Source: an uncultured delta proteobacterium (GTDB taxonomy: Bacteria; Desulfobacterota; Syntrophorhabdia; Syntrophorhabdales; WCHB1-27). Taken from it: a DNA stretch of 64,000 nucleotides. Both the position numbers and the translations under genes were made by a program. Position 1 is the first letter of the stretch, and each line of letters opens with the position of its first letter. Positions 1-64,000 of this stretch are shown here, piece after piece. The stretch covers positions 22,233 through 86,232 of the forward strand of contig CAVYJH010000014.1 of assembly GCA_963768735.1 (NCBI GenBank), written 5' to 3'. Below the pieces are notes generated by a model. That model was not told the origin of the DNA. It saw nothing but the letters and a program-made list of their open reading frames with translations, and did not search any database.

Positions 1-821
1 GCGAGCAGGTTCATGCGCCGGTCGATCCGTCGGAAGATCGTGTTCTTTTTGTAGAGGGAGAAATCATGGCCCGTCTTGGCGCGGAGCAGGCGCACTATCT
101 TCGCCAGCGCCACCAGGCGGTCGGGGAGAACCGGCGTTTCCCGGGTACGTAGGCCGCCGAAGTTCTTCATGTAATTGAGGAGCTGTTCCGGCATGCGCTC
201 GGGCGGGAGCACATAGTCGGCATAGCCGCTTTCAACGGCAGCGCGCGGCATGCCGTCGTACTTCGCGGTGGCAGGGTCCTGAACGATCGCGAGGCCCCCC
301 GCTGCGTTCACCTCCCGGAGGGCCGCGGTCCCGTCGCTTCCCGTGCCGGAAAGGACGATGCAGATCGCGTGCTCCTTCTGCTCTTCCGCGAGGGAGCGGA
401 AGAGAAAATCGATGGGCAGGCGCATGCCGCGGTGCTCCGTGGGGACACTCAGCCGCAGGGAGCCTGCGGCCGCGGCCATATACCTGTTGGGAGGGATGAT
501 GTAGATGTGGTCCGCCTCGATCCGCATGCCGTCCTCAGCCTGACGCACGGTCATTACGGTGGAGCGGGCGATGAGCTGGGACATCATGCTTTCATGGTCC
601 GGATCGAGATGCTGGACGATCACGAAGGCCATACCCGCGCCTGCGGGCATGTTCGCAAAAAAGCGCTGGAGGGCCTCCAGGCCGCCCGCCGATGCCCCTA
701 TGCCGACCACGGGGAGGAATGAATCCGTCCGGTCAGGGGCCGGCCGATCCGGGCCGGCTTGGTCGGGCGGCGGCTGCCCGTTGCGAGGCCTACCGACCGA
801 GGTTTTCTTACCCTTGCCCAT
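1..821 (-). CDS. CheB-type protein-glutamate methylesterase domain fused to a CheR-like methyltransferase (N-terminal part only; gene runs off the window start)
   Basis: Not in the ORF track (no stop inside the window). Manual minus-strand translation from the ATG at 821 gives MGKGKKTSVGRPRNG...LPVVGIGASAGGLEALQRFFANMPAGAGMAFVIVQHLDPDHESMMSQLIARS...ICIVLSGTGSDGTAALREV, then a CheR N-domain-like GHDFSLYKKNTIFRRIDRRMNL. Confidence 0.8.
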   Translation of the reverse strand, partial: MGKGKKTSVGRPRNGQPPPDQAGPDRPAPDRTDSFLPVVGIGASAGGLEALQRFFANMPAGAGMAFVIVQHLDPDHESMMSQLIARSTVMTVRQAEDGMRIEADHIYIIPPNRYMAAAAGSLRLSVPTEHRGMRLPIDFLFRSLAEEQKEHAICIVLSGTGSDGTAALREVNAAGGLAIVQDPATAKYDGMPRAAVESGYADYVLPPERMPEQLLNYMKNFGGLRTRETPVLPDRLVALAKIVRLLRAKTGHDFSLYKKNTIFRRIDRRMNLL

Positions 822-1358
822 TGTCCAGGCCCCTTTCGTTTACCCGGCTGTCGCGGCGGTGCTTTTGAAGAGGCCCCCTATTCGTGAGAGGACCATTCGG
901 AGTATAAGACCATCGTGACGCGCGTGCAAGCGTCTCGTAAAACCAGCTAAGGAAAATCATGATCCTGAATGTCAAAAACATTTTCAGTGGCTCACTCGCC
1001 AGGCACCGTAGCCTTCATGGGAGGCAGCATCGGTCCAGACGCGTTCCCAATGGAGGTCTCCGGTGCTCTGTGTTTCCTCTATTCTACCGGGGAGCGTGAC
1101 TGAAATGCAGCATTAGTTTGTATGCTTTGTGGCACCTGCCGGAAGAACGTTCTGTACGGTCAGGTGGCAGAACGCCTTCGATATCTTGTCAGGGAGAGAC
1201 GCAAAACAAGGACGTGAAAATCATCAAAGGATCCATTGCCATCAGACTCATCAATGCTCGGGTCCGGGAGGCAACCGATCCCTTATCGCTGCTGCCGGTT
1301 CATCCAATCTGAACGGTTTGAGGGCTAACTGTCCGTGACCGTCCGCCTCTATTCTCCT

Positions 1359-1415
1359 GTAACAGTTTAGTCCCCCTTCCTGCACCATGCCTCTCAGCTT
1401 GTGTTCTGATACAGG
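1359..1415 (-). mobile_element. Solo terminal fragment (57 bp) of the IS66-family element found at 3386-5349
   Basis: GTAACAGTTTAGTCCCCCTTCCTGCACCATGCCTCTCAGCTTGTGTTCTGATACAGG matches the left ends at 2938 and 3386 with a few mismatches. Similarity stops at 1415. Confidence 0.6.
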
Positions 1416-1888
1416 AGAGATATAGGATGTTATCCGTGACAAATATAGAAGAGATGTATTTTACCACAAGTTGCTGCGAGAAGTCTTAATGCCGACGAAT
1501 GCCACTCGTAATCTCCATTATTTTGAAAGGCGTACAGGTTAATGAGTTAAGGAAGAAGCCTGCCCGGCGTGAAATGCCGATCGTCGATGAAGATTTCACT
1601 CTCTGCGATCGTACCAACAAGCGGCGCAATAAAGAGAGCGTCCCCACACGCCCGCACCCCCTGGAATGCGCCGTCCTTGCGAGAAAAATCTACCATTCCA
1701 CAGGGGGTGAATCCATGAAAAAAAGCCTGTTTTCTCTGCAATATAGGGGATTTTTTCACAGCTTCGGACGTGAAGATTACGCTCACCGCGAGAACACCTA
1801 CGAGTCCTTGCGCACGGCCTTACCAGACGAGTAAAGAGCGCCGCCCGTAAGCCAGGCGAAGTTTTTTCAAAACCTGAACGTTTTTTTC

Positions 1889-1916
1889 TTGACATCTGTG
1901 TGATGCATAGTATAAC
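1889..1916 (+). promoter_or_regulatory. sigma70-like promoter of PEP-CTERM gene 2178-2843
   Basis: TTGACA (1889-1894), 16-nt spacer, TATAAC (1911-1916). The same architecture precedes the three other surface-protein genes. Confidence 0.5.
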
Positions 1917-1933
1917 ATAACATAACAATCAGA

Positions 1934-1968
1934 AAAGCCAAACCATCCGCGAGGGTGGGACGGAAAGC
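1934..1968 (+). promoter_or_regulatory. Conserved 5' leader element, copy 1 of 4 (GNRA-capped hairpin flanked by AAAGCC repeats)
   Basis: AAAGCCAAACCATCCGCGAGGGTGGGACGGAAAGC. The stem is CCATCC/GGGTGG (1943-1948/1953-1958) with loop GCGA. It starts about 18 nt after the -10 box. Confidence 0.6.
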
Positions 1969-2177
1969 TTGAGGGTCTCAGTTTAATTCATCACGGAACA
2001 TGCATCAGTGAGACAGCCGGGCTGCCTGAAAAGAAACTTACAGGAGGTTGCTTATGGCAAAAACTGTGGCAGCGCCCGCTCGGTAAAGCATCGTACACAG
2101 CACGTGCGGGTTTATCGTTTATGATAGACAAGAAGTCGAAGATGGTTGAAGGTAACAAATCCCAGAGGAGGTACTGT

Positions 2178-2843
2178 ATGAGAAAATATGTTGTCCTTGT
2201 TCTTGGCCTGGCACTGCTTTTAGCCATGAGTGCGCCGGCTGCTTTTGCCGTAACCACCATTTATTCGCAGCCATGGGATGGAGGCAGTAATTTGTTTGCA
2301 TCACAGAATGACACCAATGGCAATGGCAATTTCGCTACAACGTACGACAATTTCACGCTTGCTGCGCCAGCGCAAGTCACCGACGTGCACTGGGTAGGCG
2401 GATACTTCAATCCCCCGAACCAAAGCGCTATCACTACGTGGACCGTGAACTTCTTGGCTGATAACGCGGGTCAACCGGGGACCATCCTGTCGAGTTACAC
2501 TTTCTCCGGCACCGGCAATGAAAGCTTCGTGAGCAATGTTAACGGATTTCCCATCTATGATTACTCCGTCGATCTTACCAGCCCGTTTTCAGCGGCAGCC
2601 GGCACCTCTTATTGGCTCTCGGTGGTGCCGACTTTAGGCTTTCCCCCGCAATGGGGATGGGCGGCAGGCACTGGGGGCGATGGTCAAGGTTATCAGAACT
2701 TCTTTGGTACTTTGGGCCCGACTAGTACCGACTTCGCCTTTTCGCTGACCGGTGTTGCCAGTGTTCCCGCGCCTCCCGGCCTGCTCTTACTGGCGTCGGG
2801 TGTCCTCGGTCTTACTGGATTGAAGAGAAGGTTTAAGAGATAG
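2178..2843 (+). CDS. PEP-CTERM sorting-domain secreted protein
   Basis: AGGAGG lies 6 nt before the ATG at 2178 (the track ORF 2121 start is less likely). Signal peptide MRKYVVLVLGLALLLAMSAPAAFA. C-terminus VPAPPGLLLLASGVLGLTGLKRRFKR = PEP-like motif + TM helix + basic tail. Confidence 0.8.
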   Translation: MRKYVVLVLGLALLLAMSAPAAFAVTTIYSQPWDGGSNLFASQNDTNGNGNFATTYDNFTLAAPAQVTDVHWVGGYFNPPNQSAITTWTVNFLADNAGQPGTILSSYTFSGTGNESFVSNVNGFPIYDYSVDLTSPFSAAAGTSYWLSVVPTLGFPPQWGWAAGTGGDGQGYQNFFGTLGPTSTDFAFSLTGVASVPAPPGLLLLASGVLGLTGLKRRFKR

Positions 2844-2862
2844 AAAACAGTTTACACCCAGG

Positions 2863-2892
2863 GGCAGGGACCAAGCGTCCCTGCCTTTTTTC
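2863..2892 (+). terminator. Rho-independent terminator
   Basis: GGCAGGGAC-caagc-GTCCCTGCC followed by TTTTTT, 20 nt after the stop codon. Confidence 0.7.
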
Positions 2893-2937
2893 CTGCCTCT
2901 GGTCACGATTACCCTTTGAACTCCGGTATCAATCGAA

Positions 2938-3385
2938 GTAACAGTTTAGTCCCCTTCTTGCACCATGCCTCTCAGCTTGTGTTCTGATACAGGGCAGCCT
3001 GGGCTTTGGCGGTATCGGACGTAAGAAGAATTTGGAGAAACTCCCGTGGATTTCTTCCCTGCCTGAGTGCGGTGAGTATAAGGCTGGGCAGGACGCTATG
3101 CGTTCTCAATCCGCTTATGGATCGAGTGCCGAACATGATTTTCCGGAAGATTACCAGAAAGCGGATCGACTGCTCCGCTTGATTGTTTGTCGGTTGCACC
3201 CCCGGGTAGCGAAGAAAGGTGAACAGATTCTTACGATCCTTGATGAGGGAGGCTCGTAAGGCTTCGGCAGGCTTGTAGCCGAGCGGGTCCGTACAGAGCT
3301 TTTTGAGTTCCGAGATGAGCTGCTTTTCAATACGGGGCGCCTGCTTCCACGTCCTTGCCCCGGAGAGAAGTTCCTGCCCCAGCGC
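2938..3385 (-). pseudogene. Truncated, diverged copy of the IS66-family element (left end plus transposase C-terminal coding remnant)
   Basis: Collinear with 3386-3833 at roughly 90% identity by eye. Track ORF 2972-3199 repeats the last 75 aa of the 505-aa transposase. It ends abruptly where the intact copy begins. Confidence 0.75.
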
Positions 3386-3419
3386 GTAACAGTTTAGTCC
3401 CCCTTCTGCGCCATGCCTG

Positions 3420-4937
3420 TCAGCTTGTGTTCTGATACAGGGCAGCCTGGGCCTTGGCGGTATTGGACGTGAGAAGAATTTGGAGAAACTCTAGTGGATT
3501 TCTTCCCTGCCTGAGTGCGGTAAGTACAAGGCTGGGCAGGATACTATGCGTTCTTAGTCCGCTTATGGATCGAGTGCCGAACATGATTTTCCGAAAGATC
3601 ACCAGAAAGCGGATCGACTGCTCCGCTTGATTGTTTGTCGGCTGCACCCCGGGGTAGCGAAGAAAGGTGAAGAAGTTCTTGCGATCCTTGATGAGGGAGA
3701 CTCGCAAGGCTTCGGCAGGCTTGTAACCGAGCGGGTCTTTACAGAGCTTTTTGAGTTCCGAGACGAGCCGCTTTTCAATACGGGGCGCCTGCTTCCACGT
3801 CCTTGCGCCGGAGAGAAGTTCCCGCCCCAGCGCACAGGCTTTCGAGAAGACCGCGGCGATGCCGGCGCAAAAGGCTTCTGCTTTTCTGTCGCGGTCCTTT
3901 ATGAGCAGAAGCTCTCGGGTGATTTCCTTGGCCTGAGTGATAAGATGGCTCAGACAGGCTTGCCGCGCCTTGGCATGCGCACCGTTATAGGCGGCGTAGC
4001 GATCGGTGACCAGGATGCCCTCAAAGCTCGATCCCAGGATAGATTGGGCCACTTCCGTCGATCGGTGGCGGTCGATGTGGAAGAGCGCCAGATCAGGATT
4101 CCCCGCGTACCACGCATAATGGCCTATGCCGTCATTTCGCCACGAGGTCTCATCGGCATGGATGACGGCCGATGCCTTGATTTTCTCTCGCAGGTCTTCA
4201 TAAATAGCCGCCCCTTTTTGCGCTGCCAGCCGGTCGAACCCCAATGCGGAGGCGCACACAAATTCCAGGCCGAACAACGCCCTGAAGACCTCAGTGACTT
4301 TTCTGTAAGGCATCCCTATCCGATACCGTAAATATATGGCGACGGACTTCGCCACCGGCCCGATAGGGGCATTAAGAAGCTCATCCTCTCCCCCTTGAAC
4401 CACCGACCGGCGACAATGGCCGCAGTATGCCTCTTCGTGCACATACCTCGTAATGATCGTCCGGGGACGAAGCAGAATGTCTTCCTGGAGATGCTCGCTG
4501 ACTTGCCCTGTGGGCAGAAGGCTATCGGATCCGCAATGAGGACATATCGAAGGGGCGGGAAGGTGAACGGTTCTGTCCACACGCGCAGGCTTGGGTCTGG
4601 ACCATCCGGGATGGCCAGTAGGAGCGCCTCGCTTCTTCCTTGTTCCGGCAGGGCTGCCGCTTTCTGAAGGAGGTTTGTTTGCCTTGAACTGTCTGCGATG
4701 GAGCGCGGTATTCTTCGCTTTCAGTTCCGCATTCTCTTTCTCCAGAATCCGGACCTGTTTCATGACTGCGTTCAACCGGGCGTCCAGTACATCGATAATG
4801 CGAAGATGTTCGTCGTACACCTCATCGGCACGCCGGTATCCTTCAAAAACCCACGTGGTGGACAGTCCATCCAGATGCGGACAATGATCCGTATAAGGGC
4901 AGCTAAAGCCATACGGTGGATACGCGGGACGAGGCAC
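3420..4937 (-). CDS. IS66-family transposase
   Basis: 505 aa with an N-terminal coiled-coil/leucine-zipper region (RILEKENAELKAKNTALHRRQF), a Zn-finger-like CPHCG...CGHC, and a DDE region with HADETSW, typical of the IS66 TnpC type. Confidence 0.9.
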   Translation of the reverse strand: MPRPAYPPYGFSCPYTDHCPHLDGLSTTWVFEGYRRADEVYDEHLRIIDVLDARLNAVMKQVRILEKENAELKAKNTALHRRQFKANKPPSESGSPAGTRKKRGAPTGHPGWSRPKPARVDRTVHLPAPSICPHCGSDSLLPTGQVSEHLQEDILLRPRTIITRYVHEEAYCGHCRRSVVQGGEDELLNAPIGPVAKSVAIYLRYRIGMPYRKVTEVFRALFGLEFVCASALGFDRLAAQKGAAIYEDLREKIKASAVIHADETSWRNDGIGHYAWYAGNPDLALFHIDRHRSTEVAQSILGSSFEGILVTDRYAAYNGAHAKARQACLSHLITQAKEITRELLLIKDRDRKAEAFCAGIAAVFSKACALGRELLSGARTWKQAPRIEKRLVSELKKLCKDPLGYKPAEALRVSLIKDRKNFFTFLRYPGVQPTNNQAEQSIRFLVIFRKIMFGTRSISGLRTHSILPSLVLTALRQGRNPLEFLQILLTSNTAKAQAALYQNTS

Positions 4938-4942
4938 GGCGC

Positions 4943-5233
4943 CTATTCGCGCTCCAGCTTAAGAATCTCCCAGTTGAGTCTGGAGAGTTCCTGCAGAAGA
5001 AGCCACATTCTCCTATACCGCTTGGTCATCTCCTCTGCTTCCCTCACGATTCCTTTTCTCACGTACAGGGATACCGTTTTCCCCTTCGCCTTCGTGGTAA
5101 GACCGTAGCCGGACATGGAAGGAGATTTGGCTACCGTTCCGATAAGGAAGACGTCAAGATGTGCAACGATGTCCTCCCTGAGCCTATCCCGACGCTTTTT
5201 TAGAATATCGACTCTCTGCATGCCATCCTCCAT
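4943..5233 (-). CDS. Small IS-internal protein upstream of the transposase (coiled-coil C-terminus, possibly DUF6788-like)
   Basis: 96-aa ORF inside the IS, 5 nt upstream of the transposase start. Family assignment is from memory only. Confidence 0.45.
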   Translation of the reverse strand: MEDGMQRVDILKKRRDRLREDIVAHLDVFLIGTVAKSPSMSGYGLTTKAKGKTVSLYVRKGIVREAEEMTKRYRRMWLLLQELSRLNWEILKLERE

Positions 5234-5567
5234 ATAAGAGTATATATACTCTTATTATTTTAACGATAAAATCACCGTTAGTCAACAGTTTTATTGAATG
5301 TCAGGTGGATTCTAGATGAATAAAACTAGGAAGAGGACTAAACTGTTACCAATCGAAGAGATTGGGCGAAGGGGACGTTCTTCACCGCTTTCACTTGTCG
5401 AGTCTGTTGACCCCCAGTCTAACCTATCAATTCACTCGTACGCGGAGAATGCAAGAGAAACTCGACGGTTATCGGGTTCAGGAAGTAGCCGATAGACTGG
5501 GCGCCCGCTTGCTATTTCGCAAATGGGCCGATAAGTTTTTTGAAAAATACCTATTCAGGCGGGGCGG

Positions 5568-5846
5568 CTACGCGGTCTTCTTCCGCTCCTGGGCTATTCG
5601 CTCGCTCAGATATATTTTCAGTAGACTTTGGTATGGTATGTCTTGCTTATTGGCAAGGACTTTCAATTCATCAAGGAGCCATGCCGGCAACCGGAGAGAA
5701 ATGGTCCTGGTGGAAGGTTTCAGGCTCAGGAAAGAGGCCCTTGCGGCCTTGGACCAATCCACATATTCCGTAGAATCGTGAGTTGACCAGAACTCAAATT
5801 CTTCTTCCTCATTGTTAAAGGTCGGCACTTTTTTCAGCTTTTTCAT
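5568..5846 (-). CDS. brnA: BrnA-type antitoxin (CopG/RHH-like)
   Basis: MKKLKKVPTFNNEEEEFEFWSTHDSTEYVDWSKA...ISLRLPAWLLDELKVLANKQDIPYQSLLKIYL. Overlaps the 3' end of the upstream DUF497 gene. Confidence 0.75.
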   Translation of the reverse strand: MKKLKKVPTFNNEEEEFEFWSTHDSTEYVDWSKAARASFLSLKPSTRTISLRLPAWLLDELKVLANKQDIPYQSLLKIYLSERIAQERKKTA

Positions 5847-6153
5847 ACGCTTTCCTCTCTTTCTTGTGTGCATCCCTTGCCGTAATCACCCGTATCTTGC
5901 CGCCTCTCAGGGTAAAGGCCAGAAAGAGTATCCTTCCTTCGTCGGTCTTGCCCAACACCCGGTAACGATCTTCCGATGCTGAGTGGGCCATATCTTCGCT
6001 GACGATAAACTGCCCATTGAGAAGGACTTCCTCGCATTCGACGTAAGCTACGCGGTGTCTTTCCCAATTCTTCTCGATGTTCCCCCGGTCCCATTCAAAC
6101 TCAGCGGCAGAGAACACCTTATCGAGTTCGCGCATATTGTATATTATATCCAT
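5815..6153 (-). CDS. brnT: BrnT-type toxin (DUF497 ribonuclease)
   Basis: FEWDRGNIEKNWERHRV...RYRVLGKTDEGRILFLAFTLRGGKIRVITARDAHKKERKAY, the characteristic BrnT pattern. Confidence 0.8.
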   Translation of the reverse strand: MDIIYNMRELDKVFSAAEFEWDRGNIEKNWERHRVAYVECEEVLLNGQFIVSEDMAHSASEDRYRVLGKTDEGRILFLAFTLRGGKIRVITARDAHKKERKAYEKAEKSADL

Positions 6154-6232
6154 ATACGATTGTTGTCAAGAAAAGCAGGTGGGGGAAACATAAAGGGGGG
6201 GGATATGTCTAAAAAAACAGCAGAGGTTTGCC

Positions 6233-6488
6233 ATGACGGAGGTAGAGAAGAAAGAGGGGCGGATGGTTCCAGCCAAGCGTCGACGTGATCGAAGAGGATG
6301 AGCATGTGCGGATCGAGGTGGAAGTTCCCGGAATGAGCATCGAGGACCTTTCGGTAACCATAGAGGAGGATTCCGTCATCGCCCGCATGGTTTTTCTCTT
6401 CGGCCACAGGTTTTTCATCCGGAAGGTCCGGCCGCGAGCCGCCCTGAAGACCCGATACGTTGTGAGGCATTATCAGGTTTTGTATTGA
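6233..6488 (+). pseudogene. Possible frameshifted Hsp20/alpha-crystallin-domain gene
   Basis: Frame 0 reads GWFQPSVDVIEEDEHVRIEVEVPGMSIEDLSVTIEEDSVI (the first half of an ACD). The start codon (6233) is in another frame across a G-run, and the C-terminal half is only recognisable in a third frame. Confidence 0.3.
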
Positions 6489-6598
6489 TCTTTATCACTC
6501 CACGGGATATCATTTCCTCAGTGAAACATCACCTTAGCCGCGAGAGAGAGGGCGAGTCTACGATGCCCCTTTGAAAACGGCTTTTGTCCGGGTAACTT

Positions 6599-8350
6599 AT
6601 GTACGCGGAATATTTCGGTCTGAAAAAAAAGCCTTTTTCGATCGTCCCCGATCCTGCCTGCTTCTACATGAGCGACAGGCATCGGGAGGCCCTCGCCCAC
6701 CTGATGTACGGCGCCACCGGCGACGGCGGGTTTGTGCTTTTGACGGGCGAGATCGGGACGGGGAAGACCACTGTTTGCCGCCGCCTTTTCGAGCTGACCC
6801 CCGAGGCGATGGACGTGGCCTTTATCCTCAATCCTAAATTGACCTCCGAGGAGCTTCTCGCAACGATCTGCGACGAGTTCGGCATCAGTTACCCGGAAGG
6901 CACGACGAGCATCAGGATACTGGTGGCCCGCATCAACGATTATCTCCTCGATGCCCATGAAAAGGGACGCAGGGCAGTCCTCATTATCGAAGAGGCCCAG
7001 AACCTGACGCCTGAGGTGCTCGAACAGGTCAGGTTGCTGACCAACCTCGAAACCAATCAGCGGAAGCTGCTTCAGGTGATCATGATCGGCCAGCCGGAGC
7101 TGAGGGAGATGCTCGCGAAACCGCAGCTCCGCCAGCTCTCCCAGCGCATCACGGCACGCTATCACCTTGGTCCCCTGTCAAAAGAAGAAGTGCCCGAATA
7201 CATCAACTATCGCCTTTCGGTGGCCGGGGCGCGGAGCCGGCTATTTCCTCCGGCAACTATCAATAAGGTGTACGGGCTTACCAGGGGGATTCCACGCCTG
7301 ATCAACGTGGTGTGCGACAGGGCCTTGCTCGGGACATTCGTACAGGAGCTGGAGCGTGTCAGCGTTGCCACATTAAAGAAGGCGGCGCGGGAAGTAATGG
7401 CCGAGGAAGGCGGCAAAGGGAAGCGCGCGGGCCTCTACACGGCGGCGGCGGCCCTTTTGGCGCTCTGCATTGCTCTCGGGGTTTTCACCTACATGCCCGG
7501 ACTGCGGCAATGGGTCTCCTCCGGCCGCCTCCACGCACGGCTGGACCGGCCTCTTGTCGTCCAAAAGGCGACCCTTGCGCGAGAGGCGCCGCTGCCGCTG
7601 CCCACGGGAGCTGCCGGTGAGAGAAAGGCCGCGCCCCCAGGAGAGGCGACGCAGGCGTCCCGGACAGGCGCTGTTGACGGCGGCAAGGCGAAGCCCCCCC
7701 AAAAGGCCGCTCTGAGTCGTCCTGCAGGTTATAGCGGCCGTGACACGAGGGAAATGGCATACCGGGCACTCTACACGCAATGGCATGTCCCCTATTACAG
7801 CGGTAAGGACCGCTCTTCGATGTGCGCCCAGGCAAGGTCGGCCGGTGTGAGGTGCCTCATGGGCAAAGGCGCCGTCGGCGATCTTATCGCGATGAACAGG
7901 CCCGCGGTGCTGCGGTTTAAGGATAAGACGCACGGCGACTACTATGGCCTGCTGACCGCGCTCGATGGGGAGACGGCCACCCTCACGCTGGGTGATGAGA
8001 CAAGGACCGTCGACACGCGGGAGATCGCCGAGCGGTGGACGGGCGATTATCTGCTCCTCTGGCGCGCGCCCCCGGAATATAGGGGCACCTTGAAGCCGGG
8101 GAGCCGGGGGCCTGCCGTGGCGTGGATAGAAAGGCAGGTGGCCCTCGCCCAGGGGCGGGCGGCCCCGATCGGAGAGAACCCGATATATGACGAGAAGGTG
8201 AAAAGACAGGTGAGGGCATTTCAGACCGCAGCAGGCGTCGCGCCCGACGGGATCGCGGGCCCGAAGACGATCCTGCGTCTGCCGAATGCAGGCGCAGCCA
8301 CTCGGGACCCGGTCCTCAAGGCCGTCCGGAGTGAAAAGGGGATCAGGTAG
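6599..8350 (+). CDS. exeA: ExeA/GspA-like AAA ATPase with C-terminal peptidoglycan-binding domain
   Basis: MYAEYFGLKKKPFSIVPDP..., Walker A GEIGTGKTT, Walker B LIIEEAQNL, and a C-terminal PG_binding_1-like VKRQVRAFQTAAGVAPDGIAGPKTILRL. Confidence 0.85.
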   Translation: MYAEYFGLKKKPFSIVPDPACFYMSDRHREALAHLMYGATGDGGFVLLTGEIGTGKTTVCRRLFELTPEAMDVAFILNPKLTSEELLATICDEFGISYPEGTTSIRILVARINDYLLDAHEKGRRAVLIIEEAQNLTPEVLEQVRLLTNLETNQRKLLQVIMIGQPELREMLAKPQLRQLSQRITARYHLGPLSKEEVPEYINYRLSVAGARSRLFPPATINKVYGLTRGIPRLINVVCDRALLGTFVQELERVSVATLKKAAREVMAEEGGKGKRAGLYTAAAALLALCIALGVFTYMPGLRQWVSSGRLHARLDRPLVVQKATLAREAPLPLPTGAAGERKAAPPGEATQASRTGAVDGGKAKPPQKAALSRPAGYSGRDTREMAYRALYTQWHVPYYSGKDRSSMCAQARSAGVRCLMGKGAVGDLIAMNRPAVLRFKDKTHGDYYGLLTALDGETATLTLGDETRTVDTREIAERWTGDYLLLWRAPPEYRGTLKPGSRGPAVAWIERQVALAQGRAAPIGENPIYDEKVKRQVRAFQTAAGVAPDGIAGPKTILRLPNAGAATRDPVLKAVRSEKGIR

Positions 8351-8352
8351 GC

Positions 8353-9063
8353 ATGTCGTATATACTTGAGGCGCTGAAGAAACTCGAGCAGAAGCGGGAG
8401 CAGGAGGAGGTGCCCAAGCTGTTCGTCTTTTCCCGCGCGGCCCGACCTAAGCGAAAGAAACGGTTGTCGTGGCCCTATCTGCTTGCAGCCGCGCTCCTCC
8501 TGAACGCAGCCGCGATGATCTGGTGGGTCAGCGAGAGGCACGGAGAAAGGCGCGCGACCGTTGCGGAGAAGGTGGCCGTCCCTCCGGTGTCCGTCCCACC
8601 CGCGCCCCTCACGGCTCCGGCAAGGAAAGATCACCCGCAGGCCCGGAGGCCGGGTAAGAAGAAGGCCCCGTCCGTCGCGCGGGGTGTGATGCCGCGGCCG
8701 CCGGCCCCAACGGTGGCAGCAGCCCCGGAGGTCCCTCAGGTGCGCGCGTCCAAAGCCATGCAGACGGAAAAGCCGCCGGCTCAACCCGAAAGCCGTGAAG
8801 AAAAAAGCAAAGGGTCCCATGGAGCGGTCTTCCCGCTCGGCGATCTGCCCTCCGCCGTGAGGAAGGGGTTGCCGGAATTCAGGATTTCGGGCCACGCCTA
8901 TAGCCCCGAGCCACGGACGCGGGTGGCCAGGATCAACGAGAAGATCCTTCAGGAAGGGCAGGAGCTGGCGCCCGGACTCAAACTGGAGGAGATCGTCCCC
9001 GGAGGTGTCATTTTCGGTTATCGGGGCTATCGCTTCAGGGTCGACCTGAGCGGAAGCCGTTGA
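8353..9063 (+). CDS. gspB: GspB/ExeB-like protein
   Basis: N-terminus MSYILEALKKLEQKRE, one TM helix, a Pro/Ala-rich linker, and a C-terminal LPEFRISGHAYSPEPRTRVARINEKILQEGQELAPGLKLEEI. Immediately follows exeA. Confidence 0.65.
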   Translation: MSYILEALKKLEQKREQEEVPKLFVFSRAARPKRKKRLSWPYLLAAALLLNAAAMIWWVSERHGERRATVAEKVAVPPVSVPPAPLTAPARKDHPQARRPGKKKAPSVARGVMPRPPAPTVAAAPEVPQVRASKAMQTEKPPAQPESREEKSKGSHGAVFPLGDLPSAVRKGLPEFRISGHAYSPEPRTRVARINEKILQEGQELAPGLKLEEIVPGGVIFGYRGYRFRVDLSGSR

Positions 9064-10106
9064 AAAGCGCCACCGGCCGCCACCCCTCTCCCGTGGAAGA
9101 GCAGCTCAAAGCGCGGATGGCCGCCACCGGTCTCCTCTCCTACGACGCTTTCTTGGAAACGGTGCTTTACGACGAGCACCATGGATACTATAGGGCCGGA
9201 AAACAGGGCCGGCAGGACTACTGCACGTCTCCGGAGATACATGCCCTCTTCGGCCGCACCCTGGGCGGCTACATCGAGGCAGTCTGTGACCGCATGCAGG
9301 TCCCGTCGGTTGCCATACTGGAGCTGGGAGGCGCTTCGGGAAAGCTGGCCGGCGATATCTGCTCCGGCTTCACCCACCTTACCCCGGACGCCTATTTCAT
9401 ACTGGAGAAGGGCAGGGAAAGAAGGTCCGGCGCCCTCCGGTGGATCAACACGCTCGAGAGGCTGCCGGCCATGGAGGGGTTCACCTTCATCCTGGCAAAC
9501 GAATTTTTCGATGCCCTTCCTTTTCACAGGGTGATCAACCGGGAGGGCAGGCATGAAGAGGTCTATGTGGGCCATAAGGACGGGTTTTTCGAAGAAACGG
9601 GGCCCTTGAGCGAACCCGTTGCATCGTTCCTCGATGACTACCCCATCTTTTTGCAGGAGCATCAGGAGCTGGAGGTGACGACAGCGGCGGCGCCGGTTGT
9701 CGAGGCGGTATCACGCCTCGTGGGGAAGGGCTGCTTCCTTGTCTTCGATTACGGCTACCATCAGGCCGATATCGCGGCGGGCAGATTTTCGCACGGCAGC
9801 GCGCTCGGCTACAGGGACCGTAGGATACGCACGGATCTCTTCTCCTCGCTCGGAAGGACCGATATCACCCATCACGTCAACTTCGACCACATCGAGGCCC
9901 TGCTTGACAAAGAAGGGTGGCGCAAGGACGGGGAAACCGAGCAGTACCGCTTCCTTCACAGGGCAGGGGTGCTGGAGAGACTCGGCGGGCTCAGCGTGGA
10001 AGAGCGGATGTCGGTGAAATGGCTCATCATGCCCGAGGGTCTCGGCTCGACGATCCAGGTGCTGGGGTTTTCGAAGGGGCTGCCGTTCCCCATGCCCGGC
10101 TTTTGA
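9060..10106 (+). CDS. MidA/NDUFAF7-family SAM-dependent methyltransferase (DUF185)
   Basis: FLETVLYDEHHGYYR...ILELGGASGKLAGDI...ILANEFFDALPFHRV...TDITHHVNFD. The track start is TTG at 9060. An ATG at 9117 is an alternative start. Confidence 0.75.
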   Translation: MKSATGRHPSPVEEQLKARMAATGLLSYDAFLETVLYDEHHGYYRAGKQGRQDYCTSPEIHALFGRTLGGYIEAVCDRMQVPSVAILELGGASGKLAGDICSGFTHLTPDAYFILEKGRERRSGALRWINTLERLPAMEGFTFILANEFFDALPFHRVINREGRHEEVYVGHKDGFFEETGPLSEPVASFLDDYPIFLQEHQELEVTTAAAPVVEAVSRLVGKGCFLVFDYGYHQADIAAGRFSHGSALGYRDRRIRTDLFSSLGRTDITHHVNFDHIEALLDKEGWRKDGETEQYRFLHRAGVLERLGGLSVEERMSVKWLIMPEGLGSTIQVLGFSKGLPFPMPGF

Positions 10107-10308
10107 GCTGATGATACGTCTGCCGGAGATGGCCGCTTCTTTGTCCATATCGCTGTGACGCGAGGTAGAGATGCAGACAGTGACGTCCCCTGCGCCGTAG
10201 GCTGGCTGTGCATGGGATATGCTCATGCCGTGGATATGTTGGTAACATGTGTCCACACATTTACCATTAATGGACACATTACTGGGACGTGTCCTTGTCG
10301 TGGACGTA

Positions 10309-11700
10309 TTACCACCCGCTCCACGTCACCCCCTGGCCGACGTTGAGCCAGTAACCCGCACCTGGACAGAACTGGCTGAGGGTGCTTGAGAGGTTTGTCG
10401 GGTCGTAAAACTGCCAGCCCTGGGAGGGATAGCCCCAGGAGACCTGAAGGGCGCTGCCAAGAGAGAAGAGGGCCGTCGAGGCGGGGGCGCACGATGTCCC
10501 GTTGTAGCCCACGAGGTTCCATCCGGAAGTAAGGGTAAGAGACGAAGATGGCGCAGTGCCCGAGAGGTCGAGTGTTTTTGCAGAGGTCATCTTTATCCAG
10601 TAGCCCATTCCTGCCTGCATGGTCGTAAGGGTGCTTCCTGCCGCGTCGTTGGGATCGTAGACCTGCCAGGTTTGGTTGGGATAGGCCCAGACCACCTCAT
10701 AGGCGCCCTTGACGCCCGAAAGCACGGAGGCAATGGAGGTGTTGGCAGGCTGCACTGGCAGAGAGACAAGGTTCCAGCCGATGGAGAGCGCAGGCGTGGG
10801 GATCGCCAAGAAGCCATGCTCCACACCGTTCGCGTCATAGTATTGCCCAACGATCGTGCCGCCGTCATTAATGTCATAGGCAAAGGTGGAGGAGGCGCCT
10901 GGGTAATTCAAGGGGGTGTAAGTCGTACCGCTCAAGGAAAAGCCGTGAGATGCACCGCTCGCGTCCTTGTAATGCCCAACGATCGTGCCGCCTTTATTTA
11001 TGGCGGCTGCTGCGGTTGCTGAAGCGCCTGGGTAATTCAAGGGGGTGTAAGTCGTACCGCTCAAGGAAAAGCCATGAAGCGCACCGCTCGCGTCATAGTA
11101 CTCCCCGACAATCGTGCCCCCGGTATTAATGCCATAGGCTTGGGTGGATGAAGCGCCTGGGTAATTCACGGGGGTGTACGTCGTACCGCTCAGGGAAAAG
11201 CCATGGGGCGGACTGTCCTCACTATACGTGTCCCAGTAATCGCCCACAATTACGCCTCCGTCATTAATATGAATGGCCTCTGAAGGATGACCTGGATAAT
11301 TCAGGGAGGTATAGGTCGTACCGCTCAGGGAAAACCCATTATCCACACTGCTACCGTGTCCGTTCCAGTACTCCCCGACAATCGTGCCTCCGCTATTAAT
11401 GCCATTAGCCCAAGTGTATTGAGCGCCGGGGTAAGAAAAAGAGGTATAGGTCCCACCGCTCAGGGAAAAGCCGTGATTATACCCACTCGCGTCCGCGTAT
11501 GTGCCGACAATCGTGCCCCCATTATTTATGGCGTTCGCGGAGGTTGCTGAATTAGGGGCGCCGGCATAGACTGGTGAACCACCGGGGTAATCGACGGTGG
11601 TAAAGGAGTAGTTGGCGGCGTAGGCGTCACTCAACGCGCCGAGGGTAAGAACGAGGGCGATCAGCACTGTTGAACCCTTTTTCACTGAATGCCTCCTCAT
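10309..11700 (-). CDS. Secreted repeat protein (about six or seven ~46-aa HAF-like repeats plus a duplicated C-terminal GWNLV...GYW module)
   Basis: Signal peptide MRRHSVKKGSTVLIALVLTLGALSDAYA. Repeats HGFSLSGTTYTPLNYPGASST.AYGIN.GGTIVG.YYDASG. No PEP-CTERM tail. Confidence 0.7.
   Translation of the reverse strand: MRRHSVKKGSTVLIALVLTLGALSDAYAANYSFTTVDYPGGSPVYAGAPNSATSANAINNGGTIVGTYADASGYNHGFSLSGGTYTSFSYPGAQYTWANGINSGGTIVGEYWNGHGSSVDNGFSLSGTTYTSLNYPGHPSEAIHINDGGVIVGDYWDTYSEDSPPHGFSLSGTTYTPVNYPGASSTQAYGINTGGTIVGEYYDASGALHGFSLSGTTYTPLNYPGASATAAAAINKGGTIVGHYKDASGASHGFSLSGTTYTPLNYPGASSTFAYDINDGGTIVGQYYDANGVEHGFLAIPTPALSIGWNLVSLPVQPANTSIASVLSGVKGAYEVVWAYPNQTWQVYDPNDAAGSTLTTMQAGMGYWIKMTSAKTLDLSGTAPSSSLTLTSGWNLVGYNGTSCAPASTALFSLGSALQVSWGYPSQGWQFYDPTNLSSTLSQFCPGAGYWLNVGQGVTWSGW
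10800..11613 (-). repeat. Intragenic tandem repeats (~130-140 bp units) of the HAF-like repeat gene
   Basis: Near-identical DNA stretches such as GCGCCTGGGTAATTCAAGGGGGTGTAAGTCGTACCGCTCAAGGAAAAGCC recur at about 10897, 11027 and 11155. Confidence 0.7.
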
Positions 11701-11771
11701 GCAAGAAGTTATATCCGGCAGCTCGGCGGTCTTTGCTGATGACCGCCAGAGGCGGCCAACTGGGAGCCGTC

Positions 11772-11807
11772 GGCTTTCCGCACCACCCTCACGGATGGTT
11801 TGGCTTT
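11772..11807 (-). promoter_or_regulatory. Conserved 5' leader element, copy 2 of 4
   Basis: Gene-sense AAAGCCAAACCATCCGTGAGGGTGGTGCGGAAAGCC. The stem is CCATCC/GGGTGG with loop GTGA. Confidence 0.6.
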
Positions 11808-11825
11808 ATCAGATTATGCCCTCAT

Positions 11826-11852
11826 ATTATACTACATATCACTAAGTTTCAA
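11826..11852 (-). promoter_or_regulatory. sigma70-like promoter of the HAF-like repeat gene
   Basis: Gene-sense TTGAAA-N15-TATAAT. A second -35-like TTGCAC sits 14 nt further upstream (local duplication). Confidence 0.45.
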
Positions 11853-12125
11853 GAAGACATGTGCAAGAAAATGTACAGGTTCTGAAAAAATAAATTCCTC
11901 TCTCTTTTACGCGGTACTCTTCACTCGCCTGAGAAGCCCGCGTGCGGGGGTTTTTGGCGCAGGCCGCAGATTAACATTCCTTGCTCTTGGAACATAGAAA
12001 GCACAGGGGCTTATCCATGGGTGCGGGCAACCCTGTAAAAAAGTCAGCGGGGTCCTCACCTCTGGGCACAATGAAGAGGCCCCGCATGGCGCTTGTGCGG
12101 GGCCTCAGACTAGAAAATCCGTTGT

Positions 12126-12256
12126 TTTCCGTCCCACCGACCTTAGCCGCTGCTTTCGCTATTCCAGGTTATGTCTTATACGGGATATGTAATACAGCGC
12201 ATCATTCATGTCAAGGTGAGGACATGCTGATTCCGGAAAAGTAAATTCCTCTCGCC
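12126..12256 (-). promoter_or_regulatory. Degenerate fifth copy of the surface-protein promoter/leader cassette, with no downstream gene
   Basis: Keeps TTCCGTCCCACC, GCTTTCGC, a TATAAG-like box, TGTCAA (-35) and AAATTCCTCTCGCC in the same order as 23150-23270. The hairpin 3' arm is lost and the -35/-10 spacing is about 28 nt. Confidence 0.4.
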
Positions 12257-12433
12257 TTCTCACGGAAAGGGTTACTATAGTTGTTGCAATCTTGTGGTGT
12301 TTCTCTGATAATGAAGAAAAGAGAGATCGCAGCCGTAAAGGCTTATAGGCCGTCCCGGCGAATGAGAGTGTACCGGATGAAACAGCATCCCTGCCGACCC
12401 AGGGGCCCACGATAGATGAAAGGAGGTGTCAGA

Positions 12434-12739
12434 ATGAACGATCTCATAGGAATTGCGTGGTTCAAAGATGAGCTTACTTACCGGAGGGCGCGTGCGATCT
12501 TTACGGATCCCCAGAATATGCCCGCCACCTATGAAGACTGGAAAGCGCTTGTGGGAAGGCAATGCGAAGAGATTAAGGGTTGCGGCAATATCGCTCTTCG
12601 CGCGGACATCGACCCGGAAACATTTGTCGATTGGTGCAACAGTCGTGGATTTAGAGCCGATGCCATGGGCAGAACGGCGTTCGTCAACTACGTCGAGCTC
12701 GAGTATCGGAAGACCGGTAAAGGAACGGTCATCGAATAG
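12434..12739 (+). CDS. Hypothetical protein (101 aa)
   Basis: AAGGAGG lies 7 nt upstream of the ATG at 12434. Normal amino-acid composition. No family recognised. Confidence 0.5.
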   Translation: MNDLIGIAWFKDELTYRRARAIFTDPQNMPATYEDWKALVGRQCEEIKGCGNIALRADIDPETFVDWCNSRGFRADAMGRTAFVNYVELEYRKTGKGTVIE

Positions 12740-12865
12740 CCCGTAGAAACACATTTCGGCCGGTGAATCTGTTCGTCCGATCGGCAGCGCGATGGTAGCG
12801 AGCTTGAGCGAAGCGATCATTGAGCCGATGAAACATTTTTTTGGTACCGACAAAGGGGAGCCGGA

Positions 12866-13300
12866 ATGGAAAGTGATAAGAAAGCCATAGCCAAGCTCTT
12901 GGGGATGCGGGAACAGAAAGTAGGGATTGATCGATGTTCCTATGCCCCGGAGTTTCCCGACGAGATCAAGGCCTGGAAATTTATCGGGAAAACCGATCCT
13001 CTGCTACGCAGATATCAGAACAATCTCTATTACCCGCCCAGTGCACTAATAAGCCTGCTCGATCTGGTAACCGAACTGCTGTTCAGGAACAGATTCAGCG
13101 GGACAGGCGGGCTTCCCGCCTTAGTAGCCAGCGACTCAAGATTTCGAAAGGCGGTCATGCCTGAAAATAACCTGCTCATACAAGTAAAGTTGTTGCGCAA
13201 TTACAAAGGAAGAATAGGCATATTCTCCGGTGTCGTCGCCGACCGGGAGGGCGACATAGTTGCGGAAAACATATCCAAAGGGACAATCATAAAGATCTGA
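12866..13300 (+). CDS. Hypothetical protein (144 aa)
   Basis: ORF with GGGGAG upstream. No family recognised with confidence (the C-terminal half is vaguely hotdog-fold-like). Confidence 0.45.
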   Translation: MESDKKAIAKLLGMREQKVGIDRCSYAPEFPDEIKAWKFIGKTDPLLRRYQNNLYYPPSALISLLDLVTELLFRNRFSGTGGLPALVASDSRFRKAVMPENNLLIQVKLLRNYKGRIGIFSGVVADREGDIVAENISKGTIIKI

Positions 13301-13318
13301 TGGCAGGGCCTTCGCAAA

Positions 13319-13341
13319 GACCATGCCGTTGGCCGGCCGAC
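13319..13341 (-). repeat. Copy of dispersed 23-nt repeat core GTCGGCCGGCCAACGGCATGGTC
   Basis: Exact reverse complement of 20727-20749. Confidence 0.6.
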
Positions 13342-13440
13342 CGAAGAGACATAGAATGGCCGTCGGAGTGCCGTGGCAAGTTTCACCTTACTCGTGTATA
13401 ATGTAAAAGTTTCGACCGTGCCAGTGAAAGGGGTGGAGAG

Positions 13441-14259
13441 ATGACCGTTGTTTCCGTGCTATACATAGCCCTCGGCCTCTACCTCACCTCTGCCGTCTGC
13501 TATCTTGTCTCTCTGGCCGGGGCCAGGAAGGGCCTGGAAAAGCCCGCCTACTACTTTTTTACCCTCGCCTTTTCCGTTCATCTCTTTGCCCTGGTCCTCC
13601 GGTATATCGTCAACGGTTACGTGCCGATCACGAACCTCCATGAATCCCTCTCCTTCTTCGCCCTGTGCACGGCGGGCTTCTTTATTTTTCTGAGGCGCGT
13701 CTACAGGGTCGGGGTGCTGGGCAGCATCTTCCTGCCTGCCCTCAGCCTCATGCTCGTCGGGGCCCTTGCCTCCCGCGCCGATATCAGGCCCCTCCCGCCG
13801 ATCCTGCAAAGCTACTGGCTCCCCATTCACACGGCCTTCGCCTTTATCGGCAACGCCGTCTTTTTTACGGGCTTCCTCGTCTCCGTGGTCTATCTTTTTC
13901 TGGAGCGGGGTATAAAGAAGAAGCGGATGCGGGATGTTTCCGGGCGCTTTCCCTCGCTGGAGACGCTCGACCGGATCAACTACAAATGCATGTCCTACGG
14001 GTTCCCTTTTTTGACCATAGGCATTATCACCGGCTCTCTCTGGGCGGAGCTTGCCTGGGGCTCGTACTGGAACTGGGACCCGAAAGAGACGTGGTCGCTC
14101 ATCACGTGGATGATGTACGCCATACTCATTCATAACAGGCTTGCCATCGGCTGGCGGGGGAGGAGGACAGCCTACATGATGATCGCCGGGTTCGTCTCCG
14201 TAATCGTCACGTTTATCGGCGTCAACCTTTTCCTGGGCGGACTTCATTCTTACAGGTGA
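13441..14259 (+). CDS. ccsA: CcsA/HemX-like cytochrome c assembly membrane protein
   Basis: Polytopic membrane protein with the Trp-rich motif WGSYWNWDPKETWSLITW. Sits directly upstream of hemA, as in hemX-hemA arrangements. Confidence 0.8.
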   Translation: MTVVSVLYIALGLYLTSAVCYLVSLAGARKGLEKPAYYFFTLAFSVHLFALVLRYIVNGYVPITNLHESLSFFALCTAGFFIFLRRVYRVGVLGSIFLPALSLMLVGALASRADIRPLPPILQSYWLPIHTAFAFIGNAVFFTGFLVSVVYLFLERGIKKKRMRDVSGRFPSLETLDRINYKCMSYGFPFLTIGIITGSLWAELAWGSYWNWDPKETWSLITWMMYAILIHNRLAIGWRGRRTAYMMIAGFVSVIVTFIGVNLFLGGLHSYR

Positions 14260-14266
14260 AAGACCC

Positions 14267-15551
14267 ATGCACCTCATTGTCGTCGGCCTCAACCACAACA
14301 CCGCGCCCCTTGACATAAGAGAGCGGTGCTTTATCCCCGAAGAGGCGAACAGTGATGCCCTCGGCAAGCTGACAGGCGCAGGCGCCGCCGAGGCCGTGGT
14401 GATCTCCACATGCAATAGGACGGAGGTCTACGCGGCGGCCGCGGATGCCGAAGGCTCAAAACGGGCCGTCATGGGGTTCATGGCCGAGCGCTTCGGGTCG
14501 GCGCCGCTTGCCGATTACCTCTATACGCTGAGCGACGAAGAGGCGTACAGGCACCTGTTTCTCGTTGCCTCCGGGCTCGATTCGATGGTGATAGGAGAGC
14601 CTCAGATACTGGGTCAGGTAAAGGACGCGTACCGGTCGGCGGATGCCCCGGGCTTCGCGGGGCCTTTTCTCGGTCAGGCATTCAGCCGGGCCTTCCAGGT
14701 TGCAAAGCGGGTGCGGACAGAGACGCGGATCGGCTACAACCCCGTCTCGATCAGCGCCATGGCCGTCGAGCTTGCAAGGAAGATATTCGGCGAGTTCGAC
14801 CGGCGGCAGATACTCGTGATCGGGGCAGGGGAGATGTGCGGGATCGCGCTGAAGCACTTCAGGAAGGAGGGTCTCGAACAGGTGTTCGTCACGAACCGCA
14901 CCTTCACAAGGGCGCAGCAGCTTGCCGAAGAGATGGGAGGCATCGCCTATCCTTTCGACGATATCCCGAGCCTCCTCACCAAAGTCGATATGGTGCTCTC
15001 GTCAACGGGCGCGGAAAGGCCGATTGTCGACAAGGCCACGGTCCTCGGCGTCATGAAAAAGAGGAAGAGCCGCCCCCTCTTCTTTATCGACATTGCCGTG
15101 CCGCGGGATATAGATGCTGCCGTTAATGATATCGAGAACGTCTACCTCTACGACATCGACGACCTGAAAGGGCTGTCCCAGGCCCACCTCTCGAACAGGC
15201 TTGAGGAATCGCGAAAGGCGCACGCGATCGTGGACGAAGAAGTACATAAGTTCGGCATGCGGCTCAAAGAGCTGGAGATGACCCCTTTGATCGCCAGAAT
15301 CCGTGAGAACATGGAGGCCATAAGGACCGGGGAGATGAAAAGGGCGCTCCAGAAGCTGAAAGGGGCGGACCCTGAGACGATCAGGCAGGCTCGATATGCT
15401 CACCAGGGCAATCGTCAACAAGATCGTCCACCCGCACCTGATGATGATCAAGAAGAACGGGAGCCCCGTGGTGCTCGACCTTATGAAGAATCTGTTCTTA
15501 CCGGGGGAGGAAGATGAAAAAGAAATGGATGGTGGGGACCAGGGGGAGTAA
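14267..15551 (+). CDS. hemA: Glutamyl-tRNA reductase, with an apparent +1 frameshift near 15388
   Basis: MHLIVVGLNHNTAPLDIRE...VISTCNRTEVY...GEPQILGQVK. After ...DPETIRQ the conserved C-terminus LDMLTRAIVNKIVHPHLMMIKKNGSPVVLDLMKNLF is only read in the next frame (stop 15549-15551). The track ORF ends at 15517 in the wrong frame. Confidence 0.85.
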
Positions 15552-16422
15552 GCTCGCCCTTGTCCAGACAGGAATGGTGATAGACGCCCTGGCCGGCCTC
15601 TACCCCGAAAGCGACTTTGCCGTGAAGATCATAAAGACTACCGGCGATTCCGTATGGAATACTCCGCTCTACATGATCGGTGAAAAGGGGCTCTTCATCA
15701 AGGAGATAGAGGAGGCCCTTGCTGCCGGTGAGGTCGACCTCGCCGTTCACAGCATCAAGGACCTGCCCACGGAGCTTCTCGGGGGCCTGAGCCTCTCGGC
15801 CGTCCTCCACAGGGAGGACCCGAGGGATACCTTCATCTCCGTGAAGCATGCACGCCTTGCCGACGCGCCGGTCGGGGCGAGGATCGGCACGAGCAGCATG
15901 CGCCGCCGGGCTCAGCTCCTCGCCTTGAGACCCGACCTCAAGATAGCGCCCTTGCGCGGGAATGTGGACACACGGGTGAGGAAGTTTCAGGAACAGGATA
16001 TGGACGCCGTCATACTTGCCCATGCGGGGGTAAAGAGGATGGGCCTCGAAGAGCATGTCAGGGAGGTCCTATCCCTGGACGTGATGGTACCCGCCTGCGG
16101 GCAGGGGGCCATCGGGATAGAGACAAGGTCGGGCAGCGATGCCGCCTTGCTGGTGAAGCCGCTCGACCATGAGGAGACCCGTTTCGAAGTGGAGATGGAG
16201 CGCGCGTTCCAGGCCGGCGTGGGGGGCGGATGCAGCGTGCCTCTCGGCGTCAATGCAAGCCTTTCGGGCGACCGCGTGACGCTGCGCGCCGCATACGGCG
16301 ACGAGGCCGGCGCGATCATCTTCAGGGACCGTGCGGAAGGTGAAAGGGCGGAAGGGGCCGCCCTGGTGGAGGGCCTCCTCGACGGGTTGAGGCGCGCGCG
16401 CGTCTCGGCGCCTTCCCGCTGA
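15514..16422 (+). CDS. hemC: Hydroxymethylbilane synthase (porphobilinogen deaminase)
   Basis: VGTRGSKLALVQT...IKTTGD...LFIKEIEEAL..GEVDLAVHSIKDLP. An alternative start is the ATG at 15529. Confidence 0.9.
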   Translation: MKKKWMVGTRGSKLALVQTGMVIDALAGLYPESDFAVKIIKTTGDSVWNTPLYMIGEKGLFIKEIEEALAAGEVDLAVHSIKDLPTELLGGLSLSAVLHREDPRDTFISVKHARLADAPVGARIGTSSMRRRAQLLALRPDLKIAPLRGNVDTRVRKFQEQDMDAVILAHAGVKRMGLEEHVREVLSLDVMVPACGQGAIGIETRSGSDAALLVKPLDHEETRFEVEMERAFQAGVGGGCSVPLGVNASLSGDRVTLRAAYGDEAGAIIFRDRAEGERAEGAALVEGLLDGLRRARVSAPSR

Positions 16423-16526
16423 AAAATGTTGCCAAGCGGCGTTTGGGAGAGATAGACTACCGGTGCGGGCATGTGCGGCAAAGGGGGGTTTTCGCCATTC
16501 CCGACACGGTCTAAGGAGAACGGACG

Positions 16527-16964
16527 ATGTTTGGTTTCAGGAAAGGAGAAAGGATAGGGAGTGTCGCAGCATTTTTCAAGAGCCGGGACGACGTTGTTCC
16601 TGGGATGGGGAAAAGCACGCCTGCCTGGTTTAGCGTCCGGGCGAAATCTTTTATCATACCCGTTGTAGCCCTGCTTCTTATTGCAGCGGCCGCGGTTTAT
16701 GTAGAGGGCCTGCGGTCGGAAGCCGCCGGGCTGAAAAAGGAAACCGGCCGGATGACGGCGGAGATAGAGGCGCTGAAGACCCAAACAGCGACGCTTACCG
16801 CGGATCTGGCCAAATCCGCGAGTGCGCTAGAGGCGGCAAGGAGCGAAGTTGCCGGACTCGAGAAAGATCTGGAAATGGAGAAATTCCTCAGAGCCAAGGA
16901 AGCCCAGGCTGCAGCGAGAAAAGCTGCCGCGGATAAGAAGAAACCTGTAAAGCGAAAGAGGTGA
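16527..16964 (+). CDS. Membrane-anchored coiled-coil protein (hypothetical)
   Basis: One TM helix (IIPVVALLLIAAAAVYV) followed by an Ala/Lys/Glu-rich coiled coil and a basic tail. Confidence 0.5.
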   Translation: MFGFRKGERIGSVAAFFKSRDDVVPGMGKSTPAWFSVRAKSFIIPVVALLLIAAAAVYVEGLRSEAAGLKKETGRMTAEIEALKTQTATLTADLAKSASALEAARSEVAGLEKDLEMEKFLRAKEAQAAARKAAADKKKPVKRKR

Positions 16965-17082
16965 GGCCCCATCATTTTTCCCGTTATTCCTTGGTTGACA
17001 GCGGTCCGCCGCCCATGGTAACATTACGGCAGGCTCACGCGGGGCCTTGAGCGTATATCTTTAACGCACACAACGAAATACG

Positions 17083-18198
17083 ATGAAAATTCTCATTATC
17101 CCCAATACCACCGACACCGTGTGGTTTCACTTGCGTAACAAGCTTCCGGCAGAGTTCCTCGTGAAACGGGGGCACGAAGTGCGGTTCGAGACGGAATTCA
17201 GGTCTTACATGCACCCGGTGTTCGGGAGAAATGTCGATCAGGGACCGCTCTCCTGGGCCGACGTGATAGTCCTTAACCGCCACTATGATGTCGAAGATGA
17301 CGTGCTCAGGCATATTATCGATTACGCAAAAGGGGAGGGCAAGAGGGTTGTCTACGAGACGGACGACCTGCTGGAAGCCCCCAACTGCTCTCATCCGGAG
17401 TACCTGTCGATACGCCGTCACCTTTCTCAAGTGAGGATGCTGGCGGCCGAGGCGGACATCGTCACCACCACCGGCACCGGCCTCAAGGAGAAGTTCGCAC
17501 CCTTCAACCGAAACGTGGTCGCCCTCCCTTACTGTGTCGACCGGGCGAAATGGAAACCGAGAAAGGGGCGCAACGAAAAGGTAAGGGTGGGCTGGCAGGG
17601 ACGGGGCTCGCACCCGGAAGACCTCGTCCTTATTCTCGATGTAGTCAGGGACCTCCAGGGGGAGATCGATTTCGAGTTCGTCATATTCGGTCTAAGCCCC
17701 ATAAAGTGGGAGACCTATGTCCTTACCATGCAGGAGCGGCACGAGAGGGCCTTGGCCCGCCACCCCGAAGATCTGGGCTGGTACGGGAGCATCATAAAGC
17801 TTGACGAGAAGTTGAAAGAATTGAAGTGGAAGCACGAACCCTTCGTTCCTTTTGAGGAATACGGCAGGAGGCTTACAAAGATCAACCTCGATATCGGACT
17901 CTGCCCTCTGGCCGACACCTCCTTTGACCGCACGAAATCGGTGATTAAGTTCTACGAATATGCCATGGCGGGGACGGCGACCCTGGCAAGCGACGTGCTG
18001 CCCTATAGCGGCAAGGTCTCCTGCGTGGCGGAGAATACCTACGACGGCTGGAAGGCGCAATTGGCAGGGTTGATCAGGGATGAGCGTCTCCGCAGGGCCG
18101 TGACCGAAGAGCAGCGCCAATGGGTGCGCACGAACAGGGACATAAGGTCGAACATCCACCTCTGGGAAGAGGCCTACTCCCGGCCCGCAGAACCCTGA
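17083..18198 (+). CDS. Glycosyltransferase-like protein
   Basis: 371 aa. The C-terminal half (KFYEYAMAGTATLASDVLPYSG) resembles GT-B/GT1 nucleotide-sugar-binding domains. The assignment is tentative. Confidence 0.45.
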   Translation: MKILIIPNTTDTVWFHLRNKLPAEFLVKRGHEVRFETEFRSYMHPVFGRNVDQGPLSWADVIVLNRHYDVEDDVLRHIIDYAKGEGKRVVYETDDLLEAPNCSHPEYLSIRRHLSQVRMLAAEADIVTTTGTGLKEKFAPFNRNVVALPYCVDRAKWKPRKGRNEKVRVGWQGRGSHPEDLVLILDVVRDLQGEIDFEFVIFGLSPIKWETYVLTMQERHERALARHPEDLGWYGSIIKLDEKLKELKWKHEPFVPFEEYGRRLTKINLDIGLCPLADTSFDRTKSVIKFYEYAMAGTATLASDVLPYSGKVSCVAENTYDGWKAQLAGLIRDERLRRAVTEEQRQWVRTNRDIRSNIHLWEEAYSRPAEP

Positions 18199-18320
18199 CA
18201 CGCCCGTCAAAAGACAGTTTTGAGTGTTGAGTTTTGGGTTTTGAGTGCAGAGTAGCCTATGGGGTTGATCCCCCAAAACCCAACACGGCCCTTCATCCTC
18301 CCCCGTGGCAGGAATGGACG

Positions 18321-18353
18321 AAAAAAACAGGCAGAGACCTTCGTCTCTGCCTG
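18321..18353 (-). terminator. Rho-independent terminator of PEP-CTERM gene 18383-18985
   Basis: 11-bp stem CAGGCAGAGAC/GTCTCTGCCTG with a 4-nt loop, followed on the minus strand by TTTTTTT. Confidence 0.7.
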
Positions 18354-18382
18354 TTGAAGAACGGAGTAAAGCGTATGTGGTC

Positions 18383-18985
18383 TTACCCCTGGACTCTTTT
18401 CCTGATCCCGAAGAGGCCGAGCAGGCCCGGGGCAAGAAGGAGTGCTGAGGGCGGGACGGGGACGCTGGTCACGTCAAGGCTGACGGCACTTTTGCCGGAT
18501 ACTGGATACGCCTGGGTCTGGTCAACAGACAGGGACCCCGCATAAGGGCCGGTGACGGTAAACTGCGAATTGGAGAGCCCCGAAAGGTCGGAGAACTGGA
18601 TAACCCAGCCGTAGTAGTGGATGGGGCCGCCGGTAGTTTCGAAGTTGGAGACCGTCCCGGTGGCGGTGAAGGATGGGTAGCCGGAGATATCTCCCGTAAA
18701 TGTGGCTGCGCCTGAGGTATTGTTCAATACTATTGTTCCCCCAAGGATCTGCACTGCGTTGCCGATCTGATTTCCCGAGCCATCGTTCCCCAACAAGCTC
18801 CAACTGTTATTTCTTTCGGTGATGGTATATACATTATTACTGGGACCGCTGATGGCGGTTGTCGAGCCACCTGACACGATTGTCTCGGAGGCTGCCATGG
18901 GCATCGCCTTCGCCACTCCCGGTGCGCCTACCAACAGGCCGATTGCCAAAACAAGACCGATTGCACACAAACTAATCTTTTTCAC
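18383..18985 (-). CDS. PEP-CTERM sorting-domain secreted protein
   Basis: GTG start preceded by AAGGAGGA. Signal peptide MKKISLCAIGLVLAIGLLVGAPGVAKA. C-terminus VPVPPSALLLAPGLLGLFGIRKRVQG. Confidence 0.8.
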   Translation of the reverse strand: MKKISLCAIGLVLAIGLLVGAPGVAKAMPMAASETIVSGGSTTAISGPSNNVYTITERNNSWSLLGNDGSGNQIGNAVQILGGTIVLNNTSGAATFTGDISGYPSFTATGTVSNFETTGGPIHYYGWVIQFSDLSGLSNSQFTVTGPYAGSLSVDQTQAYPVSGKSAVSLDVTSVPVPPSALLLAPGLLGLFGIRKRVQG

Positions 18986-19132
18986 GTATCCTCCTTGTAC
19001 TATTCAGATTTGACTGCCGGAAAATGAACTGCCGCGTGACGTTTTTCACCTCCTTCCCTCCGCGTAAGAAAGGTTATTGGCAGCCCGGCCGTCTTTCTGA
19101 ATGGTTCACAAGGTGCATACCAGAGACCCGAT

Positions 19133-19168
19133 GGCTTTCCGCCCCACCGTCGCCGATGGTTTGGCTTT
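19133..19168 (-). promoter_or_regulatory. Conserved 5' leader element, copy 3 of 4 (carries a compensatory stem change)
   Basis: Gene-sense AAAGCCAAACCATCGGCGACGGTGGGGCGGAAAGCC. The stem is CCATCG/CGGTGG with loop GCGA. Confidence 0.6.
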
Positions 19169-19180
19169 ATCAACTGAGAG

Positions 19181-19209
19181 AGTATACTATGGTCATTACA
19201 CATTGTCAA
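19181..19209 (-). promoter_or_regulatory. sigma70-like promoter of PEP-CTERM gene 18383-18985
   Basis: Gene-sense TTGACA-N17-TATACT, preceded by an A-rich tract. Confidence 0.5.
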
Positions 19210-19486
19210 ACAAATTCGTCAGACGTTTTTATTTTTTTTCGCGAAGCATCGGCGCAACACCGACGTCCATGGTCCAAAGCTGCTCTCAGAGCCGTTTTCC
19301 CCTTTCTCTTCGCTCCATCCGGGCAGCCTGCTTGCCTGAAGATGTATGATAAGGTAGTACAATTAGTGTCATGCCTTTGCATACTGTATGACGCAAGATT
19401 GTCCTCACCGGCCCTCCGGCCATCGCGCCCGGCCCTCCGGTGTCGTATACTTACAGGGTAATTAATTACGCGTGTAAGGACGCGCC

Positions 19487-20716
19487 ATGGAAGATCAACA
19501 GAAGGACAGGGACCAGCTCGTGAGAGAGATGGAGTCGCTCCGCGACAGCATACGCCATCTGGAGACGTTGAACGCCTCGCGCCTGGAGGCAGAGAAAGGG
19601 CTTCTCGAAACTGAAAGGCTCTATCAGGCAGTGGTCGAGAGCGTCGCCGACGGCATTGCGATCACCAGGAAGACGGAAAGGGTTTTTGTGAATCAGGCTT
19701 TCCTCGCCATTCATGGTCTCCGGGATGCTTCGGAGGTCGTGGGCCACCCCCTCGATCAGTTCGTCTTGCCGGAAGACCTGCAGGCAGTAAAGGAGCGGGT
19801 CCTGGCGAGGCAGAGAGGCGAGTCTCTGGACGAACTCGTTGAATACAGGATCCGAAGGCCCGACGGAGAGGTACGCACGGTACAGGCCTCGGTGGTCAGG
19901 ATCGCTTACAAGGGGCAGCCTGCCACCCTGGCCGTCATCCGGGACATCACGGCGATAAAGCGCGCGGAGACGGAAATCATGAGACTCAATGGAGAGCTCG
20001 AACGGAAAGTCCTCGATCTGAGGAATGCCAATGATGAGCTGGAGGCTTTCAACCTGACGGTTTCCCATGATCTGCGTACGCCGCTCATGGTCATAGGCGG
20101 GTTTGCTGACAGGGTCGAAAAGAAGTACGGCCGGGACCTTGACGGGAAGTTCATTGAGCACATGGGTATTATTCAGGAGAGCGCACGAAAGATGGAGCAG
20201 CTTATCGACCATCTGCTGGCCTACTCGAGGCTCGGCAAACAGGCGCTTCGAAGGGCGTCGGTGCCCTTGGACGGACTGGTCCGGTCCGTTGTAGAGGAGC
20301 TGAGGAGGATCTATCCCGAAGGGGAGGTGACGATCTCTCCCCTTGCCCCTTGCACCGGCGACGAGGGCCTGCTGCGCCAGGTGTTTGCCAACCTCCTTTC
20401 CAACGCTTTCAAGTTCTCCAGTCACAGGCCAGGGGGCAGGATCGAGGTCGGATGCGTGGAACATGCAAGGGAAAACGTCTACTTCGTCAAAGACAACGGC
20501 GCCGGCTTCGACATGCGGCAGAAAGACAGACTGTTCGGTGTCTTCCAGAGACTCCACTCGCAGGAGGAATTTGGCGGGAACGGGATGGGCCTAGCTATCG
20601 TGAAGAGGATTGTCGGCCTCCATGGGGGGAGGGTGTGGGCCGAAGGCGAGCCCGACAAGGGGGCCACCTTCTATGTCGCCTTGCCAAAGGTACCGGAGGC
20701 ACCGCAACCCGCGTAG
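19487..20716 (+). CDS. PAS-domain sensor histidine kinase (cytoplasmic)
   Basis: Coiled coil + PAS (YQAVVESVADGIAI), H-box SHDLRTPL, and N/G1/G2 boxes (LLSNAFKF, VKDNGAGF, GNGMGLAIV). Confidence 0.85.
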   Translation: MEDQQKDRDQLVREMESLRDSIRHLETLNASRLEAEKGLLETERLYQAVVESVADGIAITRKTERVFVNQAFLAIHGLRDASEVVGHPLDQFVLPEDLQAVKERVLARQRGESLDELVEYRIRRPDGEVRTVQASVVRIAYKGQPATLAVIRDITAIKRAETEIMRLNGELERKVLDLRNANDELEAFNLTVSHDLRTPLMVIGGFADRVEKKYGRDLDGKFIEHMGIIQESARKMEQLIDHLLAYSRLGKQALRRASVPLDGLVRSVVEELRRIYPEGEVTISPLAPCTGDEGLLRQVFANLLSNAFKFSSHRPGGRIEVGCVEHARENVYFVKDNGAGFDMRQKDRLFGVFQRLHSQEEFGGNGMGLAIVKRIVGLHGGRVWAEGEPDKGATFYVALPKVPEAPQPA

Positions 20717-20717
20717 C

Positions 20718-20918
20718 TTCTCTATAGTCGGCCGGCCAACGGCATGGTCGGAATCGCGATCTGCGGCGCCCTGCTGCGGTCGTGAGGCTACGCCGTACGT
20801 CCAGTACGGCTCCGCTCAACGATCCTCGCAGGGCATCCACATCTCATCGATTCCGATCATGCCGTCGTCCACCCGATCCGGCATCGAGTACAACCATAAT
20901 CGATGCCGGAATTAACGG
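20718..20918 (+). repeat. MITE/REP-like repeat abutting the kinase stop codon, with an internal ~113-nt insert
   Basis: 20718-20767 plus 20882-20918 are collinear with the reverse complement of 23425-23512. The insert contains an inverted partial copy of the arm (20846-20867). Confidence 0.45.
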
Positions 20919-21046
20919 AGCGTAAGGTGAATTTTCAGGGTCCGAATCGGTGAGTGCCCCTTTTGCCCAATATCTGCACCGCCTCTCTACCTCCCGCCCC
21001 TCGAAGAGTAGGCTCCTTCTCTTACTCTCTCCCCTTGGGGAGAGGG

Positions 21047-22285
21047 CAGGGCAAGCGCATTTGAAAACTATCTAACTAATAGAAATTTCTAGACATTTGA
21101 TGATATATATGCTATCTACCTGAAACTATTAACGTTATTAGGTGGAGGGCATGCATGGATAAAGGGAACTCGATCAGTGACTTCTTTTCGGACCTCACCG
21201 AACCTCGGGACTCAAATAAGAGACACAAGCTCATCGACATTATTACCATAGCCCTGTGCGCGGTGATCTGCGGCGCCGATACGTGGGAAGATATAGAGGA
21301 GTTCGGTGATACCAAAAGGGAGTGGTTTGAGCGGTTTCTCGAATTACCTCACGGCATTCCCGGTCACGATACTTTTGCCAGGGTCTTTGCGAGCATGAAC
21401 CCCAAAGAGTTCCAGCAGGCCTTTCTCAGATGGGTAGAAGCTGTGCAGACAGTGACGAAGCGGATTGTCGCCATAGATGGAAAGACGCTGCGTCGCTCAT
21501 ACGAGAAGAACAAATCCCCAATTCACCTGGTCAGCGCCTGGGCCGTGGAGAACAAGATGGTCTTGGGACAGGTCAAGACCAGGGAGAAGTCGAACGAGAT
21601 TACCGCTATCCCGGAACTGCTTTCGGTCCTGGAGCTGGGAGGGTGCATAGTGACTATTGACGCCATGGGGTGCCAGAAGGAAATCGTCAAGACGATTATC
21701 GGCAAGGGCGCAGACTATGTGCTTGGCCTGAAGGGGAACCAGGGAGCGCTCCATGACGACGTGAAGCTCTACTTCGAGGATTGTCTGGCATCAGGGTTCA
21801 AGGACATCGAATACGATTACCACGAAACCATCGATGGCGACCATGGGAGGATTGAGACAAGACGGTACTGGACCACCTCCGATATCGACTGGCTGCCGGA
21901 CAGGGCGCTCTGGAAAAACCTCTCATCCATCGTCATGGTGCAGAGGGAACGGTATGTAAACGGCACAACAAGCATGGAGGCGAGCTATTATGTGACAAGC
22001 CTCAAGAGCGATGCCGAACATGTTGCTCGGGCAGTGCGGGGCCACTGGGGCATCGAGAACAGCCTTCACTGGGTGCTCGACATCGCCTTCCGGGAAGACG
22101 AATCACGGATACGGAAGGACAACGCCCCTGCCAATTTCGCTATCATACGACATATGGCGCTCAATCTCTTGAGAAAAGAAACCTCCCTCAGAAGGAGCAT
22201 AAAGACAAAAAGGCTTAAGGCCGGATGGGATACAGACTACCTTGCCAGGATACTCAGGGGGTAGTTTTCAAATGCGCTTGCCCTG
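21047..22285 (+). mobile_element. ISAs1-family insertion sequence
   Basis: 24-bp perfect terminal inverted repeats CAGGGCAAGCGCATTTGAAAACTA (21047-21070 / 22262-22285), flanked by the 10-bp direct repeat GGGGAGAGGG (21037-21046 / 22286-22295). Confidence 0.85.
21155..22264 (+). CDS. ISAs1-family transposase (H-repeat-associated protein type)
   Basis: FSDLTEPRDSNKRHKLIDIITIALCAVICGADTWEDIEEFG...IDAMGCQKEI...HWGIENSLHWVLDIAFREDESR, the typical ISAs1/DDE_Tnp_1-associated signature. Confidence 0.9.
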   Translation: MDKGNSISDFFSDLTEPRDSNKRHKLIDIITIALCAVICGADTWEDIEEFGDTKREWFERFLELPHGIPGHDTFARVFASMNPKEFQQAFLRWVEAVQTVTKRIVAIDGKTLRRSYEKNKSPIHLVSAWAVENKMVLGQVKTREKSNEITAIPELLSVLELGGCIVTIDAMGCQKEIVKTIIGKGADYVLGLKGNQGALHDDVKLYFEDCLASGFKDIEYDYHETIDGDHGRIETRRYWTTSDIDWLPDRALWKNLSSIVMVQRERYVNGTTSMEASYYVTSLKSDAEHVARAVRGHWGIENSLHWVLDIAFREDESRIRKDNAPANFAIIRHMALNLLRKETSLRRSIKTKRLKAGWDTDYLARILRG

Positions 22286-22415
22286 GGGGAGAGGGTAGGG
22301 GGTAAGACAGGCATCAACCCGACACTTTCCATTCATGAGGCTAACTTACTGTAACAAACGAAAAGGCTCGTTCGCTAAAAGTGCACGCCTACCGGCGGTA
22401 ATCAATAGTACGCGC

Positions 22416-22450
22416 AAAAGAGGGCAGGGTCGTTTGCTGACCCTGCCCTC
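22416..22450 (-). terminator. Rho-independent terminator of PEP-CTERM gene 22471-23061
   Basis: 12-bp stem GAGGGCAGGGTC/GACCCTGCCCTC followed on the minus strand by TTTTG. Confidence 0.65.
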
Positions 22451-22470
22451 TCGATAAATCGGACTTCAAA

Positions 22471-23061
22471 CTACTTCTTGAACCGTTTCCTGATTACAGC
22501 AAGACCCGCCAGCCCGGGACCGAAAAGGAGCATGGCGGACGGGAGCGGAACCGCGGGGAAACCCGTGACTGTATAAGAAATGACCTCGGGCGACGAGCCG
22601 ATAGGCGACGTATTGTTGAAGGCAAGGAGGAGCGAATTCCCGGTCGGTACGACCACCTGAAAACTGTAAGTCTCACCAGGAGTGTTCGGGCTCATCCCTG
22701 GATCGCCCAGGTAGTTATGAGAGAGATTGTTCACGTCAAAGCTGTTCAGATAGGCCACTACGAAGGGAGCAGCCTGCACGCCGGAGACAAGGTTGTAGCT
22801 AATCTCCACGTCTTCCAGGGATCCCGGGGTAAAACTCACGGTCCTGAAATAGGTGGGGGACTGAGGCAGGGTCCCTGGAAAGGGCTTGGGGGAGGCCCAG
22901 GTGCTGGCAATTCCATTACGATCAACCCGGACACTGCCTACGAGCGACTCGGTACCGTCCAGGGTAACCGTACCCGAACCGATCGGGGCGGACCACACCG
23001 GAGAGACAGCCGGCAGAACCAGCGCAAAACCGAAGAGCAGAGCACAGATCAACCTTCTCAT
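22471..23061 (-). CDS. PEP-CTERM sorting-domain secreted protein
   Basis: Signal peptide MRRLICALLFGFALVLPAVSPVWSA. C-terminus VPLPSAMLLFGPGLAGLAVIRKRFKK. AGGAGGA lies upstream of the ATG. Confidence 0.8.
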   Translation of the reverse strand: MRRLICALLFGFALVLPAVSPVWSAPIGSGTVTLDGTESLVGSVRVDRNGIASTWASPKPFPGTLPQSPTYFRTVSFTPGSLEDVEISYNLVSGVQAAPFVVAYLNSFDVNNLSHNYLGDPGMSPNTPGETYSFQVVVPTGNSLLLAFNNTSPIGSSPEVISYTVTGFPAVPLPSAMLLFGPGLAGLAVIRKRFKK

Positions 23062-23149
23062 TGCATATCCTCCTGTTTTGAAAGATTATACTCTGGGAGC
23101 CAGGCTGTCTTCGGGGCCCCTTACGGACCCGATTAACGCAAGACCCTTC

Positions 23150-23185
23150 GGCTTTCCGTCCCACCCTCGCGGATGGTTTGGCTTT
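23150..23185 (-). promoter_or_regulatory. Conserved 5' leader element, copy 4 of 4
   Basis: Gene-sense AAAGCCAAACCATCCGCGAGGGTGGGACGGAAAGCC. Its hairpin and flanks are identical to those of copy 1. Confidence 0.6.
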
Positions 23186-23203
23186 CGCAGATTGTTTGAG
23201 TAT

Positions 23204-23230
23204 GTTATACCGTGAAGCACAAGATGTCAA
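23204..23230 (-). promoter_or_regulatory. sigma70-like promoter of PEP-CTERM gene 22471-23061
   Basis: Gene-sense TTGACA-N15-TATAAC. Confidence 0.5.
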
Positions 23231-23424
23231 GAAAAACTGTACAGGTTTCAAAAGATTCCTCTCGCTTTCCCATAATATTCTTCACTCGCCAGAGCAGCCA
23301 GTATGCGTGGACTCGTAGGTGCTTGTGCTTACCTGCCTGCCCTTTGTGTTCCAGGGGCCTTTTTCAGAAACAATCGGGGAGAACGGCTTAGGATAGTGGC
23401 TCTCCCAATTCGCCTCTTACCCAT

Positions 23425-23512
23425 CTAACTTCCGGTATCGATCATGGTTGTGCTCGATGCCGAAGATCGCGATTCCGAGCATGCCGATTGGCTGGCCGAC
23501 TGGAGAAGAGTG
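23425..23512 (-). repeat. MITE/REP-like repeat abutting the response-regulator stop codon (inverted partner of 20718-20918)
   Basis: Its reverse complement reads ...CAGTCGGCCAGCCAATCGGCATGCTCGGAATCGCGATCTTCGGCATCGAGCACAACCATGATCGATACCGGAAGTTA, collinear with the 20.7-kb copy. Confidence 0.45.
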
Positions 23513-23517
23513 ATAGA

Positions 23518-24165
23518 CTATTTGTTCACGCGGAAGGAGCCTTCCAGGGCAATGCGGACCAGCTGGCTGCGCGTGCGGACGCCGGTCTTGTAGAACAACT
23601 GCTGGAGCGTGGCCTTCACCGAGGTCTCCGACACATGTAGTTTTGCCGCGATTTCCTTGTTTGTCAGCCCCTCGAACACGCCCCTCAGCACCTGCTCCTC
23701 CCGCAGGGTGAGGCTCCGCGGCAGGCTCTGCCGGTCTCCCCCTTGCAGGAACCTGGCGGCCATCTGCCGGATAACCTTCTCATCGACCCACATCTCTCCC
23801 CTTGCCACCGCCCTGATCGCGTTTGCGAGGATCCCCGGAGAGCTGGTTTTCAGGACAATGCCCGATGCGCCGAGCTTGAGCGCAACAGAAGATTCGGTCG
23901 CGTTCATGCCGGCGGTGACCATGAGTATCTTGCCCGCATAGCCGGTAGCGCGCGCCGATGATATGAAATGGTTTCCCTGCTCGTCCCCGAGGTCGAAGTC
24001 GAGAAGGAGCACGTCGATCAGAGAGCGGCCGAGCACCATCAGCGCCTCGGCTGTGGTGCTGCACTGGGCGACCATCTCAAAATCGGGCTCCGACGCGAGC
24101 AGGCGGGCCAGGCCTTCCCGGAACAGCACGTGGTCGTCGAGTAGTAAAAGCCTTAGGCGCTCCAT
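23518..24165 (-). CDS. LuxR/NarL-family response regulator
   Basis: Start taken at MERLRLLLLDDHVLFREGL (the track ORF extends further upstream without support). Receiver domain plus a GerE-type HTH (LTNKEIAAKLHVSETSVKATL). Confidence 0.85.
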   Translation of the reverse strand: MERLRLLLLDDHVLFREGLARLLASEPDFEMVAQCSTTAEALMVLGRSLIDVLLLDFDLGDEQGNHFISSARATGYAGKILMVTAGMNATESSVALKLGASGIVLKTSSPGILANAIRAVARGEMWVDEKVIRQMAARFLQGGDRQSLPRSLTLREEQVLRGVFEGLTNKEIAAKLHVSETSVKATLQQLFYKTGVRTRSQLVRIALEGSFRVNK

Positions 24166-24175
24166 TTTAGCCCGC

Positions 24176-25582
24176 TTACCCGTTATCCGTATCGGCCGCA
24201 CTGACGGCCAGCTCAATGACGAAACAACACCCGCGCGCCTCCGGTTCATAGCGGAGGTCGCCGCCGAAAGACCGGACAAAGGCGCGGGAGAGAAACAACC
24301 CCAGGCCCGTTGCATCGGCGCCCTTTTGCAGGGGTTGAAACAGCTTCTCCGTAGGTGCGATACCCGGCCCGGTGTCGCACACCCTCACGGAGACAACCCC
24401 GTGCTCCACGCCGACGGAGATGTCGATTCTCTTCAGGTCCGCCCCTTCCAGAGCGCGTCGGCTGTTTTTTGCGAGGTTGAGGAAGACCTGCAGCAGGCTG
24501 TGACGATCGGTCCAGACAGAGGGCAGCTTTTCGGGTATGCTCCAGGTCACCGTGATGTCCGACTCCGCGCAATAAGGCTCCAGCACGATGCGGGCCTCTT
24601 CGAGGATCTCCGCAAGATCGACGATCTTCGCCTCGAAACCGCCCGTGCTCTTCCGCAGTTCCAGAGACGCGATCTTGTTCAGCGCCTCCACCAGGGAGCC
24701 GAGGGCCTCGAAGTCCTGGTTATTCCTGAAGTCCCCGCTCCGTACGAGGTTCTCATAGATGACGGCGATAGCGCTACAGACGTTTCTCACCTCATGGGAA
24801 ACGGCCCCCACGAGGATGCGCGACCCCGCCATAAGCTGCTCGAAGCCGTATTCCGCGCGATCCCTCAAGTCCTCGGAGGCGTCTACCACCAGGGCGGCCA
24901 GACGGGGACCCAAAGCCGTTTTATAGGTGGAAAAGAAGACGTTGGCCGGAAAGATGTCGCCGTTGTCCCTTGTCCCGCGACACTGCATCTCCGTCCGGAA
25001 GGCCTGACCCGTCTCCTCCACCGACGGCACGCGGGAAAGGGCCGGCACATACCGGAAGATATTCCTTCCCATCAGCTCTCCGCCGTCAACCCCAAAGAGC
25101 TGATGGGCAGACGAATTGGCGATGAGGATCTCCCCGCTCGCGCTCATGACCAGAATGGCGACGGGGCTGGTCTGGATGAGGAATTGGAGCTGCTCTTCCG
25201 CCTCGCGCCTCGCGGCGACTTCCTCTTCCACCTTGCGGCGGCTCTCCATTTCCAACAGGCGGTTCACCGTCATCTGATAGGAGAATAGTCCCATGCCGAC
25301 GAGGGCGATGAAGAGCAGCACGTCCTGGGGCAGGGCAGTGGCCGGCACAAAAGTGAAGGGATCGAAGATTTCGGCGAGGACCGTACAGAAGACTGCGGTC
25401 AGGGCGATTTGCCAGTAGGAAAGGACACACCCGACCAGGAGCATGGGGAAGACATAGAGGAAGCCGAAATAGGCGTTGACAGGGTTTCGCCAGTCGACCA
25501 GGGCGATAACCGCAATGAGCGCGGCGGCGGCGGCAAGCATGGCGCGGGGGGTCCGGGCCGGGTAAGGTAAGAGCGGTTTCAT
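24176..25582 (-). CDS. Membrane sensor histidine kinase (TM region + PAS + HisKA + HATPase)
   Basis: N-terminal hydrophobic helices, PAS (LIQTSPVAILVMSASGEILIANSSAHQLFG), H-box SHEVRNV, G-boxes DTGPGI and GLGLFLSRAF. Forms an operon with the regulator at 23518-24165. Confidence 0.85.
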   Translation of the reverse strand: MKPLLPYPARTPRAMLAAAAALIAVIALVDWRNPVNAYFGFLYVFPMLLVGCVLSYWQIALTAVFCTVLAEIFDPFTFVPATALPQDVLLFIALVGMGLFSYQMTVNRLLEMESRRKVEEEVAARREAEEQLQFLIQTSPVAILVMSASGEILIANSSAHQLFGVDGGELMGRNIFRYVPALSRVPSVEETGQAFRTEMQCRGTRDNGDIFPANVFFSTYKTALGPRLAALVVDASEDLRDRAEYGFEQLMAGSRILVGAVSHEVRNVCSAIAVIYENLVRSGDFRNNQDFEALGSLVEALNKIASLELRKSTGGFEAKIVDLAEILEEARIVLEPYCAESDITVTWSIPEKLPSVWTDRHSLLQVFLNLAKNSRRALEGADLKRIDISVGVEHGVVSVRVCDTGPGIAPTEKLFQPLQKGADATGLGLFLSRAFVRSFGGDLRYEPEARGCCFVIELAVSAADTDNG

Positions 25583-25887
25583 GGCTGTTCCCCCTGGAGC
25601 GACCGCCTGCAGGGATTTCTCGTCATCGACGCCACGTCCTTAATTATTAACCGTCCCATAATCCGCTACATCCCCGGCTCAGGACCTGCCGCGTCGGGCC
25701 TATTCCGATGGAAGTCGGAATCCGGGGCACGATAAGGATTATGAGACCAACCAATATCAAAGAGTATACCGCGAAAAGGGACAATTTTGGAGTTCTTCTT
25801 ACAAAAGGAACGACTTTTTTCGTGGGGCGCCATCGGTTTCGGCCCCACCTGCGACGTCCCTCCGGTAATTTACGGGGAGGCGGCCGT

Positions 25888-25945
25888 AAGATAGATCGAA
25901 AGATAGATCGAAAGATAGGGTATCGGTGGCCGCAAGATAAGTTTT
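25888..25945 (+). promoter_or_regulatory. Array of four (G)AAAGATA direct repeats upstream of czcC copy 1 (candidate regulator binding sites)
   Basis: AAGATA starts at 25888, 25900, 25912 and 25934 (spacing 12/12/22). It is followed by TTGAAC-N18-TATACA. Confidence 0.45.
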
Positions 25946-26072
25946 TTTTGAACGCTACTAGTGGTTATCTGTATACAGTACCTGCCCGCCTTGGGCTGCC
26001 CGTTCGTACGCTCACGGGTCCTCCTGCTTCAAAAATGGCCCTAAGGGAGAGGGAACGGCATGACCTAAGGAG

Positions 26073-27344
26073 GTGAAGATGCTGCGCCGCGTGCGGTGGC
26101 TGTTTTTAGGACTTCTTCTTTTCGGCTGCCTTGCCGCTGAGTCACACGCAAGCGAGCCCCTCACCTGGCAGCAGGTCCGTGCCAAATTCATCGCCGTAAA
26201 CCCGGCCCTCATCGCGGCACGGCTCGGCATCGAGGAGTCGAAGGCCCAGGAGATCACCGCCTACCTGCGCCCGAACCCGCAATTCACCGCTGCAACGGAT
26301 TACATCCACCCCTTCAAGTCCTACGGCGCCCTGGAGGACGCGCAGCCTTCGGTCTCGTTGAGCTACCTCATCGAGCGGTTGAACAAGCGGGGACTCCGCC
26401 TGGAGACCGCGCAGAAGGGGACGGCCGTCGCCTTCTCACAACTGGCGGACCAGGAGAGGACCCTCCTCTTTGCCCTGCGGAGTGCCTTCATACAGGTGCT
26501 CCAGCAAAAGGCGGTCCTGGACCTGGCGAAGGAGAACCTCGCCTACTACGACAAGGTGTTGGACGTGAGCGCCGAGCGCTTCAGGACAGGCGACATCGCC
26601 AGGGTCGACCTGGACCGCCTGCAACTCCAGCGCGTCCAGTATGAATCGGACGTGCAGACTGCTACCGTGAACCTCCGCACGGCAAAGATCCAGCTCCTGA
26701 CGCTCCTGAACGACCGGACCCCCGTGGAGCGATTCGACGTGACGGGCCCCTTCGACTTTGCCGACCATGTTGCACCCCTCCCCGAGTTCCGCACTCTAGC
26801 CCTGGAGACAAGGCCGGACCTCCGGGCCGCCGTGCAGTCGATCGACCAGGCAAGAAGCGCGAATAAGCTCGCCGAGGCGAATGCCTCCACCGACCCGACC
26901 ATAGGCATAGATGCCGGGCGGCTTCCTCTGAGCACCGGGCCCGTGAGCCCCGGCTATGTGGGTGTGAGCGTCAGCATCCCCTTGCGCATCTTCGACAGGA
27001 ACCAGGGGGAGAGGCTCCGCACAAAACTGGACATCACGCGCAACGAGAGGCTCCGCGACCTCACGGAAGCGCAGCTCTACAGCGATGTCGATTCGGCCCA
27101 TGCGACGATTGTGAGCGCCGTGATCCTTTTGAAGCCCTACAAGACGCAGTACCTGAAGCAGGCCGCCACGGTCCGCGACACCGTGACCTTCTCCTACGAG
27201 CGCGGCGGGGCAGCGCTCCTCGATTTTCTCGATGCCCAGCGCGACTACCGGAGCGTCCGCCTCGCCTACCTGAACCTTGTGGGTTCTTATTTATCCGCCG
27301 CGGCTCAATTGAATCTCGCCGTAGGCCGGGAGGTTATCGAATGA
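26073..27344 (+). CDS. czcC: Outer-membrane efflux protein (TolC/CzcC family), copy 1
   Basis: 423 aa with a signal peptide and two OEP-type repeats. First gene of a C-B-A efflux operon. Confidence 0.85.
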   Translation: MKMLRRVRWLFLGLLLFGCLAAESHASEPLTWQQVRAKFIAVNPALIAARLGIEESKAQEITAYLRPNPQFTAATDYIHPFKSYGALEDAQPSVSLSYLIERLNKRGLRLETAQKGTAVAFSQLADQERTLLFALRSAFIQVLQQKAVLDLAKENLAYYDKVLDVSAERFRTGDIARVDLDRLQLQRVQYESDVQTATVNLRTAKIQLLTLLNDRTPVERFDVTGPFDFADHVAPLPEFRTLALETRPDLRAAVQSIDQARSANKLAEANASTDPTIGIDAGRLPLSTGPVSPGYVGVSVSIPLRIFDRNQGERLRTKLDITRNERLRDLTEAQLYSDVDSAHATIVSAVILLKPYKTQYLKQAATVRDTVTFSYERGGAALLDFLDAQRDYRSVRLAYLNLVGSYLSAAAQLNLAVGREVIE

Positions 27345-28474
27345 AACGTCTGATCTTCTTTGGAGCTCTTTGCCTCGTCCTTGTCTCCCTTCTCGCCGGC
27401 TGCAGCGGGAAGGTGGAGGCGGACCTCGGGGCGCCGCCGAAGGCTGAAGTCGAGCGCGAAGAAGACTCCGGCACCTTCAAGGTAGCCCACCCGGAGCAGT
27501 TTCCCCAGGTAGCGGCCGGTGTGTACAAGGCCGCGCCCGAGCTGACCGTGACGGGGGTGGTGAGCCCGGACGTGGCGCGCTCCGTGCCCGCAATATCGCT
27601 TGCCTCCGGCCGCGTGGTCGAAGTGAAGGCGCGCCTCGGCGACACCGTGAAGAAGGGGCAGCTCCTCCTGAGGGTGCGGAGCGCCGACATCTCGGGCGCC
27701 TTCTCGGATTACCGGCAGGCACTTGCCGACGAGACACTGACAAAGGCGCAGCTTGAGCGCGCGAAGGTACTCTTCGAGAAAGGGGCGATAGCGAAAAAAG
27801 ACCTGGAAGTGGCCGTCGATATCGGAGAAAAGGCCAGGGTCAACCGCGAGGCCACGGTAGAGAAGCTAAAGGTCCTCGGTGTGACCGACCTGGAGCACCA
27901 TCCGAATGGGATCGTCGACGTCTACGCCCCCATCTCGGGCGTTATCGTCGAGCAGAACGTGACCGCAGGCGCAGGGGTGAAGACCCTCGATAATTCGCCT
28001 AACCTCTTCACCATCGCCAACCTCGACGATGTCTGGATTATGTGCGACGTATACGAGAATGATTTCCCCTTTGTCCGCGTCGGCGAGTATGCGGACGTCC
28101 GTCTGAACGCCTATCCCGGCAAGGTCTTTAAAGGCCGCATCAGCAACATTGCGCCGATTCTCGACCCCGCCATCCGCACCGCGAAGGTCCGGCTGGAGAT
28201 GCACAACCCGGGGCTCATGCGCATCGGCATGTTCGCCACCGCCACGTTCTACGGCCATGAGCAGGAGACACACTCCGTGGTCCCGGCGGGTGCAATCCTC
28301 CATCTCCACGACCGCGATTGGGTCTACGTACCCTTGCAGGGGTCCGAGTTCCGGCGCGTCGAAGTGAAAAGCGGCCGGATGCTCCCCGGCGCCATGCAGG
28401 AAGTGACGGGGATCGAGCCCGGCCGGAAAGTGGTGGCCAACGCCCTGGCGTTCCAGGTTACGGCGGAGCAATAG
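26126..28474 (+). repeat. 2.35-kb segment ~99.6% identical to 32048-34397 (czcC body + czcB)
   Basis: The constant offset of 5922 nt is visible in identical ORF-track entries. I counted about 9 substitutions and one 1-nt indel by eye. Confidence 0.85.
27341..28474 (+). CDS. czcB: RND efflux periplasmic adaptor (membrane fusion protein, CzcB-like), copy 1
   Basis: 377 aa with a lipoprotein-like N-terminus (LLAGCSG) and barrel-sandwich/hairpin motifs. ATGA overlap with czcC. Confidence 0.85.
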   Translation: MKRLIFFGALCLVLVSLLAGCSGKVEADLGAPPKAEVEREEDSGTFKVAHPEQFPQVAAGVYKAAPELTVTGVVSPDVARSVPAISLASGRVVEVKARLGDTVKKGQLLLRVRSADISGAFSDYRQALADETLTKAQLERAKVLFEKGAIAKKDLEVAVDIGEKARVNREATVEKLKVLGVTDLEHHPNGIVDVYAPISGVIVEQNVTAGAGVKTLDNSPNLFTIANLDDVWIMCDVYENDFPFVRVGEYADVRLNAYPGKVFKGRISNIAPILDPAIRTAKVRLEMHNPGLMRIGMFATATFYGHEQETHSVVPAGAILHLHDRDWVYVPLQGSEFRRVEVKSGRMLPGAMQEVTGIEPGRKVVANALAFQVTAEQ

Positions 28475-31400
28475 GTGATACGGAGAATCGTAGATTTTGC
28501 GCTGAATAGGCGCCTCCTGGTGATAGCATTTGCCCTTTTGCTCTTTGGCTGTGGCATTATGGCCTTCCGTCATCTCCCTGTCGAGGCATATCCGGACGTC
28601 GCGAATAACTATGCCTGGGTCATCACGCAGTGGCCGGGAAGGGCCGCCGAGGAGGTGGAGCAGCAGGCGACCATCCCCCTTGAGACCGCGCTGAACGGTA
28701 TTCCCCAGCTCTCCCATCTGCGGTCGGTATCCCTTGCCGGCCTGTCCGTTGTCATACTCATTTTCGACGACAACTCGGATAACGCATGGAACCGGCAGAA
28801 GGTACTCGAACGATTATCCATGGTTACCCTTCCAGGCAACCTGCAGCCCAACATCGGCCCCGACTTCAGCCCCGTGGGCCAAATATACTTTTACACTTTG
28901 AGGAGCACCAATCCACGATACGACGCCATTGACCTGAAGTCCCTGCAGGATTGGGTGCTCGTAAAGCAGTTCAAGACGGTGCCGAACGTGATCGACGTGT
29001 CGAGCTTCGGCGGCCCCACGCGGGAATACCAGGTGCGCGTCGACCCAGATAAGCTCGTTTCCTACGGGTTAAGCATCGGCCAGGTGGAGCAGCAGCTCGC
29101 CAACAACAACGTGAACGCGGGCGGCAGCTTTATCGAGGCGGGTACCCAGCAGATCAACGTGCGCGCCCTCGGATTGATCCGCAATAGTCGGGATATCGAG
29201 GAGACGGTCATCACCGCAAAGAACGGCACGCCGGTACGGGTCAAGGACATCGCCACGGTGTCGCAGGGTCCGAAGATACGCTTGGGCCAGTTCGGCAGGG
29301 CCATTCATCGCACCGACGGGAAAATCATCGACAACGAAGACGTCGTCTCCGGCATCGTCCTCATGCGCAAAGGGGCCGATTTCGATGCGACCCTCGAGGG
29401 GGTCCACAAGAAGGTGGAAGAGCTGAACGACCACATCCTGCCCCCGGGCGTGAAAGTGGTCCCCTTCAACGACCGGAGCGACCTCGTTTACCATACGACG
29501 CACACGGTCCTCCGTAACCTCACGGAAGGGCTCATCCTCGTGACGATCGTGCTCTCTTTTTTCTCGGGAATATCAGGGGCGCCCTGATCGTGGCGCTCAC
29601 CATCCCCTTTTCGCTCCTCTTCGCATCGATCTGTCTCGACCTGAGGAAGATACCGGCGAACCTGCTCTCCCTGGGCGCCCTCGACTTCGGCATGGTTGTC
29701 GACGGGACCGTCGTGATGGTGGAGAACATCATCCGCCACCTGGGTCACAGGGACCCGGCCTCATCCGTGAAAGACAGGATCAGGGCCGCTTCCCATGAGG
29801 TGCAGAGGCCGGTCTTCTACGCCATTGCCATCATCATCAGCGGCTACTTGCCTATCTTTACCCTCCAGCGCGTGGAAGGACGCCTGTTCAAGCCCATGGC
29901 CTGGACCGTGGGGTTCGCGCTGCTGGGCGCCATGATTTTCTCCATGACCATCGCCCCGGTCCTCGTCAGTTTCTTATTCAAGAAAGAAACACCCGAGTGG
30001 CACAATCCCGTGGTTGTCTGGCTTACGAAAAAGTACCGGAAGGGTCTGACCTGGTCTATTCATCACCGCATGGTGATGGTCGGGGTCGCTGTCCTCGCTC
30101 TGGGCGGCAGTATCTGCCTTGCAATGAGCGGCGCCATCGGGTCGGAGTTCCTGCCCCATCTTGATGAGGGGGCAATCTGGGTGCGCGGCACCCTTGCGCC
30201 GAGTACCGGGCCGAGCGAGGGCATCAGGGTCGCGAACCAGGCCCGGATCGTGCTCGCCTCGTTCCCCGAGGTGACGATGGCAACCAGCCAGGTAGGACGA
30301 CCCGATGACGGGTTGGACACCACAGGATTTTTCAACACCGAATACTGTGTGCCCCTCAAGCCCAGGGGCCAATGGCGTCCGGTTTTCCACCAGGACAAGG
30401 AGGAGTTGATCACTGCCATGAGCAGGGAGCTCAGGAAGATCCCCGGCGTGATCTGGAACTTTTCCCAACCCATTCAGGACAACATGGAAGAGGCGGTGAG
30501 CGGGGTCAAGGGGCAGCTCGCGACGAAGATCTACGGCGAGGACTTGAAGGTACTGGAAGCCAAAGGCGAAGAGATAGTCCGGGTGATGCGGCACATCAAC
30601 GGGATCAAGGACCTTGGACTCTTCCGCGTCATCGGCCAGCCGAACCTGAACTTCGAGGTGGACCGCACCAAGGCCGCCCGCTACCAGATCAACGTGGCCG
30701 ACGTGCAGGATGCCGTGCAGACGGCCGTGGGCGGCAATGCCCTCACCCAGGTGCTGCAGGGCGAGCAGCGCTACGACCTGGTCATGCGCTACCTTCCTCG
30801 CTTCCGGGATACGAAGGAGGCCCTCGAAAGGGTGCGTCTCCTCAGCCCTTCCCTCGAAAGGGTGTCCCTCGCGCAGCTCTGCAAGGTGCAGACGCGGGAC
30901 GGCGCCGCGGAGATCTATCGTGAGGGGAACAAGCGCTACGTGGCGATAAAGTTCAGCGTCCGGGGCCGCGACCTCGGGAGTGCGGTCAAGGAAGCGATGA
31001 CAAAGGTAGAAAAACGGGTGAAGCTGCCGCCCGGATATTATATCGATTGGTCGGGCGAGTACGAAAGCCAGCAGCGGGCCGCGGCCCGGCTGGCCGTCAT
31101 CGTGCCGCTGACGATCTTCCTCATCTTCCTGATCATCTACTTTGCCTTCGGCTCCGCCAAGTGGGCCTGTCTCAATCTGGTCACGGTAGCCATGGCGCCA
31201 ATCGGGGGACTGCTTGCGCTGCTCGTGACGGGCACGTATTTCAGCGTTTCCTCGGGGGTGGGATTCTTGGCCCTCTTCGGGGTCTCCGTGCAGACCGGCG
31301 TGGTGATGGTCGTCTATATCAATCAACTGCGCGCAAGAGGTTACTCGGTTGTCGATGCCGCCATCGAGGGGGCAACCCGACGCTTGAGGCCCATTATGAT

Positions 31401-31650
31401 GACCATGCTCGTGGCAACCCTCGGTCTTCTGCCGGCGGCCATGTCCCATGCCATCGGCTCGGATTCGCAGCGTCCCTTCGCCATCGTCATTGTAGGCGGT
31501 CTAATAACCGACCTGGTGTTGAGCATTTTTTTGCTGCCCACTTTCTACGTGTGGTGGGCCAGGCCCACAGACCAACTGCCGGCGGGTGACGAGTCGAAGA
31601 GTATCGATGCCGGAGACGAGATCAGCGAGGGCGTAAATGGTGACGGTTAA
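28475..31650 (+). CDS. czcA: CzcA/CusA-family heavy-metal RND transporter, copy 1, with an apparent -1 frameshift in a T-run (29557-29562)
   Basis: Track ORFs 28475-29587 and 29590-31650 are the two halves of one ~1056-aa protein. Adding one T restores ...VLSFFLGNIRGALIVALTIPFSLLF, matching copy 2. Confidence 0.85.
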
Positions 31651-31852
31651 AGGGCGGGCCGCATAAAATTAGGAGCAACCGCCGTGCCCATCGGTAAGCT
31701 CCCGGCCCTCTGTCTTTCTTTCGTCCAGCGGACCATTCAACTGAAATCCTAACGCAGCTATCTCCTCCTATATTTCTATCTCCATATTTTCAAGGGATTT
31801 GCCGTGGCCGGTGAACGACTGTATCCAAGAGCAGCGCGTAAAGAGGCCACGA

Positions 31853-31902
31853 AAGATAACACGAAAGATGCCGGAAAGATAGGGGGTTTTGCACGAAAGA
31901 TA
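31853..31902 (+). promoter_or_regulatory. Array of four GAAAGAT(A/G) direct repeats upstream of czcC copy 2
   Basis: AAGAT(A/G) starts at 31853, 31865, 31876 and 31897 (spacing 12/11/21). It is followed by TTGACC-N17-TAGATT. Confidence 0.45.
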
Positions 31903-31973
31903 CTTTGACCCGGCAATGGCGGTCGGTTAGATTCTATATCCCTATACCCTCATATGGATAGGGTAAGAGTGTC

Positions 31974-33266
31974 GTGGTGAATAGGGAGACGTCCTTGAAA
32001 GCAAGGTTCGCGTTGTCTGGCGCCCTGTCATTGGCCCTGATGCTTTTCTGCCTTGCCGCTGAGTCACACGCAAGCGAGCCCCTCACCTGGCAGCAGGTCC
32101 GTGCCAAATTCATCGCCGTAAACCCGGCCCTCATCGCGGCACGGCTCGGCATCGAGGAGTCGAAGGCCCAGGAGATCACCGCCTACCTGCGCCCGAACCC
32201 GCAATTCACCGCTGCAACGGATTACATCCACCCCTTCAAGTCCTACGGCGCCCTGGAGGACGCGCAGCCTTCGGTCTCGTTGAGCTACCTCATCGAGCGG
32301 TTGAACAAGCGGGGACTCCGCCTGGAGACCGCGCAGAAGGGGACGGCCGTCGCCTTCTCACAACTGGCGGACCAGGAGAGGACCCTCCTCTTTGCCCTGC
32401 GGAGTGCCTTCATACAGGTGCTCCAGCAAAAGGCGGTCCTGGACCTGGCGAAGGAGAACCTCGCCTACTACGACAAGGTGTTGGACGTGAGCGCCGAGCG
32501 CTTCAGGACAGGCGACATCGCCAGGGTCGACCTGGACCGCCTGCAGCTCCAGCGCGTCCAGTATGAATCGGACGTGCAGACTGCTACCGTGAACCTCCGC
32601 ACGGCAAAGATCCAGCTCCTGACGCTCCTGAACGACCGGACCCCCGTGGAGCGATTCGACGTGACGGGCCCCTTCGACTTTGCCGACCATGTTGCACCCC
32701 TCCCCGAGTTCCGCACTCTAGCCCTGGAGACAAGGCCGGACCTCCGGGCCGCCGTGCAGTCGATCGACCAGGCAAGAAGCGCGAATAAGCTCGCCGAGGC
32801 GAATGCCTCCACCGACCCGACCATAGGCATAGATGCCGGGCGGCTTCCTCTGAGCACCGGGCCCGTGAGCCCCGGCTATGTGGGTGTGAGCGTCAGCATC
32901 CCCTTGCGCATCTTCGACAGGAACCAGGGGGAGAGGCTCCGCACAAAACTGGACATCACGCGCAACGAGAGGCTCCGCGACCTCACGGAAGCGCAGCTCT
33001 ACAGCGATGTCGATTCGGCCCATGCGACGATTGTGAGCGCCGTGATCCTTTTGAAGCCCTACAAGACGCAGTACCTGAAGCAGGCCGCCACGGTCCGCGA
33101 CACCGTGACCTTCTCCTACGAGCGCGGCGGGGCAGCGCTCCTCGATTTTCTCGATGCCCAGCGCGACTACCGGAGCGTCCGCCTCGCCTACCTGAACCTT
33201 GTGGGTTCTTATTTATCCGCCGCGGCCCAATTGAACCTCGCCGTAGGCCGGGAGGTTATCGAATGA
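31974..33266 (+). CDS. czcC: Outer-membrane efflux protein (TolC/CzcC family), copy 2
   Basis: Identical to copy 1 from CLAAESHASEPL onward, with a different signal peptide. The track start is GTG 31974. TTG 31995 (MKARFALSG..., GGGAG upstream) is an alternative. Confidence 0.85.
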   Translation: MVNRETSLKARFALSGALSLALMLFCLAAESHASEPLTWQQVRAKFIAVNPALIAARLGIEESKAQEITAYLRPNPQFTAATDYIHPFKSYGALEDAQPSVSLSYLIERLNKRGLRLETAQKGTAVAFSQLADQERTLLFALRSAFIQVLQQKAVLDLAKENLAYYDKVLDVSAERFRTGDIARVDLDRLQLQRVQYESDVQTATVNLRTAKIQLLTLLNDRTPVERFDVTGPFDFADHVAPLPEFRTLALETRPDLRAAVQSIDQARSANKLAEANASTDPTIGIDAGRLPLSTGPVSPGYVGVSVSIPLRIFDRNQGERLRTKLDITRNERLRDLTEAQLYSDVDSAHATIVSAVILLKPYKTQYLKQAATVRDTVTFSYERGGAALLDFLDAQRDYRSVRLAYLNLVGSYLSAAAQLNLAVGREVIE

Positions 33267-34397
33267 AACGTCTGATCTTCTTTGGAGCTCTTTGCCTCGT
33301 CCTTGTCTCCCTTCTCGCCGGCTGCAGCGGGAAGGTGGAGGCGGACCTCGGGGCGCCGCCGAAGCCTGAAGTCGAGCGCGAAGAAGACTCCGGCACCTTC
33401 AAGGTAGCCCACCCGGAGCAGTTTCCCCAGGTAGCGGCCGGTGTGTACAAGGCCGCGCCCGAGCCTGACCGTGACGGGGGTGGTGAGCCCGGACGTGGCG
33501 CGCTCCGTGCCCGCAATATCGCTCGCCTCCGGCCGCGTGGTCGAAGTGAAGGCGCGCCTCGGCGACACCGTGAAGAAGGGGCAGCTCCTCCTGAGGGTGC
33601 GGAGCGCCGACATCTCGGGCGCCTTCTCGGATTACCGGCAGGCACTTGCCGACGAGACACTGACAAAGGCGCAGCTTGAGCGCGCGAAGGTACTCTTCGA
33701 GAAAGGGGCGATAGCGAAAAAAGACCTGGAAGTGGCCGTCGATATCGGAGAAAAGGCCAGGGTCAACCGCGAGGCCACGGTAGAGAAGCTAAAGGTCCTC
33801 GGTGTGACCGACCTGGAGCACCATCCGAATGGGATCGTCGACGTCTACGCCCCCATCTCGGGCGTTATCGTCGAGCAGAACGTGACCGCAGGCGCAGGGG
33901 TGAAGACCCTCGATAATTCGCCTAACCTCTTCACCATCGCCAACCTCGACGATGTCTGGATTATGTGCGACGTATACGAGAATGATTTCCCCTTTGTCCG
34001 CGTCGGCGAGTATGCGGACGTCCGTCTGAACGCCTATCCCGGCAAGGTCTTTAAAGGCCGCATCAGCAACATTGCGCCGATTCTCGACCCCGCCATCCGC
34101 ACCGCGAAGGTCCGGCTGGAGATGCACAACCCGGGGCTCATGCGCATCGGCATGTTCGCCACCGCCACGTTCTACGGCCATGAGCAGGAGACACACTCCG
34201 TGGTCCCGGCGGGTGCAATCCTCCATCTCCACGACCGTGATTGGGTCTACGTACCCTTGCAGGGGTCCGAGTTCCGGCGCGTCGAAGTGAAAAGCGGCCG
34301 GATGCTCCCCGGCGCCATGCAGGAAGTGACGGGGATCGAGCCCGGCAGGAAAGTGGTGGCCAACGCCCTGGCCTTCCAGGTTACGGCGGAGCAGTAG
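32048..34397 (+). repeat. Second copy of the 2.35-kb near-identical czcC-czcB segment
   Basis: See 26126-28474. Confidence 0.85.
33263..34397 (+). CDS. czcB: RND efflux periplasmic adaptor, copy 2, broken by a 1-nt insertion at 33464/33465
   Basis: Copy 1 reads CCCGAGCTGACCGTG and copy 2 reads CCCGAGCCTGACCGTG. Track ORFs 33263-33679 and 33441-34397 are the two pieces. Confidence 0.8.
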
Positions 34398-37300
34398 ATG
34401 ATACGGAGAATCGTCGATTTTGCGCTGAACCAGCGCCTCTTCGTGGTCGCCTTCGCACTTCTGCTCCTGGCAGGGGGCATGATCGCATTCCACCGTCTCC
34501 CTGTCGAGGCATATCCGGATGTCGCTAATAATTACGCCTGGGTCATCACGCAGTGGCCGGGAAGGGCCGCCGAGGAGGTGGAGCAGCAGGTGACCATCCC
34601 CCTGGAGAATGTGATGAACGGCATTCCCCAGCTCTCCCATCTGCGCTCCGTATCCATCAGCGGGTTGTCCGTGGTCATACTTATTTTCGACGACGACTCG
34701 GACAATGCCTGGAACAGGCAGAAGGTATTGGAGCGCACTCCATGGTTAACCTCCCCGCGAACCTTCAGCCCCAGCTCGGTCCCGATTTCAGCCCCGTAGG
34801 CCAGATATACTTCTATACCCTGAGGAACACGAACCCCGGCTATGACGCCATGGAGTTGAAGTCCCTGCAGGATTGGGTGCTCGTAAAGCAGTTCAAGACG
34901 GTGCCGAACGTGATCGACGTGTCGAGCTTCGGCGGCCCCACGCGGGAATACCAGGTGCGCGTCGACCCGGCCAAGCTGGTCTCCTACGGCTTGAGCATAG
35001 GCCAGGTGGAGCAGCAGCTCGCCAACAACAACGTGAACGCGGGCGGCAGCTTTATCGAGGCGGGTACCCAGCAGATCAACGTGCGCGCCGTGGGGCTTGT
35101 GGGTACTACGACAGACATTGAAAAGACCGTAATCACCGCAAAGAACGGCACGGCCGTGCGCGTCAGGGACATCGCCACGGTGTCGCAGGGGCCGAAGATA
35201 CGCTTGGGCCAGTTCGGCAGGGCCATCCATCGCGCCGACAGGAAAATCATCGACAACGAAGACGTCGTCTCCGGCATCGTCCTCATGCGCAAAGGGTCCG
35301 ATTTCGATGCGACCCTGGATGCCGTCCACAAAAAGGTGGAAGAGCTGAACGACCATATCCTGCCCCCGGGCGTGAAAGTGGTCCCCTTCAACGACCGGAG
35401 CGACCTCGTTTACCATACGACGCACACGGTCCTCCGCAACCTCACGGAAGGGCTCATCCTCGTCACGTTCGTGCTCCTCCTCTTTCTCGGGAATATCCGG
35501 GCCGCCCTGATCGTGGCGCTCACCATCCCCTTCTCGCTCCTCTTCGCATCGATCTGTCTCGACCTGAGGCACATCCCGGCGAACCTGCTTTCCCTGGGCG
35601 CCCTCGATTTCGGCATGGTTGTCGACGGGACCGTCGTGATGGTGGAGAACATCATCCGCCACCTGGGTCACAGGGACCCGGCTTCGTCCGTAAAAGACAG
35701 GATAAGGGCGGCCGCGCACGAGGTGCAGAGGCCCGTCTTCTACGCCATCGCCATCATCATCAGCGGTTATCTGCCTATCTTCACCCTCCAGCGCGTGGAA
35801 GGACGCCTGTTCAAGCCCATGGCCTGGACCGTGGGGTTCGCGCTGCTGGGCGCCATGATTTTTTCCATGACCATCGCCCCGGTCCTCGTCAGTTTCTTAT
35901 TCAAAAAAGAAACACCCGAGTGGCACAATCCGGCGGTTGTCTGGCTTACGAAAAAGTACCGGAAAGGTCTGACCTGGTGCATCCATCACCGGGGAGCGAT
36001 GGTCGGTATCGCCGCGGCGACCCTGTGCGCGATCGGCTACCTGGCGACGAGCGGGGTCATCGGATCGGAGTTCTTGCCCCATCTGGACGAAGGCGCGATC
36101 TGGGTGCGCGGCACCCTTGCGCCGAGTACCGGGCCGACCGAGGGCATCAGGGTCGCGAACCAGGCCCGGATCGTGCTCGCCTCGTTCCCCGAGGTTACCG
36201 TTGCGACCAGCCAGGTGGGACGGCCCGATGACGGAACGGACTTTACGGGCTTCTTCAACACGGAATACTGCGTCAACCTGAAGCCGAAAGAAAAGTGGCG
36301 GCCTGTATTTCACGAGGATAAAGACAAGCTCATCAGCGCCATGAACAGGGAGCTCGAGGAAGATCCCCGGCGTGGTCTGGAACTTCTCCCAGCCCATCGC
36401 GGACAACATGGAAGAGGCGGTGAGCGGGGTCAAGGGACAGCTCGCCACGAAGATCTACGGGGACGACCTCCGGGTGCTTGAGGCAAAGGGCGAGGAGATG
36501 ATCCGCATCATGCGCCACGTCAACGGCATCAAGGACCTCGGTCTCTTCCGCGTCGTGGGCCAACCGAACCTGAACTTTGTCGTGGACCGCGACCGGGCTG
36601 CCCGGTTCCAGATCAACGTGGCCGACGTGCAGGACGCAGTTCAGACCGCCGCAGGCGGCAATGCAGTCACCCAGGTGCTCCAGGGGGAGCGGCGCTACGA
36701 CCTGGTCATGCGCTACCTTCCTCCCTTCCGCGACACGAAGGAGGCCCTCGAAAAGGTGCGTCTCCTCAGCCCTTCCGGCGAGAGGGTCTCCCTCGCACAG
36801 CTCTGCAGGGTGCAAACACGGGACGGCGCCGCGCAGATCTACCGTGAAGCGAACCGGCGCTACGTGGCGGTCAAGTACAGCGTCAGGGGTCGGGACCTGG
36901 GCAGCACGGTGGAAGAGGCCATGGCGAAGGTCGACAAACAGGTGAAGCTGCCGCCCGGATATTGTATCGATTGGTCGGGCGAGTACGAAAGCCAGCAGCG
37001 GGCCGCGGCCCGGCTGGCCGTCATCGTGCCCCTCACGGTCTTCCTCATATTCATGATTATTTACGGCGCCTTCGGCTCTGCGAAATGGGCGTGGCTCAAC
37101 CTGGTCAACGTGGCCGTGGCGCGTATCGGGGGCCTCCTGGCCCTGCTCGTGACGGGCACGCACTTCAGCGTCTCCTCGGGGGTGGGATTCTTGGCCCTCT
37201 TCGGGGTCTCCGTGCAGACGGGCGTTATCATGGTGGAGTATATCAACCAGTTGCGCGCGAGGGGCTATTCGATAGTCGAAGCGGCTATCGAAGGCGCGAC

Positions 37301-37574
37301 GCGCCGGTTGAGGCCGATCATGATGACCATGCTCGTGGCCACCCTCGGACTCCTGCCGGCGGCCATGTCCCACGACATCGGCTCCGACTCGCAGCGCCCC
37401 TTTGCCATAGTCGTGGTGGGCGGATTGGTCACCGATCTGGTCATGAGCATCTTTCTTTTGCCCACGTTTTACGTCTGGTGGGCGCGCCCCACCGACCACC
37501 TGCCCAAGCCTGAAGAGTCGAAAAGCATCGATGCCGGAGACGAGATCAGCGAGGGCGTAAATGGTGACGGTTAA
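34398..37574 (+). CDS. czcA: CzcA/CusA-family RND transporter, copy 2 (diverged from copy 1), with two apparent frameshifts (~34739 and 36356)
   Basis: Track ORFs 34398-34799, 34553-36481 and 36372-37574 together give a full-length CzcA. Comparison with copy 1 shows one missing base (CGCACTCCATGG) and one extra G (GAGCTCGAGGAAG versus GAGCTCAGGAAG). Confidence 0.8.
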
Positions 37575-37640
37575 AGGGCGGGCCCCATGAAAAAGGGGTG
37601 CGGCCATAGCCTGTAACGAGGAAAATTGAGCGACCGGGAA

Positions 37641-38291
37641 ATGCAGCGCATACGACTCTTATTGGTGGACGACCACCCGCTCTTCCGGGAAGGCTTGAGC
37701 CGCCTTCTGGCCTCGGAGCCCGACTTCGATATGGTCGCGCAGTGCGGCACCGCAACCGAGGGTCTCCAGATACTCGGCCGTTCCGATATCGACGTGGTGC
37801 TTCTCGATTTCGACCTCGGCGTCGAGCACGGGAACCAATTCATCTCGTCTGCCCGCACTACCGGATATACAGGCAAGATACTCATGGTGACCGCGGGCAT
37901 GAACGCGACGCAATCTTCCATTGCCTTGAAGCTGGGCGTATCCGGCATTGTTCTTAAGACCAGCTCTCCGAGTGCCCTTGCAAAAGCCATCAGGCTCGTC
38001 GCACACGGCGAGACATGGATCGACCGGAAGGTGATTCAGGAAATGGCCGACCGGGCGCTGCAGGGCGGCCCGGCACGTCCCTCTCCGACTCTCACCGAGC
38101 GGGAGGACGAGGTGCTGGAGGGTGTGTTCGAGGGGCTGACAAACAAGGAAATCGGGGCAAAGATAGGCGTATCTGAGGATTCGGTGAAAACAACGCTCAG
38201 GTACCTGTTCCACAAGACAGGCGCGCAAACGCGCAGCCAGCTCGTCCGCATAGCCCTCGAAGGCCGCTTTCACACGGATAAGACGCCATAA
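37641..38291 (+). CDS. LuxR/NarL-family response regulator (paralog of 23518-24165)
   Basis: MQRIRLLLVDDHPLFREGLSRLLASEPDFDMVAQ... aligns throughout with the other regulator. GerE HTH LTNKEIGAKIGVSEDSVKTTL. The track start TTG 37626 is an alternative. Confidence 0.85.
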   Translation: MQRIRLLLVDDHPLFREGLSRLLASEPDFDMVAQCGTATEGLQILGRSDIDVVLLDFDLGVEHGNQFISSARTTGYTGKILMVTAGMNATQSSIALKLGVSGIVLKTSSPSALAKAIRLVAHGETWIDRKVIQEMADRALQGGPARPSPTLTEREDEVLEGVFEGLTNKEIGAKIGVSEDSVKTTLRYLFHKTGAQTRSQLVRIALEGRFHTDKTP

Positions 38292-38389
38292 ACGCCGGAG
38301 GGATTCTTTTGTGGGAGGTGACCCGTCCCCGCGTTTCTTATATTCGGTTATTTCGAAACGATTGACCACGAAACCGTCCCGTGATATAA

Positions 38390-38575
38390 CAGAAACACTT
38401 CGGGTGCCGAAAGGCGTAATAGGGAATCCTGTGAGGACCGCAAAGGGTCCGAGTCGGGAGCGGTCCCGCCGCTGTAACCGGGGACGAAAACCAACATAGC
38501 CACTGAGCGTCGGTTCGGGAAGGCTGGTGAGTAGGACGAGCCGGGAGCCAGAAGACCTGCCCGAGGGTCGGTCCG
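38390..38575 (+). promoter_or_regulatory. Cobalamin (B12) riboswitch
   Basis: GGGTGCC...AATAGGGAATCCTGTGAG...GCGGTCCCGCCGCTGTAA...GCCACTG...GGGAAGGC...GCCAGAAGACCTGCCC. All the conserved core strings and the B12 box are in the canonical order. Confidence 0.85.
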
Positions 38576-38637
38576 CACTTCAAAGAGGCGTGGACGTTTC
38601 CCGCGGAGGAAACCGAGGATGAAGTAAATCAGGGTGC

Positions 38638-38672
38638 AATCCTCAGGGTGTTTTCCGCTCTGAGGATTTTTT
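38638..38672 (+). terminator. Intrinsic terminator (likely the riboswitch expression platform)
   Basis: AATCCTCAG-13 nt-CTGAGGATT followed by TTTTTTG. Confidence 0.7.
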
Positions 38673-38800
38673 GTGTGCCGGATTGCGCCCCGGGGATCCG
38701 GATAGCGGGGCGGCGAAGACGGCCGAAAGGGACGGAGAGAGGGCAGCCGCCCGCTTTCTTTGCGAGGGGCGCCTCATATTAGGACAAGACAAAAGGGACT

Positions 38801-40258
38801 ATGAACAGGAAAGCACTTTTCACGACTGCCCCGGCGATACCGGCCCTTCTCCATTTCCAAGGCGTTTTTACCGCCACCGCCCGGTCCGTGGGACTGCTTC
38901 TCAAGACGGCATCCTTTTTCCTGGCCCTGGTCATGCTTCTTCTCGTCTCGGTCGGCCCCGTGTATCCGGCCGACGACGGCACGGCCGAAACGAGGCCCGC
39001 CTGGCTCCCCCAGTTCCTGGGGCTCCAGTTCAGCGGCAACTACCAGAACACGCCCGGTTTCCACAGCCCCTATGAAGGCGAGAAAAGCTTTACCTTCGAT
39101 CATAGCTTCAAGCAGGAGACGACCCAGACTTACGGCCTCTATCTGGGCTCGCAAGTGACGAAGTCTTTGCAGCTCTATGCAGACTTCGAGATGTTCCGGG
39201 GGGCGGGACTCTCAGGTGGCCTGGGCATCGGGGCCTATACCAACGCGGACGTCATCAGGGCCGGGCCCGCCAACCTTGGGCAGAGCCCCTACCTTGCGCG
39301 TCTGTATGCGCGCTACCTCATCCCCCTGTCGGGAGAGGTGGGTGGGACCCTGACCCGTGCCATGGATCAACTCCCCGGCGTCGAGCCCGTCCATCGCATC
39401 GAGATAAAGGCGGGCAGGCTGGCCCCCACCGATGATTTCGACCAGAACCGCTATGCCAATAACGGCAGGACCCAGTTCCTCAACTACGCCTTCCTCTTCA
39501 ATACGGCCTGGGATTACGCCTCCGATACGAGGGGCTACAGCATAGGGGCCTCCGTTGCCTTTGTCCACCCCGCATGGCGGTTGATCATGGGGAGCTACCA
39601 AGTGCCGGATACAAGAAACGGCATAAACCTCGACGACGAGATCTACCATGCCCGGGGGGACAACATCGAGCTGGACCTCGCGCCGGGTAGGCTTGGCACG
39701 GTCATTCGTCTCCTAGCCTTTCACAACGAAGGGCGCATGGGCGACTACCGGGAGGCCATGGCCATAGGCAGCGCCGCCGGCACCGTACCGAGCACCTTGG
39801 CCGACGAGCAGCCGGGACGCACCAAGTACGGCTTTGGCCTCAACATCGAGCAGCCCCTCGCAAATAACGGCGAGACCGGCCTCTTCGCGCGCCTCGGCTG
39901 GGCAAACGGCGCCAATTCCGCCTGGTCCTATACGGAAGTGGACCGCGACGCCAGCATGGGCTTGCAAGTGAGCGGGCGCAACTGGGGACGTCCGGAAGAC
40001 AATTTCGGCATCGGCATTGCGGCAGGCGGGCTTTCAGGCCCGCACAGGCATTACCTTGAAGAAGGGGGCATAGGCATGCTCATAGGCGACGGGGCGCTCA
40101 ATTACGGGCCGGAGGAGATATTCGAGACCTATTACCGCATCCAGCTTGGCCGATACGCGCAGCTCAGCCCCGATTTCCAGTACATAGAGAACCCCGGGTA
40201 CAACAAGGACAGGGGTCCGGTGAAGGTCTACGGCATGCGGCTGCGCATGAGCTATTGA
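38801..40258 (+). CDS. OprB-family (carbohydrate-selective-type) outer-membrane porin
   Basis: Signal/TM-like N-terminus. OprB-like blocks (QFLNYAFLFNTAWDY, EEIFETYYRIQLGRYAQLSPDFQYIENPGYNKDRGPV). Terminal aromatic residue ...MRLRMSY. Confidence 0.7.
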   Translation: MNRKALFTTAPAIPALLHFQGVFTATARSVGLLLKTASFFLALVMLLLVSVGPVYPADDGTAETRPAWLPQFLGLQFSGNYQNTPGFHSPYEGEKSFTFDHSFKQETTQTYGLYLGSQVTKSLQLYADFEMFRGAGLSGGLGIGAYTNADVIRAGPANLGQSPYLARLYARYLIPLSGEVGGTLTRAMDQLPGVEPVHRIEIKAGRLAPTDDFDQNRYANNGRTQFLNYAFLFNTAWDYASDTRGYSIGASVAFVHPAWRLIMGSYQVPDTRNGINLDDEIYHARGDNIELDLAPGRLGTVIRLLAFHNEGRMGDYREAMAIGSAAGTVPSTLADEQPGRTKYGFGLNIEQPLANNGETGLFARLGWANGANSAWSYTEVDRDASMGLQVSGRNWGRPEDNFGIGIAAGGLSGPHRHYLEEGGIGMLIGDGALNYGPEEIFETYYRIQLGRYAQLSPDFQYIENPGYNKDRGPVKVYGMRLRMSY

Positions 40259-40318
40259 AAACCGCCTCCTCCCCGCATAAGTTGAAAGAGTGGGTAGTGT
40301 AGTCCTGGAGAGAAAGCC

Positions 40319-41728
40319 GTGACGGAAAATACCGAAAAGAGGCGGGTGACCCTCCTCTCCCTGGCCACCACCGTGGGTCTCATCATTCTTAAGGTGGCCG
40401 TGGGGCTGAAGACAGGATACCTCACCCTTATCACGGAGGCGATCCACTCGACCCTCGATGCCCTGGTCACGGTTATCACGTTTTTCTCCGTCCGGTACGC
40501 CGAGCGGCCCGCCGACAGCGACCACCCTTATGGGCACGAGAAGGCGGAGAACCTCGCAGCCTTCACCGAATGTATACTCCTCTTCGTCGCCCTCGGCCTT
40601 ATCGTGAACCAGGTGGTCAGGCGTCTCTTCTTCGAGGCGCCCCAACTGGCGGCCAGCCTTTGGCCGGTAATCGTGCTCGTCATATCGATGATTTTCGACC
40701 TGAACCGGGCACATGCCCTGAGAAAGGTTGCGCGGGCCTACAGGAGCCCCGCCATCGAGGCGGATGCAGTACATTTCAGCGCCGACCTGATGACCTCAGG
40801 GATCGCGCTCTGCGGCATGGGCCTCGCCTATGTGTTTTCGAACGTCATCAATTCCGCCTCCTGGTTCATCGACATCGCCACCACGGGTGTGATTCTCCTT
40901 GCCGTCGCCCGTATGGCCCTCGGCATTCTCCTGCGCTCCTCGCAGGTCCTCCTCGATAGAACGGCCCCTGAGCAGCGGGAGCTCATACGCGGGGTGGTTT
41001 CCCGGATCCCGGACGTGATCGGGGTGGAGGCCATCCGTACGAGAGAAGCGGGCAAGAAGACTTTCGTCGACCTGACCCTTGCCGTCGACCGCAACCTCAC
41101 GGTCGAATCGAGCTGCCGCATACAGCAATCTGCAGAAGCAGCAATAAAGCGGCACGTGGAGAATGCCGACGTGGTCCTCCAGCTCAGGCCGAAGGCGAAG
41201 GCAGCCGAGGATATCGCCGAGAGGGTGCGCGCCATCGGCGCCCGTCACGGCCACAACATTCATCACATTACCGTGCACGATATCGAGGGCGTGCTCCACG
41301 TGGACATGGACCTGGAAGTGGAAGGGGGGATGAAGCTCGGCGCCGCCCACGCGCTGGCCGATCTGCTCGAGACGCGGATCAGGCAGGACAATCCCCTGAT
41401 CAGCGCGGTCAACACCCACATCGAATGGCGGCCGCAGTCGCCTGTGGAAGGCAAGGTCGTCACCGAGCGGGATGCGCTGATCGGCATCATCGAAGGGATC
41501 GTCAGGGGGAAACAGGGGGTCCTCACCTGCGGACGGGTAGTGATCGAGGAGGAAGAATCCGGGGATATCGTGATCACCGTAAACTGCACCATGAGGCAGG
41601 ACGAGAAGGGGGCGGACGTGCAGAGGACCTCCGAGGAGATAGAGATGGCCCTCAGGGAGCGCATCAAGGAGTCGAGCCGTGTGGTCGTCCACGTCGAGCC
41701 CGAAAAGGCCGTGGGACCATCCGCGTGA
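40319..41728 (+). CDS. Cation diffusion facilitator (CDF) transporter with an extended, apparently triplicated cytoplasmic C-terminal domain
   Basis: GTG start. Six-TM CDF core (HSTLDALV, HPYGHEKAENL, DAVHFSADL). Three successive ~75-aa segments each fit the CDF C-terminal-domain pattern and end in a V..L.P/V.VHVEP-like strand. Confidence 0.7.
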   Translation: MTENTEKRRVTLLSLATTVGLIILKVAVGLKTGYLTLITEAIHSTLDALVTVITFFSVRYAERPADSDHPYGHEKAENLAAFTECILLFVALGLIVNQVVRRLFFEAPQLAASLWPVIVLVISMIFDLNRAHALRKVARAYRSPAIEADAVHFSADLMTSGIALCGMGLAYVFSNVINSASWFIDIATTGVILLAVARMALGILLRSSQVLLDRTAPEQRELIRGVVSRIPDVIGVEAIRTREAGKKTFVDLTLAVDRNLTVESSCRIQQSAEAAIKRHVENADVVLQLRPKAKAAEDIAERVRAIGARHGHNIHHITVHDIEGVLHVDMDLEVEGGMKLGAAHALADLLETRIRQDNPLISAVNTHIEWRPQSPVEGKVVTERDALIGIIEGIVRGKQGVLTCGRVVIEEEESGDIVITVNCTMRQDEKGADVQRTSEEIEMALRERIKESSRVVVHVEPEKAVGPSA

Positions 41729-41743
41729 AAGAGGAGGATAGCG

Positions 41744-42994
41744 ATGGCTAAAACACCGCAGGAGCTATACGAGGAACGGGAAAAGAGGGTCCTGGATGCG
41801 ATTGCCCTCAGGAAGCCGGACAGAGTGCCCATTGCCGTTGCTTTCGGTTTCTTCCCTGCCAAATATGCGGGCATGACGGTGGAAGAGGCAATGTACGATC
41901 CGGACAAGCTTTTCGACGCACAACTGAAGGTCCTCCTCGAATTCCAGCCCGACATGGACCAGGCGCCCTTTGCCAACCGGTTCTTGGGTCCTGTGCTGGA
42001 TGCCCTTGATTTTAAGCAGCTTAAATGGCCCGGCCACGGGATGGCATCAGACCATACGTATCAATTTGTGGAAGGGGAATACATGACAGCGGAGGAATAC
42101 GACCATTTCCTCCTGGACCCGTCCGATTTCATGGTCCGAAAGTACTGGCCGAGAGTCTGCGGGAATCTGAAGGGCTTCGAGAAGCTTGGACCCCTGCACG
42201 GGGTCATCACCTACTACATGGGCTTTAACCTGAGCATTGCTCCCTTCAGCCTCACCGAAGTGGCAGAGGCGTTCAAGGCAATGCAGAAGGCAGGCGAAGA
42301 AGCCATGCGCATTGCGGACTATTCACGCCGTTATAACCAGAGGGCAAGAGAAGAAGGCTTCCCTATGCAGACGGGCGCCTTCACCCAGGCGCCTTTCGAT
42401 ACCCTGGGCGATTTCTTCAGGGGTACTAAAGGCCTCATGCTCGATATGTACCGGAGACCCGACAAGGTGATCAAGGCCTGTGAAAAACTTCTTCCCATCA
42501 TGTTTGAGACCGCCGTCAATGCAACAAGGATGTCGGGTAATCCCCGTGTCTTCATCCCCATCCACAAGGGCCTCGACGGCTTCATGTCGCAAGAGCAGTT
42601 CAGACGCTTTTTCTGGCCGACGTGTCAGGAATTGATGCAGGCCCTGATCAGGGAAGGCTGTAACCCCTGCCCGCTCTGGGAGGGCGACTGTTCGTCCCGG
42701 CTGCCTATCATCAGAGATATCCCTCCCGGAAAGGCCTGCTATGCCTTTGAGGCGACGGACATGGTCAAGGCAAAGGAGATACTCGGCGACACGGTCTGCA
42801 TCCGGGGCAACGTGCCCCTCTCGATCCTTGCGACCGCCACGCCCGATGACGTGAGAAGGTACTGTAAGAAACTGATCGACGTCGCGGGCAGGGATGGCGG
42901 GTTCATCATGGATACATCGACGGGCGTCGATGATGCGAAACCCGAAAACCTCAAGGCGATGTTCGAGTTTACAAAGGAGTACGGCGTGTACTGA
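41744..42994 (+). CDS. Uroporphyrinogen-decarboxylase-family (URO-D/MtaA-like) protein
   Basis: 416 aa. Overall URO-D/methylcobamide-methyltransferase-like layout (RVPIAV...F, ...GFIMDTSTGV near the C-terminus). The family call is from pattern memory. Confidence 0.6.
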   Translation: MAKTPQELYEEREKRVLDAIALRKPDRVPIAVAFGFFPAKYAGMTVEEAMYDPDKLFDAQLKVLLEFQPDMDQAPFANRFLGPVLDALDFKQLKWPGHGMASDHTYQFVEGEYMTAEEYDHFLLDPSDFMVRKYWPRVCGNLKGFEKLGPLHGVITYYMGFNLSIAPFSLTEVAEAFKAMQKAGEEAMRIADYSRRYNQRAREEGFPMQTGAFTQAPFDTLGDFFRGTKGLMLDMYRRPDKVIKACEKLLPIMFETAVNATRMSGNPRVFIPIHKGLDGFMSQEQFRRFFWPTCQELMQALIREGCNPCPLWEGDCSSRLPIIRDIPPGKACYAFEATDMVKAKEILGDTVCIRGNVPLSILATATPDDVRRYCKKLIDVAGRDGGFIMDTSTGVDDAKPENLKAMFEFTKEYGVY

Positions 42995-43126
42995 GCGCGG
43001 CACTGCCTGCGCTGCCATGCCACCGGCTATCGCTCTCCCACAAAGGTGACGGCAAGGGCGCCGGGGCCGGCATGGGAGGTGATCAAGATGTTGCGGCTGC
43101 AAGGTTTCCCCTTCGAGGAGGATGGA

Positions 43127-43756
43127 ATGGACATCTACGTGGTGCGGCACGGCGAGACCCAATGGAACAAGGAAGAGGTATTCCGGGGGAGAAAGGACGT
43201 CCCTCTGAACGAGACAGGAAGGCGGCAGGCCGAACAAGCCGGGGCCTATTTCCGGGAGATCCCCGTAAAGCGGATCATTTCAAGCCCCCTTTCAAGGGCG
43301 GTGGAGACGGCGCAAGGCATCGCAACTGCGACGGGCGTGCCCGTCGAGAGGGTGGAGGAATTGACCGATATCAATTTCGGCATCTGGGAGGGCCTTTCAC
43401 TCAAAGAAGTGGAAGAGCGCCACCAGGCCGATTTTGCCCTGTGGCGGAGGTCGCCCGAAAAGCTGAGGATTGCGGACGGCGAGACCCTTGCCGAGGTGAG
43501 GGAGCGCATATCGAGGGGCCTGAGGCGGACGGACGGCCTCCATGGCGCCCTTGTCGTCGTGACCCACAGGGCGATCTGCAAGATACTCGTCCTCAGTCTC
43601 CTGGACATAGGAAACGAGCATTTTTGGGGTATAAAGTACGATCCTGGATCGATCACCCTTCTCGAAGGAGACGGCGACCGCTTCACGCTGGTCTTCAGCA
43701 ACGATACGTGTCACCAGCGCGACGGGCGGGAAGGCGCACGATACAGGGACTTCTGA
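43127..43756 (+). CDS. Histidine-phosphatase-family protein (CobC/alpha-ribazole-phosphatase-like)
   Basis: MDIYVVRHGETQWNKEEVFRGRKDVPLNETGRRQA...VVTHRAICKIL, the RHG catalytic motif. The start is moved from the track 43046 to the ATG at 43127. Confidence 0.7.
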   Translation: MDIYVVRHGETQWNKEEVFRGRKDVPLNETGRRQAEQAGAYFREIPVKRIISSPLSRAVETAQGIATATGVPVERVEELTDINFGIWEGLSLKEVEERHQADFALWRRSPEKLRIADGETLAEVRERISRGLRRTDGLHGALVVVTHRAICKILVLSLLDIGNEHFWGIKYDPGSITLLEGDGDRFTLVFSNDTCHQRDGREGARYRDF

Positions 43757-43761
43757 ATAAC

Positions 43762-44642
43762 CTACCCGATCGGTCCGCCTGTCAGTATTTCAAAGATCTC
43801 CCGGTAGCGCTCCGAGGTCTTTGCCGCAATTGCTGCCGGCAGCTCGGGCCCTGGTGCGGTCTTATCCCACTCCAGGGTGTTCAGGTAGTCCCTGACGATC
43901 TGCTTGTCGAAGCTGTCCTGTCCCTGCCCCGGCTTATACGTCCGGGTCGACCAGAACCTGGAGGAATCGGGTGTGAGGACCTCGTCGATGATGATCGTCT
44001 CGCCGTCGACAATACCGAATTCAAATTTCGTATCCGCTATCAGAATGCCTCTTGTCTCTGCAAGAGACGCGGCCCTCCGGTAAATCTCAAGACTCAGGCG
44101 CGTCACTTCGTCTGCCTGCCGCGGCCCTATCAGGTCGCGCAAGCCCTCCTGCGAGATGGGGAGGTCATGTCCCTCGTCGGCTTTCGTTGTGGGCGTGAAA
44201 ATAGGTTCTTCCAGCTTTTGGGATTCCTGCAGGCCCGCGGGCAGCTTTATCCCGCAGACAGTCCCTTTTTCCCTGTATTCCGTCCACCCCGATCCCGCGA
44301 GATAGCCCCGGACAACACACTCGGCAGGAAGGGGCTTTGCCTTCTTCACTATCATGCTTCTTCCCGCAAGGAGGTCGGTGTACTTCGACAGGGCTGCGGG
44401 GTAGCGCTCGACATCCGATTCCAGCACGTGGTTCCTGACGATGTCTGCCATCCGGCGGAACCAAAAAGAGAGAGCTGATTAAGGACTTTCCCCTTGTCGG
44501 GTATGCCCGACGGCAATACCACATCGAAGGCGGACACACGGTCCGTGACTACGATGAGGAGCCTATCGCCCAAATCATAAATGTCCCGCACCTTGCCCTT
44601 TCTGGGGGCGCCAAGGTCTGCAAACCCGGTTTCGAGCAGCAT
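43762..44642 (-). CDS. purC: SAICAR synthetase, with an apparent 1-nt deletion in a homopolymer (44463-44467)
   Basis: The N-terminal piece [30 protein letters not shown]...NQLSLF and the C-terminal piece MADIVRNHV...PTTKA..GHD...ADTKFEFG are in adjacent frames. Adding one T restores [13 protein letters not shown]. Confidence 0.85.
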
Positions 44643-44702
44643 ATCCTCTTACTCCTCTCCTCAGTATCTTGCGGCTGCCGGCACAGCGCGCGGCCGGCGT
44701 GC

Positions 44703-44864
44703 CTACCCTTCCTTTTCGAACTCCGACTTCGGCGCGCCGCACACCGGGCACACCCAGGAATCGGGCAACGCCGCGAAAGCCGTGCCCGGCGCTATCCCCG
44801 AGGCAGGATCTCCTTCCGCAGGATCGTAAATATAACCGCATATGGTGCATTTATAACTATCCAT
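44703..44864 (-). CDS. Rubredoxin
   Basis: Below the ORF-track size cut-off. Manual translation: [53 protein letters not shown], with both CxxCG knuckles. Confidence 0.9.
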
Positions 44865-45029
44865 CACTTTGTCCTCCCTCTCTACAGTTATGGAAGCATG
44901 GGTCCCAGGGGAGACCCATAAGATTATGGCTCAACGGCCGCCACAGTCCACATTATAGGGGAACGGGCACGCAAAAGCAAGCCGGACAAAAAAGCTACGG
45001 TTTGCTACGAGCGCCGCCGTTGTGGTAAT

Positions 45030-46005
45030 ATGCGGGCTATGGGCGACATCACGGCCGACACGGTCCTGGACAGGCACCTGGCGCTCCGGGCCGCACGGGA
45101 GTTCTTTTACGGCCGGGGCTATATCGAGGTGGAGACACCCGTCCTCATGCGGACGGCGCCTCCCGACCCCTATATCGAACCGCTGGAGGCGTACGTGGGC
45201 GCCTCGGGGCCCTACTATCTCCACACGTCGCCGGAGATGGGCATGAAGAAGCTCGTGGCCAAGGGCCACGAGAAGATCTTCCAGATCTGCAAGACCTTCA
45301 GGGTCGAGGAGTTCGAGGAGCATCACGCCATAGAGTTCACCATGCTCGAATGGTACATGGGGGGCACGTACGTAGAGGCGATGGAGGAGACCACGGGGCT
45401 GGTCCGCGCGCTGGGCCGGGCCTTGGGCGCACGTGCCGCGGGCATGGTCGGGGGCCCCTTCGATGTGCGCGAGCTGAAGGCGCTCTTTCTTGAGGCGGCC
45501 GGTCTCGACCCCCTCCCCCTCGACAGGGATGCCCTTTTTTCCGCCATGGAAGCGCGCGGTTTCCTGGGACCGGCCCTGAGCGGCACGTGGGAAGACCTCT
45601 TTTTCCTGTTTTTCGTCCACACGGTGGAGCCCCGGATACGCGAGCCTCGGTGAGACCCCGTGCTTTATAAAGGACTGGCCCGCATCGCTCACTGCCATGG
45701 CCAAAAGAAAGGACGACCATAGGGTCGAGCGGTTCGAGCTCTACATGAAGGGACTGGAGATCGCGAACGGGTATACGGAGCTTCTCGACGCGGGCGAGCA
45801 GCGGGCGCGCCTTGCAAGGGACAACGCCGCCCGGGCGCGGCGGGGGATGCGGGTTTTCCCGTCGGATGAGCAGTTTCTTGAAGCCCTCGGTCGCATAGGC
45901 GGACCCATTGCCGGCGTGTCCGTCGGCCTGGACAGGCTCCTCATGGCGCTTTCCGGCAAGGAGCGGATAGGGGAGGTGCTTCCTGAACGGTTCACCATCG
46001 GATAG
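45030..46005 (+). CDS. epmA: EF-P lysine aminoacylase EpmA (GenX/PoxA, truncated class II LysRS paralog), with an apparent 1-nt insertion at 45645/45646
   Basis: GYIEVETPVL...LHTSPEMGMKKLV..IFQICKTFRVEE...EFTMLEWY, then after the shift PCFIKDWPASLTAMAKRKDDHRVERFELYMKGLEIANGYTEL. Deleting one C gives ...IRELGETPCFIKDWP. Confidence 0.8.
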
Positions 46006-46054
46006 CCCTGCCGGCCGCGACTATTCTTAGCGCTTTCGGGGAAAAGGATGCTCT

Positions 46055-46648
46055 ATGCGCATAATTGACGCGAGTTTCACCAGGAGTGTGACGGAGATCG
46101 GCCAGAGGAAGCAGATCGCCCTGCCGGAGGTCTGCTTTGTGGGCAGGTCGAACGTAGGTAAATCTTCTCTCCTGAATACGCTGGCTGCGAGAAAGATCGC
46201 GAGGACGGGCGGCACCCCCGGAGTTACCCGTCTCATCAACCTCTATACGACGGTGTGGGAGCGTGAGGGCCGCAGGAGAAGCGCCCTTTTCTCGGATTTC
46301 CCCGGCTTCGGCTACTCAAAAGTCTCGCAAGGGGTGTATGAAGGCTGGCAGGCCATGGTCGAAGGGTACATGGCCCAGAACGAGTGGATCAAGCGCGTGC
46401 TATGGGTCTTCGATATCCGCCGGACCTTCGACCGGCTCGACACGATGCTGCTCGAGTGGCTACGGGCCAATGGGCTCCCATTCACCCTCGTCCTCACCAA
46501 AGCGGACAAAGAAGGAAGGGGGTCGTCGCTGCAAAAAAAACAGGCATTCCAGGCTATGCTCGGGGGCGAAGACGTTTTCCTGTTTTCTTCCAAAGACGGA
46601 TATGGGAAGGGCGATCTCCTCCTCCATATCGGACTCTCTCTCACCTAG
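46055..46648 (+). CDS. engB: Ribosome-biogenesis GTPase EngB/YihA
   Basis: PEVCFVGRSNVGKSSLLNTL (G1), DFPGFGY (G3), LTKADK (G4). Confidence 0.85.
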   Translation: MRIIDASFTRSVTEIGQRKQIALPEVCFVGRSNVGKSSLLNTLAARKIARTGGTPGVTRLINLYTTVWEREGRRRSALFSDFPGFGYSKVSQGVYEGWQAMVEGYMAQNEWIKRVLWVFDIRRTFDRLDTMLLEWLRANGLPFTLVLTKADKEGRGSSLQKKQAFQAMLGGEDVFLFSSKDGYGKGDLLLHIGLSLT

Positions 46649-46706
46649 GGTGTGCGCTGTGATAAACCCCGATCCGACCGATCGGTCCGATCCGGCAGAT
46701 CCGCTT

Positions 46707-47411
46707 TTATACGTCATAGGTGCGCAGGGCAAACCCTTCACCGGTGCTATAACTGCCGTAGGTGCGGGACGCAGCGAGGTCTCCCGTATTCATGTAGGTC
46801 CTCTTCTTGCCGTCCATATCATAGCTCTCGATGTCCGCCATGTGGGAATGGGCGATGATGACCGCGTCATACCCGTCGCCCAGCTTCTTCTTTCCATATC
46901 TCCTGAACCGGGCACGCACCCCTTCGTCATAGATCTTCAGCTTTTTTGAAAGCACCCGTCCGCACTGCATGGCGATCCGCCAGGTAAGGTCGGGGCCGAG
47001 GAGGTCCATGATCGCAGAGACAACACGCGACCTCAGGAGCCTGCTCAGGGTGAAGGCCTTGAACGCGTCGCCGTGGCAGAGGAATACGCGCTTCCCATCG
47101 AGGTCGAGGCTCAGGCTCGTCGCGCACCTGATGCCCGTGTAGGATTCAAAATAGGGTCCCATCCGGTATTCATGGTTCCCCTCGATAAAATAGACCGACT
47201 TCGAAACGGCCGCGTCGGCCAGCGCGTCGACGATCTCTCTGTAGAAGGGATAGATGTAGCCGTCATAGCCGTGGTAGAATTCGAAGAGATCGCCGAGGAC
47301 GACGATGATGTCCGCGTCCGCCGCCACCTGCCGCAGGAATGTCTTGATCGTCCTGACCTTGCCTGCGTCGTTATCGGCCAGGTGCGCGTCGGAAAAGAAA
47401 ACCGCTTTCAT
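46707..47411 (-). CDS. lpxH: UDP-2,3-diacylglucosamine diphosphatase-like metallophosphoesterase (LpxH family)
   Basis: FFSDAHL...VVLGDLFEFY...IEGNHEY...CHGD...IIAHSHM, the calcineurin-like motifs in LpxH order. Confidence 0.65.
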   Translation of the reverse strand: MKAVFFSDAHLADNDAGKVRTIKTFLRQVAADADIIVVLGDLFEFYHGYDGYIYPFYREIVDALADAAVSKSVYFIEGNHEYRMGPYFESYTGIRCATSLSLDLDGKRVFLCHGDAFKAFTLSRLLRSRVVSAIMDLLGPDLTWRIAMQCGRVLSKKLKIYDEGVRARFRRYGKKKLGDGYDAVIIAHSHMADIESYDMDGKKRTYMNTGDLAASRTYGSYSTGEGFALRTYDV

Positions 47412-47429
47412 GCCCTTTTTTAGGCTACC

Positions 47430-48443
47430 TCAGCGCGCGCCATACCACTTCTCATAATAGCTGAGATACTCCCCTGTCTTGATCTTCTCCCACCAGTCCT
47501 TGTGCTCCACGTACCACCGCACCGTCTCTTCCATCCCCGTCCTGAAGGGCACGGCTACCTCGAAGCCGAGGGCGCTTCGTATTTTTGTGTTGTCTATGGC
47601 GTACCTGCGGTCGTGGCCCGGCCTGTCCTTGACATACCTGATGAGGCTGCGGGGTTTTTGAAGGACCTCCAGGATCAGCTCCACGATTTCGAGGTTGTTC
47701 CTTTCATTGCCGGCGCCCACGTTGTAGACGTTGCCGGGGACGCCCTTTTCCAGCACGAGGGCAAGGGCCGCGCAGTGGTCGGACACGTGTATCCAGTCCC
47801 GCACGTTCAGGCCGTCACCGTAAATGGGCAGTTCGCGGTCAACGAGGGCGTTGCTGACGAGGAGCGGTATCAGCTTCTCCGGGAACTGGTAAGGGCCGTA
47901 GTTGTTCGAGCAGCGGGTGATTACCACCGGCAGGCCGAAGGTCGTGTGGTACGACATCGCGAGCAGGTCGGCCGAGGCCTTTGACGCGGAGTAGGGGCTA
48001 TTGGGCGCGAGAGGCGTCTCTTCCCTGAATTTCCCGGTCTCTCCCAGGCTGCCGTACACCTCATCGGTCGACACCTGGAGGAACTTTTTCGTGCCCTTAC
48101 GGCGAGCCTGCTCCAGGAGGAGGTAAGTGCCGTAGATATTGGTTGTCACGAAGGCGCCCGGATCGATGATGCTCCTGTCCACGTGAGATTCCGCGGCAAA
48201 ATTGACCACCGCGTCCACGGGTGTCGCGAATGCGCGCTCCACGTCGGCCTCGCTGGCGATGTCGCCCTTCACAAACGTGTATCGGGGATGCGCTTCGAGG
48301 TCCAACAGGTTCTCCAGGTTTCCGGCGTAGGTCAGCTTATCCAGGTTCGTGACCGTGCAGGCGCCGGAGGAGAGCATGCGGCGGATGAAATTGCTCCCGA
48401 TAAAGCCGCATCCGCCGGTGACGAGAATATGCGGGTCATCCAT
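47430..48443 (-). CDS. rfbB: dTDP-glucose 4,6-dehydratase
   Basis: ILVTGGCGFIGSNF...VVNFAAESHVDRS...YSASKASADLL...RYAIDNTKI. Confidence 0.9.
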   Translation of the reverse strand: MDDPHILVTGGCGFIGSNFIRRMLSSGACTVTNLDKLTYAGNLENLLDLEAHPRYTFVKGDIASEADVERAFATPVDAVVNFAAESHVDRSIIDPGAFVTTNIYGTYLLLEQARRKGTKKFLQVSTDEVYGSLGETGKFREETPLAPNSPYSASKASADLLAMSYHTTFGLPVVITRCSNNYGPYQFPEKLIPLLVSNALVDRELPIYGDGLNVRDWIHVSDHCAALALVLEKGVPGNVYNVGAGNERNNLEIVELILEVLQKPRSLIRYVKDRPGHDRRYAIDNTKIRSALGFEVAVPFRTGMEETVRWYVEHKDWWEKIKTGEYLSYYEKWYGAR

Positions 48444-48891
48444 CTTTTCTCACCCACCTGTAAGGAATATTGTTGTTATGTGGGTCCAGCCTGTACTCGT
48501 CGGGCGCACCCGCGTTGTAAGGTTCCGTGGGTACGTTGATGACGAGGGCCTCCTCGGTGGATACACATTTCCATCCGTGGTAGACCATCTTCGGCACCTT
48601 GACCAGGGAAGGGTTATAGTCGCCGAGAAAAAACTCATTGATCTCCCCCCGCGTCGGCGAGCCGTCCCTGTCGTCGTAGAGCACGAGCTTGAGCGTGCCC
48701 TTGACGCAGGTGATAAAATCGTCCTGCACCTTGTGGTAGTGCCAGGCTTTCACTACCTGGGGATAGGTGGTGGTCATGTAGACCTGGCCGAACCGCACAA
48801 AAAGGTCTTCGTCGCAGCGGAGGATCTCCATGAGCCTGCCCCGTTCGTCAGGAATGAGCTTAAGACGTTTTACTGCTGCTCCATCGATCAT
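48436..48891 (-). CDS. dTDP-4-dehydrorhamnose 3,5-epimerase-family cupin protein
   Basis: IPDERGRLMEI...GQVYMTTTYPQVVKAWHYHKVQDDFITCVKG...VPKMVYHGW. Shorter than canonical RfbC. Overlaps the rfbB start. Confidence 0.7.
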   Translation of the reverse strand: MIDGAAVKRLKLIPDERGRLMEILRCDEDLFVRFGQVYMTTTYPQVVKAWHYHKVQDDFITCVKGTLKLVLYDDRDGSPTRGEINEFFLGDYNPSLVKVPKMVYHGWKCVSTEEALVINVPTEPYNAGAPDEYRLDPHNNNIPYRWVRKDG

Positions 48892-48939
48892 ATATGGGTC
48901 CTTTCCCGGTAAAATGGCGTGTCCGTATCTCCTGCGTCA

Positions 48940-51058
48940 TCAATATGTTCCGACCGGTGTGCCCGGCGCGACCGGCGCCACCGTCCCCATTGGCGCCACC
49001 GGTGTGATTTTTTGCGTGATGCCCATCAAATTGAAAGACAAATGGAAGCTCGTATCCTTCGGGACCTTCGTTTGCATTAAGGTAAACGTGAGACCCCAGC
49101 AGCCTGGGTGGTAAGTAAGGGAGGTGAGGGTATTGATCCATTCATGATTCAAAAGGTCGTACGTAATCACGTAGTTTACGTCGATAACTTTCCATCTCAG
49201 ATACGTGCTCAGCCACACCTGGTCGACAAAACCCGGCGAGTAGCTATGGCTCACGCTGATCTGGAACCTCGGCTGCGAAGCATAGAATATACCGTTCGTC
49301 ATGTTTTGTAAACCTTTGCCCGCCACGCTCCAGTAGTCGTCATGGACATACCAGAACCTCGCGTGGGGAAAGAGGGTGAACCTGCTGTGCACTTCGGAGA
49401 GACGGTTTTCATCGGCCTTGACCACCTGATACAGGTAGGGATCGCCGGGGAGCTTGCCCGTCAGCCCGTAGGTCTGGCTTATCTCCAGGAGTGATAGCTC
49501 CCTGACCTGGCCGTTACTTACCGCGTTCAGGTAATGGTTCAGGGAATATGTTGCGGTATTCGTGTTGAACGTCCGGTCCGAGGGGTCTATGGAAGGGGTT
49601 CTTGCGATGGAGGTCGTGTTCTGATCGTAATTATACTGCAGCCGGGGCGTGATAATGCTCTGAACGTTTCCGAGGCCGAAGAGTGTTGTGGATGACTCTT
49701 TGAGGAACTGGGCGTTTACATCGCCCTGCGCCGCGAACGCTTCATGGTGGATAGCGTCGTTGGTTCCGGGCGAAGCAGGGTCGGCGGCATATGCCTTTTC
49801 CAGCAGGCTCGCCGAGCCGAGGAAATTCAACCCGTTCCAGGAGTATGGGATCCTCACGGTCGGCGTGATGGCAAGTCTGCTATCCCTATCGCCCTTGTCC
49901 CTCCAGAAGTTTGTCAGGTCGGCTGCCACGTCGTAATAGAGCCTGTTTTTCGCAAAGGGCAGGTACTCGGTAAAATAGGACGCCGAAGGGAGATATTGCA
50001 GGGTGCCGCCGTTGCTTTTCTGCGTAAGGTCTTGAAAATACATGCCTTCAACGGTCAGGAGGGAGTTGGGGAGAGGCTTCTCGACAAACGCGACATCCCG
50101 CAGGGAGCTTTCGCTTCTCTCGATCGTCGTTAGTCCCAGGTCTTGCAAATACTGGTAGTCGGAGACGTAATTGACCCGCGTCTTGAAGGTCATATCGCCG
50201 AACATCTGCTGGTGTTCTCCCTTTATCTGGTAGCGCTCACGCTGGTCTTTCTTGTCATCGATTTCCGAGGCGTACCACTGGCCCCTTGTGGTGTCCGTCA
50301 GCCAGTACCTGTACTCCGCGCTCGGTTTGAAGCCCCGCTCCTCTATCCAGTCGAGGCCGAAGGTCGCGTCCGTATCTTTTGAGATTGCCCAGTAATACGC
50401 GTTCCTCGAGGATCATCCCGTCCCGGCTCGACAACTGGAACAGTGGCATGAGGAAGCCCGATTGCCTCTCCTTTTTCACAGGGAACAGGCTCCAGGGCAG
50501 GTAGAGCATCTTGTGGCCCATGAAGGTGAAGGTGCTCGAGTAGGCAGTCGCGTACTCGCCCATGGTCAAACGGATCTCTTTCGCCCTGAATGTCCAGGAA
50601 GGCTTATCCGAGCCGCAGGTGGTGAACTCGCCCTTGTGGACTATGTAGGACGATTCCCCGACCTTTTCTATCTCCTTCCCATTCATGGTGAAATTGTTCG
50701 CCTTCATGAAGACCTGCCCGTTTTCTATAGTGCCGCGCTGCGTTACCATGTTGAGGGACATCCGCTCCGCGTGGATCACGTCCCCCGGGTCCTGAAAGAG
50801 GACGTGCCCTTCGGCAAAGGCGTCCTGGGTCGTGTCGTTGTAGATGACGAAGTCGGCGTTGAGCACCCTCGTCCCTTCCTTCATCTCCACGTCCCCTTCC
50901 GCGGTGTAGACGTTCTGCTCCTTGTTGTAGTTAAGCTCTCTCGCGGTAATTTCAACGGGACCGGTCATCTTGGACGGTTTTGCGACCTGCGCGTGAAGCT
51001 CGGAAGGCAGCAGCATGGCGAGCAGTAACAGGACGAAAAGGAGCCTAGGGCCGATCAT
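48940..51058 (-). CDS. lptD: LPS-assembly outer-membrane protein LptD, with an apparent 1-nt insertion near 50404
   Basis: N-terminal OstA domain (ITARELNYNKEQNVYTAEGDVEM...) in track ORF 50255-51124 and the beta-barrel part in 48940-50205. Removing one base restores ...DGMILENAYYWAISKDTDATFGLDW... The start is taken at MIGPRLLFVLLLL (51058). Confidence 0.8.
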
Positions 51059-52310
51059 CGAGGAGCCTTTTTGCCTCTCCGACGGTGTAAAAGGAGCCGG
51101 TAATAATGATGAGGTCATGTTCATCGGCTAGGGCATTGGCTCTGTCTACGGCGTCTTTCACCGAAGCGGCGATGAGGGCGCCCGGCGCGTAGCGGGCGAC
51201 GTCGCTTGGAAGGGCGGCCCGCTCGATTTCCGGCCTTGTCAGGATGATCTGCTGCACTACGGGTAGGAGCTGCCGCAGCATCTCCTTGAAGTCCTTGTCT
51301 TTCATCACTCCGAAGACGAGTATCTTCTTCCTGTTCACAAAGTGGTTTTTCAGGTACTCCACGAGGGTGCCCACCCCGCTGGGGTTGTGCGCGCCGTCGA
51401 TGAGGACGAGAGGTTTTCCCGGTTTGCGGAGCAGCTCCAGCCTCGCCGGCCACTGTGCCGACGCAAGCCCCTTCCTGACTGCATACTCTTTGACGGGGAA
51501 ACCGGCCGGGCCGAGGACCTCGAGCGCGCAGAGGGCGAGGGCCGCGTTGAAAAGCTGGTGGTCCCCCCTGAGGCCGAGGGAAAGGTCGTCGTAGGTCATG
51601 TGTATGCCGCGGTACCACATAAGCTGCTCGCCTTTCTTCTTGTACGTAAAGTTCACGTCCAGCGCGTAGAGGGCGGTGTTCGCCGCCGCCGCTTTTATGA
51701 TATCGAGGGGCTCGCCCTTTGCCCCGGTGACGACCGGCACATGCTCCTTTACCACGCCCGCCTTTTCCTGCGCGATCTCCCGGATTGTAGTTCCCAGGTA
51801 TTCCTGGTGGTCGAGGGCGACGTTCGTGATGACGGCGACGAGAGGGCACAGCACGTTGGTCGAGTCGAGCCTTCCTCCGAGCCCAGTCTCCACCACCGCG
51901 ATGGCGACGCCTTTTCTCCTGAAATATTCAAAGGCGAGGGCGGTTGTGAAATCGAAGAACGTGAGGGGCTTCTCCTGTGCTTCCTGGTCCATCCGCTCTT
52001 TGATGAACTCCGTCAGCTCGGCGACCTCCTCTTCCGTGATGCACTCGCCATTGACGGCGATACGCTCCGTGAACGAGATGAGGTGGGGGGACGTGTACGT
52101 GCCTGTCAGATAGCCCGCCGTTCTCAATATTTCCGACAACATGGAGGCAACCGAGCCTTTCCCGTTGGTGCCGGCGATGTGGACCGCTTTCAGGGAGTCC
52201 TGCGGGTTGCCGATGAGCCCAAGAAGCCACGTAATATTCTCCAGACCGAATACCATGCCGAACTTTTCAAGGCCGTACAGGTAATCGAGAATTTTGGAGT
52301 ACTCTTTCAT
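51045..52310 (-). CDS. folC: Folylpolyglutamate synthase / dihydrofolate synthase
   Basis: HIAGTNGKGSV (P-loop), TSPHL, VVETGLGGRLDSTNV, DGAHNP. Confidence 0.9.
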   Translation of the reverse strand: MKEYSKILDYLYGLEKFGMVFGLENITWLLGLIGNPQDSLKAVHIAGTNGKGSVASMLSEILRTAGYLTGTYTSPHLISFTERIAVNGECITEEEVAELTEFIKERMDQEAQEKPLTFFDFTTALAFEYFRRKGVAIAVVETGLGGRLDSTNVLCPLVAVITNVALDHQEYLGTTIREIAQEKAGVVKEHVPVVTGAKGEPLDIIKAAAANTALYALDVNFTYKKKGEQLMWYRGIHMTYDDLSLGLRGDHQLFNAALALCALEVLGPAGFPVKEYAVRKGLASAQWPARLELLRKPGKPLVLIDGAHNPSGVGTLVEYLKNHFVNRKKILVFGVMKDKDFKEMLRQLLPVVQQIILTRPEIERAALPSDVARYAPGALIAASVKDAVDRANALADEHDLIIITGSFYTVGEAKRLLDDRP

Positions 52311-53203
52311 GCGGCAATAAGAGAGAGGATATCGTATAAGCGCTGTTTGAGTCGTTTTCTCGGCGATATGAGATCGATCATGCCGTGTTCCAGCAGGTAC
52401 TCCGATCTCTGGAAGCCGTGGGGCAGCTCCACTTTTATCGTGTCTTTGATCACCCTCGACCCTGCAAAGCCTATCATGGCCTTCGGCTCGCCGATGATGA
52501 TATCTCCCAGCATGGCGATGCTCGCGCTCACGCCCCCCAGGGTGGGGTCGGTGATGACGCTGATGTAGGGGACCCGCTTGCTCTTGAGCCTGTATATGGC
52601 CCCCGCCACCTTCGACATCTGCATGAGGGACATGATCCCCTCCTGCATCCTGGCACCCCCGGAAGCGCAGAATACGATTACGGGCAGCCCCTTATCCCTG
52701 CCCTCCTCGAGGAGTCTCGTGATCTTTTCTCCCACCACCGACCCCAGGCTCCCGCCCATGAAGCTGAAGTCGAAGATCGCGGCGAGCACACTGATGCCCT
52801 CTATCCGCGCACTACCGCAGACGACCGCGTCGCTTCGTTTCGTCGTCTCCTTTGTCTCGCTGAGGCGCACCTTGTAGCTCTTCGTGTCCTTGAATTTGAG
52901 AAAGTCGACCGGCTCTACGCCTGTATAGAGCTCCATAAAACTCCCCTCATCGAAGGTGAGGCCGATGCGCCTCTCGACGGAAATGGGGAAGTGGTACGAG
53001 CACTTGAGACAGACGTTCAGGTTTCTTTCGACCTCCTTTCTGTAGAGCAGTTCCTGGCAGGAGCTGCATTTTATCCAGAGGCTTTCTTCCTCTCTTTCAG
53101 CCTTCCTGATCTCTTTCTGGATGTCGATTTCTTTGTGGGGCTTTTTTTCCTTTTCTTTCTTTTTGAAGAGTGCCATCAATTTCTCTATTGAATTTTTGGT
53201 CAA
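52307..53203 (-). CDS. accD: Acetyl-CoA carboxylase carboxyltransferase beta subunit
   Basis: Zn-ribbon CSSC...CLKC, then FSFMGGSLGSVVGEKI and CASGGARMQEG. Confidence 0.9.
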   Translation of the reverse strand: MTKNSIEKLMALFKKKEKEKKPHKEIDIQKEIRKAEREEESLWIKCSSCQELLYRKEVERNLNVCLKCSYHFPISVERRIGLTFDEGSFMELYTGVEPVDFLKFKDTKSYKVRLSETKETTKRSDAVVCGSARIEGISVLAAIFDFSFMGGSLGSVVGEKITRLLEEGRDKGLPVIVFCASGGARMQEGIMSLMQMSKVAGAIYRLKSKRVPYISVITDPTLGGVSASIAMLGDIIIGEPKAMIGFAGSRVIKDTIKVELPHGFQRSEYLLEHGMIDLISPRKRLKQRLYDILSLIAA

Positions 53204-53225
53204 AACCTACCAAAATAAATGGGTT

Positions 53226-53912
53226 GTGTCAACTAAAAGGGTCATCATAACCGGCGAGGAACGCCTCGAAGGCGTGCTCCGGGAAGGGGCAGGGAAGGGC
53301 GGCGTGGTCATCTGCCATCCCCACCCCCTCTACGGGGGGTCCATGTGGAACAACGTGGTGGACGCCCTGGAGACAGGTTTTTTCCAGGCGGGTTTCAGCA
53401 CGCTGAAGTTCGACTTCCGTGGCGTGGGCGCAAGCACGGGCCGGTATGACGAGGGCGCGGGTGAGATGAGGGACGCGGCGGCAGCGTGCCGGTATCTGGA
53501 AGAGCATACGGGCGGGGGCGAGCGATTGGTGCTGGCCGGCTACTCCTTCGGCGCCTGGGTGGCCGCGAGGGCCGGCATTTATTGGGGTTCAGCACCCCCT
53601 CCACTGGCAGAGCCAGCGGAGCCTCCCCGCTCAACTCGCTTCGCTCGATTTACCGACCTCGACCTCTGCCTTGTGGCCTACCCGTTTTCCGTGTACCGCA
53701 GCGATGAGCTGCGCGCCTTTCGGGGAAAGATCTGTTTCATCGGCGGCTCTCTCGATGAGATATCGCCTCTTGATGCGCTCCTTGACCTCTACAGGGAGCT
53801 GCCTGCCGATAAATCGCTCAAGGTGGTCCCTTCCGGCCATACCTTCGACGGGGAGGAGCCGGAGATCACCGCCTTTATCCGCGACACCTTCGGCAGGCCG
53901 GGCGAGGCCTGA
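53226..53912 (+). CDS. Alpha/beta-hydrolase-fold protein
   Basis: GVVICHPHPLYGGSMWNNVV...FDFRGVGAS...LAGYSFGAW (nucleophile elbow). GTG 53226 is chosen as the start because the track start 53121 overlaps accD. Confidence 0.6.
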   Translation: MSTKRVIITGEERLEGVLREGAGKGGVVICHPHPLYGGSMWNNVVDALETGFFQAGFSTLKFDFRGVGASTGRYDEGAGEMRDAAAACRYLEEHTGGGERLVLAGYSFGAWVAARAGIYWGSAPPPLAEPAEPPRSTRFARFTDLDLCLVAYPFSVYRSDELRAFRGKICFIGGSLDEISPLDALLDLYRELPADKSLKVVPSGHTFDGEEPEITAFIRDTFGRPGEA

Positions 53913-54856
53913 TGCCCCTCAACGCGGTCGCGGGAGCCGACGTAAAGCTCATCATGGTGGGGGGCAAGGGCGGCGTGGGGAAGACCACGTGCGCCTCGGC
54001 CATTGCCCTCGGTCTTGCGGAGAGCGGCAGGAAAGTCCTGCTCATTTCCAGCGACCCGACGCCGTCTCTCTCCGACATTTACGAGCAGGAGATCGGGAGC
54101 ACGGAGAAAAGAATACTTGAGGACCACGCGCTCTACGGCCTTGAGATCTCATCGGACGTGGTGCTTGCAGGATGGAAGGAGCGGTTCGGGAAAGAGATTC
54201 ACGCGGTGATATCGAGCTTCGCGGACGTGGACTATGACTTCGTCGACTACGTGGGGACTGCCCCGGGGATAGAAGAGGAGTATATGCTCTATTTTATCCA
54301 GGAGCTGACGAAGAACGGGAACTACGACGTAGTCGTCTGGGACACCGCCCCCGCGGGTCATACGCTCCGGCTGCTGCGTCTGCCCCATCTTTTCCTGAGC
54401 CATCTTGAAGGGGCGACGAAATTCTACATGAACATGTACAGCATGGTCGAGCGCATTAAAGATACCGTGCGGCTCCAATCCTCGAAAAGGACGCTCCTTC
54501 AGGTCATAAGAAGCTGGGAGGAGCTGTCCCGGGGGATCATCGAGTTCATCAGGGAGCCGGGGACCACGAGGTACGTGCTCGTCACGATACCGGAGGCCCT
54601 GGGTGTGCGCCTGACGGAGAGGGTACTACGAGAGCTTGGCGAGAACGGGCTCCGGGTAGGCGACCTCATCATCAACCATATCGTGAAGGAGAGGGACTGC
54701 GAGTTTCACCGGATGAGACAGGAGATGCAGCAGAAGTACATCCGGTCGTTGGAAGAGACCTGCGCAGGGATCAACGTGAGCCGGCTCTACCTTTCTCCCT
54801 ACGAAATAAAGGGCGTCGAGAGGATACGCGAGATAGCGCACTCGCTCTTCGCGTAA
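53912..54856 (+). CDS. ArsA/GET3-family anion-transport-type ATPase
   Basis: VGGKGGVGKTTCASAIAL (deviant Walker A), DTAPAGHTLRLL (switch II). ATGA-type overlap with the upstream gene. Confidence 0.8.
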   Translation: MPLNAVAGADVKLIMVGGKGGVGKTTCASAIALGLAESGRKVLLISSDPTPSLSDIYEQEIGSTEKRILEDHALYGLEISSDVVLAGWKERFGKEIHAVISSFADVDYDFVDYVGTAPGIEEEYMLYFIQELTKNGNYDVVVWDTAPAGHTLRLLRLPHLFLSHLEGATKFYMNMYSMVERIKDTVRLQSSKRTLLQVIRSWEELSRGIIEFIREPGTTRYVLVTIPEALGVRLTERVLRELGENGLRVGDLIINHIVKERDCEFHRMRQEMQQKYIRSLEETCAGINVSRLYLSPYEIKGVERIREIAHSLFA

Positions 54857-54879
54857 TATTTTCTTGCTTCCTTCTCACT

Positions 54880-55023
54880 TCAAATGGGTAACCCAGTCTT
54901 GCTGTAGTCCAGCTTTCCCGTGAGCATGTAGATCATGGTTTTGAGGTTCTTGAAGGTTCTGCAACCCCGCGCTTTCGCCTTGGCCGCCTGGACCAGGCTG
55001 TTGAGCCCTTCCAGATCCCGAGC
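54880..55023 (-). pseudogene. C-terminal remnant (48 aa) of a DDE transposase, probably ISL3 family
   Basis: Manual translation ARDLEGLNSLVQAAKAKARGCRTFKNLKTMIYMLTGKLDYSKTGLPI*, with an in-frame stop immediately upstream. The family is assigned from memory. Confidence 0.5.
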
Positions 55024-55029
55024 TCACCG

Positions 55030-55270
55030 CAAAGGCGGCCAGGAAGCGGCTTTCGAGACTGGGTGTGAAGACCCTTTTCATAGAACCGGGAAGCCTCTGG
55101 GAGAACGGCTATGTAGAATCGTTCAACGCGAGGCTAAGAGACGATCTCCTAGACAGAGAGATCTTCACGGCCCTCCTTGAGGCGCAGGTACTGATAAAGG
55201 CCGGAGAAGGCATTACAATACAGTGAGGCCGCACAGCGCCCTCGGCTGAAAGCCACCGGCCCCGGAGGCC
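55030..55270 (+). pseudogene. C-terminal remnant of an integrase-core (rve) transposase, IS3-like, with internal frameshifts
   Basis: GVKTLFIEPGSPWENGYVESFNARLRDDLLDREIFTALLEAQVLIKA, then (shifted) RRHYNTVRPHSALG and KPPAPEAIMP. Confidence 0.6.
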
Positions 55271-55362
55271 ATCATGCCCCACAACGGATATCTATTTGGA
55301 AAGACTAACTCTGAAGGTGGTACAATGACTGGGTGCGGGGCAAAACGTCAAAGGATAAGGCG

Positions 55363-56619
55363 ATGAAGTTCATCAGGTGGAGGAAAGACTTTTTTCTGTT
55401 ATGCGTAGCTGGACTTCTGATCTTTGGCGCGTACCCGCCAGGACCTATTGCTGAAACCGATACAGTCCCCTTTCCCTATTATTCCGCCACGCCTTATTAT
55501 AACGCGCGCGACAAAATTTTTGTGTTCAAAGGGACTTACCGGGAAATCGGCAGGCAGTACGCGAGGGCTGTGCCGCTCGCGGGGCCCCTGGACAAATCTC
55601 GGAACTATCTCAGCCGCCTCAGCGAGACAAGCCGCGTGCAACTGCAGAAGAAAATCAGGAACGTGGGAGAACTTCTCGCCAAACGGTTTCCTGCAGCGCT
55701 CGAAATGATGCTCGGCATCGCCGACGCCCAATTAGGGTACTCCCTGCAAGATATCTTACTTACCAACTCCTGCACCACGCTTGTCAACTGGGATTCGTTT
55801 AGCGCATGCAGTTCAATTGCCTTTCGAGAGAACGAAAACATCGTGTTGGGTCAAAATCTGGACCTGGGACAGGCATCACATTGCGCTTTGGCGTTTATCA
55901 TCCCGGATAACGGTCTGGCCTTCTACGCCAGCTTTGCTCCAGGTTACCTGTGGTTCACGACTGGCGTCAACGAAGCAGGCCTATGCGTCACGGGGTCGTC
56001 CATCAATGCGGATTTCAAGGATGAATTCCGGGGCGATCTTTTCCCTATCGAAATGATCATGTTTTATCTGCTTTCGAAGGCGAGGAGCGTGGACGAGGCG
56101 CTTGGCCTGTTGGCGGGAATCCCGCAGCGCGGCCCCCTGCGGGAGGGAGCGAGCCTGCTCCTGGCTGACCGTTCAGGTGCATTGAGGAATATCGAGGTGT
56201 CCCACGATCAGGTGGTCACGAACACCGAACCTGTCTACATTACGACTAACCACTACAGAACTGCGGAACTTTGCTCCTACAATCGACGAAATACCGATAT
56301 GTGTCTACTACTCGAAAAAAACTCAGCCGCTCGTTACCGGAGGGGTGTGGAGTGGTTGAAGGAAGCACCGAGGATTGCCCGTCTGCGAGAGTTTCTCCGG
56401 GACACCGGGGGGGATGGCGCTTGGTGCCAAACGGGCCGGGAACCGGACATAGGATTCACCTCGGCCTCCTATATCATCGACTTCACCCACGGCAGCTTTG
56501 AGTACTGGATCGGACCCACGGTAGCCAATGCAGTGCATCATACGATATCATTGAAGTTCTTAAACCATAGGAAAGTCCCGCCGCCTGATTTTCCGGAATC
56601 CAATTCGCCGCACCAGTAG
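55363..56619 (+). CDS. C45-family (acyl-CoA:6-APA acyltransferase / choloylglycine-hydrolase-like) Ntn hydrolase
   Basis: Signal/anchor MKFIRWRKDFFLLCVAGLLIFGA. Candidate nucleophile Cys in SACSSIAFRENENIVLGQNLD. Size and layout fit peptidase C45. Confidence 0.6.
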   Translation: MKFIRWRKDFFLLCVAGLLIFGAYPPGPIAETDTVPFPYYSATPYYNARDKIFVFKGTYREIGRQYARAVPLAGPLDKSRNYLSRLSETSRVQLQKKIRNVGELLAKRFPAALEMMLGIADAQLGYSLQDILLTNSCTTLVNWDSFSACSSIAFRENENIVLGQNLDLGQASHCALAFIIPDNGLAFYASFAPGYLWFTTGVNEAGLCVTGSSINADFKDEFRGDLFPIEMIMFYLLSKARSVDEALGLLAGIPQRGPLREGASLLLADRSGALRNIEVSHDQVVTNTEPVYITTNHYRTAELCSYNRRNTDMCLLLEKNSAARYRRGVEWLKEAPRIARLREFLRDTGGDGAWCQTGREPDIGFTSASYIIDFTHGSFEYWIGPTVANAVHHTISLKFLNHRKVPPPDFPESNSPHQ

Positions 56620-56670
56620 GCTGTCAAGGCCCGGTAGGAGAAAGGCCAAGGGGGGACCTTCTTCCCTTCT

Positions 56671-57000
56671 TCACAGCGCGAACATTTCCTGCAGAATGGA
56701 GAGCGCGTGCCCCAACGTAGGCGGCGAGAGTTTACCTAGACGGCGGGTCAGGCGCTCGCGGTCGACAGTGCGTATCTGGTCGAGCACGACGAAGCCCTCG
56801 CGGCCCCTGAATCGGCACGGTATACGAAAAGGATAGTGGTGACCTCCCGTGGTAAGGGGCGCCACAATGAAGGTCCGTAAATGAGCATTGAGTTCGTCGG
56901 GTGAGACTATGAGGCAGGGCCGAGTCTTTCGAATCTCCCCGCCCTGGGTTGGGTCGAGGTCCACGAGAAATACGTCCCCCCGGCGCACGTCCGCAGTCAT
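56671..57000 (-). CDS. mazF: MazF/PemK-family toxin (mRNA interferase)
   Basis: RRGDVFLVDLDPTQGGEIRKTRPCLIVSPDELN...APLTT...VLDQIRTVDRERL. The ATG at 57000 forms an ATGA overlap with the mazE stop. Confidence 0.85.
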   Translation of the reverse strand: MTADVRRGDVFLVDLDPTQGGEIRKTRPCLIVSPDELNAHLRTFIVAPLTTGGHHYPFRIPCRFRGREGFVVLDQIRTVDRERLTRRLGKLSPPTLGHALSILQEMFAL

Positions 57001-57248
57001 CACCACGTCCATTCTTTCTCATCAAAATGGGTAGGTGTGGGGGGATCCAGCAATCGATCGTCGTCACCGGCACGCATCTTTCTCGCTTCATCCGCCCATC
57101 CGCTTCGAGGTCGAGCAGTAGCGGCTATCACAACGGCCCCGTCCCGGACCTCAAGCTCCACTTCCTCGGTTAGGCCGGCCTGCTCGATGATTGTCTTGGG
57201 CAGCCGTATTCCTCGTGAATTGCCGATGCGAATGAGTCGAGTCTTCAT
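57000..57248 (-). CDS. mazE: AbrB/MazE-family antitoxin
   Basis: MKTRLIRIGNSRGIRLPKTIIEQAGLTEEVELEVRDGAVVI, a SpoVT/AbrB swapped-hairpin motif. Confidence 0.85.
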   Translation of the reverse strand: MKTRLIRIGNSRGIRLPKTIIEQAGLTEEVELEVRDGAVVIAATARPRSGWADEARKMRAGDDDRLLDPPTPTHFDEKEWTW

Positions 57249-57386
57249 TGAGTCGAGCCTCCATCTCCTTGTAGCGTAATTACATTATAAGCACATGGAA
57301 TCAGATACGTCAAGCATCCTTGGGATAGGCGTTGAAAAGGCCGGGAAACCGGAACGATATGCCGTGTGTAGAGCAGAGAAGGAAAA

Positions 57387-59022
57387 TCAGACCTCACAGT
57401 GGATGTCGGCGAGCTCTTGTGAGAAAGTGGCGTAATTGACGGAATAGTCGATGGGGCATTCCACCACGGCCGGCCGTTTGAGTGCGAAGACCTCGCGGAG
57501 GACCTCCGAGAGGTCGTCCCCATCCCGGACACGGAAACCCGCTGCGCCGAAGCTCTCGGCGAACCTGGAGAAGTCGGGGTTCCCGTAATCGAGGGCGAAG
57601 TTGGTGAATCCCTTGGCCTGTTGTTCCCACTTGACGAACCCGAAGGCGTTGTCGTTCAGGATGAGGGCGACCACGGGAATGTCGCAGCGGACCGCCGTCT
57701 CCAGCTCCTGGGCGTTCATCATGAACCCCCCGTCTCCCACGACGGCGAGGACCTTCCTGCCGGGGTTGAGCATCTTCGCCGTCATGGCCGACGCCAGCCC
57801 CGCGCCCATGCTCGCCAGGGCGTTGTCGACCAGAAAGGTATTGGACTTATAGGTCTTGTAGAGGCGAGAGAACCAGAGCTTGTAAATGCCGTTGTCGAGC
57901 GTCACGATATCGTCCGGGGCAAGGACGTTCCGAACATGCCGGACCACCTCCTGGGGCGTGGGCGGGAATTTCGGCTCGAAGGCCCGGTCGAGCTTTTCGT
58001 TCAGGAAGGCCCGTATGGCGGGGAATACCTCGTCGTTCCTGCCCGGCGCGATCAGGGGGCCGAGGAGGCGCAGGGCCAGGGAGACGTCGCCTAGGACCTC
58101 CAGAGCGGGGTTGTAGTACTTGTCCAGCTCCGCTTCGGTGAAATCGATGTGCACGATCTTCTTGTCCAGGTTCCTGTTCCACACGTACGGCGGATACTCC
58201 ATGATGGTGTAGCCGATCGTGATGACGAGGTCCGCCCGGTCGAGGCCGCAGTTCACGTAATCGCGTCGGTGTATGCCCGCCGCGTACAGGCTGTATTCCG
58301 ACGCATCGGAGACCACCCCCTTGCCCATCTGGGTATGGACGGCGTGAAGCCGCGTCTTTTCGATGAAGGAGGCCAGCTCTTCCGCGATCAGGCTCCGGTT
58401 CGCGCCACCGGAGACGAGGATGAGCGGACGGCGCGCGCCGTTGATCAGCTCGGCGGCCGCTGCCACGGCCTTGGCGTCCGGGGCCGGACGGCGGACGGCG
58501 CCCCGCGCCTGGATGGGCGCATCGGTGACGCTCTCGGCCACGTCTTCGGGCACCTCGATGTGCACCGCCCCCGGCCGCTCGGCCTGGGCCAGCTTGAACG
58601 CGTTGCGCACCACCGTGGGGAGCGTGCTCGGGTCGGTGATGGGGAAGGACTTCTTGGTGATCGGTGCCATGAGTTTCACGACGTCGACGAGCTGAAAGCG
58701 CGCCTGCCAGTTGTCCCGGAGGGCCTTCTGCCCCGTGATGGCCACGAGGGGGGCGCCGATGAGCTGTGCCTGGGCTATGCCGGTGATCAGGTTTGTCGCG
58801 CCGGGGCCGAGGGTCGAAAAGCAGACCCCTGCTTTCTTGGTCAACCGCCCGTACGTGGCGGCCTGGAAGGCGGCCGCCTGTTCATGGCGGGTGATGTGCA
58901 CCGTGATTCGCGAGGTGCGCAGGGACTCGAGAATAGAGAGGATCTCCTCGCCCGGCAGGCCGAAGACGCACTCCACGCCCTCTTCTTCGAGCCTGCCTCA
59001 CGAGCAGGTCCGATGCTTTCAT
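57387..59022 (-). CDS. Thiamine-pyrophosphate enzyme of the acetolactate-synthase large-subunit family, with an apparent 1-nt insertion at 58992/58993
   Basis: The ATG at 59022 gives MKASDLLVRQ. After removing one base it continues LEEEGVECVFGLPGEEILSILESL... into track ORF 57387-58976. TPP motif GDGGFMMNAQELET. Confidence 0.8.
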
Positions 59023-59040
59023 TGTGTGTGCCACGCTTCG

Positions 59041-60402
59041 TTACTCCTTCACGACAACGGTCTTGATGTTCACGAACTCCTTGAGGCCGTAATGCGACAA
59101 CTCCCTGCCGACGCCCGACCTCTTCACGCCGCCGAAAGGCAGCCGGGGATCGGATTTCACCATGTCGTTGATGGCGACGGCCCCCACATCGATCCGCCCG
59201 GCGACCCGCTCCGCCCGTGCCGCGTCCCTGCTCCAGATGGAGGCGCCGAGTCCATACTCCGTGGCGTTCGCGACCCGGACCGCGTCGTCCTCGCCGTCCA
59301 CGACAATGATCGGCGCGATGGGACCGAAGACCTCCTCCGTGAGGACCTTCATGGTCTCCTTTGGACGGAGGACCACGGCGGGGCTGAAGAAGAACCCTTT
59401 CCGGAAGGCATGCGCGCGCTGGAGGATCTCCGCTCCCTTTGTCCGGGCGTCCCGGAGCTGCTCCTGCAGGTTGTCGAGGATCTCCTTTTTGGCGAGGGGA
59501 CCGAGATCGGTGGTCTCATCCATGGGGTCGCCGATTTTCAGCTCCTCGACGCGCGCCACGAAGGCCCTCGTGAACGCGTCGGCCACCCGCGAAAGGACGA
59601 TGAAGCGCTTGGCCGCGATGCAGCTCTGGCCGGTGTTTATCATCCGGGCGACCACGGCGGTCCGGGCCGCCTTGTCGATGTCCGCGTCGTCGAGGACGAT
59701 GAAGGGGTCGGAACCGCCAAGCTCCAGGACGACCTTCTTGATTTTCCTTCCCGCGGCGCCGGCCACCTGCGCCCCGGCCTTGACGCTTCCCGTCAGGGTG
59801 ACGGCGTCCACCTTGTCCTCGTCGAGGAGTGCTAGGGCCTCCGGCGGATCGACGAGCACCGTCCGGAAGACCCCCTCCGGAAAGGCCGCCGCCGTAAAGG
59901 CCGCCTCGATGGCCAAGGCCGTCGCCGGAACTGAGGGCGCATGCTTCAAGAGCACGCAATTCCCCGCGCTCATCGCGGGGATGGCGAACCGAAACACCTG
60001 CCAGAAGGGGAAGTTCCAGGGCATGATGGCCAGCACCACGCCCAGGGGCTCGAAGGCGACATAGCTTTTCTTCGCGTCTGTCACGACCTCCTCGGGCGCA
60101 AGGAAGGGCGCGGCCTTTTCTCCATAGTAATTGCACACCCACGCGCATTTCTCGATCTCGGCCAGAGCCTCCCGGATGGGTTTCCCCATCTCCCTGGTGA
60201 TAAGCTCTGCGTACGTCCGCTTCCTTTCCCGGAGATGATCGCCCATGCGCGTCACGCACGCCGCCCGCTCTTCCACGGGCACGCTCCTCCAGGCCGGGAA
60301 GGCCGTGCGGGACGCCTCGACCACCCGGTCAAGCTCCGCCCTCGTCATGAGGGCATATTCCCCCATCAGCTCCTCGGTATAGGGGTTGATCGACCGCATC
60401 AT
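59041..60402 (-). CDS. NAD(P)-dependent aldehyde dehydrogenase (succinate-semialdehyde-dehydrogenase-like)
   Basis: INPYTEE..., FPFWQV, VVLELGGSDPFIV (catalytic Glu), GQSCIAAKR (catalytic Cys). The start is taken at MMRSINPY. Confidence 0.85.
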   Translation of the reverse strand: MMRSINPYTEELMGEYALMTRAELDRVVEASRTAFPAWRSVPVEERAACVTRMGDHLRERKRTYAELITREMGKPIREALAEIEKCAWVCNYYGEKAAPFLAPEEVVTDAKKSYVAFEPLGVVLAIMPWNFPFWQVFRFAIPAMSAGNCVLLKHAPSVPATALAIEAAFTAAAFPEGVFRTVLVDPPEALALLDEDKVDAVTLTGSVKAGAQVAGAAGRKIKKVVLELGGSDPFIVLDDADIDKAARTAVVARMINTGQSCIAAKRFIVLSRVADAFTRAFVARVEELKIGDPMDETTDLGPLAKKEILDNLQEQLRDARTKGAEILQRAHAFRKGFFFSPAVVLRPKETMKVLTEEVFGPIAPIIVVDGEDDAVRVANATEYGLGASIWSRDAARAERVAGRIDVGAVAINDMVKSDPRLPFGGVKRSGVGRELSHYGLKEFVNIKTVVVKE

Positions 60403-60449
60403 CCCCTTGTCATCCCCATGGGTCCGTGAAGGTCGACTAGTCATTTTCC

Positions 60450-61689
60450 TCATCCTTTCGCCGCGCTCCTTTCTTCCACGGGCTCATAGAGACACCCGGT
60501 CTTCCCGCAGTAGTGGCCGACATACTCCGACAAAGGCCGGTAGAGCGCGGGCTTCTCCTGGGCATCGGCGAACTTCTCCTCGATGATGTGGGCTGTCCAG
60601 CCGGCAATGCGCGCCACCGCAAAGACGGGCGTCATGAAGTCGAGGGGAATGCCCATGAGGTGGTACACGGAGGCGCTGTAGAAATCGACGTTGGGCCTGA
60701 TCGTGGTCTTGCCCCTCGCATTGAGTTCGGCTACTGCGGTCTCCTCGATCTCCGTCGAGAGGCGGCACCAATGATCCTCGCCCAGCTTCTTCCCCAGCCT
60801 GAAGCACATATCCTTCAGGAACCGGGCACGCGGGTCCTGGGTCTTGTATACCGCATGGCCCATACCCATGATCTTCCGTCCGCCGGCAAGTTGATTTCTC
60901 ACCCAGCCGGGAATGTCCTTCTCGTTCCGAAGTTCCTGGAGCATCTTCATGACCAGGGCATTGGCCCCGCCGTGCAGGCTTCCCGAAAGCGCTCCCACGC
61001 CCGCTGCCACGCCGGCATACATATGCGCTCGGGTGGAAACGACCTCGCGGCAGGCAAAGGTGGAGGCATTAAAGGAGTGGTCGGCATGGAGCACCAGGAT
61101 GGTGTCGAGGTCGCGGGCGATCTCCGCATCAGGCTGTCTGCCCGTGAGCTGCCACAGGAAATTCGCCGCCTGGGAGAGGGCGTTGTCCGAGGGCAGAGGC
61201 TCTTTGCCCTCGCGTATCCTTTGCCAGCCGGCCACGACTACAGGCACGCGGCTGATGAGTCGGATGGCCTTGCCAATGTTGGCGGCGCGGGAATCATCGT
61301 CAAGGTCGGGATCCGCCGTGGCCAGGATCGGGATCGCTGTCTGGAGCACGTCCATGGGGTGGGACTGTTTCGGCAGCATCTTAAGCGCATCGAAGACGAA
61401 CCCTGGGACCGGCCGCGCTTCGATGAGACTGTGCGCAAGCTTTTGGAGGCTCCTTTTCCGTCGGCAGCGCATCATGGTGAAGGAGGTAGGCGGTTTCTTC
61501 AAACGTCGAGCTCCGGGCCAGTTCTTCGATCCGATACCCCCGGTAAAGGAGGATGCCGTTTTCGCCATCCACGTGGCTGATCTTGGTGTCCGCCACCGTG
61601 ACGCCCCGCAGGCCGATGTTCTTCAGCCTGACGGCTGCCCCTGTTTTCTTCTCCCCTTCGGACGTTGTTACTTCCGCTGCGCCATCCAT
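60450..61689 (-). CDS. Citrate synthase (citrate/2-methylcitrate synthase family), with an apparent 1-nt insertion at 61448/61449
   Basis: N-terminal piece GLRGVTVADTKISHVDGENGILLYRGYRIEEL. After the shift LQKLAHSLIEAR...LHADHSFNASTF...GALSGSLHGGAN...GMGHAVYKTQDPRA. Deleting one base gives ...LPTEKELQKLAHS... Confidence 0.85.
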
Positions 61690-61691
61690 GG

Positions 61692-63644
61692 TTAGCCTCC
61701 CGCATGCAATGTAGTTTTCACAAAATTCAAGGTCCCGCCCGCCAGGAGGTGTTTTCGCTGGCGCTCCGACACGTCGAGCAGGGTCATGATGGTCCGCCCG
61801 CCGGCTTCGACGGGGATCTCCCTGTCGCCTCGCTCGATTCTTTTTCGCACATCAGAAAAGACAACCTTTGTTCCTTCCCTCATCCGGTCGTAGTCGCCGG
61901 GGTCCTTGAACGTAAGCGGCAGGACGCCGAAGTTGCAGAGATTCGACTTGTGAATGCGGGCGAAACTCTTTACGATCTTGGCGCAGACGCCCAGGTACCG
62001 CGGCGCCAGCGCGGCGTGCTCGCGGCTCGACCCCTGGCCGTAATTCTGACCGCCCACAACCACGACGGCGCCCCTGGCCCGGCAGGCAGCAGCAAAACCG
62101 GCGCGGATCGGCTCGAAGACATGCTCGCTGATGGCCTCGATATTCGAACGGAGCGGCAGCACCTGGTTTCCTGCCGGCATGATTGCATCGGTGGAGATGT
62201 TGTCGCCCACCTGCAGCACTACCTCGGCCGCGAGTCTGTCGGGCAGGGGGGTGAGCTCGGGCAGGGGTTTGATGTTCGGACCGCGCACGACCACGGTGTT
62301 TTTCAGCTCCTCCGAGGGGAAGACGATGGAGCGGTCGTCCGTGAGATACGCTTCAGGGTCCCGGACGCGCGGGAACGTCATCTCCCCTGCCAGGTCGCGG
62401 GGATCGGTGATCACCCCTTTGAGGGCAGAGGCGCAGGCCGTCTCGGGTGAGCATAAATAAATCTTGTCGTCCTTGGTGCCCGAGCGTCCGGGAAAGTTCC
62501 TCGGGAAGGTCCTCAAGGATATCTCGCCTGTCCCGGGGGCCTGGCCCATGCCGATGCAGCCCAGGCAGCCGGGCTCATGCACACGGGCGCCGGCACCGAG
62601 AAGGGCCAGCATCCCGTTTTCCCGGGCGATGTTTTCGAGCACCTGACGGCTGCCGGGGTTCACATGAAAGGAGGTCGCGGGATGGACATGCCTCCCTTCC
62701 AGGATGCGAGCCGAGACCATCAGGTCCCGGAAGGAGGAATTGACGCTGCTGCCCACGATCACCTGGTCTACCCTGGTGCCGGCCACATCGCTCACGGGCA
62801 CGACGTTGCCGGGCGAGGTGGGCTTGGCGATCAACGGCTCGATCTCCCCGAGGTCGAGCGTCAACGCTTCGTCGTACGCCGCGCCCTCGTCCGCGGAAAG
62901 CCCCCGCCACGCTTGGCCTCGGCCCTGGGCCTCAAGGTATTCCCGCGTCCGCTCGTCCGAGGGAAAGAGGCTGCTCGTGGCGCCCAGCTCGGCGCCCATG
63001 TTGCCGATGGTCTCCCGGTCCGTGGCGGAAAGGGTCACTACCCCGGGGCCGTAGTACTCCACGATCTTGCCCACACAGCCCTTGACGTTAAGACGGCGCA
63101 GCATTTCCAGGATGACGTCCTTGGCGCTCACCCAGTCGGAAAGTCTTCCCACGAGCTTGACGCCCAGCACGCGAGGGCAGGAAAGATAGTAGGGAAAGCC
63201 TGCCATGGCCAGGGCCACGTCCAGCCCTCCCGCGCCGATGCCGAGCATCGAGACGCCGGCGGCCCCCGTCGTGTGGCTGTCCGCACCGAGTAGGGTCTTG
63301 CCGGGGATGCCGAAACGCTCCATATGGACCTGATGGGATACGCCGTTGCCCGCCCCGCTGAAGTGCATGCCGTATCGGCCGCATGCGGTTTGGAGGAACT
63401 TGTGATCGTCGGCATTCTTGAAGTCCGTGTGCAGGATGTTGTGGTCCACGTACTGGACCGCCAACTCCGTCTTGACGGCGGGGAGGCCCAGGGCCTCGAA
63501 TTCGAGCATGGCCAGTGTGCCCGTGGCGTCCTGGAGCAGTGTGTGGTCGATCCGCAGGCCGATCTCCCGTCCGGGGGAGAGCTGCCCTTCCACAAGATGG
63601 TCGCTCAGTATCTTCTGGGTAAGGTTCCTCTTCATGGCAGTCAC
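61692..63644 (-). CDS. Aconitate hydratase (compact ~650-aa aconitase-family enzyme)
   Basis: RIDHTLLQDATG, GADSHTTGAG, CLGCIGMG (Fe-S cysteines), and a C-terminal swivel domain with GQNYGQGSSREHAA. Confidence 0.85.
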   Translation of the reverse strand: MTAMKRNLTQKILSDHLVEGQLSPGREIGLRIDHTLLQDATGTLAMLEFEALGLPAVKTELAVQYVDHNILHTDFKNADDHKFLQTACGRYGMHFSGAGNGVSHQVHMERFGIPGKTLLGADSHTTGAAGVSMLGIGAGGLDVALAMAGFPYYLSCPRVLGVKLVGRLSDWVSAKDVILEMLRRLNVKGCVGKIVEYYGPGVVTLSATDRETIGNMGAELGATSSLFPSDERTREYLEAQGRGQAWRGLSADEGAAYDEALTLDLGEIEPLIAKPTSPGNVVPVSDVAGTRVDQVIVGSSVNSSFRDLMVSARILEGRHVHPATSFHVNPGSRQVLENIARENGMLALLGAGARVHEPGCLGCIGMGQAPGTGEISLRTFPRNFPGRSGTKDDKIYLCSPETACASALKGVITDPRDLAGEMTFPRVRDPEAYLTDDRSIVFPSEELKNTVVVRGPNIKPLPELTPLPDRLAAEVVLQVGDNISTDAIMPAGNQVLPLRSNIEAISEHVFEPIRAGFAAACRARGAVVVVGGQNYGQGSSREHAALAPRYLGVCAKIVKSFARIHKSNLCNFGVLPLTFKDPGDYDRMREGTKVVFSDVRKRIERGDREIPVEAGGRTIMTLLDVSERQRKHLLAGGTLNFVKTTLHAGG

Positions 63645-63655
63645 CGAAATACCTC

Positions 63656-64000
63656 TTAGGTGAAAATATGACCGTCGATTTCGGATAAGGAGTTGCAGCC
63701 GGTCATCATCATCGCCTTCTTCAAATCCCGGGAAAGGAATTCCGCCTCAGAGCACACCCCTTCCGCCCCGCCGCCGATGGCGGCCCGAATAAATTCCCGG
63801 CCTACCATCACAAAGTCTGCTCCCAGGGCGAGCATCTTAAGCGCATCGAAACCGGTGCGGATGCCGCCGTCCGCGGTGATGACTACCTTTCCCTTCAGAA
63901 GGGGAACGAGCCGGGGCAGCACGTCGGCAATCCCCAGCATGGAATCGAGGGTGCGGCCGCCGTGGTTGGAAAGGGCGACCACTTTGCAGCCCGTCTGCAA
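63656..64000 (-). CDS. FMN-dependent alpha-hydroxy-acid dehydrogenase-family protein (C-terminal part; gene runs off the window end)
   Basis: VVALSNHGGRTLD...ITADGGIRTGFDALKMLALGADFVMVGR, the motifs of the FMN_dh family. Confidence 0.7.
   Translation of the reverse strand: MQTGCKVVALSNHGGRTLDSMLGIADVLPRLVPLLKGKVVITADGGIRTGFDALKMLALGADFVMVGREFIRAAIGGGAEGVCSEAEFLSRDLKKAMMMTGCNSLSEIDGHIFT

Follow-up and report, generated by a model that had tools for sequence, protein, structure and literature searches.

The GEMM motif was described in 2007 and identified as a c-di-GMP sensor in 2008 (PMC7266159). In the Vc2 riboswitch, G20 reads one guanine of c-di-GMP and C92 pairs with the other, while A47 makes a backbone contact to the ligand's 2'-hydroxyl group (PMC5888326; PMC6140456). 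The base at position 20 also separates ligands, A20 being the determinant of cGAMP recognition and G20 that of c-di-GMP: wild-type Vc2, which carries G20, binds cGAMP at about 10 uM only, compared with picomolar c-di-GMP (PMC6140456). The cGAMP-sensing GEMM-Ib riboswitches, which are common in Geobacter before genes for extracellular proteins, are turned c-di-GMP-selective by the exchange A20G (PMC6456294).

Riboswitches that sense c-di-GMP have also been found in series before surface-protein genes. In Methylophaga nitratireducenticrescens GP59, four of them lie within about 18-20 kb, each by a PEP-CTERM/VPLPA-CTERM gene (PMC12530212). Transcripts of the riboswitches of this strain were higher in biofilm than in planktonic cells in 10 of 11 cases, including six of the seven c-di-GMP riboswitches; the exception, Ribo5, precedes a PEP-CTERM gene (PMC12530212).

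Here we describe four leaders in a 64-kb stretch of DNA from an uncultured delta proteobacterium, hereafter the window. With a probability of about 0.9, we read them as c-di-GMP-I (GEMM-I) riboswitches, each of which would be transcribed from a sigma70-type promoter of its own and would carry its aptamer near the 5' end of the mRNA. The cassette that they share is a textbook c-di-GMP-I riboswitch in a gene context that has been reported before, and is in this sense already known.

Family membership and fold of the four leaders

According to the original prediction, four genes for secreted proteins share an upstream cassette in the same orientation relative to the gene. This can be read directly in all four leaders, each of which lies upstream of the gene for a signal-peptide protein. 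A pattern search with block 1 of the cassette (AAAGCCAAACCATCSGYGASGGTGGNNCGGAAAGC) had exactly four matches in the window, at 1934-1968 (+), 11773-11807 (-), 19134-19168 (-) and 23151-23185 (-), compared to none in 100 dinucleotide-preserving shuffles with up to two mismatches permitted; the number of copies was as predicted, whereas three of the positions originally given for them were off by 1 nt. Block 2 (AGACNGCCNNGCTNCC) also had exactly four matches in the window, where 0 are expected by chance, and all of them were found where they had been predicted (2011-2026, 11717-11732, 19079-19094 and 23095-23110).

A scan of the whole window with Rfam 15 at gathering thresholds yielded five matches. 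Four of these are the four leaders, matched at full length by models of the c-di-GMP-I riboswitch clan (CL00126) with E values from 1e-11 to 9e-5. Three were assigned to RF01051 (gathering score 35) over model positions 1-87 of 87: aptamer 1 (1927-2029, +) with 53.7 bits, aptamer 4 (23092-23192, -) with 51.5 bits and aptamer 2 (11713-11814, -; matched over 11714-11814) with 41.7 bits, the lowest of the four. Aptamer 3 (19075-19174, -) was assigned to RF03167 with 60.2 bits, which is 1.2 bits above the gathering score of 59, and is the only copy to reach it. One overlapping match of the same clan was suppressed at the gathering level, most simply read as that of RF01051 to copy 3. At a permissive Rfam threshold (E up to 1), no further or weaker copies were found in the window. 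The leaders had not been recognized as a named Rfam family, a view that these assignments overturn, as all four reach the gathering score of an already described family, RF01051 or RF03167, an outcome that the original prediction had itself listed as a refutation. The fifth match, in another part of the window, was to a cobalamin riboswitch.

The two blocks correspond to defined parts of this fold. From its 5' end, block 1 consists of the junction AAAG, the 5' half of the closing helix (CC), AAA, hairpin 1 (CCAUCC-GNRA-GGGUGG), GAC or GGC, GG, AA, and AGCC, with which hairpin 2 begins. CC and GG form a helix of two base pairs, which closes the ligand pocket. Hairpin 2 continues from AGCC..GGGUCU through a variable insert to AGAC.GCC..GCU, so that block 2 provides its 3' strand (GAC, GCC..GCU), after which come two unpaired bases, G and C, and the first P1 base. 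All four leaders contain the predicted stem of 6 bp, which is hairpin 1 of the riboswitch; its loop is GCGA in three copies and GUGA in one. The predicted long-range helix is hairpin 2. The pairing GGCGGUC/GACCGCC proposed for leader 2 is doubtful: it rivals the canonical fold of the family, although it is the minimum free energy (MFE) solution for the single sequence.

The fold is closed by the P1 stem of 4-5 bp, which had been missed. It pairs positions 1929-1932 with 2026-2029 in aptamer 1 (+), 11814-11810 with 11717-11713 in aptamer 2 (-), 19174-19171 with 19079-19076 in aptamer 3 (-) and 23191-23188 with 23095-23092 in aptamer 4 (-). Its two strands covary among the four copies (UCAG/CUGA, AUCUG/CGGAU, GUUG/CAAU and UCUG/CAGA, respectively). 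Folding of the single sequence of aptamer 1 gives an MFE structure that contains P1, the closing pair and the two hairpins. In aptamer 2, two of the pairs at the base of hairpin 2 are non-standard, and the MFE structure is a competing alternative fold. None of the four single sequences has a significant folding energy (z between -0.4 and -2.75), so that the support for the structure is comparative only and not thermodynamic.

The four copies resemble RF01051 and Vc2 in their two-hairpin architecture with a GNRA loop on hairpin 1, the short P1, the contact nucleotides G, A and C, the junction AAAG-xC-AAACC...GACGx-AAAGC, the 3' strand GAC.GCC..GCU.GCC, and the location in the 5' UTR of genes for surface and environment functions. 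They differ from the RF01051 consensus in a closing helix of C-G/C-G instead of G-C/C-G, a GYGA instead of a GAAA tetraloop and an interior of hairpin 2 that is 20-30 nt longer; in leader 1, the junction is also one nucleotide shorter. In its core, the original prediction of a cis-regulatory, structured 5' RNA with its own promoter, a GNRA hairpin and another helix around a variable insert stands; its novelty does not, and P1 and the ligand-binding junction were missing from it.

Related aptamers, covariation and the upstream region

We searched a collection of species-representative genomes with a pattern for the aptamer core that includes the CC/GG closing helix, and the matches comprised at least 118 loci. 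Among the matches listed, most come from metagenome-assembled genomes (MAGs) of Thermodesulfobacteriota (deltaproteobacterial), with others from Nitrospirota, Methylococcales, Campylobacterota and further groups; the nearest cassettes among them are L020 and L022, from MAGs labelled 'uncultured delta proteobacterium'. A PEP-CTERM-like protein is encoded downstream of the aptamer in at least 10 other loci of diverse lineages, and many of the other proteins downstream of related aptamers have signal peptides. The element had been thought specific to the surface-protein family of the window, which is at odds with the at least 118 occurrences of this aptamer sub-type outside the source genome, with many kinds of genes downstream.

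We used the four copies to build a covariance model, as the original prediction had proposed, and this model recovered 86 further aptamers in 79 of the at least 118 pattern loci, all in other genomes. The loop of hairpin 1 is of the GNRA type in 79 of the 79 related aptamers in which the regular expression could read it. The four window copies and the 86 further aptamers were combined into an alignment of 90 sequences, in which 93.7% of the cells form standard pairs, a value that is inflated for helices 2 and 3, as the alignment was fitted to the covariance model and its members were chosen by a pattern that fixes several positions. When the pairing partners were shifted by 1-3 columns as a control, 30-50% were paired. 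Both sides change in 17 of the 23 pairs, and none of 500 shuffles attained the values observed.

The original prediction had also placed sigma70-like promoters in front of the leaders, and hexamers close to consensus can indeed be read directly in the sequence upstream of all four: TTGACA (1889-1894) and TATAAC (1911-1916), separated by 16 nt, for leader 1 (1889-1916, +); TTGAAA (11852-11847) and TATAAT (11831-11826), separated by 15 nt, for leader 2 (11826-11852, -); TTGACA (19209-19204) and TATACT (19186-19181), separated by 17 nt, for leader 3 (19181-19209, -); and TTGACA (23230-23225) and TATAAC (23209-23204), separated by 15 nt, for leader 4 (23204-23230, -). The -35 hexamer of leader 1 is invariant in the alignment of the four leaders; a generic promoter scan at this leader found only a variant pairing, and the hexamers given above would presumably act as its promoter. 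In leader 2, an insertion of 11 nt relative to leaders 1 and 4 displaces the homologous hexamer, TTGCAC. The end of the -10 box precedes the first paired base, in P1, by 6-12 nt, so that the aptamer probably lies at the very 5' end of the mRNA.

In leaders 1, 2 and 4, sequence similarity continues upstream of the promoter for more than 100 nt, with a box, AACCTG[T/A]AC, directly upstream of the -35 hexamer and a second conserved stretch about 60-110 nt upstream, which in leader 1 is the end of a 39-codon ORF whose frame is inconsistent in the other copies. Because the similarity extends beyond the promoter, we consider these three units to be segmental paralogues. This raises the question of whether the cassette is merely a duplicated segment of DNA, a paralogous promoter region or DNA operator with no function at the RNA level. 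Such an explanation would account for the similarity upstream, yet we regard it as barely credible, given that paired positions covary, both in P1 of the four copies and in the 90 sequences, that the junction nucleotides are invariant whereas both the sequence and the length of the hairpin 2 interior vary, and that the aptamer region scores above threshold on curated structure models. We have therefore rejected, on the strength of the covariation, a DNA operator as the role of the aptamer region; a protein may bind to a box of its own upstream of the -35 hexamer.

The box and the promoter are both present at L020, the closest aptamer among the matches listed, which comes from the MAG of another species, and most of the upstream stretch is present at L022. 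Neither the box nor the stretch was found in the more distant loci among the matches listed. This distribution suggests a lineage-specific regulatory module that is larger than the riboswitch, and the module may include a transcription-factor site upstream of the -35 hexamer besides the riboswitch itself.

Contact nucleotides and ligand

At the consensus columns equivalent to positions 20, 47 and 92 of Vc2, the Rfam alignments show G, A and C in each of the four copies. These are the unpaired G that precedes CC, the A that follows GG and, in the 3' GCC tail, the first C. The conversion of Rfam columns to Vc2 numbering, in part an inference, agrees with the difference at one position between the consensus sequences of RF01051 and RF03167. 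Because the three contact columns carry G, A and C in all four copies, the aptamers are predicted to sense c-di-GMP rather than cGAMP, and not to belong to the GGC variant.

The two alternatives set aside here deserve consideration in view of the host and of the Rfam scores. Riboswitches for cGAMP of the Geobacter type (GEMM-Ib, as in Gs1761 or Gmet_0970) share the fold with the window copies, occur in a related host group and also have genes for extracellular proteins downstream; the host lineage of the window is deltaproteobacterial (Thermodesulfobacteriota), as are L020 and L022, the nearest relatives among the matches listed. GEMM-Ib riboswitches, however, have A20 and act mostly by transcription anti-termination (ON), whereas all four window copies have G at the equivalent of position 20 and two of them lack room for a terminator. 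Given the effect of A20G and the poor binding of cGAMP by Vc2 with G20 (see above), we consider cGAMP-sensing highly unlikely.

The second group is the c-di-GMP-I-GGC variant (RF03167), or a sub-class with a flipped C-G pair, with a ligand preference of its own. The pair beside position 20 is C-G in the window copies, compared to G-C in the family consensus, and this flipped pair is common to the at least 118 loci. Copy 3 passes the gathering score of RF03167, the other copies obtain 47-56 bits with this model, and in three of the four copies it scores higher than RF01051; P1 is shared and the sequence of hairpin 2 is similar. The name 'GGC' probably refers to a G at position 47, as read off the two consensus sequences. 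At this place, directly after the closing pair, the RF03167 consensus has G, while all four window copies have A, like the canonical class (CGGAAA, compared to CGCGAA). The alignment of copy 3, the one assigned to RF03167, shows the same: the consensus reads ...ACGCGAAgCc where the window reads ...CGGAAAGCC, with A at that column. The contact triplet is thus the canonical one. A flipped Watson-Crick pair preserves the geometry of the helix, and we expect the exchange to be neutral. A different ligand preference is, on this evidence, very unlikely, and c-di-GMP remains the predicted ligand.

A broader version of the same idea takes in the upstream region. In flipped-pair aptamers, the scores for RF03167 and for the canonical model are about equal, and such aptamers occupy at least 118 loci, mostly in Thermodesulfobacteriota among the matches listed. 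They might represent a functionally distinct sub-class whose ligand preference or affinity range is shifted relative to canonical c-di-GMP-I riboswitches and which, in this lineage, would be embedded in a dual-input module, composed of the upstream box (AACCTGTAC), the promoter, the aptamer and the SD or uORF elements described below. We consider this very improbable; if true, a transcription-factor input and a nucleotide signal would jointly control the exosortase-substrate regulon.

Expression platforms and putatively regulated genes

All four leaders have a strong SD sequence (AGGAGG or GGAGGG) 12-22 nt after the 3' strand of P1. In leaders 2 and 4, this SD belongs to the main gene. Gene 2 (10309-11685, -) has its likely start at GTG 11685, 23 nt after aptamer 2, with the SD GAGGAGG at 11698-11692. 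Gene 4 (22471-23061, -) has the SD AGGAGG at 23074-23069, and its ATG follows 25 nt after the covariance-model match and 30 nt after the 3' strand of P1 (23092). As the start codons are only 23 and 25 nt away from the aptamer, there is no room for an intrinsic terminator in these two leaders, where control is most likely exerted at translation initiation.

Leaders 1 and 3 continue for about 100-120 nt beyond the aptamer-proximal SD and start codon, which here would belong to a short upstream ORF. In leader 1, the SD (AGGAGG, 2042-2047) is followed by a putative uORF of 10 codons from ATG 2054 to TAA 2086 (MAKTVAAPAR*; together 2042-2086, +), which in the alignment occupies the position of the real start codon in leaders 2 and 4. 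In leader 3, the SD (GGAGGG, 19061-19056) precedes a putative uORF of 25 codons from GTG 19049 to TAG 18972 (together 18972-19061, -), which overlaps the start codon of the main gene. The only candidate for an intrinsic terminator in the four leaders is a weak one in leader 1 (2076-2121, +), a stem CCCGC...GCGGG followed by the U-rich UUUAUCGUUUAU. It matches the consensus poorly, and the terminator scan returned one site here compared to a mean of 2.0 in shuffles, fewer than by chance, for which reason we treat it as tentative. Coupling through the uORF or termination may also be involved in leaders 1 and 3.

In our reading, binding of c-di-GMP would lock P1 and the junction and thereby alter access to the SD, so that the production of secreted surface or matrix proteins, probably sorted by an exosortase, would depend on c-di-GMP. 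We lean slightly towards an ON response, since PEP-CTERM proteins are associated with matrix or flocs and the Methylophaga riboswitch transcripts are higher in biofilm.

The same riboswitch could also act in the opposite direction. In this case, c-di-GMP would release a pyrimidine-rich, CUUUCUU-like anti-SD segment, which would mask the SD and repress translation. An OFF mechanism through an anti-RBS has been proposed for Vc2. Partition-function modelling of the window leaders provides some basis for it: with the aptamer forced, the first SD of all four leaders is predicted to be paired with the pyrimidine-rich segment that follows P1; in leader 4, the SD lies in a predicted local hairpin with AUCUUUC. 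Upon inspection, CUUUC could be bound by the aptamer-core segment GGAAAG in leaders 3 and 4 as long as these are in the free state. The complementarity is, however, inconsistent, as leaders 1 and 2 have no such GGAAAG/CUUUC match and the anti-SD of the relative L020 is weak. Moreover, the SD hairpin is predicted in the unconstrained ensemble as well, so that the SD appears masked by a local hairpin in both, and the comparison of forced-aptamer and unconstrained ensembles revealed no anti-SD/anti-anti-SD scheme common to all four leaders. Matrix and surface proteins would also be expected to rise with c-di-GMP, and the riboswitch transcripts of Methylophaga were higher in biofilm in 10 of 11 cases (PMC12530212). 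We give the OFF response somewhat less than even odds and the ON response a slight preference.

Three of the four downstream genes had been labelled PEP-CTERM genes: gene 1 (2178-2843, +; 221 residues), gene 3 (18383-18985, -; 200 residues) and gene 4 (196 residues). All three products are secreted and have a PEP-CTERM-like tail, in which VPAPP, VPVPP or VPLPS is followed by a hydrophobic stretch and a basic cluster, RKR or KRR (VPAPPGLLLLASGVLGLTGLKRRFKR in gene 1). The label agrees with this motif architecture; all matches to PEP-CTERM models of Pfam and NCBIfam remain below the curated cut-offs (PF07589 17 bits, cut-off 20.7; NCBIfam models 17-24 bits, cut-offs 65-100); the match of gene 4 to PF07589 has an E value of 0.006 and is sub-threshold. 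Gene 1 further matches DUF7901 (PF25470) with 25.2 bits, just over its cut-off. The product of gene 2 is a secreted HAF-repeat protein, as originally recognized (TIGR02913, 57 bits), without a PEP-CTERM-like tail.

The arrangement is the same as in GP59, in that several c-di-GMP-I riboswitches each lie directly upstream of a single PEP-CTERM-type gene (PMC12530212). GP59 belongs to the Gammaproteobacteria, a different phylum-level lineage from that of the window, and its riboswitches are surrounded by exopolysaccharide genes, whereas the neighbours in the window are IS66 and IS4-type transposases, an ExeA/ExeB-like pair, a methyltransferase, haem-synthesis enzymes and two-component systems, the latter with histidine kinases and a LuxR-type response regulator, as well as RND efflux components. 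Of the 20 window ORFs scanned, none was an exosortase or EPS gene.

The riboswitches of the window represent neither a new RNA class nor a new mechanism. They are one more case of the published link between c-di-GMP riboswitches and genes for exosortase substrates, and allow the four secreted proteins, three of them PEP-CTERM-like and one with HAF repeats, to be annotated as predicted members of a c-di-GMP regulon.

Conserved sequences upstream of the promoters

Leaders 1, 2 and 4 of the four c-di-GMP-I (GEMM-I) riboswitch leaders carry a box, AACCTG[T/A]AC followed by a T-run, directly 5′ of the −35 element (1871-1879 (+), 11881-11873 (−) and 23247-23239 (−), respectively). The same box occurs in the closest relative, a locus from the MAG of another species (L020, about 3292-3284 (−)); neither leader 3 nor the distant related loci have it. 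It is a candidate transcription-factor site or UP element, which could work jointly with the riboswitch.

Further upstream, 60-110 nt 5′ of the promoters, lies a second conserved stretch, CCTACGAGTCC ... GGC..GAGTGAAGA. It is found at 1715-1834 (+) in leader 1, 11920-12030 (−) in leader 2 and 23283-23400 (−) in leader 4, as well as at about 3880-3925 in L022, the other nearest related locus. In leader 1 the stretch makes up the 3′-terminal part of a putative 39-codon ORF, which is preceded by a Shine-Dalgarno sequence (MKKSLFSLQYRGFFHSFGREDYAHRENTYESLRTALPDE); in leaders 2 and 4 and in L022 it ends in ..G[F/C]SGE, with differing reading frames.

Differences between the leaders

Putative short uORFs with good Shine-Dalgarno sequences are present in leader 1 (2054-2086 (+)) and leader 3 (19049-18972 (−)), at the position which the true start codon occupies in leaders 2 and 4. 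The uORF of leader 3 ends 12 nt within the main ORF, so that translational coupling is possible; alternatively, both uORFs may be remnants of earlier gene starts.

In aptamer 2 (11713-11814 (−)), two of the pairs that form the base of the second hairpin are non-standard, and the aptamer's predicted minimum-energy fold contains an alternative helix, GGCGGUC/GACCGCC. Further, its variable loop includes CCUCU, which is complementary to the Shine-Dalgarno sequence. Aptamer 2 may be a weakened copy or may switch differently.

Other genes and a cobalamin riboswitch in the window

ORFs for an IS66-family transposase (3420-4937 (−)) and an IS4-type (DDE_Tnp_1) transposase (21155-22264 (+)) are intermingled with the riboswitch-controlled genes. 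The coding sequence of an AcrB-type RND pump falls into two adjoining ORFs (28475-29587 and 29590-31650 (+)), which cover Pfam profile positions 1-351 and 362-1019, respectively; this split could stem from a frameshift, an in-frame stop or a sequencing error, or could mark a pseudogene.

The window also holds a cobalamin riboswitch (RF00174, 38385-38578 (+), 113 bits, E 1.4e-27). The two ORFs 3′ of it, an OprB-family porin (38801-40258) and then a cation-diffusion facilitator (Cation_efflux/ZT_dimer, 40319-41728), include no obvious BtuB or cobalamin-synthesis gene.

Aptamer clustering in related loci

In covariance-model searches, several related loci of other genomes had two GEMM-I aptamers, separated by between a few hundred nt and a few kb: L022 (7690-7811), L064 (1923-2006 and 2219-2301), L048 (5882-5968 and 6375-6461), L051 (5129-5218 and 6497-6579), L068 and L079. 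This recurrence of paired aptamers indicates that riboswitch clustering is common in these lineages.

Follow-up and report, generated by a model that had tools for sequence, protein, structure and literature searches.

Bacteria use c-di-GMP as a biofilm signal, and the c-di-GMP-I riboswitch is a well-known RNA that senses it. The first description of the GEMM motif, in 2007, already reported covariation in the tetraloop-capped stem of this RNA and the tracking of loop class with receptor class (PMC1950547). The 6-bp stem has since been called P1 (Weinberg 2007), P1b (PMC11705072) and P2 (PMC9262584), and its tetraloop begins at G32 in Vc2 numbering (PMC11705072). Recognition of c-di-GMP is set by G20 and C92, and riboswitches of the cGAMP class are told by an A in place of G20 (PMC6140456); the signature of the Hypr enzymes that synthesize cGAMP is a Ser where canonical GGDEF domains have Asp (PMC6456294). 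For other riboswitches of this class, switching under kinetic control is on record (PMC9262584). Numbering and ligand rules used here were taken from PMC6140456, PMC11705072 and PMC5888326.

Four leaders in the window (the whole stretch of DNA that was analysed, 64,000 nucleotides) share a tetraloop hairpin. Copies 1 (1943-1958, plus strand) and 4 (23161-23176, minus strand) read CCATCC-GCGA-GGGTGG, copy 2 (11783-11798, minus strand) has the same stem with a GTGA loop, and copy 3 (19144-19159, minus strand) reads CCATCG-GCGA-CGGTGG, with G at 19154 and C at 19149 as the swapped bases. The preliminary description was accurate in these sequences and in noting that loop variation among the four copies stays within GNRA (GCGA or GTGA only). 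Its statement that the surrounding block is otherwise invariant was too strong, because the four copies differ at 6 of its 36 positions (Vc2 positions 31, 33, 36, 42, 43 and 52), and copy 3 itself has G at position 43, two bases beyond the 3′ end of the stem, where copies 1 and 4 have A. Rfam covariance models place the swapped-pair hairpin in a minus-strand c-di-GMP-I (GEMM-I) riboswitch, as its GNRA-capped helix, and all four window copies exceeded an Rfam cut-off. We put the probability that the element belongs to this family and has c-di-GMP as its ligand at about 95%; the family assignment is direct, and ligand binding is predicted from it and from the pocket nucleotides. The parts of the copy-3 aptamer and the other copies are as follows.

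19174-19075, minus strand: c-di-GMP-I (GEMM-I) riboswitch aptamer, copy 3 (Rfam clan CL00126)
19144-19159, minus strand: 6-bp stem with GCGA (GNRA/GYRA) tetraloop, Vc2 positions 26-41, present in the MFE and centroid structures
19149-19154, minus strand: swapped tetraloop-closing pair, G31 (19154) with C36 (19149), C-G in most other copies
19139-19164, minus strand: 2-bp lower stem, C21-G46 and C22-G45, below a 3x3 internal loop, with C-G/G-C covariation across copies
19076-19174, minus strand: closing helix P1, 4 bp, 19174-19171 with 19079-19076
19089-19141, minus strand: long-range tertiary pair C44 (19141)-G83 (19089)
19165, minus strand: G20, predicted to contact one ligand guanine (rule from PMC6140456)
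19138, minus strand: A47, part of the predicted ligand pocket (the GGC variant model has a consensus G here)
19080, minus strand: C92, predicted Watson-Crick partner of the second ligand guanine (PMC6140456)
1927-2029, plus strand: riboswitch copy 1, C-G closing pair, RF01051 53.7 bits, PEP-CTERM-type gene downstream
11714-11814, minus strand: riboswitch copy 2, C-G closing pair, RF01051 41.7 bits, HAF-repeat secreted protein (TIGR02913) downstream
23092-23192, minus strand: riboswitch copy 4, C-G closing pair, RF01051 51.5 bits, VPLPA-CTERM-like gene downstream

Copy 3 scored 60.2 bits with RF03167 (cut-off 59) and 55.2 bits with RF01051 (cut-off 35), and it has the architecture of RF01051, with 2-bp and 6-bp stems, a 3-nt internal loop, a GNRA tetraloop, an AAA linker and covariation. 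Since the tetraloop starts at G32, the swapped pair is Vc2 31-36. The sequence of P1 varies among the four window copies with pairing kept in each, and P1 is weak or short in many copies. The letters at positions 44 and 83, whose tertiary role is known (PMC11705072), are C and G in 111 of 116 copies. GAAA loops come with an 11-nt-type receptor in 18 of 26 cases, and GYRA loops come without this receptor in 79 of 81. Across the whole genome, 37 Rfam matches for the riboswitch were obtained, 32 of them above cut-off. Copy number within the family ranges from 1 to 43 per genome, the highest values occurring in the window's genus and one other. The window also holds a decayed riboswitch copy without an Rfam match behind a TTGACA promoter box (12126-12215, minus strand), which retains the 3′ side of the stem together with the junction after it, has lost the 5′ arm and loop, and has C at position 36, the G-C type; a cobalamin riboswitch lies at 38385-38578 (plus strand, 113 bits).

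The four window copies alone make the swap a single event, so the argument for selection on pairing depends on further copies. Of the 36 Rfam matches from the same genome that could be aligned in register, 30 have C-G at 31-36 and 6 have G-C. Because a structure-aware model would bias toward pairing, we also searched the genome with anchors that leave the inner stem unconstrained; this search, blind to the pair, returned 42 copies (35 C-G, 6 G-C, 1 G-U and no mismatches), and the reversed genome gave no matches. In other genomes of the family, 85 distinct copies, drawn from the better-scoring Rfam matches and thus possibly favouring paired stems, comprise 59 C-G, 22 G-C, 3 U-A and 1 U-G, again with no mismatches. 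A naive permutation test on the own-genome copies gave p = 5e-7 for the pair, a figure that ignores the kinship of the copies, overstates the case for that reason and was set aside. Instead, since the copies are related, a tree of 116 copies was built with the pair masked. By parsimony the G-C state changed 12 times on the best tree, the bootstrap of which had not fully converged, and no fewer than 5 changes remain when well-supported branches alone are counted. Pairing of 31 with 36 across copies is beyond chance. The supported clade that contains copy 3 has 19 members, of which 14 are G-C, and the closest neighbours of copy 3 on the tree also carry G-C; the swap was therefore inherited from a paralogous subfamily and is not a new event.

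Other positions behave in the same way, as pairs 21-46 (C-G or G-C), 22-45 and 28-39 and the closing helix P1 also covary. Within the copy-3 subfamily (17 aligned copies from five genomes of one Syntrophorhabdales-like genus), RNAalifold counted 12 G-C and 5 C-G at 31-36, and the aptamer structure scored above all shuffles and slid controls. Predicted stem energies are −8.3 kcal/mol with C-G and −7.6 kcal/mol with G-C, and the mismatched intermediates fall to −4.1 and −5.3 kcal/mol, so that a mismatch at the closing pair is predicted to cost 3-4 kcal/mol. We suggest that the 6-bp stem must form if its GNRA loop is to dock on the neighbouring helix and the pocket of G20, A47 and C92 is to close around c-di-GMP. 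The closing pair would then be required to pair, with its orientation nearly free energetically, so that C-G and G-C have replaced each other repeatedly and single changes would be purged.

The preliminary description had argued for selection on RNA or hairpin-DNA structure rather than on a linear protein-binding site. Repeated joint changes and the lack of mismatched intermediates in the further copies bear out the argument for pairing: all 42 own-genome and 85 relatives' copies can pair. Of the two structures it had left open, RNA stands and hairpin DNA falls. A palindromic protein operator or a DNA hairpin would mimic compensation by symmetric change, and a double change that preserves an inverted repeat formally fits a dimeric operator or a cruciform. 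We nevertheless regard a DNA-level element as scarcely credible. Several stem positions retain G-U pairs (at 29-38, 24 of 36 own-genome copies have U-G), which favours an RNA strand; the aptamer always lies on the sense strand between promoter and gene, making the element strand-specific relative to both; and the full riboswitch model is matched, including distant tertiary contacts. An error in the consensus, the other worry raised at the outset, or in the assembly is more remote still. The contigs of three DNA runs did not reach over the pair in this strain, the motif matches in them being other riboswitch copies. Four other genomes (G001, G002, G003 and G006) have the identical 19-mer, G-C pair included, the nearest relatives of copy 3 on the tree share its pair, and we rejected this explanation on the strength of these independent assemblies. 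Thus, the swap is real. Because the element is a known riboswitch for which covariation was part of the original description, the swap is an expected feature and not a discovery.

The ligand is most likely c-di-GMP, given the pocket of G20, A47 and C92 and the lack of a Hypr-type cGAMP cyclase among the GGDEF domains. G20 occurs in 35 of 36 own-genome and 84 of 85 related copies, and A47 in all 36 and all 85. The genome has 14 GGDEF matches, 12 with a GG[D/E]EF motif, from which the host is predicted to make c-di-GMP. None of the 13 alignable GGDEF domains in this 94% complete genome has the Hypr serine (Asn+9), all having Asp, and one degenerate match was unreadable. The sole A20 parse among the 85 relatives' copies is L200 (G002:C140), which has G21-C46; a shift of register or a genuine copy of the cGAMP type could explain it.

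Two other specificities were considered. By its nearest HemC relatives, the host is a Syntrophorhabdales-like deltaproteobacterium. A GEMM-Ib riboswitch sensing 3′,3′-cGAMP, as in Geobacter, would suit a deltaproteobacterial host with the same fold; the GYRA loop and C21-G46 presumably resemble Geobacter sequences as well, and we counted them on that side. Some natural aptamers are also bispecific (PMC6140456). However, position 20 is G rather than A, here as in nearly all own-genome copies, and the Hypr serine appears in no alignable GGDEF domain, so the cGAMP variant was rejected as very unlikely. The c-di-GMP-I-GGC variant (RF03167), possibly of altered specificity, is the top-scoring model for copy 3, narrowly above its cut-off. 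The GGC of its name we take to refer to positions 20, 47 and 92. This top score is misleading, because copy 3, with A at position 47, departs from the G of the model consensus; copy 3 also lies above the RF01051 cut-off, and we consider the variant highly improbable and rejected it on A47. The preferred reading thus remains a c-di-GMP-I aptamer that most likely binds c-di-GMP.

Upstream and downstream of the aptamer, the copy-3 locus has a predicted promoter and a gene for a putative surface protein.

19181-19209, minus strand: sigma-70-type promoter, TTGACA-17-TATACT, 11 of 12 consensus matches, called by consensus only
18383-18985, minus strand: putatively regulated gene, predicted 200-aa protein with a signal-peptide-like N-terminus and a PEP-CTERM/VPLPA-type tail

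From the promoter at 19209-19181, RNA would start near 19174, at about the first base of P1. The same arrangement of promoter and aptamer precedes most genomic copies. PEP-CTERM family models match the product of 18985-18383 only below their cut-offs. By pattern search, genes with a PEP-CTERM-type tail follow 19 of the 37 genomic riboswitch matches; a rough count gave ∼37 ORFs with such a tail in the genome, which also encodes an exosortase. The exosortase match (G000:C3:1054798-1055561) is split into two parts, of which the N-terminal part lies in another short frame; a frameshift or a sequencing error may be the cause. Under copy 2 lies a gene for a HAF-repeat secreted protein (10309-11685, minus strand) with DNA repeats of 129-135 nt, and a near-identical leader with a paralogue of this gene is found at G000:C3:1362472. 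Transposase genes occur near copies 1 and 4 (IS66 family, 3420-4937, minus strand; DDE_Tnp_1, 21155-22264, plus strand), repeats were noted at 1373, 2951 and 3399, and a ccsB, hemA, hemC cluster (13441-16422, plus strand) lies between copies 2 and 3. Elsewhere in the window, ∼26000-31650 and 31900-37600 form a large tandem duplication with a spacing of ∼5.92 kb and 84-100% identity, which either reflects a genuine duplication of a gene cluster or stems from the assembly. Our literature search found no paper that joins Syntrophorhabdus, c-di-GMP and riboswitch.

Between the copy-3 aptamer and its gene, folding predictions and the subfamily alignment pointed to three elements of a candidate expression platform.

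19012-19033, minus strand: conserved anti-aptamer strand, candidate switching element, 14 bp with aptamer 19093-19079, including C92
19046-19055, minus strand: Shine-Dalgarno-like element, GGxGGUG invariant in the 17 subfamily copies
18990-18996, minus strand: Shine-Dalgarno sequence of the gene that follows, with predicted pairing in the ligand-free fold to 19107-19113 of the aptamer's P3 insert

When the copy-3 leader was folded without constraints, the tetraloop hairpin was kept, 19093-19079 paired with 19033-19012, and the structure extended over the gene's Shine-Dalgarno sequence (z −2.8). The cost of opening the ribosome site was 10.0 kcal/mol in this free fold and 2.8 kcal/mol with the aptamer enforced. 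RNAalifold without constraints picked the same 14-bp helix in the 17 subfamily copies, where 95% of cells are paired compared with 10-52% for slid partners, and the duplex was better than shuffled linkers at ≤5% in 13 of the 17. No two-sided change was found in this helix among the 17 copies, because the aptamer side is nearly invariant, and the shuffle control was not exceeded; as all changes are one-sided, this is conserved complementarity and not covariation. By secondary-structure energy alone, enforcing the aptamer costs ∼23 kcal/mol compared with the ligand-free fold of the full length, so switching would need co-transcriptional timing. From the anti-aptamer helix and the lower cost of opening the Shine-Dalgarno sequence, we infer an ON switch for translation that is decided co-transcriptionally, and we rate such a switch in copy 3 as somewhat better than an even bet. 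The riboswitch would begin at the predicted transcription start and control the gene for the PEP-CTERM-type surface protein. Without ligand, the downstream strand would pair with the 3′ strand of the aptamer, and the helix would extend and bury the ribosome-binding site; c-di-GMP bound during transcription would lock the aptamer and leave that site open.

This prediction does not extend to all copies. The predicted gain in access is large in 7 of the 17 subfamily copies (4.6-9.4 kcal/mol) and about zero or negative in several others. Over 87 copies the median gain was 1.0 kcal/mol, with 13 copies in the opposite direction, and on that median we rejected a rule that all copies are ON switches. 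Copies with GAAA loops are predicted to be OFF (d −2 to −7), and those with GYRA loops mostly ON or neutral. Given that the element is a riboswitch, an OFF switch or control at the level of transcription (e.g. by Rho-dependent termination, or through the upstream Shine-Dalgarno-like element and a short leader frame) is a serious possibility, which we place appreciably below even odds. The OFF prediction for GAAA-type copies fits it, as do the invariance of the GGxGGUG element, a hairpin directly after P1 that can cover this element in copy 3 and similar hairpins over the true Shine-Dalgarno sequence of copies 2 and 4 in the aptamer state. Against it, the main Shine-Dalgarno sequence is clearly more open with the aptamer enforced in copy 3 and six close relatives, and the sense strand of the copy-3 leader has no terminator-like site, that is, no intrinsic terminator. 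Frames from the GTG of the Shine-Dalgarno-like element run from 2 to 25+ codons with no shared sequence, so that the leader frame is conserved neither in length nor in sequence and a conserved leader peptide was rejected. For the ligand-bound state, the region 3′ of P1 gave no consensus structure (−0.5 kcal/mol). Leader 1 also has a Shine-Dalgarno-like element with a short frame (2043-2086, plus strand).

The swap itself only confirms that the copies have been kept as folded riboswitches. The wider interest lies in their number, at least 32 c-di-GMP-I riboswitches per genome in this lineage, about half of them directly before PEP-CTERM-type surface proteins. The genes that they precede can be taken directly as candidates for attachment or aggregation, and the copies form a natural paralogue set in which to follow the evolution of expression platforms on a single aptamer. 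We propose tentatively, at just short of even chances, that the 14-bp anti-aptamer helix and the invariant Shine-Dalgarno-like element without a conserved frame make up a previously undescribed platform, that its bearers are kinetically controlled ON switches for translation, and that 30-40 riboswitches form a regulon of most exosortase-sorted proteins. A literature search for the expression platform of the copy-3 subfamily did not find it described. If the proposal is true, most exosortase-sorted surface proteins would be under direct control of c-di-GMP through these riboswitches.

Among described systems, the highest-scoring model for copy 3, the c-di-GMP-I-GGC variant (RF03167), differs in having a consensus G where copy 3 has A47. 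The GEMM-Ib cGAMP riboswitches of Geobacter (Gs1761, pilM) share the fold, a deltaproteobacterial host and many copies per genome; they differ in having A20 rather than the G20 seen here, a Hypr GGDEF signature that was not found in the alignable domains of this genome, and pili and cytochromes as targets in place of PEP-CTERM-type proteins. The pilM riboswitch, moreover, has an intrinsic terminator (PMC9262584), which copy 3 lacks. Methylophaga nitratireducenticrescens GP59, a different organism, likewise has four c-di-GMP riboswitches clustered before PEP-CTERM/VPLPA-CTERM-type genes (PMC12530212), with 7 copies compared with at least 32 here. The closest counterpart is the c-di-GMP-I riboswitch itself (RF01051, Vibrio cholerae Vc2), which has the same 2-bp and 6-bp stems, 3-nt internal loop, GNRA tetraloop and AAA linker, the same G20/A47/C92 pocket and C44-G83 contact (PMC6140456; PMC11705072), and the same placement 5′ of extracellular or membrane genes with covariation in the stem (PMC1950547). 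Two departures of copy 3 from it are variants already known: the GYRA loop has no 11-nt receptor to go with it, and C21-G46 stands in place of G21-C46. Copy 3 further differs in closing its tetraloop with G-C where C-G would be expected, in the greater length of its P3 insert, in an expression platform specific to the lineage and in an expansion to at least 32 copies in one genome.
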